Shown here: positions 1 to 64,000 of the stretch, piece after piece
How the letters are laid out: each line of letters opens with the position of its first letter
Position numbering within the stretch: position 1 is the first letter of the stretch
Source: Macrostomum lignano
Taxonomy: Eukaryota
DNA length: 64,000 nucleotides
Direction of reading: 5' to 3'
NCBI GenBank assembly: GCA_002269645.1
Contig: NIVC01000599.1
Location: 29,393 to 93,392, forward strand
The notes under the pieces: generated by a model
Databases searched by the model: none
The model's input: only the letters and a program-made list of their open reading frames with translations
Told to the model about the DNA's origin: nothing
Made by a program: the position numbers and the translations under genes

Positions 1-610
1 CCAGTCCTTGACCAGAGGAGCCAAACCATGGGAGACGAGGGTTATGTCACGGGCCTCCGTCCATCGCCCGTTGTCAAAGGTGGGTGTTCCACCAATTTCG
101 CAAAACTCAGTGTTGGTGGTGCAGATGTAAGCAAGGAGTTCCTCGCCTCTGCTGTTGGAAGTATTACTGCCCCAGTGGGTGTGGTGAGCGTTGACGTCGC
201 CCGCCACCAGCAGCTCGAACCTACGGTTAGAGCAGTAGTCCACGAGGGAGATGAGGTTGGGTGGAACCGCGGGGCCATCGCCAGGGAAATAAATCGAGGC
301 GATGATGACCGTGCGGTTGGTGATTATGTGGTTGGGGGGGGGGGACTGAATGACACAGAGGTCTCTGTCAGAGAGGTCCTGTCTGTGCCAAGCTTTGAGA
401 TGGGTAGACACGAACATGGCTGCTCTGGGGTTTTGGGGTGTCCTGAAAACAGTCAAAACCAGCAGGAATATTCGGAATCTTACCTTTCTTCGTCCAGGGC
501 TCCTGGAGTAGGATAATGCCCGGTTTCACGAAGGTTGCCACCTGCATCAGGTTGGTCGAGGCCGCGATGCAGTGGTGTAGGTTTAGCTGCAGGATGTCTA
601 CTCCGGGGAT
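1..610 (-). mobile_element. Non-LTR retrotransposon (LINE) ORF2 APE endonuclease domain, with one frameshift; runs off the window start
   Basis: Minus strand reads ILQLNLHHCIAASTNL...IILLQEPW, then after a 1-nt frameshift near 430 RAAMFVS...IIASIYFP...LLVAGDVNAHHTHWGSNTSNSRGEELL...TPTF...DITLVS. These are the canonical APE-type LINE endonuclease motifs. Confidence 0.9.
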
Positions 611-929
611 TCCACGGGTCCGCGCAGCTTCCTGTGCAGCGAGTTGTGCAGGAGAGCTGTCTCTTCTACCTCGCCGATGGCTCCAGGCTCCAGTTCCATG
701 GGCTCCTCCAGGATGGTCTCCATGGTCGAGGGCGGGGCCGCCACCTGGGCGGCATTCTCGCTCTCGGCCCAGTTTTCCGGGGGGCGCAGTGGTGACACTG
801 GGCTGGGGGTTGCTGCGGTTGTTGGCCTTGGTGGTGTCCAGCAGCTGCTTCGCGCGCTGAGTCAGACCAGAGCGGATAGTGGACTGCTGCTGGGCTTTGG
901 TCAGAAGAATTGCTCTCGTCTCCTCGACC

Positions 930-1545
930 AGCTCCTTGACCTTTATGGTGGACCGGCACACGGAGGAGAAGTGGTTTGCACGACCGCAGGCGCATGTTTT
1001 GCCGAATGCCGGGCACTTGCGCCGCTCATGCTGCTTCCCGCAGAAGCCGCAGTTGCGAGCCATCTTGGCTGGGCCTGCTGGTGCCTTGGCCCGGCATTGC
1101 AGGGCGTCGCCGGTCACAGGTACTGGCGCAGGTGCTGCTCGGCTAGTTCGTGTCGAGGTCAGGGCCGCGCCTGTCGCTTTGATGTCTCCGATGCTCGTCC
1201 TATCTGAATTGCACAGTTCAGAGTCAACTTTGATTCCCGTAGAAATCTTTCTCGCAGAGCTGGGTCGCTGACACCGATGACGACCCGATCTCGGAAGATG
1301 CTGTTCTTGATCTCGTCGTTGTCAGGTATACTGTAGTTGCAGCGCTTCACGAGCTGGCGTAGAGAACCCACGAACTGGTCGAAGTCCTCCGCTTCTCCTT
1401 GCATTCTGGTGCGCAGCTGATAGCGTTCAAATATCTCGTTGGAGAGATGCTGGCAGTAGACATCAAACTTCTTGATCAAATCCTCGTTCTTTTTCACTTC
1501 CGCAGTAGGAAACGTGGCATAGACATCTTGCCCATCTGGTCCTAG
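930..1545 (-). mobile_element. Ty3/gypsy-type gag fragment (capsid-like region plus CCHC zinc knuckle), 5'-truncated and frameshifted
   Basis: LGPDGQDVYATF...FDVYC...NEIFERYQLRTRMQGEAEDFDQFVGSLRQLVKRCNY...FRDRVVIGVSDPALRERFLRESKLTL, then in another frame CGFCGKQHERRKCPAFGKTCACGRANHFSSVCRS. Confidence 0.85.
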
Positions 1546-4500
1546 AGCTGACTCGCTTCTCGAACATCAGTAGCATCAACTCAAACGCCGACAAAAAGCA
1601 GAATTCGCAGGTAGAGGACCTTGCTTGCGCTTCGAAAACAGTGTACGCATCGTTAATAAATGCCTACAAGATGAGAGAAAAATATATATTTGAAATATTA
1701 ATTATAGTTATGAGAAAAAACAAGAAAGAATTTTGAGTCAACAATTTTATAAATATAGAGAATTTTTTATTAATTTTTTTATTACAATGAAATCAAATAT
1801 AAAAATTAATACATACATAAAATTACAAGTAATTAAATAGGCTAGTATAGTCAATATTATTACTGTATGTTATACTTGTTATTCTTTTATAAAAGTATAC
1901 TAAGTGCCTGTCTTATATAATTGAATTTAAATTTATTGGAAAAACACTATAGAATCTTAAATGGGTATTATGTTTATAATTTGACTTAATAGAAGCGAAG
2001 AGATATCAAAATAGAGGCTTCTAGCCAGTTGTAAAAAGCATCAAGCCAAGAAATACTAATTTTATTGCCTGTACTGATATTAACACTTTGACTGTGTGTT
2101 TCAAGACATAATTGAAAAATATATCTAAACATATAGGAAGTAAAATTGCATAAAAGTCTTCATTATTAAGTATGGGCACAAAAATACCACACGACATATA
2201 AATATAATGTATTTTTGTGCGCAAGTGCGCTACATGTTCTGCCTGCCACTTGCGCAATAAAGACTCGTAGTTCAAAATATTTTTTTCAAGTTTTTGCTTC
2301 GCATTAAATAAATAGCTTAACAATCAACACAAAAGGGAATGCAAAAATGCTGATGAAAGTGATGAAATTTTACTTTGATAACTTTTTTAACAGGAAAATT
2401 TACTATTTTTCGACTCGGGAAACGCACTTAATTTCGTTCACCGCGGAGTTCAGCGGCAGTCATTCACCACCGGAATTTCACAAAAACCGTTCTCCTGCAG
2501 TTCAGGAGCAATGCGCAACGCTGAAATTTTATGCGCACGTCGAAATCTGCCTATATTTTGCTTTGAAATATTGCATGACAGGTTTTCAGCTCTCTGGAAG
2601 GATTTATTGGGTTCACCGCCGGTTCACCGCCGCTTCACCGCCAAAAAATATAACAAAAATCGCCCTCCTGATGTCCGCTGGCAACGCGCAGAGCCAAAAA
2701 CTTGCGCTATCGACTATATATTTTTTAAGCCTTAAAAATAAAGTTAAAAATCCGGTGAACCCAAGTGTCGGTGAAATCAGTAGTTAGTTGCATGCATGCC
2801 CACCCAACGGGTCTGTATAAAAGCTGGCAACGGACACTGGCATACTGGCATCACTGGCAGCAGTGTACTAAAACAAATATTTTTCTAATGTTTATATTTA
2901 ATAAAAGTCCAGTGTCAGTTTAACTAAAAGTGTATATATTTATTAATAAAATTTAAGATTTTATTGCAATTTTTAAAAATGTAATAAGCAAAATTCTAAA
3001 TCATCAATTTTTTAAATTTCCACTGGCATTTTGCATTGACTTCACATAATATGCATTTTATACGAGCTAATCAAATGACAATTAACTCCTTTTTATCGTT
3101 ATCATTTTCTCGAGCCTCTCTATGAACTTCGTTTTTTGCACTCTGCCTTTGCTCCTATACGGCACAAAATTTAAATTTGTGTAAAATCATAAAATGAATT
3201 GCAATTTTTCAGTGAACAAAATATACAGTTCTTTCTTATCACTGAAAAGTGCGTGTCTTCAATTACTTAAGCCACTTTCCATTTTTACTACTAGTAGTAT
3301 TACTAAAACTGCTACATCTTTAACTGTATATATGTAACCTGTATGCATACTGCATTATGGCACATTGAGTGCATATATCCACCTTTGATTTCTTTCATAT
3401 CAGCTTTGCATGTCTTAATACATTTAATTCTGTTGAACTCAGACGGTTATATCTGCCCTGATTTGTTGATTAACTCAGAGAATATCCGTCTTAGCCCCCA
3501 TCTGGATGCATGACTGTAGGCTGTAACTCGGCCACAATATAAAATTTTATTTTATTAGGCCGTCTTTAATTCGAAGCAACATGTACACTTATTAGGTCAG
3601 TAAATGATGTCTTAAAGTCAATTAATTGTTCTAGATAATTTTCAACACGACACACATACATGTATTGCATGAAAAAGTAATTCTATATACATACAGAGTA
3701 ATTACATTACTTCCTTTTACATGTATAGAAATTTTACTATGGTACCAGTTAACAAAAATTACAATGGTGGCGTAACGAAAATTGCAAGGTCGCAACAAAA
3801 CGCCGATGCGAAGTTACCTACTAGTAGGGCACTGCGACTCTGTTTCCTTAAGCGACCTTCTGGTGACAACATCTGGATGTACACACATCTGGTTTTGGTT
3901 GCAGGCAATCTTAGGCTATACTTGCCAGTTCCTTGTAATTCAGTAAGTATAAAAGTAGCATGGAAATGCAACTACCCAGCTTCATTTTTGTGAATTTTTA
4001 ATGAGAAAATACCAACTTTTTAATAATAATTTTTCCTATCAAGAAAATCCATTCATAATTCACCAAAAATTTACATGTCATCTTATGTTTATGTTTTTAC
4101 TTAGTTTTTTTCTTGTCATGTCTACAGTTTTATTCCTTGATCCTTTATTTCATTTTTCATTACAAAGAGTTTGCATGGTTGTTGATTAAATATTTCTGTA
4201 TTGTCTCAAAATAAAACAAATCTATGTGTATTTCAGCATCTAGTTTGCTTCTTCTGGGACTTTGACAACACAAAAATTTAGCAGGTAATGTTGCTTCTTG
4301 CTTATTTTAAATGTATTTTTGCTTTTATTTTTGGAAATTATGAATTTCTTTTTTTTTAAATTATATACCTCTTTTTCATGGTTGCAATTAATGTTTATAT
4401 CGCCAAATTTAATTGTTTCATAGTGCTTTCGTTCAAATATTGTGTGAGTTTTCACACATAAATTTTCAGTTATAAAGTATACGGCCGCCAAATCAATACT

Positions 4501-4924
4501 TCAAGAAGGATACTATAAAGTGCACCAAGGCTGATATATGCAAATAAAAAACATGATTGTGGGAGTGTACATTTCTTAGTCAAATCCTGAACAATGCAGC
4601 TATTTTATGTCCAAGAAACAAGCTGTTGAAACCCGCGGATTTTGAACCCGGGGAATTCCAATCCCCGGAACTACTTTTGCATGTATTCTGAAATCTAAGG
4701 CCATACCCCATACACAAACAAATTAATAGTTAGTAGGATAGAGGTAGACATAAATTGGAGCACATTTGTGTAAAATTAGGTTTTGAGGCAAACGTTGATA
4801 TTGTTTGCTGGAATGCTAGGGTACTCCACAGAATGCCAGGCAATGTCTGTCTGACTCTAAAACATGTATTGGCAAACTCTGGCCTCTCCCTGACTCTCCC
4901 TATGTCCCTTGGATCCTTTAAAAT

Positions 4925-5561
4925 TTCTATCGTCTCTTCTGTTTCCTTTCTTCTTTCATCCCTCGTCTCTCGTCTCTCCTCTCTCTTCTCTCCTCTCTTC
5001 TTTCGTATCTTCCCTCATCTCTCTTCTCTTTCATCTCTCTTATCTCATCTCTTCCCTATTCTTTTCTCTCTCCTCTCCTCTCTCCTTTCTACTTTTCGTT
5101 TTCTCTCTGCTCTCCTCTCTCCTCTCTACTCTTTCGTTTTCTCTCTCCTCTCCTCTCTCTTCTCTCCCCATCTTCTCTCGTCTCTTCCTTCTCCTCTCTA
5201 TTCTTTTCTCTCTTCTCTTAACTCTCTCCTCTACTCTCTCATCTCTCCTCTCTACTCTTTCCTCTCTCTCTCCTCTCTCCCCTCTTCTCTCGTCTCTTCC
5301 CTCACCTCTTTCCTCTCTCTCTTTCCTCTCAGCTCTTTTCTTGTTTTATCTCTTCTCTCTCCCCTCGTCGCTCGTCTCTTCCCTCACCTCTTTCCTCTCT
5401 CTCTTTCCTCTCATCTCTTTTCTTGTTTTATCTCTTCTCTCTCCCCTCGTCGCTCGTCTCTTCCCTCACCTCTCTTCTCTCTCGTCCGCTCTTTCATCTC
5501 TCCTTTCTCTTCTTTTATATTTTCTCTCTTATCTCTTCTCGTTTATCTCTGCTCTGCGCTT

Positions 5562-5625
<64 letters not shown>

Positions 5626-6400
5626 CCCATCTCTCTTCTCCTCTCTACTCTCTCCCCTCTTCATTCTCCTGTTTCCTCTTCTCTCTCCTCTGTTCTCTCC
5701 ACTCTCCCATCTCTCGTCTGTTCATCTGCTCTCTCATCTGTCATCTTTACTCTCTTATACGTTCTCTCACTTATCTCCTCTGTACTCTTCTCTTTCACCT
5801 CTTCTCACTCCTCTCTTTCCTTACTCCTCTCTTCTTTTCTTTTCCCTTTCTATACTCTCTCTCCTCTATTATCTTCTCTCGTCTCTCTGCACTCTCCTCT
5901 CACATTTTTCATCTCTCATCTCTTCTTTGATCTGTCTCATCTCTACAATCTCATCTCTTTCCTCTCTCCTCCTCTTCCTTTTACTCTCTCATCTCTCCTT
6001 TCTCCCCTCTTCTTACACCCCTCTCTTATCTCTATCTCTTCTCTTCTCACCCCTTCTCTCCCCCTCTTATCTCCTCTCTTTTCTATCCTTTCTACTCTCT
6101 CCTCTCTAATCTCTCATCTCCTCTTGACCCTCTGTCATCTTCTTTCTGCTCTCTCATCTCTCATCTCTTCTCACTCTTCTCTACTCTCCTCTCATCGATC
6201 CTCTGTCTCATCTCTCCCCTCTTCTCACATTTACTCTTTCCTCTCCCTCCTTTCTCCCCTCCTCTCGCTTCTTCCTCCCTTCTTCTCTGCTCTCTCCTCA
6301 CCACTTGTCTCTCCTCTTATCTTCCATGTTTTCTCTTATCCCCCTCTCGCCTCTCCTCTCTTCTAATAGTCTATTCCTTCTCCTTTCCACTCTCATCTGG
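4925..6400. repeat. ~1.5-kb CT-rich polypyrimidine low-complexity tract including a pure (CT)n run at ~5567-5620
   Basis: The + strand is almost all C/T. The Ser/Leu-rich ORFs here are by-products of that composition. Confidence 0.95.
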
Positions 6401-7004
6401 CCCGCACATAAGCTGGATTCTTTATCTGGCTTTTAAAGTAAAAGTCTGCCCATTCCTGCTTGGAAAGCCAGTTTGTGGGACGTAGTAGTACTCTCATGGC
6501 TGTTCTCATGCTTTGATCACGTCATTTTTCTTGCCAATTTGCAGCCCTGAAAGGAATTTGTGTATTTTCAGCTCCACTGCAGTCTGCATCAGTCTAACAA
6601 CCAAGGAAAAAAGCATTTCTTAGGACATTTAAAATTTAAAGTACTTTTAAGAGAAACCTAAAATTTCCATGGTGTGACTAATTTAGTAGGGTTGCATTGC
6701 ATCGCATCGCCTTTTCATAAATCTTTCGCTTTCACAAACCATGCTGGATAGTGGATTCCCTCGATTAGCCAATTGCCAATTGCCATCCACTGTTAAACTG
6801 CTGCAGAGTTTGCCAATACAGAGGGGAGGGCAGTGGTTAGAATTTCTCACTAAACTGTCATGGCTAAACGTAGCCTCTCCACTCTCGGGGTGCAGAGAAG
6901 GCTATAAATAAAGTTATTCCAAAACACTGTACATTTGCTATGTACATTCAGTCCTATCGCCTGACCCTTCGTCTGGCTCTGGGGGAATGAGTGAGTGAGT
7001 GGCA

Positions 7005-7578
7005 CAAACAACAGAAAAAGCAGACAAACTTCACATGCTTACAGTTTCTTTTTCGGTTGAGTTAAAGAGTTGAAACTTTACATTTAGACAGAGAATGGGT
7101 CAATCAAGAATTGTATCAAGTTTGAAGTCAATCGCTTTACGTGGAGCAAACTTATGGCAGCTGAAAGTTAGTCAATTTTGAAACCCTTTTACACATCTGG
7201 GCCCAGATTGGGAAAGAGAGGCAGGCGGGTGGAGGTTGGGGTGGCTGTCTCGCTGAAAAAAGCAGACTAACTTTAGAAGTCAACAGCGCCGTTCGGGATT
7301 AACTTTGAAACTCGAAATTTTACACGATTGTGTCACAATAGTTGAAGATTGATTGTGTCAAATTTGAAGAGAATCGGTAAAAGTGGAACGGCGCTATGGA
7401 GGATTAAGTGAGAAAATCGCGCATTTTGAGAAGTTTTTTGTACTTTTAGGTAGGAAGACTTGAGTCTAGGAAATTAAAAGGTAGCCTAAGACATTTTCCG
7501 TAGTAAGTTCAGGGTGGGTGTAAAGTTTGGTGTAATTTGGTTGAGCGGTTTGGGAGTCCATAGCGAAGTAATTTGTCC

Positions 7579-7619
<41 letters not shown>

Positions 7620-7645
7620 GTTTTGATTTTTATAGGTAGAGATTT
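7005..7645 (+). mobile_element. Non-autonomous Helitron/Helentron-like element (DINE-1/Lep1 style) with a (GACA)n microsatellite
   Basis: Repeated AA(A/G)TTTG(A/G)..A.TCG-type motifs, then (GACA)n at ~7580-7618 and a ...TTTTATAGGTAGAGAT end. Similar motifs recur at 50330-50860. Confidence 0.5.
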
Positions 7646-8175
7646 GTATCCTTGACTTTCAGTTTAGTTATTTTTATATTATCCTTGGTTTTTACTTGAA
7701 CGAACCACGAACGAATGTAGCATCCAAATATTTAGTATATGATCGAATGACTTCGGATGAAATGAAATCACCTTATTAAGTAAAATTAAGATTTATTAGT
7801 ATATTAATAAGTAAAAATCACAGATTTATACACTTTAAGTTCCGTTCATATACATACAAGCGTGCAATCATCAATTTGCATTTATACTTTTATAGCTTAG
7901 CTTTTATACAATACGTAGCTTTTATATAATACTACGTGTACCTGGAATAAAATTTAGTGGCTATGAGTTGAATATTGAACCTTTTAGATATCAATAAAGC
8001 TAAAGTTTTATAGACAAATTTCTTAACAGCTAATGCATTAATTTGTAAAAAAACGACATAAATTGTGTTTAAAAAACATTGAGTTGTTAGTGAATTAAAA
8101 TTTAATAAAACTTTTGTTTAACTACATTGATGCCAGTGATGCCAGTGCCAGCTTTTATACAGACCCCCCACCCGA

Positions 8176-8437
8176 CTAGGGATTGCAATCCCGGGATCCC
8201 GCATGTATTGTATGTATTGTATAATTTGTATTGTATCACGATTCGAGAATCGAGAGTCACGTCACGATCACGACGCGCTCGAATGTTACCTGTGTAATGT
8301 ATTTAAAATACGAACATTTTGATATTTCCAGAAATTTCCTGGATATCACCCACTTTATCAAAAAAGTTTCCAATCCCGGGATCCCGGACACTTTTTGGTC
8401 TGAAGGAATCCCGGGATTAGGGGCTCGGGATCCTAAA
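8176..8437. mobile_element. hAT-like MITE remnant with a TAGGGATTGCAATCCCGGGATCCCG terminus
   Basis: hAT-type TAGGGA terminus and repeated AATCCCGGGAT subterminal motifs. The right end is degenerate. Confidence 0.45.
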
Positions 8438-8489
8438 TTGGTAGGATAGCCAGGCCTAGTGTTACAACAAAAAAGTTGATTTAATAGGC

Positions 8490-9050
8490 TACAATAGCAT
8501 AGTCTGGATCATGCTAAATACAAAAACCCCTACCTAAACAAAAACTAAATAATTATAGGCCTAAATGCATGCCAAAAAGATTTGAGTACATACCAAAACT
8601 CTCAAATCTAGGCCAGCTTTATGATAAAAAATGATGTTTTTGTGTGATAATAAATGATCATTTTTGTGTTGCATAAAAGACCCTTTTTGGCCAATACTTT
8701 GGTTGATTTTTTTTCATTTATAAATAGGCCTACTAATTGCAATATAAAATTTATATATACAAAAATTGTTTAAATGCTTTAATTAGGCCTATAAATTAAA
8801 AAAACAGTAAGCATGAAGTTTATGCTTATAGATGAACTTTTCTTTATTTTTTAACTTTAATACCAACTTTTTTGCATGATTTTAGAAAATTGCACTCTAG
8901 TCTAGGTATGTATACACACAAATTTTAGGAGTAATTCATGCCAACTTTGCATGCCTAACTTTAGGGATGCAAGGCCAATATATACCTAATTTTTGGCATA
9001 TATTATATGATCTATAGTGTGATGTATAACTAGAAAAAATGATTAAACTT
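8490..9050. repeat. Old interspersed repeat; a diverged inverted copy lies at ~54340-54870
   Basis: Shared blocks, e.g. AAATGCATGCCAAAAA / TTTTTGGCATGCATTT and GCAAGGCCAATA / TATTGGCCTTGC, occur in colinear inverted order. Confidence 0.6.
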
Positions 9051-9545
9051 GGATAATAGGCAGTTGCACCTTGATCTCTTTAGGTAGACTTTAAAAAATC
9101 TAGCTAGGCCTAGGCCCTACCACAATCTTATTCCTTATATATATAGTATGAAATAGGTCCTTATCTAGTATTTAAGTCTTTAACTTAAAAGCTTCTTTGC
9201 ATTTAAAGTAAAATCTTCTTAACATTAGTCTTCTCTAGTTATAAAGTAGGCCCTAGGCTAGGTATGAAAAATATCTATAACTATTGACTAAATTCATATT
9301 CTGTCTAACTTCCCATAGCTATATTTATAGCTATAGTAAAAGATGCCACTTTTGATATGAACATTTTATTAAAAGGACTAAATAAATAGCAATTATATAT
9401 ATAATGTTATATAAGATGTACAAGATCACTAATTTGCTAACCTTTTTTATAGTCAGGGAGAGATAAGTAAATATCAAAAATGACATGTAGAAAAGTAATT
9501 CTATGGCTTTTTGTCCTATTTCAATTATTGCAACTAAGGGGGCCA

Positions 9546-9700
9546 TAGGCCATAGCCCAGTGGTAGCGCAGCTGCTCTGGTGTGCTAGCAACCCAGGCTC
9601 AATTCCAAGTGCAGTCACATTAATTTGGGGCTGAATTGGAATCTCGGCTTGGCTCTGCTCATGCAATTAATGGCCTTGAGAGCCAACCCCCCAAGGTGCA
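9546..9700 (+). mobile_element. Degenerate tRNA-derived SINE
   Basis: GGCCATAGCCCAGTGG (A-box-like) ... GGCTCAATTCC (B-box-like) with tRNA-like spacing. Confidence 0.4.
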
Positions 9701-10204
9701 GTGAAGTGTACATGCCTAGGCCCTAATAATAATAATAAGAATGATAATGATAAAGTTAGGGCTGCTGTACACTTCTGTATGAGTGTGTGCCTGCATATGT
9801 ATCCGCGTGCTTGTATGCCTACTCAGGGGAGTTGGCAGAATGGGCAGTAATGCCTCTCGCCAATTGTGTAGAGATGTTCCGAAATTTCGATTTCGATTTC
9901 GATTTTCCGAAATTCGGATTTTTTTATGTGAGGGTTCCCCGACAGATATTCGCGACAGATATTTTCTCCTTCAATCGGATAATTCAAACAAAAAATGAAT
10001 TTATGTTTCGGGATGCATTACTTACTCTGATGCCGTATTCAGCTTTAAAATTTTGTAGACAAAAATTTTATGTCTTAAAGAAAAAAATATTAGTACGAAT
10101 ACAAAGTGTGTCAAAACGAATTTTATCACACATTCCTTACAAAAAAATTCTCACGCCAAAGAACTTATGAAGTAACGGTAGCAATGAATTTTTTGTCAGT
10201 TTCT

Positions 10205-11030
10205 GACGCATGTCTCAACTTTGCAATGACACCTTAGACACATGTCCTACTTTTGTATTTCCTGGGATATCTGCTTCCAAAGTGTGCTTTCCGTGAGTCA
10301 TTCATCATCCGTACCAAGACCAACCAAAACTTTGACTTATCGCTCCGTCTCTATGCTTCAATCATTTGCTCTGAAACTTCTACCACTTCTTGACGCATGT
10401 CTCAGCTTTGCAGTGACACCTTAGACACATGTCCTACTTTTGTATTTCCCGGGATATCTGCTTCCAAAGTGTGCTTTCCGTGAGTCATTCATCATCCGTA
10501 CCAAGACCAACCAAAACTTTGACTTATCGCTCCGTCTCTATGCTTCAATCATTTGCTCTGAAACTTCTACCACTTCTTGACGCATGTCTCAGCTTTGCAG
10601 TGACACCTTAGACACATGTCCTACTTTTGTATTTCCCGGGATATCTGCTTCCAAACTGTGCTTTCCGTGAGTCATTCATCATCCGTACCAAGACCAACCA
10701 AAACTTTGACTTATCGCTCCGTCTCTATGCTTCAATCATTTGCTCTGAAACTTCTACCACTTCTTGACGCATGTCTCAGCTTTGCAGTGACACCTTAGAC
10801 ACATGTCCTACTTTTGTATTTCCCGGGATATCTGCTTCCAAAGTGTGCTTTCCGTGAGTCATTCATCATCCGTACCAAGACCAACCAAAACTTTGACTTA
10901 TCGCTCCGTCTCTATGCTTCAATCATTTGCTCTGAAACTTCTACCACTTCTTGACGCATGTCTCAGCTTTGCAGTGACACCTTAGACACATGTCTGACTT
11001 TTGTATTTCCCGGGATATCTGCTTCCAAAT
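10205..11030 (+). repeat. 187-bp tandem array in the left Foldback arm (~4.4 units)
   Basis: Units recur at 10242, 10429, 10616, 10803 and partially at 10990. Confidence 0.95.
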
Positions 11031-11181
11031 TGTGCGTTCCGTGGGTTATGTCTATATATCTCTCGCTGCGTCTTTTGCTCAAGCATACTACGAGTCTACG
11101 AGACACGCGATCAAACACATGATTGGTTTGCGTATTTCTCGAGATATTTTTTGAGCTCTTTGGTTTCAAAATGACACCTTT

Positions 11182-13985
11182 CCCAATCAAAAAGAAGTTG
11201 TCTTAAGACGTCTTAGAATAGTCTTAAGATGGCTAAAGACACCTCAAGACAATTTCAAGATATCTTCCACTTTGCTTCCACAAGCTATCCTGATTAAGTT
11301 GTCTTGAAGATGACTTGAAATTGACTTTTATGAGATGTCTTGTTGAAGACATCTTTAAGACATCACCTTAAAGACTAAAAATTTACATAAACAACTGTTT
11401 CTACTGTAAGTAGGAAGTTTCAGATACAAATTTATCTAGATCGTTAAAATCAATAAAAAATAAAACAAGCAACTATTGTGACATTTATCAAAAAATTTTG
11501 TTGTATTGTAGTCTGTGGAAGGTGTGCCTATTATTAAAAATCCTTTACGCTTTTGGAGTGCAATTATATGCAATTTTTTGTATTGAGTCGTTGCAAACTC
11601 TGAGACAAAGTTTAACTACAACAGTTTTGATTGGAGTAAATATATTTACAAAATTCTAAACAGCAAAGCATTAAAAAAGACTAAGTTGCAATATATATCG
11701 GTGATGCTTTTGTTAAAAACAGCTAAAATCAATATGGCGGAACGACATTTTTAAAAAGGACTAAAAGACAACCTTGTTCACCGTGAAGGCCGCCTAATTC
11801 TCGAACACTTGCTTCTATCTTTTGTAATAAGTTTCAATTTTTCATTGGCTGCTATAGCCTATATAGATTTCTGGTGTAAGCCCTACCCTAGATTTATCTT
11901 TACTTAATGCGATAATGTATTACTATTCGTAATTCGTGATGATACATCTACTATCCTCAAATTAAACCTTCCTAGTAGTATTTTTTACTAATTCTTCCTT
12001 GGATAGCTTCTAGGATTGTATTTCATATTCTAGTGCCAGGTGCCAGCAACAAACCCAGATTGGCCAGAAATGTTTTTATGCAATAGGCAATAGGGATGCT
12101 ATGTAACATCCTGACTTAAAAATTACAATTTTAAATTGGACCTTGGATGCAATGTTTTTTTAGTTAGGCCTACTGCATATCTATTGCTATGCCTAGCACT
12201 AGTAAGCACTAGTTAACTAATGCATAGTCATGTGTACATTTTAAGTTAGGCCTTAAAAGATTCCGGCATTAACTAGAGGCCCATGTACTAGGCCTAAAAC
12301 TAAAAATATATGTTTTATTTACTTCTAGCTTTTTAAAGTCAAAGTTTTATAGTTGTTGAATTGGCTTATTAGGCTATTTTGTTCTGTTGTAGGCCTCTTA
12401 GCCTTAGATAGGCCCTAGGCCTAGCTTCTTCCTTAAGCCTAAATAGTTTTTGTTTTGATTTTTATGTCAAAAGTAATAAATAATTTCCATGAGCCTAGGG
12501 TATAGCTAGGTTTATTTTTTATATGTAGAGTGTATATATGCACTTTTAATTTAAAATTGCACCCAGAAATTGAAAATTGCAATTTAAGGACAGTCTTATA
12601 ACCTGATTTTCTGTTAAACTTGAAGCCACATTTGCATTGCCCTAAATGGCTAAAATAAGAAAAATAAAAAATTGCACTTTGAGCCTTAAAATTACACTAT
12701 AAAAATGAGTATAGAGTGCACTTTTGTACCTTGTCTCTGGCAAAAAAAGAAAACCTTGGCCTATAGGCCTTTATATATTGCTTCCTCTTTGCCTTTATTA
12801 TTGGCTAATGGCATATATATGATGTTTTCAATATATCAATATTTTGAATATTAGGCCTAGTCATTAGTGCATTTTTCTTGGCTAGGCCAATGAAAATTTA
12901 AATAAAAAATAGATATAGCCTTATAATTTATTATTAGGCCTATATCACATTCAAAAATTGGATTAGGCCTAATAGAGAATAAATAGAGTTGGTATGCCTA
13001 GAAGTTTTATATAAAATTGATATTCTAATCTTTTTATTTTGCTTTGAGATTAGGCCCTAAGCTTTAGCCTATGTATTTAAGCCTAAGGCAAAGTTATTGT
13101 ATAATACACTTGTGTGAATATATAGTAGGGGCCTAGGCAATTTATTTATTAGATTTTTAATGTATATTAGTATAATAATCTATTATTTATTATTTTTTGT
13201 TTTTTTACTTATGAATTTCAAATTATTTCAGCCTAACAACCTATAAACTATAACCTTTATTAAACTTATCCTTTTCAGCCTTATCAAAACATGCTATCCA
13301 TCATAGTGGAAGCTAACCTGGATCTTGAATCTTCCTGGATTGAGCCAATTCTAAACTAGTAGTTGGCTAGCAAAGGATCAATTTACAGCAAGTTTTCCAC
13401 CAAGCAATGAGCAACTTGGTCATTATTGCATTAACCAAGTATTTCTATGCAATGACTGGGTATGATGCATTATAAAATTATACACTTGCACTTGAGTATT
13501 TTTGCATTTTTATTTAGTGTATTTTAACTTGTTTTTGATTCACCATTTTATTGCTTCTGTGACTTTTAAACTGTGCCTTTTATAAAATGAAAATATAAAT
13601 CATAAATTACATTGAACCATGTTTAGAAGCCTACTAAATAGCTTCTCTTTCATATCAATATTGCCTGAAACGAAACAAAAGAGTGCTGTAATATTTTTAG
13701 TCATTTTTCTTTTAAACAACTGTGATTGCAATGGCAACAGCATTTCTTAAATGATCTTGGGCAAGATGTCTTCTGCAAGTCATCTGGAAGATGTCTTTAA
13801 GTAGATTTTAAGATGTCTTGAAGATGTCTGAAGACGTCTTCAAGTTATCTCTAAGTTGTCTACAAGTGTTGCAAGGAGCCAATTTTTAGACCGAATTAAG
13901 TCAATTGTAAGATGTCTTGAAGACATCTTTCTGTCTTATGCAAGACATCTTTAAGACATAATTAAGCCAACTTTTTTTGATCGGG
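11182..13985. mobile_element. Nested non-autonomous CMC/EnSpm-like DNA transposon, 2.8 kb
   Basis: TIRs CCCAATCAAAAAGAAGTTG and CAACTTTTTTTGATCGGG, a 2-bp TSD (TT/TT), and many AAGAC(G/A)TCTT subterminal repeats at both ends around an AT-rich interior. Confidence 0.7.
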
Positions 13986-14210
13986 TTAGATAGAGTCAGC
14001 TAGCTTTTGTGTTATTCCTGAACAATGTCTGTTTCTTGGCGAATCCGGTGGCGAAAAGTATATTGTCGACATAAGTTTTTTGTAAAGTATTACAAGCAGT
14101 TTCTCGAAACAAAAAACAATAACTCATTAAGAACAACTGTATTTGTGTAAATGTCTTGTACTATGTATAGATTATTGCAGTTACTATCGTAGTTGAGGGG
14201 AAAGAACAAA

Positions 14211-14769
14211 TGGTCGTATGAATAAAGTGAGTAGTTGCTCAAACTCGGCGAGATTCTCAAATCAGTATGAATAAAATGAGTGCGTCCTCCTGAGCAAGTG
14301 CTCAAAATCAATTTCCCAAGAGTTACATGTAGTGCTCTCCCCGTGAGCAAATGCTCGGTGACTGAGTAGAGACTCGCTTCAGTATGAATAAACTCTGGTC
14401 ATAAACGATTGCAATTTGTCTTGAGATCTTGCTCAGCAAAAGTTGAGTCTCCTCTGTAGTAGACTCACTGGTTGAGCAGCATCCAGCCATGTCCCTAAGC
14501 GGCAAATAGCGTCTATGTCCCTACGCTATTGAACTCAAATTTATAGGCAACCCATAGGCTTTTTCGCACAAGTAACGAAAACCAGCGGTCGCACTTTACC
14601 TGTTACCGCCATACAAAAGTGGCCTATCTAGGGAATATAAGATCTATGATTCATATGAACATTGAGCAACTGCTCCAGATCAGAGCAGTTGCTCGAGTTC
14701 GAGCTTTTGCTCAATCTCAGAGTTTGAGGTGAAACTCGCCAGTTATTGCTCACTGTAGTCATACGGCCA
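14211..14769. mobile_element. Nested MITE (~560 bp) with imperfect TIRs
   Basis: TGGTCGTATGAATAAAGTGAG at the left end versus CTCACTGTAGTCATACGGCCA at the right, repeated GAGCA-N2-TGCTC palindromic motifs inside, and AAA on both flanks. Confidence 0.55.
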
Positions 14770-14824
14770 AAATAAAGCTAGGAAATTTTAGGAAATGTAA
14801 CTTTCATATAAACAAACATAACCG

Positions 14825-17795
14825 TCAGCTGTCTAAATTAATGCATGTGACACACACCTTGTTGTTCTGGTCTTGTTGTCGAGTCCAGCAAGATTTGTGA
14901 AACCAGAAGAGGCACGATGGGCACTCGATCTGCAGATTTTATGCGGTATAGCTATGCCTCATACGCTCGTATATACTTACATGAATTACCTTAGTGCGTC
15001 CAAAAAGTTCTTAGACACCCCTCCTATCTCTGCACATGTTCAATCGATTTTTATAAAAATTGACAAAAACATGTACCTATATGTAATGAATTCAGTGCTA
15101 AAGTTTCAGCTTAATCGGGTTGACATAGCAAAAGAAATTGATCGTTTCTAAGGTACACTAAGGTGTTAATTTTCAACGTAACTTACCCACTCAATTGTAC
15201 TCGTAGAACGATTTCGACCCCGCGGCCGGGGTTCTTCTAAATGGCAACCGTGGCATGTGTTTTGCTCTGATTTTTCGTCAAAATTGGTTATTGCTGTCTT
15301 TATAATGCCTCGAGCAACGGACAGCTTTGGCTGCACATTAGGTATAATAGTGCACCTACCAAGCAATAAATTTCTTCCAAAGAGCGAAACAAAAACGCCG
15401 CAGGAGTCGGAGTCTATTTGCTGCGTGCAAATCCGATGGGAAACTGCGAAGCATTCCCTCTGGGAGTTTTCAATGAGTGGGCCAAGACATTCGTCGACAT
15501 CTGACAATAGGAGTAGCGCGCTGAAACCGTAAAACGAATTTTATAGATGCAGAGATTTGCATAAGGTGTAATAAAATAATTTTAGGCTTGGTACATTCCT
15601 TACTTCCACTTTCTTGCTATTTCCTCCACTTCATTCTTTCTTCTTCCGCCAGTGCGCCTCATCGAGTCCAGTGAGTAGATTTTTTTCTCATCAAGAAGGA
15701 TTGCTACGAGCCAAAAATGGCTCGGCGACAACATTGGAATCAGAATTTTTGTTATTTTCTAATTGTTGGATAGTGGTAAGAACAAAATGGATTGTATCGT
15801 TTCTTTAATAATTAATATACGAGTAATTTGTATTTGCAATTGTACTTACGCTTCTTCCTGTCGCGTAGTTCTGCAAGGCTTCTTTTGTCGGAAGCAGAAG
15901 ATTGTTTGGGTTGTCAATGACTGCATAAAAGTCGCTTTGCTTCATGACAACAGCGTCTTCGATTCCGCTAGCCACCGCAGCCAAATAGCCGTATACAACC
16001 TAATATGTTACAGCATACGTGTATGGTTACAAGAATGTGAAACGTACTTAGGGAATTTACTCAGATTACACAAAATTACGCTCACGGAGTAATCCAACCA
16101 ACTAGATCCATCAAGAGTTGCTAGTTGATCATAAGTTACTATTGTGCCGTGAATATCTCGGAGAGTGACAAAATTAGGCTCCGGCTGTGTCGACTGCTGA
16201 TTCTGAAACTGTTGCTGCTGCCGTTCTGTCTGCTGCTGTTGCTGTTGTGGGGGCTGGTCATGTTGCTGTTTCTGAGACTGTTGCTGCTGCCGTTCTGTCT
16301 GCTGCTGTTGCTGTTGTGGGGGCTGGTCATGTTGCTGATTCTGAGACTGTTGCTGCTGCCGTTCTGTCTGCTGCTGTTGCTGTTGTGGGGGCTGGTCATG
16401 TTGCTGATTCTGAGAGTGATAAATTATTTTTACAAAGTTCCTCGTTGTATACTTCGCTCGTCTTCTATCCCACTGCTCCTGCGCTCCTTCTGGAGTCATG
16501 GAATCGTGCTTTCTCTTTCGAGGGCAGAAAAATGGTCGAGACTTCGTTTTGTGGGCGATGTTTGCTTCTTTGATTCTGTCATGAATGAATTCTGCGTTGG
16601 ATTTACAAAACATTGCGGGCGAAAGAGGCAGTTCCAGAGTTGATTTTATTTGTTTGATTATGGAAGCTAGGTAATTTAATTGCTCAGCAGAGTACATTAC
16701 AACTCGAAGTGGCTCGCAGCATCTTTCTCTCACAATTCCAGGCAAATATGGGTGTGAGTAATCACGTTTCAGTCCTTCCTGCATGCGAATCAATTCTATA
16801 AAAACATCTTTGTGCAGTTTCTCCTTCCTCCGAGAGCTTTTCAATACCCTTTTAAGGACATTTCTTGATTTGCAGGAGTCAAAATTCATCGCGAGAACAT
16901 GCATCATATGTTTCTTTTCAAGCATGAGTTTCCGATGGGCTTCTGTAACACCTTTGCAAGAGTCGATTTTCCTTTTTAACAAAATTTCTTCTGCTTGAGT
17001 CGTTCTCCTAAACGTTGGCGATTCAGCTTCTTTGTGGTTATAAGTTCCCTCTGCATAAACCTTCCAAACCCATCTTTCTGAACACGTGGGTTGTTCTTTC
17101 ATAATAAAAGTAAATTTGCGAAGGCACCCTTTAATTTTACACGCAGCCTTAACGGTCCAAAAATTGCTTTCCGCCTTCCGAGATCGAAGAGATTTAACGT
17201 GACAGTAACCTCTCATGCGTAGACAGCAAGTCGAGATTCTACGCAGTGCTTTACAGAGGGCTTCGTTTAGGTTGGATTTCGAAAAGGAAAATTTACGCGT
17301 ATTTTCTAGCTGCTTGAGGTCAACGGCTTTAATTTCTGCGGGTTCAAAATATATTTCTTGGGTATCTGTTTCTTGATCCAAAACTAAAAGGCTCTCTTTA
17401 GGAGGTGGTGTCTGGTGTCTCGACTCGTGCATATTATCTTCTTCTTCAATGCAAACTACCGTCCCAGAGCCTCCAGTTGAGGATGATGAGTTTTCAGTAT
17501 CTGATGGAGCCCCTGACGACTGTAAGGGTACATGTACATGTACTGGTGTTGGAGGTGAACTGGGTGGACTGGGTGCTTGATTGGAATCCCGTCGAATCCA
17601 ATTCCACATAAGCAATCGATTGCGAACTGTGTTGCGTAGATTGAGTCTCGCTGACAATAATAAATAAATTGCTCCTGGCGAACGATAGTCTGTTGGAATG
17701 CCATGTTTTTTAACAGCCTCCAAAACGGCGGAACTAATCTGGAAAGTAACCAACAAACGCACAGAATAAAATGCGCGTTTCTTTAAGTCTACCAT
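14825..17795 (-). CDS. NOF/MULE-like transposase derivative fused to a Ulp1 (C48) SUMO protease and a PHD finger; 5 exons, ~817 aa, DDE core apparently deleted
   Basis: Exons 17795-16086, 15999-15850, 15758-15604, 15520-15187 and 14929-14825 are all GT-AG with consistent phases (0,0,2,0). N-terminal region: WTVKAACKIKGC..F.F...VYAEGTYNH...VLKRVLK...LHKDVFIEL...PGIV...PLRVVMYSAEQL. Ulp1 motifs: LATLDGSSWLDYS|VVYGYL, ILIPM..SHFWLVAI..IYSLDS, QQIDSDSCGVF. PHD: CHGC...EW|IECPSCLFWFHKSC...CVTC. Confidence 0.85.
16195..16415 (-). repeat. In-frame 69-bp coding repeat x3 (QNQQHDQPPQQQQQQTERQQQQS)
   Basis: Period 69 (16221, 16290, 16359); forms the Gln-rich linker ahead of the Ulp1 domain. Confidence 0.9.
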
Positions 17796-18423
17796 CGATC
17801 CTACATGTGGTAGACGTAGAGGCTACCCATACGGCAGTCAGCAACACGATATGTTATTTAACTTACCTCTTTCTTCGATGGGTAACAAGAACACGCAATA
17901 AACAATGTAAAAAGCAAGACTATAAGCTTCATACTGAAGTAGAGAATATATACTATTTTCCAATAATTAGTTTTTATAAATTCACCACATTTACGCAGAC
18001 ATTGACAAACCAAAAAGGACAGAATTTTTTTGACAAGCGCGTGAACGATTCTGAAATTGAAAAACTTGACATTAACTTTGCATCCATATCCAAAGATCCA
18101 CAAAATACTGCTGCTGAATTTGCTATAAGAGGTGTGTACAGTTTCTTGCATTCCTAGAGTAATTTGCTTAAACGAGGACAGTTGGAATGTACAGCAACTT
18201 CTGTGTACAGTTGTCAGTTGCAGAGAAACAAACAGCATTGATTATAGGAATAGCGCAAATTAGATGAGTGATGACTCAACATACTTAAGGTACCGATCAA
18301 TGATAGCTAAAAAGTGCATTAGGAATTGACAAAACTTGCCAGTTGCAAAAATAAAGCATTAAAGACGTAGTATGAAGTCAAAGCCAGCAGACAATTGTTC
18401 TGACTGAAACTGCAAAGTGCATA

Positions 18424-20385
18424 GAAAGCACACTTTGGAAGCAGATATCCCGGGAAATGCAAAAGTCAGACATGTGTCTAAGGTGTCACTGCAAAGCTGA
18501 GACATGCGTCAAGAAGTGGTAGAAGTTTCAGAGCAAATGATTGAAGCATAGAGACGGAGCAATAAGTCAAAGTTTTGGTTGGTCTTGGTACGGATGATGA
18601 ATGACTCACGGAAAGCACACTTTGGAAGCAGATATCCCGGGAAATACAAAAGTCAGACATGTGTCTAAGGTGTCACTGCAAAGCTGAGACATGCGTCAAG
18701 AAGTGGTAGAAGTTTCAGAGCAAATGATTGAAGCATAGAGACGGAGCAATAAGTCAAAGTTTTGGTTGGTCTTGGTACGGATGATGAATGACTCACGGAA
18801 AGCACACTTTGGAAGCAGATATCCCGGGAAATACAAAAGTCAGACATGTGTCTAAGGTGTCACTGCAAAGCTGAGACATGCGTCAAGAAGTGGTAGAAGT
18901 TTCAGAGCAAATGATTGAAGCATAGAGACGGAGCGATAAGTCAAAGTTTTGGTTGGTCTTGGTACGGATGATGAATGACTCACGGAAAGCACACTTTGGA
19001 AGCAGATATCCCGGGAAATACAAAAGTCAGACATGTGTCTAAGGTGTCACTGCAAAGCTGAGACATGCGTCAAGAAGTGGTAGAAGTTTCAGAGCAAATG
19101 ATTGAAGCATAGAGACGGAGCGATAAGTCAAAGTTTTGGTTGGTCTTGGTACGAATGATGAATGACTCACGGAAAGCACACTTTGGAAGCAGATATCCCG
19201 GGAAATACAAAAGTAGGACATGTGTCTAAGGTGTCACTGCAAAGCTGAGACATGCGTCAAGAAGTGGTAGAAGTTTCAGAGCAAATGATTGAAGCATAGA
19301 GACGGAGCGATAAGTCAAAGTTTTGGTTGGTCTTGGTACGGATGATGAATGACTCACGGAAAGCACACTTTGGAAGCAGATATCCCGGGAAATACAAAAG
19401 TCAGACATGTGTCTAAGGTGTCACTGCAAAGCTGAGACATGCGTCAAGAAGTGGTAGAAGTTTCAGAGCAAATGATTGAAGCATAGAGACGGAGCGATAA
19501 GTCAAAGTTTTGGTTGGTCTTGGTACGGATGATGAATGACTCACGGAAAGCACACTTTGGAAGCAGATATCCCGGGAAATACAAAAGTCAGACATGTGTC
19601 TAAGGTGTCACTGCAAAGCTGAGACATGCGTCAAGAAGTGGTAGAAGTTTCAGAGCAAATGATTGAAGCATAGAGACGGAGCAATAAGTCAAAGTTTTGG
19701 TTGGTCTTGGTACGGATGATGAATGACTCACGGAAAGCACACTTTGGAAGCAGATATCCCGGGAAATACAAAAGTCAGACATGTGTCTAAGGTGTCACTG
19801 CAAAGCTGAGACATGCGTCAAGAAGTGGTAGAAGTTTCAGAGCAAATGATTGAAGCATAGAGACGGAGCGATAAGTCAAAGTTTTGGTTGGTCTTGGTAC
19901 GAATGATGAATGACTCACGGAAAGCACACTTTGGAAGCAGATATCCCGGGAAATACAAAAGTAGGACATGTGTCTAAGGTGTCACTGCAAAGCTGAGACA
20001 TGCGTCAAGAAGTGGTAGAAGTTTCAGAGCAAATGATTGAAGCATAGAGACGGAGCGATAAGTCAAAGTTTTGGTTGGTCTTGGTACGGATGATGAATGA
20101 CTCACGGAAAGCACACTTTGGAAGCAGATATCCCGGGAAATACAAAAGTAGGACATGTGTCTAAGGTGTCACTGCAAAGCTGAGACATGCGTCAAGAAGT
20201 GGTAGAAGTTTCAGAGCAAATGATTGAAGCATAGAGACGGAGCGATAAGTCAAAGTTTTGGTTGGTCTTGGTACGGATGATGAATGACTCACGGAAAGCA
20301 CACTTTGGAAGCAGATATCCCAGGAAATACAAAAGTAGGACATGTGTCTAAGGTGTCATTGCAAAGTTGAGACATGCGTCAGAAA
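18424..20385 (-). repeat. 187-bp tandem array in the right Foldback arm (~10.5 units), inverted relative to the left arm
   Basis: Reverse complement of the 10205-11030 unit with period 187 (18478 to 20161). Confidence 0.95.
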
Positions 20386-21598
20386 CTGACAAAAAATTCA
20401 TTGCTACCGTTACTTCATAAGTTCTTTGGCGTGAGAATTTTTTTGTAAGGAATGTGTGATAAAATTCGTTTTGACACACTTTGTATTCGTACTAATATTT
20501 TTTTCTTTAAGACATAAAATTTTTGTCTACAAAATTTTAAAGCTGAATACGGCGTCAGAGTAAGTAATGCATCCCGAAACATAAATTCATTTTTTGTTTG
20601 AATTATCCGTTTGAAGGAGAAAATATCTGTCGCGAATATCTGTCGGGGAACCCTCACATATTTTTTTAGAGCAAATTTCGATTTCGAAAAAATTTCGGAA
20701 GTCAAAATTTCGGAAGTGCCTACTTCCGAAATTTTTATCTAATTTTAGTTTTTTAGAACTTCGTTACTGTCTTTTATCGGTGATATTATACAGTTTTTAC
20801 ATGTAAAACTTTTTGAATTTGTTAAAACTGTTCCATGCATGTAGGACATGTAACATGGTAGTTTGTACATGTGGAACTGTAAATTTTCGTAAATTTTGTT
20901 GCACTTTAAAGCTGCAAAAGCGTCTGCTGATATATTGCATATTTTTCGCATTTTACAGTATATATATGTACATTTACCGTACATGTACATGCATTATCGT
21001 TTACACGATCTCAGTTATTGCTAGTCATGCAGTACTGATACATGTACATTTTAACTGTACATTTTATACATGTACAACTCAGTATACACCCTATACCCTA
21101 CCGCCTAGACGGATAAAGGCAGAGAAATTTGTTTTGTCTAGCAGGGAAAAGGCGCGCTTTGCTGCCGTGCTTTAATACCGTCTAGTAATATATGCAATAT
21201 ACGCGCCTTAGTCTTTCTTTTAAAGGCACTAGTTCAAATAAATTACTTAACATATTTACAGTATATGTAGTTTTCGCGTCGAAAAAAAAAATTTGCATTT
21301 AAAAGTGGCAATGAGGGATTCTACTTATTTAGTGGCCGAAAATAAACGAACTTCTGCTAAACATACATGTATTTTGTTTTGCATGAGCAGTAAATCGAAA
21401 GTAGAAAAGTGAGTGTCGGTTGTACTAAACTTTGTTTTTCTGAATTACGATTTCGGAAAATTTCGATTTCGATTTCGATTTCGACAGAAAATTCGCTTTC
21501 GGAACATCTCTACGACTACAATTGTGTGCCTATGTTGCTTAAAGTGTACCAGGGTGCATACAACCCCCCTGCCTCTAATAAAAAATCATTGCAACTAT

Positions 21599-21874
21599 CA
21601 TACATGTGCAACCCCCCTGATTTACACTGGCTATGCAACTTACTTTTTGACCAAAAATGCCACTTACCTGTGAAAGAAACCCTAAAGCAGAATTAATGCA
21701 ATTTTGGGTAAATGGCAAGAGTAACTATAACTGTCTTATAAGGGCTAAATGCCTCGTCATCTAATTAGTACTACATCTATTCTTTGGGTTTGGGCATTTT
21801 TGCAACTTACCCCTGGTCCTCCACAATTTACAGTGGCCAGATTGGCCAGGCTGGCCAGCAGTTGTGCATGTATG
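21599..21874 (+). mobile_element. hAT-type MITE (276 bp) carrying a 28S rDNA-derived core, copy 1
   Basis: TIRs CATACATGTGCAAC and GTTGTGCATGTATG, perfect 8-bp TSD GCAACTAT (21591-21598 and 21875-21882). Positions 21706-21769 match the conserved LSU rRNA segment at about 53/64. Confidence 0.85.
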
Positions 21875-21953
21875 GCAACTATTACATTTGAAAAAATAGA
21901 TAGTTTAGCTATATGATTGAATGGATTGTGCTGTCATATTATTGGATTAACAC

Positions 21954-22227
21954 CATACATGCGCAATAGTTGGCCGAGTCGGCCGATCTGGCCGACTGAT
22001 TTGGCGGCCAACCAAGGAAGTCGCAAAAATGCCCACCCAAAAAAATAACCAAGTAGTAGTACTAAGTAGCTGACGAGGCATTTTGGCCTTATAAGACAGT
22101 CATAGTTACTCCTGCCGATTACCCAAAGTTGCATTAATTTTGCTTTAAGTTTTTTTACATATAAGTCGCATTTTTTGTTAAAACTAAGTCGCACGGCCCA
22201 CCGAATTTCAGAGGTTGCGCATGTATG
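21954..22227 (-). mobile_element. hAT-type MITE (274 bp) carrying a 28S rDNA-derived core, copy 2, in opposite orientation
   Basis: TIRs CATACATGCGCAAT and GTTGCGCATGTATG, perfect 8-bp TSD ATTAACAC (21946-21953 and 22228-22235). The reverse complement of 22061-22124 matches the LSU segment at about 52/64. Confidence 0.85.
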
Positions 22228-22624
22228 ATTAACACCACTTATTAGTCAAAGAAGTAATCATGACTCATGAGACTTGTAGTCTAGGTTTCATTTTTGTCAT
22301 AAGCTTATGCCATGACTTAGGCCTATCAAATTTAATTTTGGCATCCTAAATTTAGACCTTAGCTAAGATGCCAAAGTAACATCTTAATTTCTATGAGCTG
22401 GATAGTCACATCAGTCATGTGATTGTCATGTGATTGATATCATATTTATTACTTTTTGGGATTCTTGTGATTTTAAGACTTCTATCAATTATCAAAGTCA
22501 AGTAATCCTATAAATATGGACATTTAAAATATTCAGGCTTATATATACATATGTATGTGTAAGTCAGGGTATACTTGTATAGACTTAGGTATAGATTTAT
22601 GTTTACTAATATCTAGACTTATGC

Positions 22625-22920
22625 ATAGTATAGATTTTGGCAAGGGCAGATTTAGGGGCAGCCTGCCCCCTCCCCAAAAATAGCTTGATAGAACATATTG
22701 CACCCCCAAAAACCTAATTTTGTGCCCTTAAAATGCATTTTTGCACCCCCCCCTAAGCTTGATTTTTCTCCCACTATACATTTGCACCGGTACCCTCCAG
22801 ATTTAAAATTTGTGCCCCAAACTTGGACCACCCCCACACACAAAATTAAATTCTAGATCTACCACTGGACTTTGGTCTAAGTCAGGGGTCAGCAAACTTT
22901 TTTACCTCAAGGGCCAGATG
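22625..22920. mobile_element. MITE fragments: a GCAGATTTAGGGG...CTAGATCTACCACTG type and a CAGGGGTCAGCAAAC hAT/Charlie-like end
   Basis: Termini resemble common non-autonomous DNA transposon ends. No TSD was confirmed. Confidence 0.4.
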
Positions 22921-23247
22921 AGATTGGAAAAGGGAGGGAATAGGAGATGAGAGATGAGATGAGGGGAGAGGAGAGAGGAAAGGGATGAGGGAGGCAGAGA
23001 AAAGAGATGAGAGAAAACTTGAATTAAGGTATAAACATTGCGCAGGCAGAATTGCTATTGTGAAGTTTCCAAGAATCCAAGGGCTAGATATTTACTTGAT
23101 AGAAATATGAGTACTGTAAGTAGCATATAAGAAGTTAAGCAAAGCATAAAGTGAAAGCAAATCTAACTGAAATTAGACATTTTTAATTAATTTAAATGAA
23201 TCGATTTTTGTGAATAAAAAACTAAGGAATGAAATTGTAGCTGTTTG

Positions 23248-23519
23248 CATAAACTAAGCCAGTTATATTGGTTTGCAGCTAGTTGCCTAGCAACATAAAC
23301 TAAGCCAGTTATATTGGTTTGCAGCTAGTTGCCTAGCAACATAAACTAAGCCAGTTATATTGGTTTGCAGCTAGTTGCCTAGCAACATAAACTAAGCCAG
23401 TTATATTGGTTTGCAGCTAGTTGCCTAGCAACATAAACTAAGCCAGTTATATTGGTTTGCAGCTAGTTGCCTAGCAACATAAACTAAGCCAGTTGGTTTG
23501 CAGCTAGTTGCGTAGCAAC
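23248..23519 (+). promoter_or_regulatory. 46-bp tandem repeat x~6, each with an RFX X-box (GTTGCCTAGCAAC), immediately upstream of GPR89
   Basis: Unit CATAAACTAAGCCAGTTATATTGGTTTGCAGCTAGTTGCCTAGCAA has period 46. The last box (GTTGCGTAGCAAC) ends 11 nt before the ATG at 23531. The repeat is certain; regulatory function is inferred. Confidence 0.6.
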
Positions 23520-23530
23520 AAGATTCAGTC

Positions 23531-25679
23531 ATGACGGTTGGCTCCGATTCTGTAGTCATGCTGGCCTCCATGTGCGCCTTCTTCGCCCTTGGCTGGGTGT
23601 TCTTTCTCAAGCATTTGTTCCGCGACTACGAGGTCCGGCATTGGATTGTGCTGGTGTCCTTCTCTGTCACTTTCGCCTTGTCCTGCGGCATGTTCGAATT
23701 GATCATCTTCGAGATTGTCGGCCTGCTCGACCCGCTGTCCCGCCGGCTTTGGTGGCGGCTGTGCATTTTTGCTATGCTGATCTTGGTCATGGTGGTGCTG
23801 CCCTACTACACCTGCTACTTTGCCATCTCATCGGCCAGCTTCCTGCCGCGCCGCCGGTCTGTCCGCTCCGCCCTGGCGCTGGCCTGCTGGCTCGGCTTCG
23901 TCTGGCTATTCTGGCGTCTCGGCGACCCCTTCCCGATCCTGTCGCCCAACCATGGCATCTTCTCTCTGGAGCAGTGCATCGGCCGGGTCGGCGTCATCGG
24001 CGTGACCATCATGGCGCTGCTGTCCGGCTTCGGCGCCGTCAACTACCCCTACAGCTGCATGCACGTCTTCGTCCGGCCCGTCACCCAGTCCGCCGTGCTG
24101 GGCATCGAGCGCCGCCTGTTGCAGACGCTGGACTTGGTGGCAGCCAAACGGCGTCGGGCCGCCCTGCTTCGTCGGGACGAGGCGCAGAGTCGGCAGGCAT
24201 CCGGCTGGAGCCTGCCCTGGACGGCTGCCGCGGCCGCGGCCAGACGGTCTGGCCCAACAGCGGCCAGCGTCGAGTCCGAGGCGGCCAATCACGAGGAGCT
24301 GGGCAGGCAGCTGTTCTTGGAGTTGCACGAGTTGAAAACCGCGCAGGAGAGGGCAGCGCATAGCCGGACTCTGCAGGTACGGACTGAGGGGAAGGTGAAG
24401 ACTAAAGATGGCCAATGAGACTAAGACGGTAGCTCGCAGCAGGAAGGCTAGAGAGGATAGAGTGAGAGGTAACAGGATAGAGTAAAGTGAGAAGTAGACA
24501 GGGTGAGATTGTTGAGTTGGAGCTAAATGATAGAGTAGAGTGAGGGTAACAGAAAGTTAGAAGGTAAAGCAGGCTTCAACTCAACAAGTGAGAGGCAGAT
24601 AGGAAAGTGTAGAGTGAGAGGTAGACAGGAGAGTGTAGAGTGAGAGGTAGACAGGAGAGTAGAATAAGAGGTAGAAAGTAAATTGTAGAGTAAGCGGTAA
24701 AAAGTAGAGTGTAGAGGTAGAGGTAAACAGGAGAGTGTAGAGTGGGTGGTAGGCAGGTCAGTGTAGAGTGAGAGGTAGGCAGGTCAGTGTAGAGTTAGAG
24801 GTAGGCAGGTCAGTGTAGAGTGAGAGGTAGGCAGGTCAGTGTAGAGTTAAAGAGTAGATCCTGATTGATTCCGACAAAACGCAGGGCCGGTACTTCAACC
24901 TACTCGGCTGGGTGTTCTGCGCCTACTGCCTGTGGAAGCTGTGCTCCTGCACCATCAACATCGTGTTCAACAGGGTTGGCAAAGTGGACCCGGTGACCAG
25001 GGCGCTGCACATTTGTGTCCAGCTGCTCGGGTTTCGTCTGGATGTACAGTTTTGGTCTCAGCAGGTGAGGGAGGCTGGGCGTCATCGTTTTTTATTTACC
25101 GTTGTTTGAAGCTTAATGGTAATTTAGGGTCGACTCTAACTTCTTAGCTGTGTGTCACATTCACTGAACTCCCATATTTCATTCACTGAAATCCAATATT
25201 TCATTCACTGAAATCCCATATTTCATTCACTTCAATCCCATATTTCATTCACGGAACTCCCCATATTTCATTCACTGCAATCCCATATTTCATTCACTGA
25301 AATCCCAAATTCCCATATTCAGGTGAGCTTCTGGCTCGTGGGCATCATGGCGGTGACCTCAATCCGGGGCCTGCTGCTGACTCTAACCAAGTTCTTCTTC
25401 GCCTTGGCGTCAACCCATAGCTCGAACATCATGGTGCTGCTGCTGGCCCAGGTCATGGGCATGTACTTTCTCAGCTCCGTTCTGCTGATGCGAATGAACA
25501 TGCCCGCCGAGTACCGGCACATCATCACCCAGGTGCTTGGCGACCTGCAGTTTCACTTCTATCACCGCTGGTTCGATGTCATCTTCCTGCTGAGCGCCTC
25601 CTCGTCTATCGCCTTCATCTGGGTGGCGCACAAGCAGACAGTTGGCAAATCAGAGCACGAATCCTTGCTGCTGAGGTGA
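23531..25679 (+). CDS. GPR89: Golgi pH regulator GPR89/GPHR, 3 exons, ~460 aa
   Basis: Exons 23531-24376, 24885-25064 and 25323-25679, phase 0 GT-AG. Motifs [107 protein letters not shown]. Confidence 0.95.
24420..24860 (+). repeat. Purine-rich (GTAGAGTGAGAG-type) simple repeats filling GPR89 intron 1
   Basis: Repeated GTGTAGAGTGAGAGGTAG(A/G)CAGG units. Confidence 0.85.
25158..25318 (+). repeat. 22-bp minisatellite in GPR89 intron 2
   Basis: TTTCATTCACTGAAATCCCATA x~7, running up to the acceptor. Confidence 0.9.
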
Positions 25680-26754
25680 CGCCGGCGCTCTGACCTTTGA
25701 CCTTTGTTAGTACTTTCTATTCGCTAAGGGCGCGCTCTGGATCAATCTTTAAATAGAAATGTTTGGCTGTGTGCATTCTTAACATTATATTTACGTCAGC
25801 TGCGGTGTGCATTGGCAAGGTGTACATTCGCAACATCTATATTGTGCATAGATTGCCAAAAATATTGAATAATAACGTTCCTTTTTCTCAATACTGCATT
25901 GACAATTATGTACATCTAGGCTATGTGTATATTCTCAATAGTTCATTGATTGTAGATGTACATTCTCAATAGTGCATTGATTGTAGATGTACATTAGCGG
26001 TGATGTACATTCTCAAAAGTACATTGATTGTAGATGTACATTAGCGGTGATGTACATTCTCAATAGTGCATTGATTATAGATGTACATCTAGGCTTATGT
26101 GTGCCTTCTGAGCCATGACTTTGTATTCTAGCTAGAACACATTGATCATTTTCCGGATCCCCTAGTGAATTTATAGATATGCAGAAAAAATGATGCTCCG
26201 ATGTGCCAATATAACGCACATAATTATTGGCCTTACTCAGATGGTAGATGTCGTGTATGTTTTTTGTTAACCTTAGTCCACATCAAAAGCATAATGTGTA
26301 ATTGTTAACTAGAAGATTTAATCTTTAAATTAAATACGTAACATGCTAATTGAAGGCCGAAGTTCGCGAGTTACTGAATTTGCGAATGTCAATTCAATGC
26401 TTATAAATGACTTCCTCACTGTAAATTACAGACTAGAACTCTTTCAATATTTAAAGTCATTTCTTTGCTTGCCTACTCGTGAGCGAGTAGTAAAAAACTT
26501 CCTGATTTTCTGTTTATGTTCTTTCGGCTCATACAGTCTCCTCAGTGTGTGACACGGTTACAAGATGAACTAGATGTGTCACTCGCAATGAAATTTGTGA
26601 AAAAGAAGTGTCACTTAAATTTAATGTGTCATCGAAAAAATTCATTCCTCAGGGTTTGCAGCCCCAAGAGCATATGGGGTTAAGAATAAACAACAAGCAT
26701 TAAACTCGATGTACACAAGTGAACGCAAAGTGGACGAAACTCTGCCTAGAGGAC

Positions 26755-27075
26755 AGGCCCAATCTAGCTCAGCCAATGAGAGAGCAGTAAGGAGAGAGGT
26801 CGAAATCAGACTGACAAAAGGGGGCAGGACCAATCTAGCTCAGCCAATGACAGAGCAGTAAGGAGAGAGGTCGAAATCAGACTGACAAAAGGGGGCAGGA
26901 CCAATCTAGCTCAGCCAATGAGAGAGCAGTAAGGAGAGAGGTCGAAATCAGACTGACAAAAGGGGGCAGGACCAATCTAGCTCAGCCAATGAGAGAGCAG
27001 TAAGGAGAGAGGTCGAAATCAGACTGACGAAAGGGGGCAGGACCAATCTAGCTCAGCCAATGAGAGAGCTGTAAG
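26755..27075 (+). repeat. 71-bp tandem repeat x~4.5 with two CCAAT motifs per unit
   Basis: GGACCAATCT starts at 26827, 26898 and 26969. Unit: ...CCAATCTAGCTCAGCCAATGAGAGAGCAGTAAGG... Confidence 0.9.
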
Positions 27076-27804
27076 GAAGCCCAACTGTTTATCGGCTAGG
27101 CGGGGGCTGTGGCGTGGCGCCACCCCGTTCTCTCTTGCTCGCTATGCAGACGCACTAGATTAGGATTTTTACGGTTTCCTGCAGTCTTCAGTCTTAAATT
27201 GAAGTCTTATTAAATAATTTCGAGTCTGAAGCAGTCTGGAGTCTGCAAAACAGGATGAAGATGCTAATTTAACTTGTCTGCTTGTACAAGGCCAGAGGCG
27301 ATTGTTGCTTATATTATTAATGGCGCAGCGAATTCATAATTCCAATTATTTGTCTATTATTATTTTCAAAAAGTAAGCGAAAATGTTTTATATTATTATC
27401 GTTATTTTTAATAATGGTAGGGTGGTAAACTCTAGATGAATATTTGTATATATTTAGATAGATAATGGTAATAATAGTGATCCATGCATGGCCATGCAAA
27501 CTAAGTCTATCTGTGCGGTTGGGCGGAATTTACCTGTTTAGTAAGGCAGGTGAACACAATGTGATAGCAGTCGGTGTGTCTGCCTGTGCATCTTCTACGT
27601 ACTCATAACATTATTCTGTCTTCTTCGCTATTTGGTTGGACGAATTTGTCTGCGTTATGGAATTTTCCTGCGTGTTATTAGGGTGCTAATTATATATGCT
27701 ATGCAAGTTCTGGGCGCCCATGGTTAGGGATTCAGAGATGTTACTTAGCGAGAGTTCAGAGTTGGTCACACTGCCGCACTGGGTCTACTTAGGATAAGAT
27801 ATGG

Positions 27805-28325
27805 TTGCCATTTTGATCAGATGTGGGTTGGGATTTGCCATTTTGATCAGATGTGGGTTGGGATTTGCCATTTTGATCAGATGTGGGTTGGGATTTGCCA
27901 ATTTAATTGACAGGGATAACTAAGAGGAGGTGCCATTTTGATTGAGGGGGACTGGGAGTGCCATTTTGATTGAGAGGGGGACTGGGAGTGCCATTTTGAT
28001 TGAGAGGGGGACTGGGAGTGCCATTTTGATTGAGAGGGGGACTGGGAGTGCCATTTTGATTGAGAGGGAGACTGGGAGTGCCATTTTGATTTAGAGGAGG
28101 ACTGGGAGTGCCATTTTGATTGAGAGGGGGACTGGGAGTGCCATTTTGATTGAGAGGGGGACTGGGAGTGCCATTTTGATTGAGAGGGAGACTGGGAGTG
28201 CCATTTTGATTGAGAGGGGGACTGGGAGTGCCATTTTGATTGAGAGGGAGACTGGGAGTGCCATTTTGATTGAGAGGGAGACTGGGAGTGCCATTTTGAT
28301 TGAGAGGGGGACTGGAGTGACATTT
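27805..28325 (+). repeat. 30-bp minisatellites (GCCATTTTGATCAGATGTGGGTTGGGATTT x3; GCCATTTTGATTGAGAGGGGGACTGGGAGT x~13)
   Basis: Period 30; lies directly downstream of the globin stop codon. Confidence 0.95.
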
Positions 28326-28427
28326 TTATAAGAGTCAATTTCTTCGATGTGTTGGATGTTATGGATGGATTTGAGAGAAAAGATTTTTTTCACGCTGAAA
28401 TAAAATACCTCGCTGAACTCATACATG

Positions 28428-31400
28428 TCATCGCATAGAGTGGGAAAAGTCAGAGATCGCCCTGCTGAGCAGTCGAATGCCCTCCGTAATAGTCGGAATC
28501 GTGCCGGACAGAAACTTGTTCCACACCGCCTTGTTGCTTTTAAACTGCTGGCCAAGCAGGTCTTCAAGTACGTACATCAGCACCTTGTTCAGCGTCTGCG
28601 GTTCATTGTTGGGTGGTTGAACTAGTTGGTGCATGACGATCTAGTAACAGTACGACATACCGTATCGGGCCTCTTGATACTCGGCAACTAAGAACGTCAA
28701 GAACTTCAACGGTTCCTGCCGAAACAGAATTGCATTGAAAATCTACTCTATCCACCAACTCACTATCTCAACCTACTCTACCTGCACCTACTCTTTCAAC
28801 CCCTACTTTTTCTACCAACCTTCTTTATCTACAAAACATACTCTGTCTATCAATTTACTCTATCAACCTGCTCTGTCTATCAATTTACTCTATCAACCTG
28901 CTCTGTCTATCAATTTACTCTATCAACCTGCTCTGTCTATCAATTTACTCTATCAACCTGCTCTGTCTATCAATTTACTCTATCAACCTGCTCTGTCTAT
29001 CAATTTACTCTATCAACCTGCTCTGTCTATCAATTTACTCTATCAACCTGCTCTGTCTATCAATTTACTCTATCAACCTGCTCTGTCTATCAATTTACTC
29101 TATCAACCTGCTCTGTATATCAACCTGCTCTGTCTATCAATTTACTCTATCAACCTGCTCTGTCTATCAATTTACTCTATCAACCTGCTCTGTCTATCAA
29201 TTTACTCTATCAACCTGCTCTGTCTATCAATTTACTCTACCAACCTGCTCTGTATATCAACCTGCTCTGTCTATCAATTTACTCTATCAACCTGCTCTGT
29301 CTATCAATTTACTCTATCAACCTGCTCTGTCTATCAACCTGCTCTGTCTATCAATTTACTCTATCAACCTGCTCTGTCTATCAACCTGCTCTGTCTATCA
29401 ATTTACTCTATCAACCTGCTCTGTCTATCAATTTACTCTATCAACCTGCTCTGTCTATCAATTTACTCTATCAACCTGCTCTGTCTATCAATTTACTCTA
29501 TCAACCTGCTCTGTATATCAACCTGCTCTGTCTATCAATTTACTCTATCAACCTGCTCTGTCTATCAATTTACTCTATCAACCTGCTCTGTCTATCAATT
29601 TACTCTATCAACCTGCTCTGTCTATCAACCTGCTCTGTCTATCAATTTACTCTATCAACCTGCTCTGTCTATCAATTTACTCTATCAACCTGCTCTGTCT
29701 ATCAATTTACTCTATCAACCTGCTCTGTCTATCAATTTACTCTATCAACCTGCTCTGTCTATCAACCTGCTCTGTCTATCAATTTACTCTATCAACCTGC
29801 TCTGTCTATCAATTTACTCTATCAACCTGCTCTGTCTATCAACCTACTCTATCTACCAACCCTTTTTGTCTACCAACTTACTCTATCTATTAACCTACTC
29901 TACCAAGCTTTTCTTTCTATCAACCTACTCTATCTACCAACCTACTCTGTCTATCAACCTACTCTATCTACCAACCTGCTTTTTCTATCAATCTACTTTA
30001 TCCATCAACCTACTTTATCTATCAACCTACTCTGTCTACCAACTTACTCTGTCTATCAACCTACTCTATCTATCTATCAACCCACTGTCTACCAACCTAC
30101 TCACGTCTACCAACCTACTCTGCCTATCAACCTACTTTGTCTACCAACCTACTCACAGCAAAATTGTCCGTCCGGATGCCCCGTCGCCCATGCGAGCGGC
30201 CAATCTCGGTCAGCAGCTCCTCAGAGGACTGTCGGTCGCGCAAGTCGGCGATGACCGAGTCCAGCATGTTCACCACCCTACGGCCGTGTGTCCTCAACGC
30301 CGGGTCGCCGCGCAGCTGGTCGAGTGGCCTCTGGCGAAACTTCGAGAACAGCTCCTGCTCTTCGGGGTACAGCTCGAACAGTCTGGGAGGATTGAGTTTG
30401 AGACAGTGCCGGAGACGAATTGGTTTTGTTAGTCAAGAATCAGTACAGCGGCAAATTAGGAATAGTTGTAACCATGCAGCTCTGATTAAATTAGTCATCG
30501 GGTTGAAGGTCCCTAAGGTGCTGAATATCCAGAAGGCCCCAAAGGTCTCGAAAGTCCTGAAGGTCCCGTAGGTGCTGAACGTACTGAGGTTTTTGTTCTT
30601 GGGGTGGTAGCCTAGTGGTTAGAGCATCGGACTCACGATTGAAAGATCGGGGGTTCGATTCACGATCACACTAGGAACAATCTGTGTCCTTGAGTAAGAC
30701 ATTTAACTCTGCATTACTTTAATCCACCCAGCTGTAAAATGGGTGCCAGCATTAGCTGGGGTAATTGAGGATGTGTGTGGCGACCCCCCCCCCAGTCCTT
30801 GGACTGAACAGCCGTAGTCGCAACCTTCAGATGCGCCGCGCAATAGCTGCGGCTGAGCTGTTGGTTGCACATCTGCCCAATTGGGGCAGGTGTAATCAAT
30901 TATTATTATCGAGTAAGGGGAGTGGATTGGCTGCATGGGCGAGGTCACGGAGTACAAAATGGGTGTTCCCCGAACTGCCTCTCCATGCATGTGCATGTCG
31001 AAGGTCGAAAAGGTTCCAAAGGTCTTGATAGAAAGTCCCAAAGATCCCAAAGGTTGCGAAGTTCCCGAAGGTCGATGATAAATGATTTGAACTTTTAGAT
31101 GGTATGCAGATGGTAAAAGTCTATCAACCTGGAATCGTTAGTTAATAAATCGACTATCGCTGGGCAGTTTTGAATTTGAATTGTTCACGAATCTCAACCC
31201 GGAAAATTTGTTTAATTTGATTGTTTGTTAATTTGTTTGAGACTCGTTTTCGGTAGATAACTGCTCTATCAGTTATAGAACTACTGATGACTTCACAGTA
31301 AACCTCTGGGAAGCTATCTAGGATCTATAGAAAATCTGCTAAGTGACTCCATCTGCTCTAAAACTACTCTAAACCTACTCTATCTACTCAAAACCTACTT

Positions 31401-31772
31401 CATCTACCCAAAACCTACTCCACTGATACTCAATACCTACTCCATCTACCCAAAACCTACTCTATCTACTCGAATGCTACCCCACCTACCCAAAACCTAC
31501 TCCATGTAATCAAAATCTACTTCACCTACTCAAAACCTACTCAATCTACTCGTAAGCAACTATCTACTAAGAAATACTCAAAATCTACTTAAAACCTACT
31601 CCATCTACTGAAAACCTACTCAATCTACTCAAAGTTGACTGAGATGCAGTGAGATACAGCGGCAGACTCACTTAATAAAGATTTTCTCTCCCAGCTGCTC
31701 CTTGTTGGCCATTGCGGCATGCCAGCCTTCGCTAACTACGCCAGTCTCCTGTATGCTCAGCAGCATCGCCAT
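28428..31772 (-). CDS. Globin, 3 exons with introns at B12.2 and G7.0, ~164 aa
   Basis: Exons 31772-31672, 30382-30157 and 28595-28428. Protein: ...VSEGWHAAMANKEQLGEKIFIK|LFELYPEEQELFSKF...LRTHGRRVVNML (E7 His)...IGRSHGRRGI (F8 His)RTDNFA|TLNKVLMYVLEDLLG...VWNKFL. The start could instead be the ATG at 31832 or an upstream exon. Confidence 0.9.
28760..30150. repeat. CTCTATCAACCTGCTCTGTCTATCAATTTA-type (16+14 bp) minisatellite filling globin intron 2
   Basis: About 1.4 kb of 30-bp and 16-bp modular units, degenerating into CTACTCTATC variants. Confidence 0.95.
30601..30910 (+). mobile_element. tRNA-derived SINE with a conserved central core, copy 1 (in globin intron 1)
   Basis: A box TAGCCTAGTGG, B box GGTTCGATT, core TGTGTCCTTGAGTAAGACATTTAACTC...GTAAAATGGGT, and an (ATT)n tail. 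Homologous to 40940 and 47182. Confidence 0.85.
31355..31635. repeat. CTACTCAAAAC-type simple repeats in globin intron 1
   Basis: Degenerate ACCTACTC(T/C)ATCTACTCAAA units. Confidence 0.8.
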
Positions 31773-32452
31773 CGCGCGGGTTATCGATTCTCCAGCGCCC
31801 TTGTGGGGTGTGCGGCCGACTCCAGATTGCATGCCTATAGCAGCTCTATATGTATCTTCATCCGCAGCCAACCCCAGCCCCCGACCTGCTCAGCTCAGCC
31901 AAAGAGAGTCGGAACTAAGAAACTGGAGTAATGAACTCTTGCTCACGCGTAGTGCTCAGAATGACATCATATACTGATTATACATTTTACTGAAAATAAA
32001 TGAGTTATTCAGCTATAAAATCAAAGAGGTCTCAGTTTCATTTGCCCGATCTTTGCTATTCCCGGCTGTGGGTCCCGGGCCTGCACCTTTGGTTGAACTA
32101 TAATGCCTCCAGCGCCGTCCCCAAACCCAAGCCAATGTGATCTCCGTCTGCTAAAAATGTATGACACTGGGAGCTGAGACGCTGCATGCCCTGTCGGACT
32201 AAAAAGGGAAACATCTGGGAAGGCATTTCATGTGTTTCAGTATTTGGGAAGAGCTGCCCACCCGTCAGTGGGGAGGCATGCAGTGATGCTGTCTTACGCT
32301 TCTCATGCCCCATCCCCGGGGATTGGAGCACTGCTATATATGGCGCTTATGAGCGGTGGCCGGACCGCAAATAAAGGAAGAGATTCAGATGTCGGATAGA
32401 TGCATGCTGACCTACTCGAATTGAATTATTATTTTGTAGTTGTACTGTATGA

Positions 32453-32646
<194 letters not shown>

Positions 32647-33287
32647 CAGCAGCTACTTACGGCATTAAATGCAAAATGATACAGTACAGTAATATCCCTG
32701 AGCAGTCTTAGGGAATGTCTGAAACAGACTTCATGCTTCGAGCGTGTAAAAAATGCTTGCAGTTCACTGCGTCACGACCTGCTGGGGGCATTAAGCCGAT
32801 AGAACCAGTGAAGCGAGAGCGTTGCTTCCATTGACCATTAATTCAGAATTTGTTTCGGAATTCCTTCTTCTATTTATGGTGCCTTGGCCTGCAGTTCCGA
32901 CAGTTCACATTCATTTGCACGGCTTGTGCTCGAAAATTGGCCCAGGGATTGTCGTGCAATTCGCACCAATGAGGGCCAACCCCGACCCGGCACAGAGACT
33001 GTACATGCCTGACGAGTAGAAAGTCAAAGGGCCGCTGTACACCCTGAGTGAGCGTGTGCATGAGTGCGTGCCTGCGTACATTGACGCTCTAGCATGTCAG
33101 CTTGGGAGTCAGCGGTATGGGCAGAACTGCCGCCCCAGTAGTTGTGGGGCGATGTCGCCGAAAGTCAGGGCGGCCCGCAGCCCTTATGCAATTATTATAT
33201 TGCACTACTCGTAACACACTACTGATGACGCATAATCAGTGCGAGAGGGTCAGAAAAATGTCTGATTTATTTGTCACCCACTGGTTA

Positions 33288-34030
33288 GTTCTCTGCTACT
33301 GCTCTATGCTCTCTGTTGTCTATGCTCTATGCTCTCTGTTATCTATGCTCTATGCTCTCTGTTGTCTATGCTCTATGCTCTCTGTTGTCTATGCTCTATG
33401 CTCTCTGTTGTCTATGCTCTATGCTCTATGCTCTCTGTTGTCTATGCTCTATGCTCTATGCTCTCTGTTGTCTATGCTCTATGCTCTATGCTCTCTGTTG
33501 TCTATGCTCTATGCTCTATGCTCTCTGTTGTCTATGCTCTATGCTCTATGCTCTCTGTTGTCTATGCTCTATGCTCTATGCTCTCTGTTGTCTATGCTCT
33601 ATGCTCTATGCTCTCTGTTATCTATGCTCTATGCTCTCTGTTATCTATGCTCTATGCTCTCTGTTGTCTATGCTCTATGCTCTCTGTTATCTATGCTCTA
33701 TGCTCTCTGTTGTCTATGCTCTATGCTCTCTGTTGTCTATGCTCTATGCTCTCTGTTGTCTATGCTCTATGCTCTCTGTTGTCTATATGCTCTATGCTCT
33801 CTGTTGTCTATATGCTCTATGCTCTCTGTTGTCTATGCTCTATGCTCTCTGTTGTCTATGCTCTATGCTCTCTGTTGTCTATGCTCTATGCTCTCTGTTG
33901 TCTATATGCTCTATGCTCTCTGTTGTCTATGCTCTATGCTCTCTGTTGTCTATGCTCTATGCTCTCTGTTGTCTATGCTCTATGCTCTCTGTTGTCTATG
34001 CTCTATGCTCTCTGTTGTCTATATGCTCTA
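33288..34030. repeat. CTATGCT/CTCTGTTGT modular minisatellite (23- and 30-bp units)
   Basis: CTATGCTCTATGCTCTCTGTTGT repeated ~28 times with variable heptamer number. Confidence 0.95.
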
Positions 34031-35344
34031 TGCCATAGACAGATACGGTCAAGAAAAGTCCGATTTCCAGAGAGCATGCCAAATGCACTGGCGATAGACT
34101 AATACTAATATGCGTTCCTGACAGGCCTCCGGCTCATTTCCAAGAAATTCGTGAGCAGCATCGTTTTACTTCGATTGTCAATGAGCTCACTCAGGGTGCA
34201 CATCGGCTGTTTTTTTGTTTTTTTCTCTCTAGTCTATTTTTCCCTAGTCGAAACTGAAAGCATCTACTTATGGGCTATACGCTGTCGTTGACTATATGAA
34301 GTCTGCAACCTCTGACATCAAACTCTTATTCGCAGCAATGGCTCCGGTCGCGTTACGGCATTCAATCATATTTTGCATCGACAGGAAAGGAAATAACCCT
34401 GGCTGGGTGTCAGGCTTTGAGCATAATTAAGTGATTTATGATGAGTCTGGCTCTGTTTAACGGCTGGCGAATTTTTCATTACTTCACCTTTTTACAGTTA
34501 CTAGCCAAAAGTGCAAGCACCTGAGCACCCAGAGATAGTGCTGGCCAGCATGACATTATATCCAGGATCCGTATTTTCGTGATTGATTCACAATTCTGTA
34601 TCAGTTGTTATTGTTTTTACGAAATAAACTCGTATGTTATTGAAGGCTTACTGGTCCGAAGCAACTGAGATGCACGGCTGAAGACCACTGCATGTGTTTA
34701 ACTTGCTGACAAAAGTCAGGCAGAAGTGAGTCCAGCAGTCTCGGGCTTCGGCATATCCCGAGGCCTGTGTGTCTTAATATTCCAACTTCAAACTGCAGCC
34801 TCTCGATTGCGCTTTGTGCTAACAACCACATAGAGTAGTAGCTCTCAGGTTAATGAGCTCGACGGAACCTAAAAGCAATGAACGTACTTTTAACAGACGC
34901 AAAGTCAACTTGAATCTGCTGTTGCCTTTGTAGATGTAGAAGATGTTAAGCTACTTACTAAGTAGTATAAATCATCGTTCTTGTATTGGTAAAGACTGGC
35001 TTGGAACCGTAGCTCGTAGCTGTGCGAATCTTTGTCAGGTGCATTTATTTCAAGCCATGCTATGCGGGCCAGCTATTGTCTGTTGCTTTTTGAGAGGAAT
35101 GCGCTGCTCCATATTTAGTCAAGTAAATGCTTATGCTCAATGCTCAAAAAATATTGACAAGCTGTCTATTTATAAGGGTTTGGATAAAAGCATTTTGGCT
35201 CAATCATTTCGATGGCTCACTTCAATTGTCGAGTCGCATCCAGCCGAACCGTAGGAAAAAGTGCAAATAATGTATTGTGACATGATGAGCTGGACTCATT
35301 AACAGTGAGCAAGACAGCATTCACGAGGTTCAATGATTTTTTGT

Positions 35345-36565
35345 ACAAGTTTCGGGTTGGGGGGGGGACAAGTTTCGGGTTGGGGGGCAAGTCTCGGGTT
35401 GGGGGGCAAGTCTCGGGTTTGAGGGGGGGCAAGTTTCGGGTTGGGGGGGGGGCAAGTCTCGGGTTGGGGGGGCAAGTCTCGGGTTGGGGGGCAAGTCTCG
35501 GGTTGGGGGGCAAGTCTCGGGTTGGGGGGCAATTCTCGGGTTGGGGGGGACAAGTCTCGGGTTGGGGGTTGGGGGGGGCAAGTCTCGGGTTGGGGGGGCA
35601 AGTCTCGGGTTGGGGGTTGGGGGGGGGGCAAGTCTCGGGTTGGGGGGGGCAAGTCTCGGGTTACTTACTTACTTACTTACTACTGACGGGGGGCGCAGGC
35701 GCCGCGAATAGGCCGCGAGGCCCCTATCGCAACCCCAAGGTAAAAGAGCAAAGTCTCGGGTTGGGGGGGCAAGTCTCGGGTTGGGGGGCAAGTCTCGGGT
35801 TGGGGGGGCAAGTCTCGGGTTGGGGGGGGGCAAGTCTCGGGTTGGGGGGGCAAGTCTCGGGTTGGGGGGCAAGTCTCGGGTTGGGGGCAAGTCTCGGGTT
35901 GGGGGCAAGTTTCGGGTTGGGGGGGACAAGTCTCGGGTTGGGGGGCAAGTCTCGGGTTGGGGGGCAAGTCTCGGGTTGGGGGCAAGTTTCGGGTTGGGGG
36001 GGACAAGTCTCGGGTTGGGGGGCAAGTCTCGGGTTGGGGGGCAAGTCTCGGGTTGGGGGGCAAGTCTCGGGTTGGGGGGGGCAAGTCTCGGGTTGGGGGG
36101 GCAAGTCTCGGGTTGGGGGGCAAGTCTCGGGTTGGGGGGCAAGTCTCGGGTTGGGGGCAAGTCTCGGGTTGGGGGGCAAGTCTCGGGTTGGGGGGGGCAA
36201 GTCTCGGGTTGGGGGGGGCAAGTCTCGGGTTGGGGGGCAAGTCTCGGGTTGGGGGGGCAAGTCTCGGGTTGGGGGGCATGCAAGTCTCGGGTTGGGGGGC
36301 AAGTCTCGGGTTGGGGGGGCAAGTCTCGGGTTGGGGGGGGGCAAGTCTCGGGTTGGGGGGCAAGTCTCGGGTTGGGGGCAAGTCTCGGGTTGGGGGGCAA
36401 GTCTCGGGTTGGGGGGCAAGTCTCGGGTTGGGGGGGCAAGTCTCGGGTTGGGGGGGCAAGTCTCGGGTTGGGGGGGGCAAGTCTCGGGTTGGGGGGCAAG
36501 TCTCGGGTTGGGGGGGCAAGTCTCGGGTTGGGGGGGCAAGTCTCGAATTGGGGGGCAAGTGTCGG
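35345..36565 (+). repeat. G-rich minisatellite (CAAGTCTCGGGTTG5-9)n, array 1
   Basis: About 55 units of 18-22 bp differing in G-run length. Confidence 0.97.
35661..35750 (-). mobile_element. 5'-truncated non-LTR retroelement 3' end with a (TAAG)n tail, inserted in the G-rich array
   Basis: Minus strand reads ...GGCCTATTCGCGGCGCCTGCGCCCCCCGTCAG-TAG-(TAAG)n-TAA. It is flanked by AAGTCTCGGG at 35651-35660 and 35751-35760. Confidence 0.7.
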
Positions 36566-37104
36566 GCTGGGAGGAATCGAAGCCCCATCAATCAGCTCTA
36601 GACCTTAGCAGCAGAATCCCCAGAAGCAGTACACAACAGCAATTTAGATTGAGCAGCTTGTACTTTGCTTTATCTTAGAAATTTTTTATTCTCCAAATTC
36701 GTACAAACCAAGACGTAGATGCCAGAAATTATATCGACCAGAAATTAGCAGACAGATGCTGCCTCATGACGTGGATTTGATGGACACTCGTGACAGAGAC
36801 ATTTGACAGCGCGAAATTTCATTTTTTTCAATTTATCGGAAATTCATCGCGACTGCGTGGGTGCTTAGCAATAAAACTAGATTTATCTTTCGACCAATAT
36901 AAATTCAAGAAATTTTAAAATCGGTCAGACATGAGGCAAAACCTGCTCAAGTTCACAGAAACAGTCTAAACTGCTTGAGTGCCACGTTGTACAGGAAGAA
37001 ATCTGTTTTTTAAGCACAAAAGCTCACAGCATCTTGTTTTTCTAAAGAGATATGAAGATGAGGTTTCTTAAGAAATCAGTTTACAGAGTGCTACTGTGCT
37101 TTGA

Positions 37105-37475
37105 TTCGCTTAATATAGATATGGATATGGATATGGATATGGATATAGATATGGATATGGATATGGTTATGGATATAGATATGGATATGGATATGAATAT
37201 GGATATGGATATGGATATGGATATGGATATGGATATGGATATGGTTATGGATATGGATATGGATATGGATATGGATATGGATATGGTTATGGATATAGAT
37301 ATGGTTATGGATATGGATATGGATATGGTTATGGATATAGATATGGTTATGGATATGGATATGGACATGGATATGGTTATGGATACGGATATGGTTATGG
37401 ATATAGATATGGGTATGGATATGGATATGGATATGGATATGGATATGGATATGGATATGGATATGGATATGGATA
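37105..37475. repeat. (ATATGG)n hexanucleotide microsatellite
   Basis: About 60 units with GTTATG and ATATAG variants. The Met-Asp ORF is an artefact. Confidence 0.97.
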
Positions 37476-38621
37476 ATTATTTAGCTACGGTTACGGATAG
37501 GCTACAGGAGAAAATGAAGACACGGCCAAAAATCATCCAATACATATCAAAACAAGTGCAGCTCGCACAATGCCAATTTCCATTCGATCCATTCGAGGAC
37601 TCGAGATTTCTAATCCCGAAGCTCGAATGCTCAATTATGCCTCTATAGGCTGGCTTAGCGACTCGAGGCCATGGCAGGCCAAGGCGAGGAGGGTCCCGGA
37701 GCGGAGGAGCAGGAGATGAATCAATGCTTAATCCGGATAAAACCGCCGCCTTCCCAGCAGCCTTGATGCCTCGCGTTGGTTTGCTTTGCCACTCGCGGAG
37801 GCTGCGGATGAATGATGATGATGATGATGAAGATAAAAAGGTACGAATGCTTCAGCTGAAGGAATTTTGATCAGGCGGTAGGCGGGACAGAGAAATTGTC
37901 AGAGAGAATCAGTGCAGCCGTCAGCTGATGCTCTAATCCAGAGATTAAAAATGTCATATACCAAACATGTGCATGTCGTTAATCCCAGTCATGGAAGTGG
38001 GTTACTTACTAATCAAGTAAGTCGGGTCATTCCAGCAAAGTGATAAGCTGTGAATTTAGCGCTAAGAACTGAAAAGGGGGACCGTAGCCCAATGGTCTAA
38101 GCAATGGTCAGTGGCCTAAAGTTAGGGCGGCTGTACAGGCAGGACTGTTATCATGTACATTGTGAGGCACAGGTCACGTGATTGGTTCCCGCGGCAGCTC
38201 TTTCCTATTGGCTGATCAGTTCACAGCTCTGTTTGAATAATGATGAACTCAACGAATTTTGTACTCAATTATTTTAAATCAATTCAAAATATTGACAAGA
38301 CACTTCGAATAAAAAGATGAATAAATTTTGCTGATTTTTTAAATTTTAATCTGGCAAACGCTGGACACTCTTCACAGGGCGTGGTCATCGTTCTGCAGTC
38401 TTGCAGTTATTAGTTTTAGCTGGTCAGCTGGTTACAATTTTATCGGGCTGAAATTTATACATGCTTTAAAAACAGATTTAATTTGCGTTGCCCCACCGCG
38501 GACCGAGCAATTGCAATCGAAATGTTCCCGAAGTGGAAAAGCTGGCAAGTGCGTTCGCGTCAGCAATATTGACTTCAAAATTCTGCTTGAGAACGGGCTG
38601 GCTAGCAGTTGCTCAGACCCG

Positions 38622-41600
38622 TCAGTCAATCTCAACCATGGCCACCGCCGGGGCACCCTGCAGCAGACGTGATTGACAGTCCCTCCCACAGCCGCTCCTC
38701 GTTGCTGGCCCGGCGGCCTCCTCCGTCTCGACAAATTCCTCGCCGTCGTCATCCTCGCCGTTGACATTCTCGCCGTTGCCTAGGTCGTCGCCGTCGTTAG
38801 CTTCGCGGCAGAGACAGCGGCGCCAGCGCAGCGAGTCAACCAGCCGGGCTCGAAAGCTGCGCATCACGGCGCAGTAGACGATGGGGTTGGCGCAGGAGTT
38901 CACGGTGACCAGGCAGACTCCGATGAGCTGCAGGGTTGAGTTGTACTCGTAGCGCACCACGCCCAGGTGGCCCAGCAGGTAGTGCAGGCAGTCGTAGCTC
39001 AAGCTGGCCACGAAGATGCAGGCGATCACCGCGGCCGACTTCGTGAGCTCCGAGGCGGCCCGCTGGATGAGGCGCGGCCGGCCGCTGGCGTTGGTGACGG
39101 TTCTGGTGCCGGCGCTGCTGACCCGGCGGCTGAGCTGGCAGATGATGCGCGAGTAGAGGCAAGCCAGCACCACCGCAGGTGCCAGGTAGACCAGGGCCAG
39201 CCAGAGAAAGCCGTACACCTGTGCATTGCGGCGCGGTCAGGGGTAGGGGTAGCTATGTGCTCCAATCAATTCTATGGAAGCCAATTTACTCTTAAAACTT
39301 GAATCTTTGCAAAATTTGCCTAAAAAACACAAATTATTCAAGCTTCTTTTTCTCGATAAACGTGTGACTGAACCTACAACGAAACATGTACTTGCTTCAT
39401 TTGTACTTCAGAAGTGCAGAAGGTGATGTATGGAGGAGAATTGGGTGCAAGATGGAACTACAAAGAAACTTTTTTAAGATTTTAGCACTTTTCACCTCAG
39501 ACATGCGCACTTTTACGAAGAGCATTTCTAGCGTCTGGATTTTCAGTCGTCGTATTTTCGCGGAAGGCTAGCCAATCAGGTGCCTCCGCGGCGAGAGACG
39601 ATTGGACTGGCCCAAACGAGTGAGAAAGAAGGCGGAAGGCTAGCCAATCAGGTGCCTCCGCGGCGAGAGACATGATTGTACTGGCCCAAACGAAAGAGGA
39701 AGAAGGCGGAAGGCTAGCCAATCAGGTGCCTCCGCGGCAAGAGACATGATTGTACTGGACCAAATGAGAGAGAAAGAAGGCGGAAGGCTAGCCAATCAGG
39801 TGCCTCCGCGGCGAGAGACATGATTAGTCGATTGTACTGGCCCAAACGAGAGAGAAAGACGAAAAGACGCCAGCCAATGAAAATGAAAACGAGAAAAATA
39901 AAATGAAGAACGACAGCTTAAGACGGAGGGGGGCAGACCAGAAGGAACCAGTGGCAGTGAGTCGGATAGCGCACGGGTCGGGGCAAGGGCATTGTGAGGC
40001 GCAGCTCACAACACAATGTCCTAAGATAATGAAGGCATGAGCTACAGGTGTTATTACTTGAGAACTGTCTCTGATCTTCAATATTTAGACCTGTTTGCAT
40101 TCCAAATATGACTTGGAGCAACTGTTGCGGTATTTTAAGAAAGCTAATTTCCTTTCCAGCCACAGCTCTGCGAGGTTTCCCAGCCTATCCTTTACTAACA
40201 CCCGACACCTGCGTGATATGGATTAGCGGAACTAATTAAGTACAAACTAAGGTACAGGTACGGCCTCAGGCCGGAAATCATCAACGTTCGCTATTTACGT
40301 AGTAAGGCTCGGAGTTCGATACTCGTACTTACTCAGTAAAATATGCGATACAATTAAAGTGCATTCAAGAGATGCCAGAAGGTTTTTTGCTTTTATTAAA
40401 GATCGTTGCGCGTCCTCTAGGGTTTAAGGTTTCCATTGTTGGTATGATTGGATCAGAGAGACCACAGTTTTCACAATTCAATCTAAACTGGTGGATCTCT
40501 ATACCTTTCAGGCCGATGGTGCAGGTGCCGCAGGCACTCATTTTGGCGCCGCAGGCACTCATTTTAGCGCCTTACGAGCGTGGACACTTATTTTAGCGCT
40601 GCAGACACCCATTTTGGCACCGAAGACATTCATTTTGGCGCCGCAGGCACTCATTTTGGCGCCGCAGGCACTCATTTTGGCGCCGCAGACATTCATTTTG
40701 GCGCCGCAGGCACTCATTTTGGCGCCGCAGGCACTCATTTTGGCGCCGCAGACACTCATTTTAGCGCCTTACGAGCGTGGACACTTTTTTTTGGCGCCGC
40801 AGACACTCATTTTGGCACCAAAGACACACATTTTGGCGCCACAGCCACTAATTTTAGTGCCGCATTCAGGCACTCATTTTGGCGCCGCAGGCACTCATTT
40901 TGGCGCCGCAGGCACTCATTTTGGAGCCGCATCTCTAAAGGGGTTGGTTAGAGTGTCGGACTCACGTTTGAAGGTCGGGGGTTCGATTCCCAATCCCACT
41001 GGAACAATTTGTGTCCTGAGTATGACACTTAACTCTGCATTGCTTCAGTTTATCCAGCTGTAAAATGGGTGCCAGCATTAGCGTGATAATTGAGGGTGTG
41101 TGTGGCACCATTGTACTTCAGTTGCCCATGCACTCAGGGTGTACAGCAGCGGCCCGGACTTTCTCATTGACAGCATGCATGTACACCCTGCGCCTAATTA
41201 GAGCCTGTTAACCCGACTGTTAGTCGCCAAGCTCTCTCACCTTGAACACGGTCTTCACGGAGATCTCGCCAGTACAGTTGTTCGTCGCCGGAGTGTACGT
41301 GACTGAGAAAACGTCCACGGCGTTGACCAGCAGCGAGTAGCCGTGCAGCAGGGCGATGCAGATTGCCGCCTGCCTGGCGCCGAGCAGTTTGTACTCCACA
41401 GGCCGGCACACCGCCCAGTACCTGTCCGCCGCGATCAGCAGCAGGTTCTGCACGCTGGAGAACACCGTGCACCAGAAGAAGAACTGGCTGTCGATTACAT
41501 GGCAGAGCACGAAGCCCAGAGCCCTGCTCACGGTGGGGTTCTGCTCCGGCTTCAGCAGCAGAGCCAGGGTGAAGCCGGAGACGGCCAGGTCCAGCAGCGT

Positions 41601-41747
41601 CTGATGCAGCATGAGGCTGGACGCGAACTTGGACCGAGGGTAGCGATGCCGGAGCAGGGTGGCGGCCACCAGGGAGTTGCCAGTCAGGCCCAGCAACGAC
41701 AGGCAACCGAGAAGCCACTGCACAAGGATGGGCAGGTTCGATTCCAT
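38622..41747 (-). CDS. Class A (rhodopsin-like) peptide-type GPCR, 2 exons, ~367 aa
   Basis: Exons 41747-41241 and 39218-38622, phase 0. Motifs GLTGNSLV (TM1), QTLLDL (TM2), LCHV..., AADRYWAVCRP (DRY), LAPAVVLACLYSRI (TM5), and NSCANPIVY (NPxxY). Confidence 0.9.
39561..39850 (+). repeat. ~73-bp tandem repeat x4 with CCAAT motifs, in the GPCR intron
   Basis: CGGAAGGCTAGCCAATCAGGTGCCTCCGCGG starts at 39561, 39633, 39707 and 39781. Confidence 0.9.
40525..40930 (+). repeat. 21-bp minisatellite GCAGGCACTCATTTTGGCGCC x~16, in the GPCR intron
   Basis: Period 21 with variants; each intact unit contains TTTTGGCGC. Confidence 0.93.
40940..41110 (+). mobile_element. tRNA-derived SINE, copy 2 (truncated)
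   Basis: GGGGGTTCGATTCCC B box and TTTGTGTCCTGAGTATGACACTTAACTCTGC core, homologous to 30601. Confidence 0.8.
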
Positions 41748-42124
41748 AGCCAGCAGGATTTGGCTTTAGCGGAGCCCACAATAAACGGAAAAAATGCGTT
41801 GAGACGGATGGGCCAAGAAAGACCCCCTTTCTCTCTAAAGACCCCCTTTCTCTCTCCAGTCTCAGCTGAACAGCCAATGAGTTCAGCTGGGCAATCCTCA
41901 ATCTCGAAGCCTTCGAGCAACTTCCGCCAATGAGAAATCTAAGGCAGCGTTTTCAGGGACTTCTAAAAACTATTGTTTCTGGACGGGGATTTGGAAAGTC
42001 AGGCCAGGAGACTTGAGTGTCCGGGTTTTTCGGACATCGTAGAAAAATTCAGTAAAACCTACGGAAAGCTGAACTAAACTGGCATGCCATCGGCCAGTGC
42101 TGCGGGCTGCTGTGGGGCACGTCA

Positions 42125-43150
42125 CGGGTTGGGGGGGGGGGCAAGTCTCGGGTTGGGGGGGGGCAAGTCTCGGGTTGGGGGGATGCTAGTCTCGGGTTGG
42201 GGGGCAAGTCTCGGGTTGGGGGGGAAAGTCTCGGGTTGGGGGGCATGCAAGTCTCGGGTTGGGGGGGAAAGTCTCGGGTTGGGGGCATGCAAGTCTCGGG
42301 TTGGGGGCATGCTAGTCTCGGGTTGGGGGCATGCAAGTCTCGGGTGGGGGCATGCAAGTCTCGGGTTGGGGGGCATGCAAGTCTCGGGTTGGGGGGGAAA
42401 GTCTCGGGTTGGGGGCATGCAAGTCTCGGGTTGGGGGCATGCTAGTCTCGGGTTGGGGGCATGCAAGTCTCGGGTGGGGGGCATGCAAGTCTCGGGTTGG
42501 GGGGCATGCAAGTCTCGGGTTGGGGGGGAAAGTCTCGGGTGGGGGGCATGCAAGTCTCGGGTTGGGGGGCATGCAAGTCTCGGGTTGGGGGGAAAGTCTC
42601 GGGTTGGGGGCATGCAAGTCTCGGGTTGGGGGCATGCTAGTCTCGGGTTGGGGGCATGCAAGTCTCGGGTGGGGGGCATGCAAGTCTCGGGTTGGGGGCA
42701 TGCAAGTCTCGGGTTGGGGGGGAAAGTCTCGGGTGGGGGGCATGCAAGTCTCGGGTTGGGGGCATGCAAGTCTCGGGTTGGGGGGGAAAGTCTCGGGTTG
42801 GGGGCATGCAAGTCTCGGGTGGGGGGCATGCAAGTTTCGGGTGGGGGGCATGCAAGTCTCGGGTTGGGGGCATGCAAGTCTCGGGTGGGGGGCATGCAAG
42901 TCTCGGGTTGGGGGCATGCAAGTCTCGGGTGGGGGGCATGCAAGTTTCGGGTGGGGGCATGCAAGTCTCGGGTTGGGGGCATGCAAGTCTCGGGTGGGGG
43001 CATGCAAGTCTCGGGTTGGGGGCATGCAAGTCTCGGGTGGGGGGCATGCAAGTCTCGGGTGGGGGGCATGCAAGTTTCGGGTGGGGGGCATGCAAGTCTC
43101 GGGTGGGGGGCATGCAAGTCTCGGGTTGGGGGGGGAACTCTCGGGGGGGG
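42125..43150 (+). repeat. G-rich minisatellite array 2, variant (CATGCAAGTCTCGGG(TT/T)G5-7)n
   Basis: Same core as array 1 with an added CATG; CTA and GAAA sub-variants. Confidence 0.97.
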
Positions 43151-44024
43151 GCGAGTGTCTGGTCGGAGGCAAGACTCCGTGAACAAATGGCATTGAAGAT
43201 TTTCCGGGGGCTCATTTTGCCTGAGGAAATCGCAGTCTCACATTCTTGAGCTGATAATTTTAGCCGCCCAAAATCCAGCGGCACAATCTGATTATTAATT
43301 ATACGCCGTACGTTTGTAGCTGGCGCAATCAGAGTCTGAGCTGTAGTTGCTTAGCATCGATTGACTTGATGAAGTGCCATAAAGTGAGTTCGATCCGACC
43401 ATATGGTCTGGTCTGTGGGCAGTGCAGCCAACCGGAGCTACAAAAAGCGCTGGACTTGGTGAACTTTTATTGCGCACTTCTTAATCTTGAGCTCAGTGCG
43501 ACTCTCTCAGCTTTTAGCTGGTGATTTGACCAACAAGAGGCGCCAGCTGGATTGTTAATCGGCTGTGCTTGTGGCACTGGCGGGCTCCATTTCACAAATT
43601 AAATCTGAGTAGCTTTTTTATCCAGAAAATATTTTGCAAGACAAGACTTTCTTACTATTAGATTTGGAGAGCTCACTCAAGGAGCTGAGAGCGGGTAGCG
43701 GCAGCTCACTGGCTGCAGTGGTCAGACAATAAGATTACGCAAGCCTGAAACGACTGAAATGCTTCTAAAGGAGACCTATTGCAGGATAATTATCCTCAAC
43801 CAGAATATTCCCTTTGATCTTCTGCTGGTGCAGAAACAGACATGGGAAAGTAAGAGAATTTGCAGCTAAGTGCACTCGTACCTACATTTTCTAATGCTAT
43901 GCAGCATGCATGCTACTCATAATTCTTGAGCAAGCTTAATAAGTTAATCATTCCTATAATTCAATTTTTTACACGATGACTCTTCACGCAAATGCGGCAC
44001 ATGCGGCGGGCTGGAAAGTCCCCA

Positions 44025-44290
44025 CATTCCAGTCCTCACCCTCCAGTCCCCACCCTCCATGCAGTCCTCACCCTCCAGTCCCCACCCTCCAGACCCCACC
44101 CTCCAGTCCCCACCCTCCAGTCCTCACCCTCCAGACCCCTCCCTCCAGTCCCCACCCTCCAGTCCCCACCCTCCAGTCCCCACCATCCAGTCCTCACCCT
44201 CTAGACCCCACCCTCCAATCCCCACCCTCCAGACCCCACCCTCCAGACGCAAACCTCCAGTTCCCAACCTCCAGTCCCCACCCTCCAGTC
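44025..44290. repeat. C-rich 14-15-bp minisatellite CCCCACCCTCCAG(T/A)
   Basis: About 18 units. Confidence 0.9.
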
Positions 44291-44317
44291 CCAATAGACA
44301 TGGAGTGCCTTACCAAT

Positions 44318-44520
44318 AGACAGCTGGGGCACCCACCAAGAGACAGCTGGGGCACCCACCAATAGACAGCTGGGGCACCCACCAAGAAACAGCTGGGGCG
44401 CCCACCAAGAGACAGCTGGGGCGCCCACCAAGAGACAGCTGGGGCACCCACCAAGAGACAGCTGGGGCGCCCACCAAGAGACAGCTGGGGCGCCCAACAA
44501 GAGACAAGCGCCACCCAAGA
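44318..44520. repeat. 23-bp minisatellite GACAGCTGGGGC(A/G)CCCACCAAGA x~8
   Basis: Period 23. Confidence 0.9.
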
Positions 44521-45269
44521 CAGATAGATATTACAATACCATGGATCTCTAGCGCACTTGGAACCCTTCGTCCATTCCAAGTGTTTATTAGCTCCCAGTA
44601 GTCCCTGAACTGTGGCCAAGAAAATGAAATCAAGGGAAACAGCAAGGCAACCACATGCAGACAGGCGCCTGCTTAGCCCAACCTCGCAATGAAGAAATCT
44701 CTTCTGGCGGCAAATCATGGGGGGAACCAAGGCTGCAGGTCTTCAATAATTCTGCAATGGCTTGCCGAGCACGTGTGCCGCAACAACAAGCTTTTTTAAA
44801 CGGAGTTGATTAAAGAAATCTGTGCAGCAGAAATGAATTGCTGCACCACTGTGGCCTTCCACTTCCTGCATCCTTTATGAAGCTTATATTGATGGCTTCA
44901 CATCGCTAATAGGAAATCTCATCTTTCTTCAATTAAATTTGATTGTTTAAAAAGCCCAATAAATTGTCAAGCAGTGAGGCAAACTGCAAAAGCGTGATAG
45001 AACAATGAAAACAATTTCTTGGACTGGAAGCAGAAACATTCAGCTTGGTATTTCAACCTCAGTTCAAACCGCTGACAACGTGATTTGAGTGGAGTGAAGC
45101 TCAGTAATGAATCTCACCAGCATTCTTAAGTGACTCAACAATCACCGGGGACTGGTGTGAGGATGATTCTCAGACTAGCTCTTCTCAGAGATGAATTTAG
45201 GGCCGGGGATTTTTTAGAAGTTAATCTTAAAAGGGAAACTTTCTTGAGCGATTCTCAGAGGTCCACAGG

Positions 45270-45480
45270 AGTGAAGAAGTCTTCAGGAGTGAATCTCAGT
45301 CGTCAGGAGTGAATCTCAGTCGTCAGGAGTGAATCTCAGAAAAAGTCGTCAGAAGTGAATCTCAAAAGTTGCCAGGAGTGAATCTCAGAAGACATCAGGA
45401 GTGAATCTCAGAAGACATCAGGAGTGAATCTCAGAAGACGTCAGGAGTGAATCTCAGAAGACATCAGGAGTGAGTCTCAG
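45270..45480. repeat. CAGGAGTGAATCTCAG-core minisatellite (20-23 bp)
   Basis: About 10 units. Confidence 0.9.
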
Positions 45481-45942
45481 GGCAGTTACCAATCGGACGG
45501 GCAAAGTTTTGAAAGTAAAAATAACAAAGAAGACAGAAGCAAAACTATAGGTTTAAACATTATGTTTAAATAATGTCAGTCCGCGTTATCTATTCCAGAA
45601 ACTTTTCAATGATTCAGTTGCTGGTTGTTCCGCATGGAGCTTTACAGGTGTATTTAACACATTTCATGGAAAAAAGTAGCGGTTTTATAGATGATTAGAA
45701 AACGCACACGAACACTTCAGTTTCGAGGCGCAGCGGCTCAGTTGCTGGATAAATAATTAAGCGTCTCGAGTTAAATTATTCAAGACATGCGCAAACTATC
45801 CTACTGACCGATAGTTAGTAGCATGGCATGAAACAGACGAAACTGAAAAACGATTATCTGACGAAAGTCGGACTGACACAGAAGCATTATTAATCACAAA
45901 GTTTGAGTCCCAACTCAATGATATATTAATGTGTTAACCTCA

Positions 45943-47103
45943 TCATTTCTTCCTACCACCGCCGGCCATAATGCTGGCAATGCGGACAAAGATGTTCAGC
46001 ACGTCCATGTAGACGTGCACCGCCTGATTGACCGGGTCGTAGTGCGGCAGGCTGACGGCTCTGTCGGCCACCAGCTGGGTGTCGTACAGCAGGAAGCCGC
46101 TGAACAGCAGCAGGCCGCCGTAGGTGGACACCGAGTACATGGTGAGGCCGGCAGCGGAGGCTGGGCCGAGGAAAGCGGAGCCCAGACTGCTGACAAACAC
46201 GACGCCCAAACCGATGGACAGCGGGCCGCCCCAGGTGAGGAATTTCTTGTCGGGAGCGCAGGCGGCCACTGCCGTCAGGCCGCCGAAGATTCCGCCGGTG
46301 TACAGGGCGGCCCGGAGCACCAGAGGGCCGCCGAGGACGCAGACGGGAGCGATGAAGCAGCCCATGAGGCCGGAGAAGCCCATATAAGCCAGCTGCTTGG
46401 CGCCCAGGCCAGGCTGGTAGGGCAGCATCTGGTGAGATTGAAAAATTTGGGCAAGTCAAATTTTAAAATACTTACTAGCTGGGGAAGCATTTACGCATCA
46501 TGATATAATCATAGTTACTCCCGCCGTTTACCCAAATCACTTCGTAGTCAAAGCATTATGGATTTGAAGTTTATATTCAAGATTCTCGACTAAGACTGAT
46601 TTCTCTCTCACCTGTACAGCAATGCAACTGCCAATACAGGCAGCCGAGCTCAGCAAGATGGACATCCAGCCTCCGCTATGCATCAGCCGCATCAACTTTT
46701 GCGATCGAAAGGCGACCACGGTGGCGGCAGCGGAGCTGGCAACGCCCAGGCCCAGGTAGGCGTAGGTGTCCCGGATTCGCTGCCTGGCGTAGGCCGGCCA
46801 GGCCACGCTCTTGTCCAGCGCGCTAGGCTGGCTATTCAGCCCGGCGCCGTACCAGCACAGGGCGCCAAGGCCGAGCGCCGCGCCGCCCATAGCCGCGCCC
46901 TGGCCGAGGCTCAACGACAGGCCGGCGATTCTTTCGCCCAGCGGCTGCTTGGCCGAAGCGCCGGCCGGCTGGGCGGCTACTCGGCCAGTGAATCCAGCGC
47001 GGCCGGTGGCGCGGGAGGCGAGACTGCGTCCAACAGACGGTGCCAACAGCACCAGGCACCGACCATTGGCGCCAGCGTTAGTGAGAAGCTTCAGCGAATT
47101 CAT
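45943..47103 (-). CDS. GHITM: GHITM/MICS1 (TMBIM5), mitochondrial Bax-inhibitor-1 family protein, 2 exons, ~325 aa
   Basis: Exons 47103-46612 and 46428-45943. Basic Arg/Ser/Leu-rich presequence; motifs GLGALCWYG, WPAYARQRIRDTY, KQLA, TAVAACAPDKKFLTWGGPLSIGLG, YGGLLLFSGFLLYDTQ, YDPVN...VYMDVLNIFVRIASIMAGGGRKK. Confidence 0.95.
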
Positions 47104-47181
47104 GCATGAAGTTTCAGTGTTTCATACAATACTACCTTATAGTTTAAAAAACTATATTGAGTTATTTCAATTCTCAATTTA

Positions 47182-47500
47182 GGGAGCTGTAGCCTAGTTA
47201 ATTTAGTGTCAGACTCACAACTTGAAGGTCTGGGGTTCGATTCCCAATCCTAACTTTTGTCCTTGAGCAAGGCACTTAACTCTGCATTGCTTTCAGTTCA
47301 CATATATGTAAAATGGGGGGCTAGAATTAGCTGGGGTAATGGGGTAATTGAGGGTATGCGCTGGCCACCAGTCCATGGACTGAACAGCCATATGCAGCCT
47401 TCAGATGCACTGTGCAATAGCTATGACTGAGCTATTGGTTGCACATCTGGTTTAATTAGGGAAAGTGTAATGAATTACTATTATTATTATTATTATTATT
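47182..47500 (+). mobile_element. tRNA-derived SINE, copy 3, just upstream of GHITM
   Basis: TAGCCTAGTT A box, GGGGTTCGATTCCC B box, TTGTCCTTGAGCAAGGCACTTAACTCTGC core, and an (ATT)n tail. Confidence 0.85.
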
Positions 47501-48059
47501 AAATAAATTATGCCTATGGTAGCTAAAAGTATTGCCTATTAAAAACAATTGCTCTTGTAACCAAAGCTGTCAAAATATAATTGATACCCTTTTTATAAAT
47601 ATCTAATAGCCATAGTTTTGACATATAGAGCCCTAATAAACAATAGAACAATTTAACTAGACCTCTAAGAATATTGACTATGACTTAAAGACTACTATAA
47701 CAATAACAATTATTTTAACAATTATAACAGTACAAAGTATAAGGTATTTATGACTACCATTTAATAACTAATATTATCCTAACAATTCACCTAGGGACTA
47801 TTTGAAATTATTTATATAATATATCTAAGCCTAATCACTTATCATTTTATCAAGAAAACTTAGATCTATTTATTAGCTAAGCCTAATTGATTGAGAATAC
47901 CAATAATTATCCAAATTTCTAGTTTAGTTTATACTAGCAATCTTCGCCCCCCGATGGGGGACATCTGGATAGAATCCTTGTTCTTTACAAATAACAAATA
48001 GACAGTGAAATAAAGCCTTCATAAAACAACAGACATCCATATACTAAAAATGAAAATCT

Positions 48060-48460
48060 TGCTTGCTTGTAGACAGCAAGCATCCTCAGACAGCATTCAA
48101 GCATCGATCCCCAAATAGCAAGCATCCCCCAGACTGCAAGCATCCCCCAGATAGCAAGAAACCCCAGATAGCAAGCATCCCCAAGATAGCAAGCGTCCCC
48201 CAGATAGCAAGCATCCCCCAGATAGCAAGCATCCACAGATCGCAAGCATCCCCCAGACCGCAAGCAATCCCTGATAGCAAGCATAACCTGGATACAAAGA
48301 GACCTTATAGATATCTAGCAACCCCCTCTCAGATAGCAAGTACCCTCCACCCCCCAAGAGCAAGCATCTCCCAATAGCAAGTTACCCCAGTAGCAAGCAT
48401 CCTTCCGATAGCAAGCATCCCCCTGATGGCAAGTATACATCCTTAAATAGCAAGCATCCA
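48060..48460. repeat. 18-bp minisatellite GATAGCAAGCATCCCCCA
   Basis: About 20 degenerate units. Confidence 0.9.
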
Positions 48461-48544
48461 CCAGAGAAAAAGTAGCTAGTGCAACAATTTCCTTAGCTTT
48501 ATAGTGGCTCCATTTTGTTTGGCATGACACCTCTTTTATATTTA

Positions 48545-50085
48545 AAATGGTCTCTCTTTTATGTTTAAAATGGTGGCTCTTTAATGTTTGACATGGTGGC
48601 TCTTTAATGTTGACATGGTGGCTCTTTAATGTTTGACATGGTGGCTCTTTAATGTTGACATGGTGGCTCTTCTATGTTTGACATGGTGTCTCTTCTATGT
48701 TTGACATGGTGGCTCTTTGTGTTTGAAATGGTGTCTCTTCTATGTTTGACATGGTGGCTCTTTTGTGTTTGACATGATAGCTCTTTAATGTTTGACATGA
48801 TAGCTCTTTAATGTTTGACATGATAGCTCTTTAATGCTTGACATGGTGGCTCTTCTATGTTTGACATGGTAGCTCTATAATGTTGACATGGTGGCTCTTC
48901 TATGTTTGACATGGTAGCTCTATAATTTTTGACATGGTGGCTCTTCTATGCTTGCCATGGCGGCCCTTTTATGTTTGAAATGTTGTCTCTGTTATGTTTG
49001 ACATGGTGGCTTAATTCTGTGACAATGACATGGTGGCTCTTTAATGTTTGACATGGAGTCAAAAATATGTTTGACATGGTGGCTCTTTAATGTTTGACAT
49101 GGTGGCTCTTTTTGTTTGACATGGAGTCATGTATATGTTCGATATGGAGTCACTTATATGTTTGACATGGTGGTTTTTTATGTTTGACATGGTGGCTCTT
49201 TTATGTTTGACATGGTGGCTCTTTAATGTTTGACATGGTGGTTCTTTTTTGTTTGAAATGGTGGCTTTTTATGTTTGACATGGTGTCTCTTTAATGTTTG
49301 ACATGGAGTCACATATATGTTTGATATGATGGCTCTTTTATGTTTGACATGGTGTCTCTTTAATGTTTGACATGGTGGCTCTTTAATGTTTGACAGGGTG
49401 GCTTTTTAATATTTGAAATGGTGGCTCTTTTATGTTTAACATGGATTCACATATATGTTTGACATGGAGTCATGTATTTGTTTGACATAGCAGCTCTTTT
49501 GTGTTTGACATGGTGGCTCTTTAATGTTTGACATGGAGTCACGTATATGTTTGACAGGGCGGCTCTTTTATGATTGACATGGTGGCTCTTTGACATTCAA
49601 CATGGTGGCTCTTTTATGTTTGGCATGATGGCTCTTTTAAGTTTGACATGGTAGCTCTTTTATGTTTGATGTGGTAGCTCATCTATGTTCGACATGGTGG
49701 CTCTTTTATGTTTTACATGATGGCCCTTTAATGTTTGACATGGTGGCTCTTTTATGTCTGACATGGTGGCTCTTTAATGTTTGACATGGAGTCATGTATA
49801 TGTTTGACATGATGGCTCTTTTATGTTCGACATGGTGGCTCTTTAATGTTTAGCAGGGTGGCTCTTTTGTTTGACATGGTAGCTCTTTTATGATTTATTT
49901 GGTGGCTCTTTTATGTTTGACATGGTGGCTCTTTTATATTTGACATGGTGGCTCTTTTATGTCTGACATGGTGGCTCTTTTATATTTGACTTGGTGGCTC
50001 TATAATGTTTGACATAGTGCCAGTTTTATGTTTGACATGGTGCCAATTTTATTTTTGAAATAGTGCCACTTTTATGTTTGACATT
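48545..50085. repeat. ~23-bp degenerate minisatellite TGTTTGACATGGTGGCTCTTTAA, ~65 units
   Basis: Period 22-23 over 1.5 kb. Confidence 0.95.
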
Positions 50086-50671
50086 GCGCTTCTTTTATTT
50101 TTAGCTTTTCGTGTTTTTAAGGTGTTTTAAAAAAAATTTGGCACTACCAAGATTCGAACCCAGGTCGCTACATTAGCAGTCCAGTCTGTTCGCATCTATG
50201 CTATCTCTTGTCAATTGGAGAACATGAATTGTGGCCCTTATAATTCAGTACAGCAAGTCGGTTAGAGTAAAATGTTATGACATAATCAATTTCTCAGTCA
50301 GCCAGTATCAGTGTCAATTTAAGTAAGCAATATTGTTACGCAATTTCAATCAAGTTGTGTGTGCATTTCTTCGGCACTGTTTTCAATTTGTTGTGATGCA
50401 ATCTTTATCAGAATTGAAATTCAGTCAGTCAATGTTTTCTCTAGCATTCTTACAATGCATTTCAAGTCGAAAATTTTGCTTGACCTTTGCAAAAAAGCAT
50501 GTTTTTCGAATATTTAATCCCTTTAATATTGAGCAATTTCTTAGCCAAGATGCATGTACCGTCCCAGGAAAATTTCTGATCGAATGGTGCAAGTTTGAAG
50601 AAAATCGGTTGAGCCGTTTTTTCTGAAATCTATCGCATAGCTAGATAGATACAGACAACTCATTTTTAGTA

Positions 50672-50843
50672 CATACATGCGCAACTTTGGGAATCACCCG
50701 GCCGTTTCTATTGGCAACACACACATGTAAGTCGCTATTGGCTGAGAGCAGTCACGTGACTACTATTCTGTCCAATAGCGACTTACATGTGTGTGTTGCC
50801 AATAGAAACGGCCGAGTGAATCCCAAGGTTGCGCCCAAGCATG
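50672..50843. mobile_element. hAT-type hairpin MITE (172 bp) of the same CATACATGCGCAAC TIR family as the 28S-carrying MITEs
   Basis: 8-bp TSD TTTTAGTA (50664-50671 and 50844-50851) and near-perfect ~65-bp inverted arms. Confidence 0.85.
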
Positions 50844-51854
50844 TTTTAGTATATAGGATGTATTAAGAATTATTTATGTTGTCCATATCACAAAACAATG
50901 CATTGTCATTTCTAATTTTATTGATTGGTTAACATTGATAAAAATAGCCTAGGCCTATCTATTATTTTATAATAATATATTAATATTATAGAGTATTCAA
51001 GTCTTTAGATAGGCCAATTATTAAAATATTTAATTAGGCCTTATTTTGTTATATTTTTATAAGGTAGCAACTAATACTTTACTCTAATTATCCTTTGGCT
51101 TTGTTAGGCTTTGGCAGTTGTTATTTGTCTAGTGACCAGACAAATAGCCTATCTGCTATTTGTCTAGTTAAATTACTAATACAAGTATCTATTTGTTTAG
51201 TGATAAATATTCTAGATTTTTAAGACCTTTTTTATGTCCTAATTAATTGTATTATTATATATTAATACAAACAAAGCAAATATGTGTAATGCATATGTGA
51301 TTTGGCATAATTTGGTATATAAGATATATACTAGTGTAACAACATAGTAATCAAGATACAAGTAAAAAGTCTTTGAAGTCTAAGAATACTCACCTTTATA
51401 GTTTCTATAAAATAGAATATCAATTTAACCAGATAAAAAACAAAATGCCTATTTGTCTAGAATTAACTGGATGAATTGGGAAATATCATAATATGGCTAA
51501 AAAAACAACTGCCTTATCCTTTTGTTTCTAGTTACTTACATTATTTACTAAATCACTACATGGCCTAGGCCTTATACCTAGTTTATAAATGATGATATAC
51601 TTCATAATTATAGTTTATATTTATCATTTATAAATGCTTATTATAGACCATAAACCATGATAGGCCTAGGCTTATTGACCTAATTCACTAGAATGAAAAT
51701 TCTAGTTTTTTATGGCAATTACAATTATAATATCATTGCTATAATGACTATACAAATAATGAAGTGGTTATTCTTATTGTTATTGCGAATGCAAAAAATA
51801 TATATTTGTACTTTGGATTAAAGTTTTAACTTGATTTAACTATATAAATTAAAT

Positions 51855-52724
51855 CGCCATGACTAGGGACACGGCGACCATGCCTCTAACTCTATATCTA
51901 AGGACATGGCCGCCGTGTCCCTAGCTACCACGATACTCTGTGCCTAGAGCCACGGCAGCCGTGTCTTTAGCTGTGTGGACTCGCGGCACGGCCGCCGTGT
52001 CTTTAGCTCTGTGTATGGGGACATGGCAGCCGTGTTCCTAGTAATCTACCACTCAATCAATTATCTACATGTATATATACTAATATTATCATGCTGTATA
52101 TGCATCCGCTAACCGCCCCATTCTATGTTGGATGCACTAACATACATATATATAAAATAATTGCATGGCGCTACATGTATTTTTGTAAGGTACTCTAGGC
52201 ATGGTAGGTAAGAAGTTCAATTCTTAAATTATATTTCTGCAAACAGTCAATTTCAACAAAAATGCTCGAGATATGTATATGCATCGAAAAAAGCAATAAT
52301 AAATAAAACAAAAAATGAACAAGTTTGCGCATTCCACGACACAGTATACTTGTGCGATATACTAGTATAATTTAAAAGGAGTTTTAATATATTGGATTGA
52401 CACAATATTTGACAGTTTTTATTGACACTACCGGCGACATTTGAGCTACCTTACATACATGTATCAAATCATGTTGCATTTAAAGCCCATTGTTCAGAGA
52501 CAACCGCTATGCCCCCAGGCATGTGAGTGGTAGATTACTAGGAACATGGCCACCATGTCCCCATACACAGAGCTAGGGACACAGTGGCTGTGCTACAAGT
52601 CCACACAGCTAAAGACATGGCCACCGTGGCTCTAGGCACAGAGTAGCGCAGTAGCTAGGGACACGGCGGCCGTGTCCTTAGACATAGAGTTAGAGGCATG
52701 GCCGCCATGTCCCTAGTCATCGCG
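51855..52724. mobile_element. MULE-like MITE (870 bp) with ~200-bp TIRs
   Basis: Ends CGCCATGACTAGGGAC and GTCCCTAGTCATCGCG, perfect 9-bp TSD AAATTAAAT (51846-51854 and 52725-52733). The arms contain repeated GGC(A/C)GCCGTGTC motifs. Confidence 0.85.
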
Positions 52725-55158
52725 AAATTAAATAGGGCCATTGGCATTGCTATTATTATGAAGATTATACAAAGAGAAAAACTAGACCTATTATTTTCAT
52801 AGTCAATGCATAAAACAATTATGCTCATATGTGGATTTAAGGGTTAAGCTTGATATACATGCGCAACATGCTATATCAATGATATAACCATATAACAAAA
52901 CAATAAGTAGGCAAGTAGCCTAGCAATATGGTTTTTTATAGTCACTGTAGGTTAAAAAGCAAAACAGCAATTTAGCTAGGCCTATTTATTATAGCCACGG
53001 GAAAAAATTTCATTTATATTATTAACTAGGCTTAAGGCCTAAGAGGCTAAGGCCAAGAGAAAAAGGAGTAACTATTTTTTTTTTAATTTCTTGAATGTTT
53101 GACTCACTCTACATGATTTTTCACTTTCTTTTCTTATTGGCTACTGCTATTCAATTCCTATTCGATACAATATATCCCTCTAGTTTAGGAGGTAAAGTTA
53201 TACTTTATAAATTGGATCTGGTTATGGAACCAAAACAAGCAATATGAACAATAAGGCCCTAACTGACACCATCCAGAGTCGACGATGGTGCATGATTAAG
53301 AACTTTCTAGAAACATCTTTTTTCAGAAGAATGATGAAAACAAATCTATAAAAACACGTAATTTAAATTGCAGAACTCACCATTTTTAACTTTCTAAGTA
53401 AATAAAGTGTCTTAAGATAAGCGAGGTTTTGTTCAGAAAACGTCAAACCTATACATTTTGTTATTCCATGTACATATGCTTATATTTTTTCAACATCACT
53501 ATTTTACAAGAATGTTTTGAATCTACGCGTTTGGAAATTATGTTGAATTTGGGGGTACGGCGCCATAATCCATCATTTCGGCGTGAAAATTAATTAAATC
53601 AGTTATCAGATACATCAAGCAAACAAGCTAATAAATCAGTAATCAAGCGAACAAATTCTTACTTGTTATCATTATTAGCAAAACCCTATCTCATGTTGTT
53701 AACTAATAACTTGTTTGTGGAATGGGGTTCGTAGACTATGGGAAGTAGGTAAAAAGTCTGTTGCAGACTTTGCAAAAGAATATTATTCCTAAGTCTCAGT
53801 GTTAAACTTGTTTATTAACTTTCGCCGTAGTTCTAGTGTCTCGTGATTTTTTAAATATACAGACTACAGTGCAGAAACCAGGTTGTATGTAACTTCTATG
53901 GTTCATGGGCATATGAAAAATGATGTTCTCGTATGCCTAATAAGGTCTTTCCATTGTTCACAATGTCGGGGAAGGAATTCGCAAAAATATGCCATGCAAA
54001 GAAAAATAACAAAATTAAAATATGTCAAGTGGCCCCCATTCACCACTTACATTTCTCAAGACGTGGGATGTCCAATTTAACAAAACAATTTTTCAGTTGC
54101 TTTAACACGCTTATGCAGGCATGATTTCACATTTTTTAAACTTTCACATGTATTGTAAGAAAGCCTTTTTATGTAATTTGCTTTAACTTGTCTTTAGGCT
54201 AGCTATAAAAAGACATGTTGCCCAATTAGCCAAGATTGTCGCCGAATTCACTTTTGCCAAATTAGTCCATTGTGAATCTCTGTCACCAAATTTGTTTGTC
54301 GCCAAATTTGCGTGCATCCATCATACCTAGGCCTATATAGCTCAGAAATGGACATATGAATCCACACTCTAGATCATGTTGTATATGCCCAAAAATTTGG
54401 GCATGTATTGGCCTTGCATACCAAAATTAGGTGTGCATAGTTGGCATGCATCACTTCTAAGAAAATAGGCCTAGTGTATATCATGTGCATACTTTATGTG
54501 CATAGCACTATAAAATCAAATGGAAGAGTTATTTTAAAGTAGAAAAAGATGAAAAAAGTTCATTTTAAGTGTAAATGTTAAGCTTTCTGGGTTTTTGTAA
54601 GTTTGCAATTAAGCATTTGAACAAATCTTTGCATGCATCAATTTGCCACTATAAATAATATCATAAAAAAGTAGAAAAATCAACTGAATTATTTACAAAA
54701 AAGGTCCAATACACAATTAAAAAAGTCATTTATTGTCACAATGCAAAAAAGGTCATTTATTGTTGCCCGGCATAGTTTTGATAATGAGCATGCACTCAAT
54801 TTTTTGGCATGCATTTGTAATTATTCAATTTTTGTTTAGGCATGTACCCAGCATGATTAAGACTATGGATATAAATTAATTCTTTCCTAAAATATCCATA
54901 ACATAATGTTAAAATAACAATAACTTAAAGTTTAGAATAGGGAGGCCTACCATTTAGTATAGGCCAGCATAGATCTAAGTCCTAAGAATTTTGTGAAATT
55001 AAAATATAATTTATAAAATGTTGTATAATAATATATAGATTGCTTATTATTTCTCAAAAATATTTTGTAATTTATATAGTTTAAAAAAATTAAGCTATTA
55101 ATTGTTTATCTCAATTAGCTTTCAGATAATACTAGCAATCCAGTGTCCTACTTTAGCA

Positions 55159-55699
55159 GGCTACCAGTCACTTTGGTGACAGGACATTTTGGCGATGGAC
55201 ATTTTAGCAACAAGACATTTTGGCAACAGTCACTTTTGTCTTTGGTGACAATGTAAGGCCATTTGGGCAAATTCTCCAGGTATATCAATTTAACAAAATA
55301 AAGATTTACAGCTACTGCTTGCTTGATACTTAAATAGATTGATTACTTCAGTTTATTTTATTTTAATGACTTTTATTCAATTTTGAAACCAGTAAGTTTT
55401 TTAACTGTTTTAATGAAGTGCATGGCTGACTTTTATTTTCATTTTACTTTTATAATAAAAATTATTATCTTTGTGACCTTTTTTATAGTTCATTTTACCT
55501 TTGAAAAAGTGAAATAGAAATATAAATCATTTGTCAAATCAATACTTATTCCTAAATTTATATTGTAGGCTTTTTGCTAAAATTTCTCTTTCTTTGTCCC
55601 CAATATGGCAATAACTGTTGCCAAAAAATTTCTTTGTCCCAAAATTGTCACCAAAGTGTCCATTGCCAAAATCTCTTATTGCCAAAGTGACTGGTAGCC
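55159..55699. mobile_element. MITE (541 bp) with GGCTACCAGTCACTTTGG TIRs
   Basis: An 18-bp perfect inverted terminus plus subterminal TTGGC(A/G)A / TTGCCAA repeats. The TSD is not clear. Confidence 0.7.
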
Positions 55700-55909
55700 T
55701 TTAAGAAGGGTGTCCAATAAGTAGGGAGCAAAATTATTCCTGTAAATAAGATCTCTTTAAAGGCTCTTTTGATCTCACTCTTTTTTATTAGGCTTACATA
55801 TATTTTAAATTTTAAGAAATTAAACTATGTATACTTTTATTAGTTTATTGGAAAAGTAACAAATTTCTTATATCTTACTAGGTAAGCATTAAAAGCATTG
55901 TATATATTG

Positions 55910-55911
<2 letters not shown>

Positions 55912-55955
<44 letters not shown>

Positions 55956-55993
55956 CAATATATGTATATATGGTGTATATATATATATATATA
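55912..55993. repeat. (AT)n microsatellite
   Basis: Two adjacent AT runs. Confidence 0.95.
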
Positions 55994-56275
55994 CACCACT
56001 TTTTACACTAGAATCACACTTAAGTTGCAAATATATAAAAGTAGGTTATATGATATATATTTCATAAAATCGCAACTTTCATGTACGAGTATATTGGAAA
56101 AAATAATGGCTCAGAGATTCCATATGCTGCATTTATACATGGTTGTCAATTGTCATTGTCTTTTAGTTCTAGACTCCATGATTCAGTAGTTATAATTTGT
56201 CATTTTTTACTGCTTGACTTTATGAAATTTGTATAAAAATTGAAATAGAAATCACAGCATAGGCCTACTCGTAGC

Positions 56276-59200
56276 ATGAAAAGCAAACTCAAGTATTTCC
56301 CCTTAAATTTGCAGGCAAATTCACCCCAGGACTCGCTGATTCTCGCAGCCTCAGCTGAGTCAGGCAGCGGCCTGGAAGCAGCCCGCCTGGCCCTGCTAGC
56401 TGGAGCCGATCCAAACCTGCCAGATGACCAGGGCATGACGCCGCTGCTGCATGCAGCCTTCAAAGCCCGCGCCGATCTGGTGGCTTTGTTAGTTGATACT
56501 GGCAAGGCCGATGTCAACTGGGATGGTCACGAGCATGGCTACACCGCTTTGATGTTTGCCGCACTCAGCAATTCTGAGCCAACTGTACTCTCCCTGCTGC
56601 GTCGCGGCGCCCGGGCCTACAAAACAAACCGACTCGGCCGCACGGCATCCCAGATGGCCGCCTTTGTTGGGCACCACCGGATTGCTTCGCTAATTGGCAA
56701 CTATTTTGAGCGTGAAGAGTTGGAGCATTATACACGTTGTCACGGTCTGGAGACTGAGCCGAAATTGCCGCCTCATTTGCTTGGTGAGCTTGATTCACGG
56801 TTTTTTATCGATTCTCTTCTGTTTGCATGAATGCAGTGCGTGATTTAAGGTCACTTGTCAATGCTCTTACTCTAAGCATGAATGCAGTGCTTGATTCAAG
56901 GTCACTTGTCAATGCTCTTACTCCAAGCATGAATGCAGGGCGTGATTCAAGGTCACTTGCCAATTCTCTTACTCCAAGCATGAATGCAGTGTGTGATTCA
57001 AGGTCACTTGCCAATGCTCTTACTCCAGGCATGAATGCAGTGCGTGATTCAAGGTCACTTGCCAGTGCTCTTACTCTAAGCATGAATGCAGGGCGTGATT
57101 CAAGGTCGCTTTCCAATGCTCTTACTCCCAGCATGAATGCAGTGCGTGATTCAAGGTCACTTGTCAATGCTCTTACTCCCAGCATGAATGCAGTGCGTGA
57201 TTCAAGGTCACTTGTCAATGCTCTTACTCCCAGCATGAATGCAGTGCGTGATTCAAGGTCACTTGTCAATGCTCTTACTCCAAGCATGAATGTATTGCTT
57301 GATTCAAGGTCATTTGCCAATGCTCTTACTCCAAGCATGAATGCAGTGCGCTATTCAAGCTTATTTTAAAGCTTTTCTCAACACTTAAACCCCAATATTT
57401 GCCCTAGAGGACACCTGGATGCTAGTTACTGACGTAAATCTGAACCCCGCTCACCTGTGCTACACGCTGGAATTGCGACCGGCTCTGCTGAATCCGGCTG
57501 TACCGCGCGTCCTCGAGCTGCTCTCCGAGTCTCAATGGAAGCGCCGCGATCTCAACGAAGTATTGAGTATAAAATTCTTTTACCTGGCAGTGGCTGTTCG
57601 ACACCTGCTGGCTGAGTGGGAGCGCTGTCGAGTCGAGTCCGGAAAGGATGATGAACAAGTGGTGAGCTGATCTGATGGATGAGCTGATGAGGCTGAGGAT
57701 GAGCCTACGCTCTTTATTTTAGTCCTGTGCTAATCATAGTTCTACGATAAGCGCTACCATCCATAGTGTTCTACGATAAGCGCTGCTATCCATAGTGTTC
57801 TACGATAAGCGCTGCTATCCATAGTGTTCTACGATAAGCGCTGCTATCCATAGTGTTCTACGATAAGCGCTGCTATCCATAGTGTTCTACGATAAGCGCT
57901 ACTATCCATAGTGTTCTACGATAAGCGCTACTATCCATAGTGTTCTACGATAAGCGCTACTATCCATAGTGTTCTACGATAAGCGCTGCTATCCATAGTG
58001 TTCTACGATAAGCGCTACTATCCATAGTGTTCTACGATAAGCGCTACTATCCATAGTGTTCTACGATAAGCGCTGCTATCCATAGTGTTCTACGATAAGC
58101 GCTGCTATCCATAGTGTTCTACGATAAGCGCTGCTATCCATAGTGTTCTACGATAAGCGCTGCTATCCATAGTGTTCTACGATAAGCGCTACTATCCATA
58201 GTGTTCTACGATAAGCGCTGCTATCCATAGTGTTCTACGATAAGCGCTGCTATCCATAGTGTTCTACGATAAGCGCTGTCCTTCCTAGTTCTATGATAAG
58301 CGCAACGCGCGTTTAAAAATCGATTCCTTCCAGTCGCTGGACCAAGCGCTGCGCCGACTGACTCAGCCAGTCGGACCGGCCCGGGCCGGCCGCGGTTCCG
58401 AAGAGCTGATCCGGCGCGTTCTTCGCGAGTATCCCTACACGGAGAGCAACCTGTTGCGTACTATGATTCGCAGTCTAGCGAGCAGCCGTCTTGGTTGTCG
58501 GCCGACAGCGGTTAGTGTGCTCAATGGAGCCGTCAACGGGCAGCAGTTCTTTGCTGATCAGGACGCTTGCGAAGTCTGCGATCAGTTTATTGGCTGTCGG
58601 CACTGCGCTGGCTGTCGAGTTGTCAAGTGAGTCTGAGAGCTAAAAAATACTTGTTACTTTATCCATCTCATAAAATAGCACGCATTATGTTATGTGCGTG
58701 GTTCAAGGTCATCGGTCAGAAAGCTGATTAAATGGCATTCAGACGCGCGTCTTGTGCGTGATGCAAGGCTGTTTTGTTGAACGTTTTTCTTCAAGGTCAT
58801 TTGCGGGTTGATGAAAGAAAATCACGCATCCTATGCGTGATTAAAGGTCATTTGACAGAAAATAACCGATATATGCTTGTCTGAGAGTTTTTGTGAGTAA
58901 TACTGCATATGAGTTATGTAAAAAAGTAACAATCTAGTAAGCAACGTACTCAACTTTTTGCATGGTTCAGATCATTCCATAGAAATCAACTGTATCACCT
59001 GACCTTGTGACTGAAGGCCTTTTCGTCACAAAACAAACTAGTAGATACGAGCATGCATTCTGCAAACGTGGTTCAAGGTCAGCGAGCAAAAAAACATGAA
59101 TACACAGTCGATGCGAGATTTTAATGTGTCGTAAGAAATGTGTGATAACGAGGAAGGGCATGCATCCCGTTCGTGTTTCAAGGTCATTTGACGGAAAGTA

Positions 59201-60139
59201 ACCATATCAATACGTGGTTCAAGGTCATTTGTCCAGGCGCGAACCATGTCACGCATTCGGTGCATGTTTAATTGTAACTTATCAACAAACGACTTCTGCG
59301 GAAAGAGACAGGCAAAAAGATCATACCATACTCTCTGATCTTAGTTCAAGGTCGATCATCAAAATGCGCGCAAGAGCATGCATCCCGTTCGTGTTTCAAG
59401 GTCATTTGACAGAAATTAACCACATCAGTACGTGATTCAAGGTCATTTGTCCGTGCGCAAACCATGTCACGCATTCTGTGCCTGTTTAGTTGTAATTTAT
59501 CTACAAACCAGCCCGACGGAAAGAGAAAAGCAAAATGATCATACCAAACTCTCTGATGTTAGTTCAAGGTCATTTGACAGAAATTAACCATATCAGTACG
59601 TGATTCAAGGTCATTTGTCCAGGCGCGAACCATGTCACGCATTCGGTGCGTGTTCAATTAATTTTAAGTATCAACAAACGAGCCCCGCAACTTGCTGCTC
59701 ATCGCCATCCAACCTCAGATACTGCGGATCCCGCTGTCAGCGCTTGAACTGGCCGGTGCACAAGCCCGAATGCGCCAAGCTCCGCCAGCAGCGACTCAAA
59801 GACGAAGCCAACAACGCGTCGGACGCGGCCGAGGCTGCGGCGAAAGCTGAACTGGCCGCCAGCGAGGCGCGCTCCGAAGCCGACGCCGCTCGGGCCGCCG
59901 CTAAGGAGGCGCGGCAACGCGCAGACGAAGCGCGAGCGCTCGCCGAAGCGGCCGAATCCGAGGCGACCAGCGCTGAATCGGCGGCCGAAGCGGCCGAGGC
60001 CAAAGCGGAACGCGCTGAACGTGCGGCGGCTAAGGCGCGGTCGAAGGTGCCCAGCGGCGGCAAAGGCGGCGGCATCAAAGACGGCGGCGGGGATCGGGAA
60101 AGCGCCGAGTTAGCGGTCGAACCGCAGGAGCAGGACTGA
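56276..60139 (+). CDS. ANKMY2: Ankyrin repeat and MYND domain protein 2 (DAF-25 ortholog-like), at least 4 exons
   Basis: Exons 56315-56783, 57408-57661, 58334-58626 and 59719-60139 (phases 1, 0, 2). Motifs DDQGMTPLLHAAFK, HEHGYTALMFAALS, GRTASQMAAFVG, GLETEPKLP, DLNEVLSIK, and MYND CEVC...CAGCRVV|KYCGSRCQRLNWPVHKPEC. The start is either the in-frame ATG at 56276 or an unseen upstream exon spliced to 56315. Confidence 0.92.
56825..57355 (+). repeat. 51-bp minisatellite x~10.5 filling ANKMY2 intron 1
   Basis: CATGAATGCAGTGCGTGATTCAAGGTCACTTGTCAATGCTCTTACTCCAAG; the 17-aa periodic ORFs follow from this period. Confidence 0.95.
57735..58300 (+). repeat. 29-bp minisatellite x~19 filling ANKMY2 intron 2
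   Basis: ATCCATAGTGTTCTACGATAAGCGCT(G/A)CT, near-identical units. Confidence 0.97.
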
Positions 60140-60904
60140 GACCAGCTGCTCCCGTGCTCACAGATAGCTACCTGGTATTTTAGCACCTGTTCCCTTGACA
60201 CAGCTGTCAGACATTGTCCTGTGACAGCAGTTGTTGACGCGATGACGTTTATTTGTTTCTAATCCTAGTCTCACAGTCCAATCCATTTAGCTTGATTTTG
60301 TATTCTTCAATCCTATTAATTCCATTTGCGATTTCATATTTCATAAAGCTGATGTCGGCTTAGTCGGAAGAAATGGGGAAAACAGCTCGCAAGGTTAGCT
60401 TGATTGGCATCCTGGCGCAACGTCTTACTGAGCACTCACTCCGTCGCTGTACTTCAGTAAGCTATTTACTAATTAGTTTTGTTGCTATGTCGCCAGGTGC
60501 GTCATTAGCAACCTATAGTGTACATGTATTGATAAATTAGTATTTGCTATCCTGACAGCTTTGCTTTTCAGATTCGAGTATTGACTTTTTGTTTGATATA
60601 TGATTTCTGATTTGTTTTTGTATTTGTTGTTTCATTATACACAGACTACAGGTATAGAGAATAGAAGAATAGATTTGTCTCCGGCTAGTGACCCAGGCTA
60701 TGCTGACTGTTGTTTTTGATCAATGTTAAAAAATTAAATTCTTAACTTGCTTTTGTCTTTCTGCATTTTAATACACCTACAGAGACTTTAGTATTTGTGA
60801 TTTGCATCACGTGACCTGCGCCAGCCAATCAGAAGCACGGATTTGTCAGACAGATCATGCCGTTAGCTATATGCCTTAATGGGGCTGCGCCCGTTTATTG
60901 TATA

Positions 60905-61195
60905 CACCGTTTGATTTGAGTGAATAGGTGCCATTTCATTTGAGTGAATTGGTGCCATTTGATTTGAGTGAATTAGTGCCATTTCATTTGAGTGAATTGG
61001 TGCCATTTGATTTGAGTGAATTGGTGCCATTTCATTTGAGTGAACCGGTGCCATTTGATTTGAGTGAATTGGTGCCATTTCATTTGAGTGAGGGGCGCCA
61101 TTTCATTTGAGTGAGGGGCGCCATTTCATTTGAGTGAGGGGCGCCATTTCATTTGAGTGAGGGCGCCATTTCATTTGAGTGAGGGGCGCCATTTC
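60905..61195. repeat. 23-24-bp minisatellite GCCATTT(C/G)ATTTGAGTGAATTGGT grading into a GAGGGGC variant
   Basis: About 12 units. Confidence 0.92.
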
Positions 61196-63289
61196 TCCCT
61201 AATAAGAAGCATCTGTACGATTGAAGTTTCGGTGTCATAAAAAAGCCGCCTTGTGAAATAATGTTTGCGTTGGTGGGTATGTGCGATGATGGGCTCGTTA
61301 CTCCCTTCCTCGAAGCTCTAGAATGCTTAGAAGCTGGAATACCTCCTGTGCGGATCTGGACAAACTTCTTAGCTCGTCGCCTCTAAGCCTTGGGCAAAAT
61401 TTGCGAATGAGTCATGGCGCTCTCAGCTACTCTCGCTAATTGCTGAAACTAATGAGGTGAGCAGTTTATTTTGCATTGATGAGGCACGCCCAGCTTCTTG
61501 CACTACACTACCCTCATTATGCACGGCTTGTAAAACAGAAGGAGATCGGAGGTTTTCAGTTTAGTCGGGCATAAAACTCTAAATTACTGTTTCTGTAATT
61601 TAAGTAATAAATTAAGTAGTATTGTAAGTAAAATGCTTAAATTAACTTCATGCAGGCACTGATATTAGAATAACTAGATAGGCCACTCAGGCATATATAC
61701 TTAGCAAAACAGCTTTCTACTTTCAGTTCAGTAGCAATGAAGAATACGTAAGCTATTTTATCAAAATAAAGGCGGCTGAAATGACTTTAATAAGTTTAGA
61801 AGCCCAAGCTTGCAAGTTAATTAACCACTGAAATGTACATGGCAGATTTAGGCTGGAACAGCCGAGGAAGGTAATAAAAATTGGGTGGCGGGCAGGGGTA
61901 GAGGTTCTGTGTGGAGTTTGAGGGTTTAAGCTTGGGGGATAAAAGCCAATAAGTACATGTAAGCCTTGTATTTAAAATACATTAAAATGCTACAGTTTAA
62001 CTTACTACTGAACTGAAAGTAGCTTGCACGCAAATGTGCTGAGTGGCACATCTATAGCTATTCTGGTATCTGTGCACGCAGTTTGTATGACCTATACGAG
62101 CGTACAATCAGTATTTCTTAAGGGAAAATGATTTTTAACGCAAAAATGCATCCTGGCCTAAGATATCAGATCCTCTGTGAGCTTTGGCTCAAAGCATCTG
62201 AGCAACTCCCACTCAGCAATTCCCTCCCGTGAGCCTTGACATCTCAGCAATACCCCCGTGAGCCTTGACATCTCAGCAATACCCCCGTGAGCCTTGACAT
62301 CCTCCCATCTCGACAGTGCATTTTTCAATGAAAACAGGGTTCGAGCAGCTGCATTCTACTTCAGCTATCTATGCTACTAACTTTCAGTCAGTCAGTAGTA
62401 TTTACGAAATGTTTTATTATACTCGTAGTTTTCATTCATTGTTCCCAGCATCCAGCTGATGAAGATTCAGATTTTCGTCTTTAGGAGGAGTCATTTGCTT
62501 GCAATCCCCCGCCCGCCTCCCAGCAGCCTCCGCAGGCCTAAAATTGCAATAAAGATATTTCAAACCGAAGATGCAGCCTGCAGCTCTCAGCAACAAAGGG
62601 CTGCATCAGATGTCGCCAGGGGGGCTGGGGTTGGGGTATTAAAGCTGCCTAAATGCGGGAGAAATGAGAAAATGCATTTTTTTTCATAAAATTCCCAAAT
62701 GGAGACAGACATCTTTGCCTCATCCTCAGAGAGCCTGTTTAGCCCAGCCCCCATCCCAGAAAGCAGCAAGTGCAGGAGAAAAAGCAGCGTCATATTGCTT
62801 TTAGCGATCCCCACTTGTTAGCTCAGGTAGCTATAGCTATTGCTTGAGTCCTTTGGGCTCGGCCTGCATTCATTGCCCTGTCTGGCTTTTGCGATATTGC
62901 AACTTTGCGATGGCGAACGGGTCTGCCAGCCTCTCTGCACTGGGATCCTGCATGGAAGCCGGGATATTTTCCCCGAACCCATTTACTCTAATGCATGCGG
63001 CCCGCCTCCAGCGCTGCATCGGATGCGCGCGCCGTCAATTCTGCTTTAGTGCAGGCCAGCGCTCCACCTCAGCCTACCTGTGCTCTGGCCTCGGCTTATT
63101 CCCAAAAATACTTTCAATTTCCATCCATTCCTGCCAGGCAATTTCTTGCATTCAAATCAACAAATTATCGGGTTTGGTTTCTTCGGGCGTGAGCGCCTGC
63201 TGAATTGTCAGGTGGAGCGGTCCTGAAGGCAGAAGGCGATCTCTGATGTAGTGCTGTGGGGCCACAGAAACTACTCACATGGCAAATCC

Positions 63290-63890
63290 TTTAGCTCACA
63301 TTCAATGGCACAACCTAGTTCATGTAAACACTCTGTGGAGTACTCTAGTTCATGTAAACACTCTGTGGAGCACTCTATAGTTCATGTAAACACTCTGTGG
63401 AGCACTCTAGCTCAATCAACAGCACACTCTAGCTCACACACCAACAGCACACTTTAGTTCACACCCAACAGCACACTCTAGCTCACACCCAACAGCACAC
63501 TCTAGTTCACACCAACAGCACACTCTAGCTTCACACCCAACAGCACACTTAGTTCACACCCAACAGCACACTCTAGCTCACACCCAACAGCACACTCTAG
63601 TTCACACCCAACAGCACACTCTAGTTCACACCAACAGCACACTCTAGTTCACACCCAACAGCACACTCTAGTTCACACCCAACAGCACACTCTAGTTCAC
63701 ACCCAACAGCACACTCTAGTTCACACACAACAGCACACTCTAGCTCAAACCCAACAGCACACTTTAGTTCACACCACAGCACACTCTAGTTCACAACCCA
63801 ACAGCACACGCTCTAGTTCACAGCCAACAGCACACTCTAGCTCACACCCAACAGCACACTCTAGTTCACACCCAACAGCACACTCTAGAG
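63290..63890. repeat. 24-bp minisatellite CACACTCTAGTTCACACCCAACAG, ~20 units, preceded by related 29-bp units
   Basis: Period 23-24. Confidence 0.95.
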
Positions 63891-64000
63891 TTGCATGAGT
63901 GCTTTCACATTTGGTTGACAGCAGCAAAACAACACACGGCTGTCAATCGCACCAAGACTGGCAAAATTGAGTCCGTCAATTTTATATATAGCAGTTTTTT

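Follow-up and report, generated by a model that had tools for sequence, protein, structure and literature searches.

The window analysed here, a 64-kb stretch of DNA from the flatworm Macrostomum lignano, contains two elements with short inverted ends, MITE1 and MITE2, which are inserted ahead of the Golgi pH regulator (GPHR) gene, upstream by approximately 1.3-1.9 kb. The open reading frame (ORF) of this gene is found about 1.3 kb downstream of the elements, and its product shares 99% identity with a protein of Macrostomum lignano. The window also holds a third element with these ends, MITE3, and a relative of the core of MITE1 and MITE2 which is nested in an intron (Table 1). Direct reading confirmed the preliminary description: two TIR elements of about 275 bp face opposite ways, and a separate, perfect 8-bp target site duplication (TSD) flanks each of them.

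Table 1. Elements, their 8-bp duplications and the 28S-like sequences found in the window.
Feature	Position	Strand	Description and basis
MITE1 left TSD copy GCAACTAT	21591-21598	.	direct reading
MITE1	21599-21874	+	276 bp; direct reading; absent from homeolog L001
28S-like block, MITE1	21706-21769	+	53/64 to LSU consensus; Rfam, BLAST and position counts
MITE1 right TSD copy GCAACTAT	21875-21882	.	direct reading
MITE2 left TSD copy ATTAACAC	21946-21953	.	direct reading
MITE2	21954-22227	-	274 bp; direct reading; absent from homeolog L001
28S-like block, MITE2	22061-22124	-	52/64 to LSU consensus; BLAST and position counts
MITE2 right TSD copy ATTAACAC	22228-22235	.	direct reading
Core relative, 68 nt	46469-46536	-	in 183-nt intron 46429-46611 of GHITM / Bax-inhibitor-family gene
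MITE3	50672-50843	+	172 bp; left end CATACATGCGCAAC, motif GCGACTTAC
MITE3 TSD TTTTAGTA	50664-50671 and 50844-50851	.	perfect 8 bp

Structure, insertion history and genomic setting of the elements

MITE1 is bounded by the 14-nt ends CATACATGTGCAAC and GTTGTGCATGTATG (the right end reads CATACATGCACAAC as reverse complement) and MITE2 by CATACATGCGCAAT and GTTGCGCATGTATG, the latter being CATACATGCGCAAC as reverse complement. Aligned over their whole length, the two copies are 76.7% identical. The inverted ends measure 13-14 nt in elements of 276, 274 and 172 bp (MITE1, MITE2 and MITE3, respectively), and 13 matches to the end motif with at most two mismatches are present in the window, compared with 3.6 expected. 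Copies of a subterminal motif, GC(G/A/C)ACTTA, are found in both larger elements: MITE1 possesses three of the form GC(A/C)ACTTA, as well as three GGCC repeats spaced 9 nt apart near its right end, and MITE2 possesses GCGACTT(A/C) motifs. Where the two copies differ in their ends and subterminal motifs, CG has mostly changed to TG or CA. MITE1 has a single CpG while MITE2 has 14 (the observed/expected ratio across the whole window is 0.69), a contrast which hints at methylation-driven decay in one of the sublineages. The longest ORF within the elements is 86 aa (MITE2), and a comparison with 5.8 billion proteins gave no relatives for it. There is no transposase domain among the ORFs of the 64-kb window, and for a candidate partner end, TATACATGCGCAAC at 52854, a matching second end was not found. 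MITE1 and MITE2 together form a long imperfect hairpin, which explains a sub-threshold Rfam match to MIR7723; as this match is the inverted pair of elements, it was rejected as a miRNA gene.

MITE3 differs at its right terminus, which ends in the variant ...GTTGCGCCCAAGCATG, and its interior is a near-perfect hairpin (DNA fold -77.6 kcal/mol, z -18.6). Sub-threshold Rfam matches to mir-249 and mir-96 correspond to this hairpin and were likewise rejected as miRNA genes. With MITE3 included, perfect 8-bp duplications were found three times. The family is sampled in the 64 kb by three elements, two of them full copies and one a same-end relative, plus one core relic. No further copies were present in approximately 42 kb of additional M. 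lignano sequence (L001 and L003, described below), pattern scans of viral contigs, bacterial and archaeal genomes and JGI metagenomes were all empty, and nothing was found when the 86-aa MITE2 ORF was used as a protein query for copies hidden in spurious protein calls.

M. lignano became polyploid recently and has three subgenomes (bioRxiv 10.1101/2023.04.19.537444). Among the loci of the GPHR protein cluster, NIVC01000599.1 (L002, assembly GCA_002269645.1) matches window 13531-35679 at 100% identity. The homeologous GPHR locus was found on NIVC01000019.1 (L001), where aligned blocks are 93-96% identical to the window. Neither element is present there: GCAACTAT occurs as a single copy at 8674-8681 and ATTAACAC as a single copy at 8733-8740, in the sequence ATCATT-GCAACTAT-TAGATAGTTTAGC...TTATTGG-ATTAACAC-CAATTATTAGTC. 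As both sites are empty in the homeolog, the insertions took place after the homeologs diverged and the 8-bp duplications are genuine. MITE1 and MITE2 are genuine, recent insertions, and the proposal that they inserted independently is borne out by the single 8-mer at each unoccupied site. The flanks are only a few percent apart while the elements are 23% apart, which indicates that the divergence of MITE1 from MITE2 is older than the insertions and that the copies represent two already-diverged sublineages, both still mobile. The two insertions, independent and from different sublineages, are separated by a spacer of just 79 bp in inverted orientation near the GPHR promoter. Such a close pair suggests an insertion hot spot at this place. 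A third GPHR-related locus, NIVC01000856.1 (L003) 10001-10195, carries no more of the gene than its final 64 codons and has no counterpart of the region in which the MITEs are inserted.

Several other features of the region were recorded. A stretch of about 12.6 kb (approximately 9007-21584), which ends some 14 bp short of MITE1, is absent from the homeolog on L001. It spans two inverted arms (9925-11049 and 19536-20660) of 1125 nt each, 99% complementary and partly made of a 187-bp tandem unit, and has the appearance of a large inserted segment with long inverted termini. The arms enclose about 8.5 kb, including a 595-aa glutamine-rich ORF (16008-17795, minus strand) in which no Pfam domain was found. 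Minisatellite arrays are very dense throughout the window (59 Tandem Repeats Finder rows; examples are 28835-30154, 35346-36571, 42135-43133 and 48531-50102), and many of the long ORFs in the mechanical list for the window are translated minisatellite arrays. A rhodopsin-type GPCR gene at 38622-41747 on the minus strand consists of two exons with clear GTGAGA...CAG splice sites, and its 2-kb intron is filled with repeats. Neither the spliced GHITM and GPCR models nor ten ATG-to-stop ORFs of the window were present in the protein collection searched, which suggests that neither gene has been annotated in the public records covered there. A search of representatives with the GPCR exon retrieved only relatives of at most 56% identity, and the element is absent from the loci of these relatives in other assemblies.

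The 28S-like block and its relatives

MITE1 and MITE2 both carry in their interior a block resembling large subunit rRNA. As a reference for it we used the Rfam LSU_rRNA_eukarya consensus (positions ~2244-2307, aligned without gaps). The identities of the preliminary description, 53 and 52 of 64 positions, were reproduced against this consensus, as was its 23-nt exact run, which lies at 21747-21769 in MITE1. Rfam aligned 113 nt (21659-21771) with model positions 2200-2310 at 32.7 bits (E 6e-6), which is below the gathering score of 50, a full-gene threshold, as expected for a short fragment. BLAST of the blocks gave E values of 1e-13 to 1e-8, with exact runs of 23 nt in MITE1 and 25 nt in the intron relative. 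The approximately 47 nt which Rfam aligned upstream of the 64-nt block score barely above shuffled sequences (P 0.03-0.06), so the secure extent of the similarity is 64-68 nt. C28G and other changes in the block disrupt helix pairs marked in the Rfam alignment, which indicates that the rRNA-like fold was not kept. The corresponding region of 28S is near-universal among eukaryotes, and the downstream half of the block has the eukaryote-specific version of the LSU sequence. We rejected an origin from bacterial or organellar LSU, both on account of this eukaryotic nuclear downstream half and because LSU_rRNA_eukarya was the best member of its Rfam clan. On the strength of these sequence comparisons, a nuclear 28S origin of the block is supported, and with it the earlier reading that the block spans the target shared by R2, I-PpoI and Pokey. 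This site in 28S is a known target of several rDNA-specific elements (PMC10946416, PMC4912750).

The central 113 nt of MITE1 and MITE2 are 85.6% identical while the flanks are 68.6% identical (Fisher P 0.0015, for two copies), and the difference persists when CpG sites are removed (P 0.011). The conserved zone extends beyond the 28S block, as it takes in the ~47 nt upstream, which are not clearly 28S-like and are 82% identical between the copies. The suggestion that the core is more conserved than the rest of the element thus holds for the centre as a whole, but the zone exceeds the block and only two copies are compared; with two sequences, exchange of ends or centres between the sublineages could equally have produced the pattern. 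The block is absent from MITE3. This element is mobile without it, so the block is neither family-wide nor required for mobility, and it can be regarded as a trait of MITE1 and MITE2 but not of all elements with the same ends.

The core relative in the GHITM intron matches 28S at 25/25 of its first positions and then at 23/39 (41% divergence). Such uneven conservation is not what uniform neutral decay would predict. The intron block has six derived states and both bordering bases in common with the MITE cores, and BLAST similarity between the intron block and the MITE core ends exactly at 68 nt, with no MITE ends or flanks around it. We also considered whether the intron block could be a snoRNA. 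This was rejected, as the strand of the host gene corresponds to sense 28S and there are no flanking C/D or H/ACA boxes.

The cut-site variant and the origin of the block

At the cleavage centre the blocks of MITE1 and MITE2 both read CTGTCTTATAAGG, where the 28S consensus reads CTCTCTTAAGGTA. In a gapped view this difference resolves into a gain of TA inside TTAA, a loss of TA 4 nt downstream and one or two substitutions. The changes common to both blocks are G12A, C28G, the TA gain and the TA loss, while private changes are scattered; position 41, the R2 junction, differs between the copies (T versus A). The shared changes are consistent with a single ancestor, and a variant passed on by one ancestor is not independent evidence for a decoy. 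The cluster of mismatches reported at the cleavage centre is therefore present as a shared variant, but it reflects about three events and not six independent changes. When ancestral changes are counted as events, 3/5 fall inside the 15-bp I-PpoI site (P 0.088), and the clustering of changes in any 9-nt window has P 0.13-0.29.

The preliminary description had further proposed that the recognition flanks are retained and that the block is a bindable but uncleavable decoy. I-PpoI, an enzyme of a slime mould, recognises only 15 bp, and six of these 15 bases differ in both copies. The recognised bases themselves are thus altered, no flanks are left for I-PpoI to recognise, and the term "bindable" is inapplicable for this enzyme. 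For R2 the flanks of the insertion point are mostly retained (21-23/25 upstream and 21-23/23 downstream), which is suggestive only. R2 nicking is positioned via flanking contacts, which makes "uncleavable" an assumption. Taken together with inheritance from one ancestor, the event count and the lack of a block in MITE3, the decoy proposal is unsupported.

We consider it probable that the block is passenger rDNA captured by a non-autonomous cut-and-paste transposon. MITE1 and MITE2 would then be two diverged sublineages of one such family, mobilized by a transposase encoded elsewhere which probably recognises the 14-nt ends (consensus CATACATGCGCAAC) together with subterminal motifs of the GCGACTTA type. 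This transposase would excise the element and reinsert it through staggered cuts 8 bp apart, and both insertions upstream of GPHR followed the divergence of the homeologous chromosomes, as the empty sites show. A piece of an rRNA gene, perhaps of a unit that had been repaired imprecisely, would have been copied a single time into the common ancestor of the two sublineages and carried along ever since; most plausibly it served to fill a gap when an internally deleted element was repaired. The rearrangement of TTAAGGTA to TTATAAGG would likewise have arisen once, before the sublineages split. A function as an rDNA mimic is not required to account for the observations. Two results count against the passenger origin. 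A pure passenger need not be better conserved than its surroundings, as the centre of the elements is, and uniform neutral decay mispredicts the perfect 25 positions of the intron block beside its strongly diverged remainder.

These two results would be easier to understand if selection kept the block as a functional mimic of rDNA or rRNA, either for binding of the R2 protein or a nucleolar protein, or as a shield against silencing, given that the host cannot afford small RNAs directed against its 28S. We find such a function very unlikely. There are just two copies with a common ancestor, the conserved zone extends into upstream sequence which is not clearly 28S-like, and MITE3 moves without the block. 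The three blocks are also inconsistent in what they preserve, MITE1 retaining the 3' part and the intron copy the 5' part; the I-PpoI site is destroyed, the enzyme in any case being that of a slime mould, and binding is purely hypothetical. Besides the conserved centre and the intron relative with its perfect 25-mer, a mimic would fit the observation that the best-kept parts, in one copy or another, are the upstream 25 nt and the downstream 23 nt around the R2 insertion point, and R2 elements were reported in Platyhelminthes (PMC12247875). The more specific proposition of a selected mimic of the most heavily targeted 28S site in a transposon lineage of this neopolyploid flatworm, acting in docking, as a decoy or through small-RNA self-mimicry, with the module retained in at least one host intron, is in our opinion highly improbable.

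The remaining explanations concern where the block came from. The donor rDNA unit could have been cut at TTAA / GGTAGC and misrepaired, in which case the variant TTATAAGGGC would predate the capture; the cutter might have been an R2-type nick, a homing-type endonuclease or an excising transposon which targets TA or TTAA. Such a scar, which would bear on the origin of the block and not on its present function, is unlikely. The gain of TA in TTAA, the loss of TA 4 nt on and the variable position 41 are of the kind of small indels left by end joining, and the site is one that several rDNA-specific elements target, but clustering counted by events is weak for the predefined 15-nt site as well as for any 9-nt window. 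It is also conceivable, though quite unlikely, that a 68-nt module, TTT-GGGTAAAC...TTAGT-A, exists as an independent dispersed sequence, for example as part of another repeat family, and was acquired separately by the ancestor of the MITEs and by the GHITM intron. The derived states and flanking bases which the intron copy has in common with the MITE cores, without any MITE flanks or ends, and the abrupt stop of similarity at 68 nt speak for a module of this kind. On the other hand, there is one orphan block only, the intron is short and its flanks could have been deleted or decayed, and should TTT also precede this sequence in the host 28S, some of the evidence from shared derived states would be lost. 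Finally, the probability that the resemblance is due to chance or is an assembly artefact, and the block not derived from rDNA at all, is negligible. The Rfam score below the gathering threshold, as for any short fragment, would allow it, but exact runs of 23 and 25 nt with E values of 1e-13 to 5e-9 in 128 kb searched, the eukaryote-specific downstream half, the clean duplications, the empty homeologous sites and the long-read assembly all oppose it. The BLAST runs and the empty sites effectively refute such a reading. Passenger rDNA thus stays our preferred explanation, and the conserved centre and the intron 25-mer are two loose ends which justify a genome-wide study.

Superfamily and comparison with known elements

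The elements had been labelled as hAT-type, which is not established. The hAT-typical terminal motif is YARNG, while the element ends begin with CATAC and fall outside this motif at positions 3 and 5. The duplicated sequences GCAACTAT, ATTAACAC and TTTTAGTA fit the hAT target preference nTnnnnAn at 4/6 key positions, in AT-rich DNA. Duplications of 8 bp are also made by P-type elements, for example the zebrafish P-like Pdre, which has 13-bp TIRs (PMC7776569). As the 8-bp duplication fits hAT and P alike and the CATAC ends do not fit YARNG, we leave the superfamily open.

The hAT MITEs of the Mar family from Drosophila willistoni (PMC3517528) are similar to the M. lignano elements in being short and non-coding, in their short TIRs and 8-bp TSD, and in insertion polymorphism between related loci. 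They differ from them in that the M. lignano ends are CATAC and not YARNG, and in that a hAT transposase partner is missing among the window ORFs. With derivatives of the P superfamily, such as Drosophila P and zebrafish Pdre (PMC7776569), the likeness consists of 8-bp duplications, short ends starting with CAT and separate subterminal motifs. No THAP9-like partner was found for the M. lignano elements, which sets them apart from P elements. The reverse complement of their subterminal motif, (G)TAAGTYGC, recalls the THAP site of the P transposase, TTAAGTG, a likeness of 5-6 nt only. P elements prefer GC-rich target sites, while those of the M. lignano elements are AT-rich.

Searching the literature for the element ends and the variant core as text strings returned nothing relevant. 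Parts derived from rDNA are known in 5S-type SINEs, in SINE28 (28S) and in Pokey/mPok (spacer repeats), as listed in a 2024 review (PMC10946416); an inverted-repeat DNA transposon with 28S coding sequence is absent from the list of that review. The M. lignano MITEs add one example to the short list of mobile elements which carry a piece of an rRNA gene. The family was still moving after M. lignano, a model species for transgenesis and regeneration, had recently duplicated its genome, and an active transposase of this worm could therefore be traced through the element ends. Should the block prove to be selected, the family would offer an uncommon example of one transposon imitating the target site of others that are specific for rDNA.

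One comparison is with Pokey/mPok of Daphnia, a piggyBac element (PMC4912750, PMC10946416). It is also a DNA transposon family with MITE derivatives and with sequence derived from rDNA, and the same stretch of 28S is involved. However, Pokey inserts into TTAA of 28S with TTAA duplications and its rDNA part originates from the intergenic spacer, while the M. lignano elements are situated outside rDNA, make 8-bp duplications and contain 28S coding sequence internally. SINE28 of mammals and the 5S-derived SINEs (PMC10946416, Table 2) similarly include a fragment of an rRNA gene in their mobile body, but they are retroposons without TIRs, whereas the carrier in M. lignano is a cut-and-paste element. 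Pack-type elements (PMC8903248) are, like those described here, non-autonomous TIR elements which spread host DNA taken up between their ends. They are mostly larger, are known from plants and carry protein-coding fragments, while in this flatworm the cargo is a 64-nt piece of rDNA.
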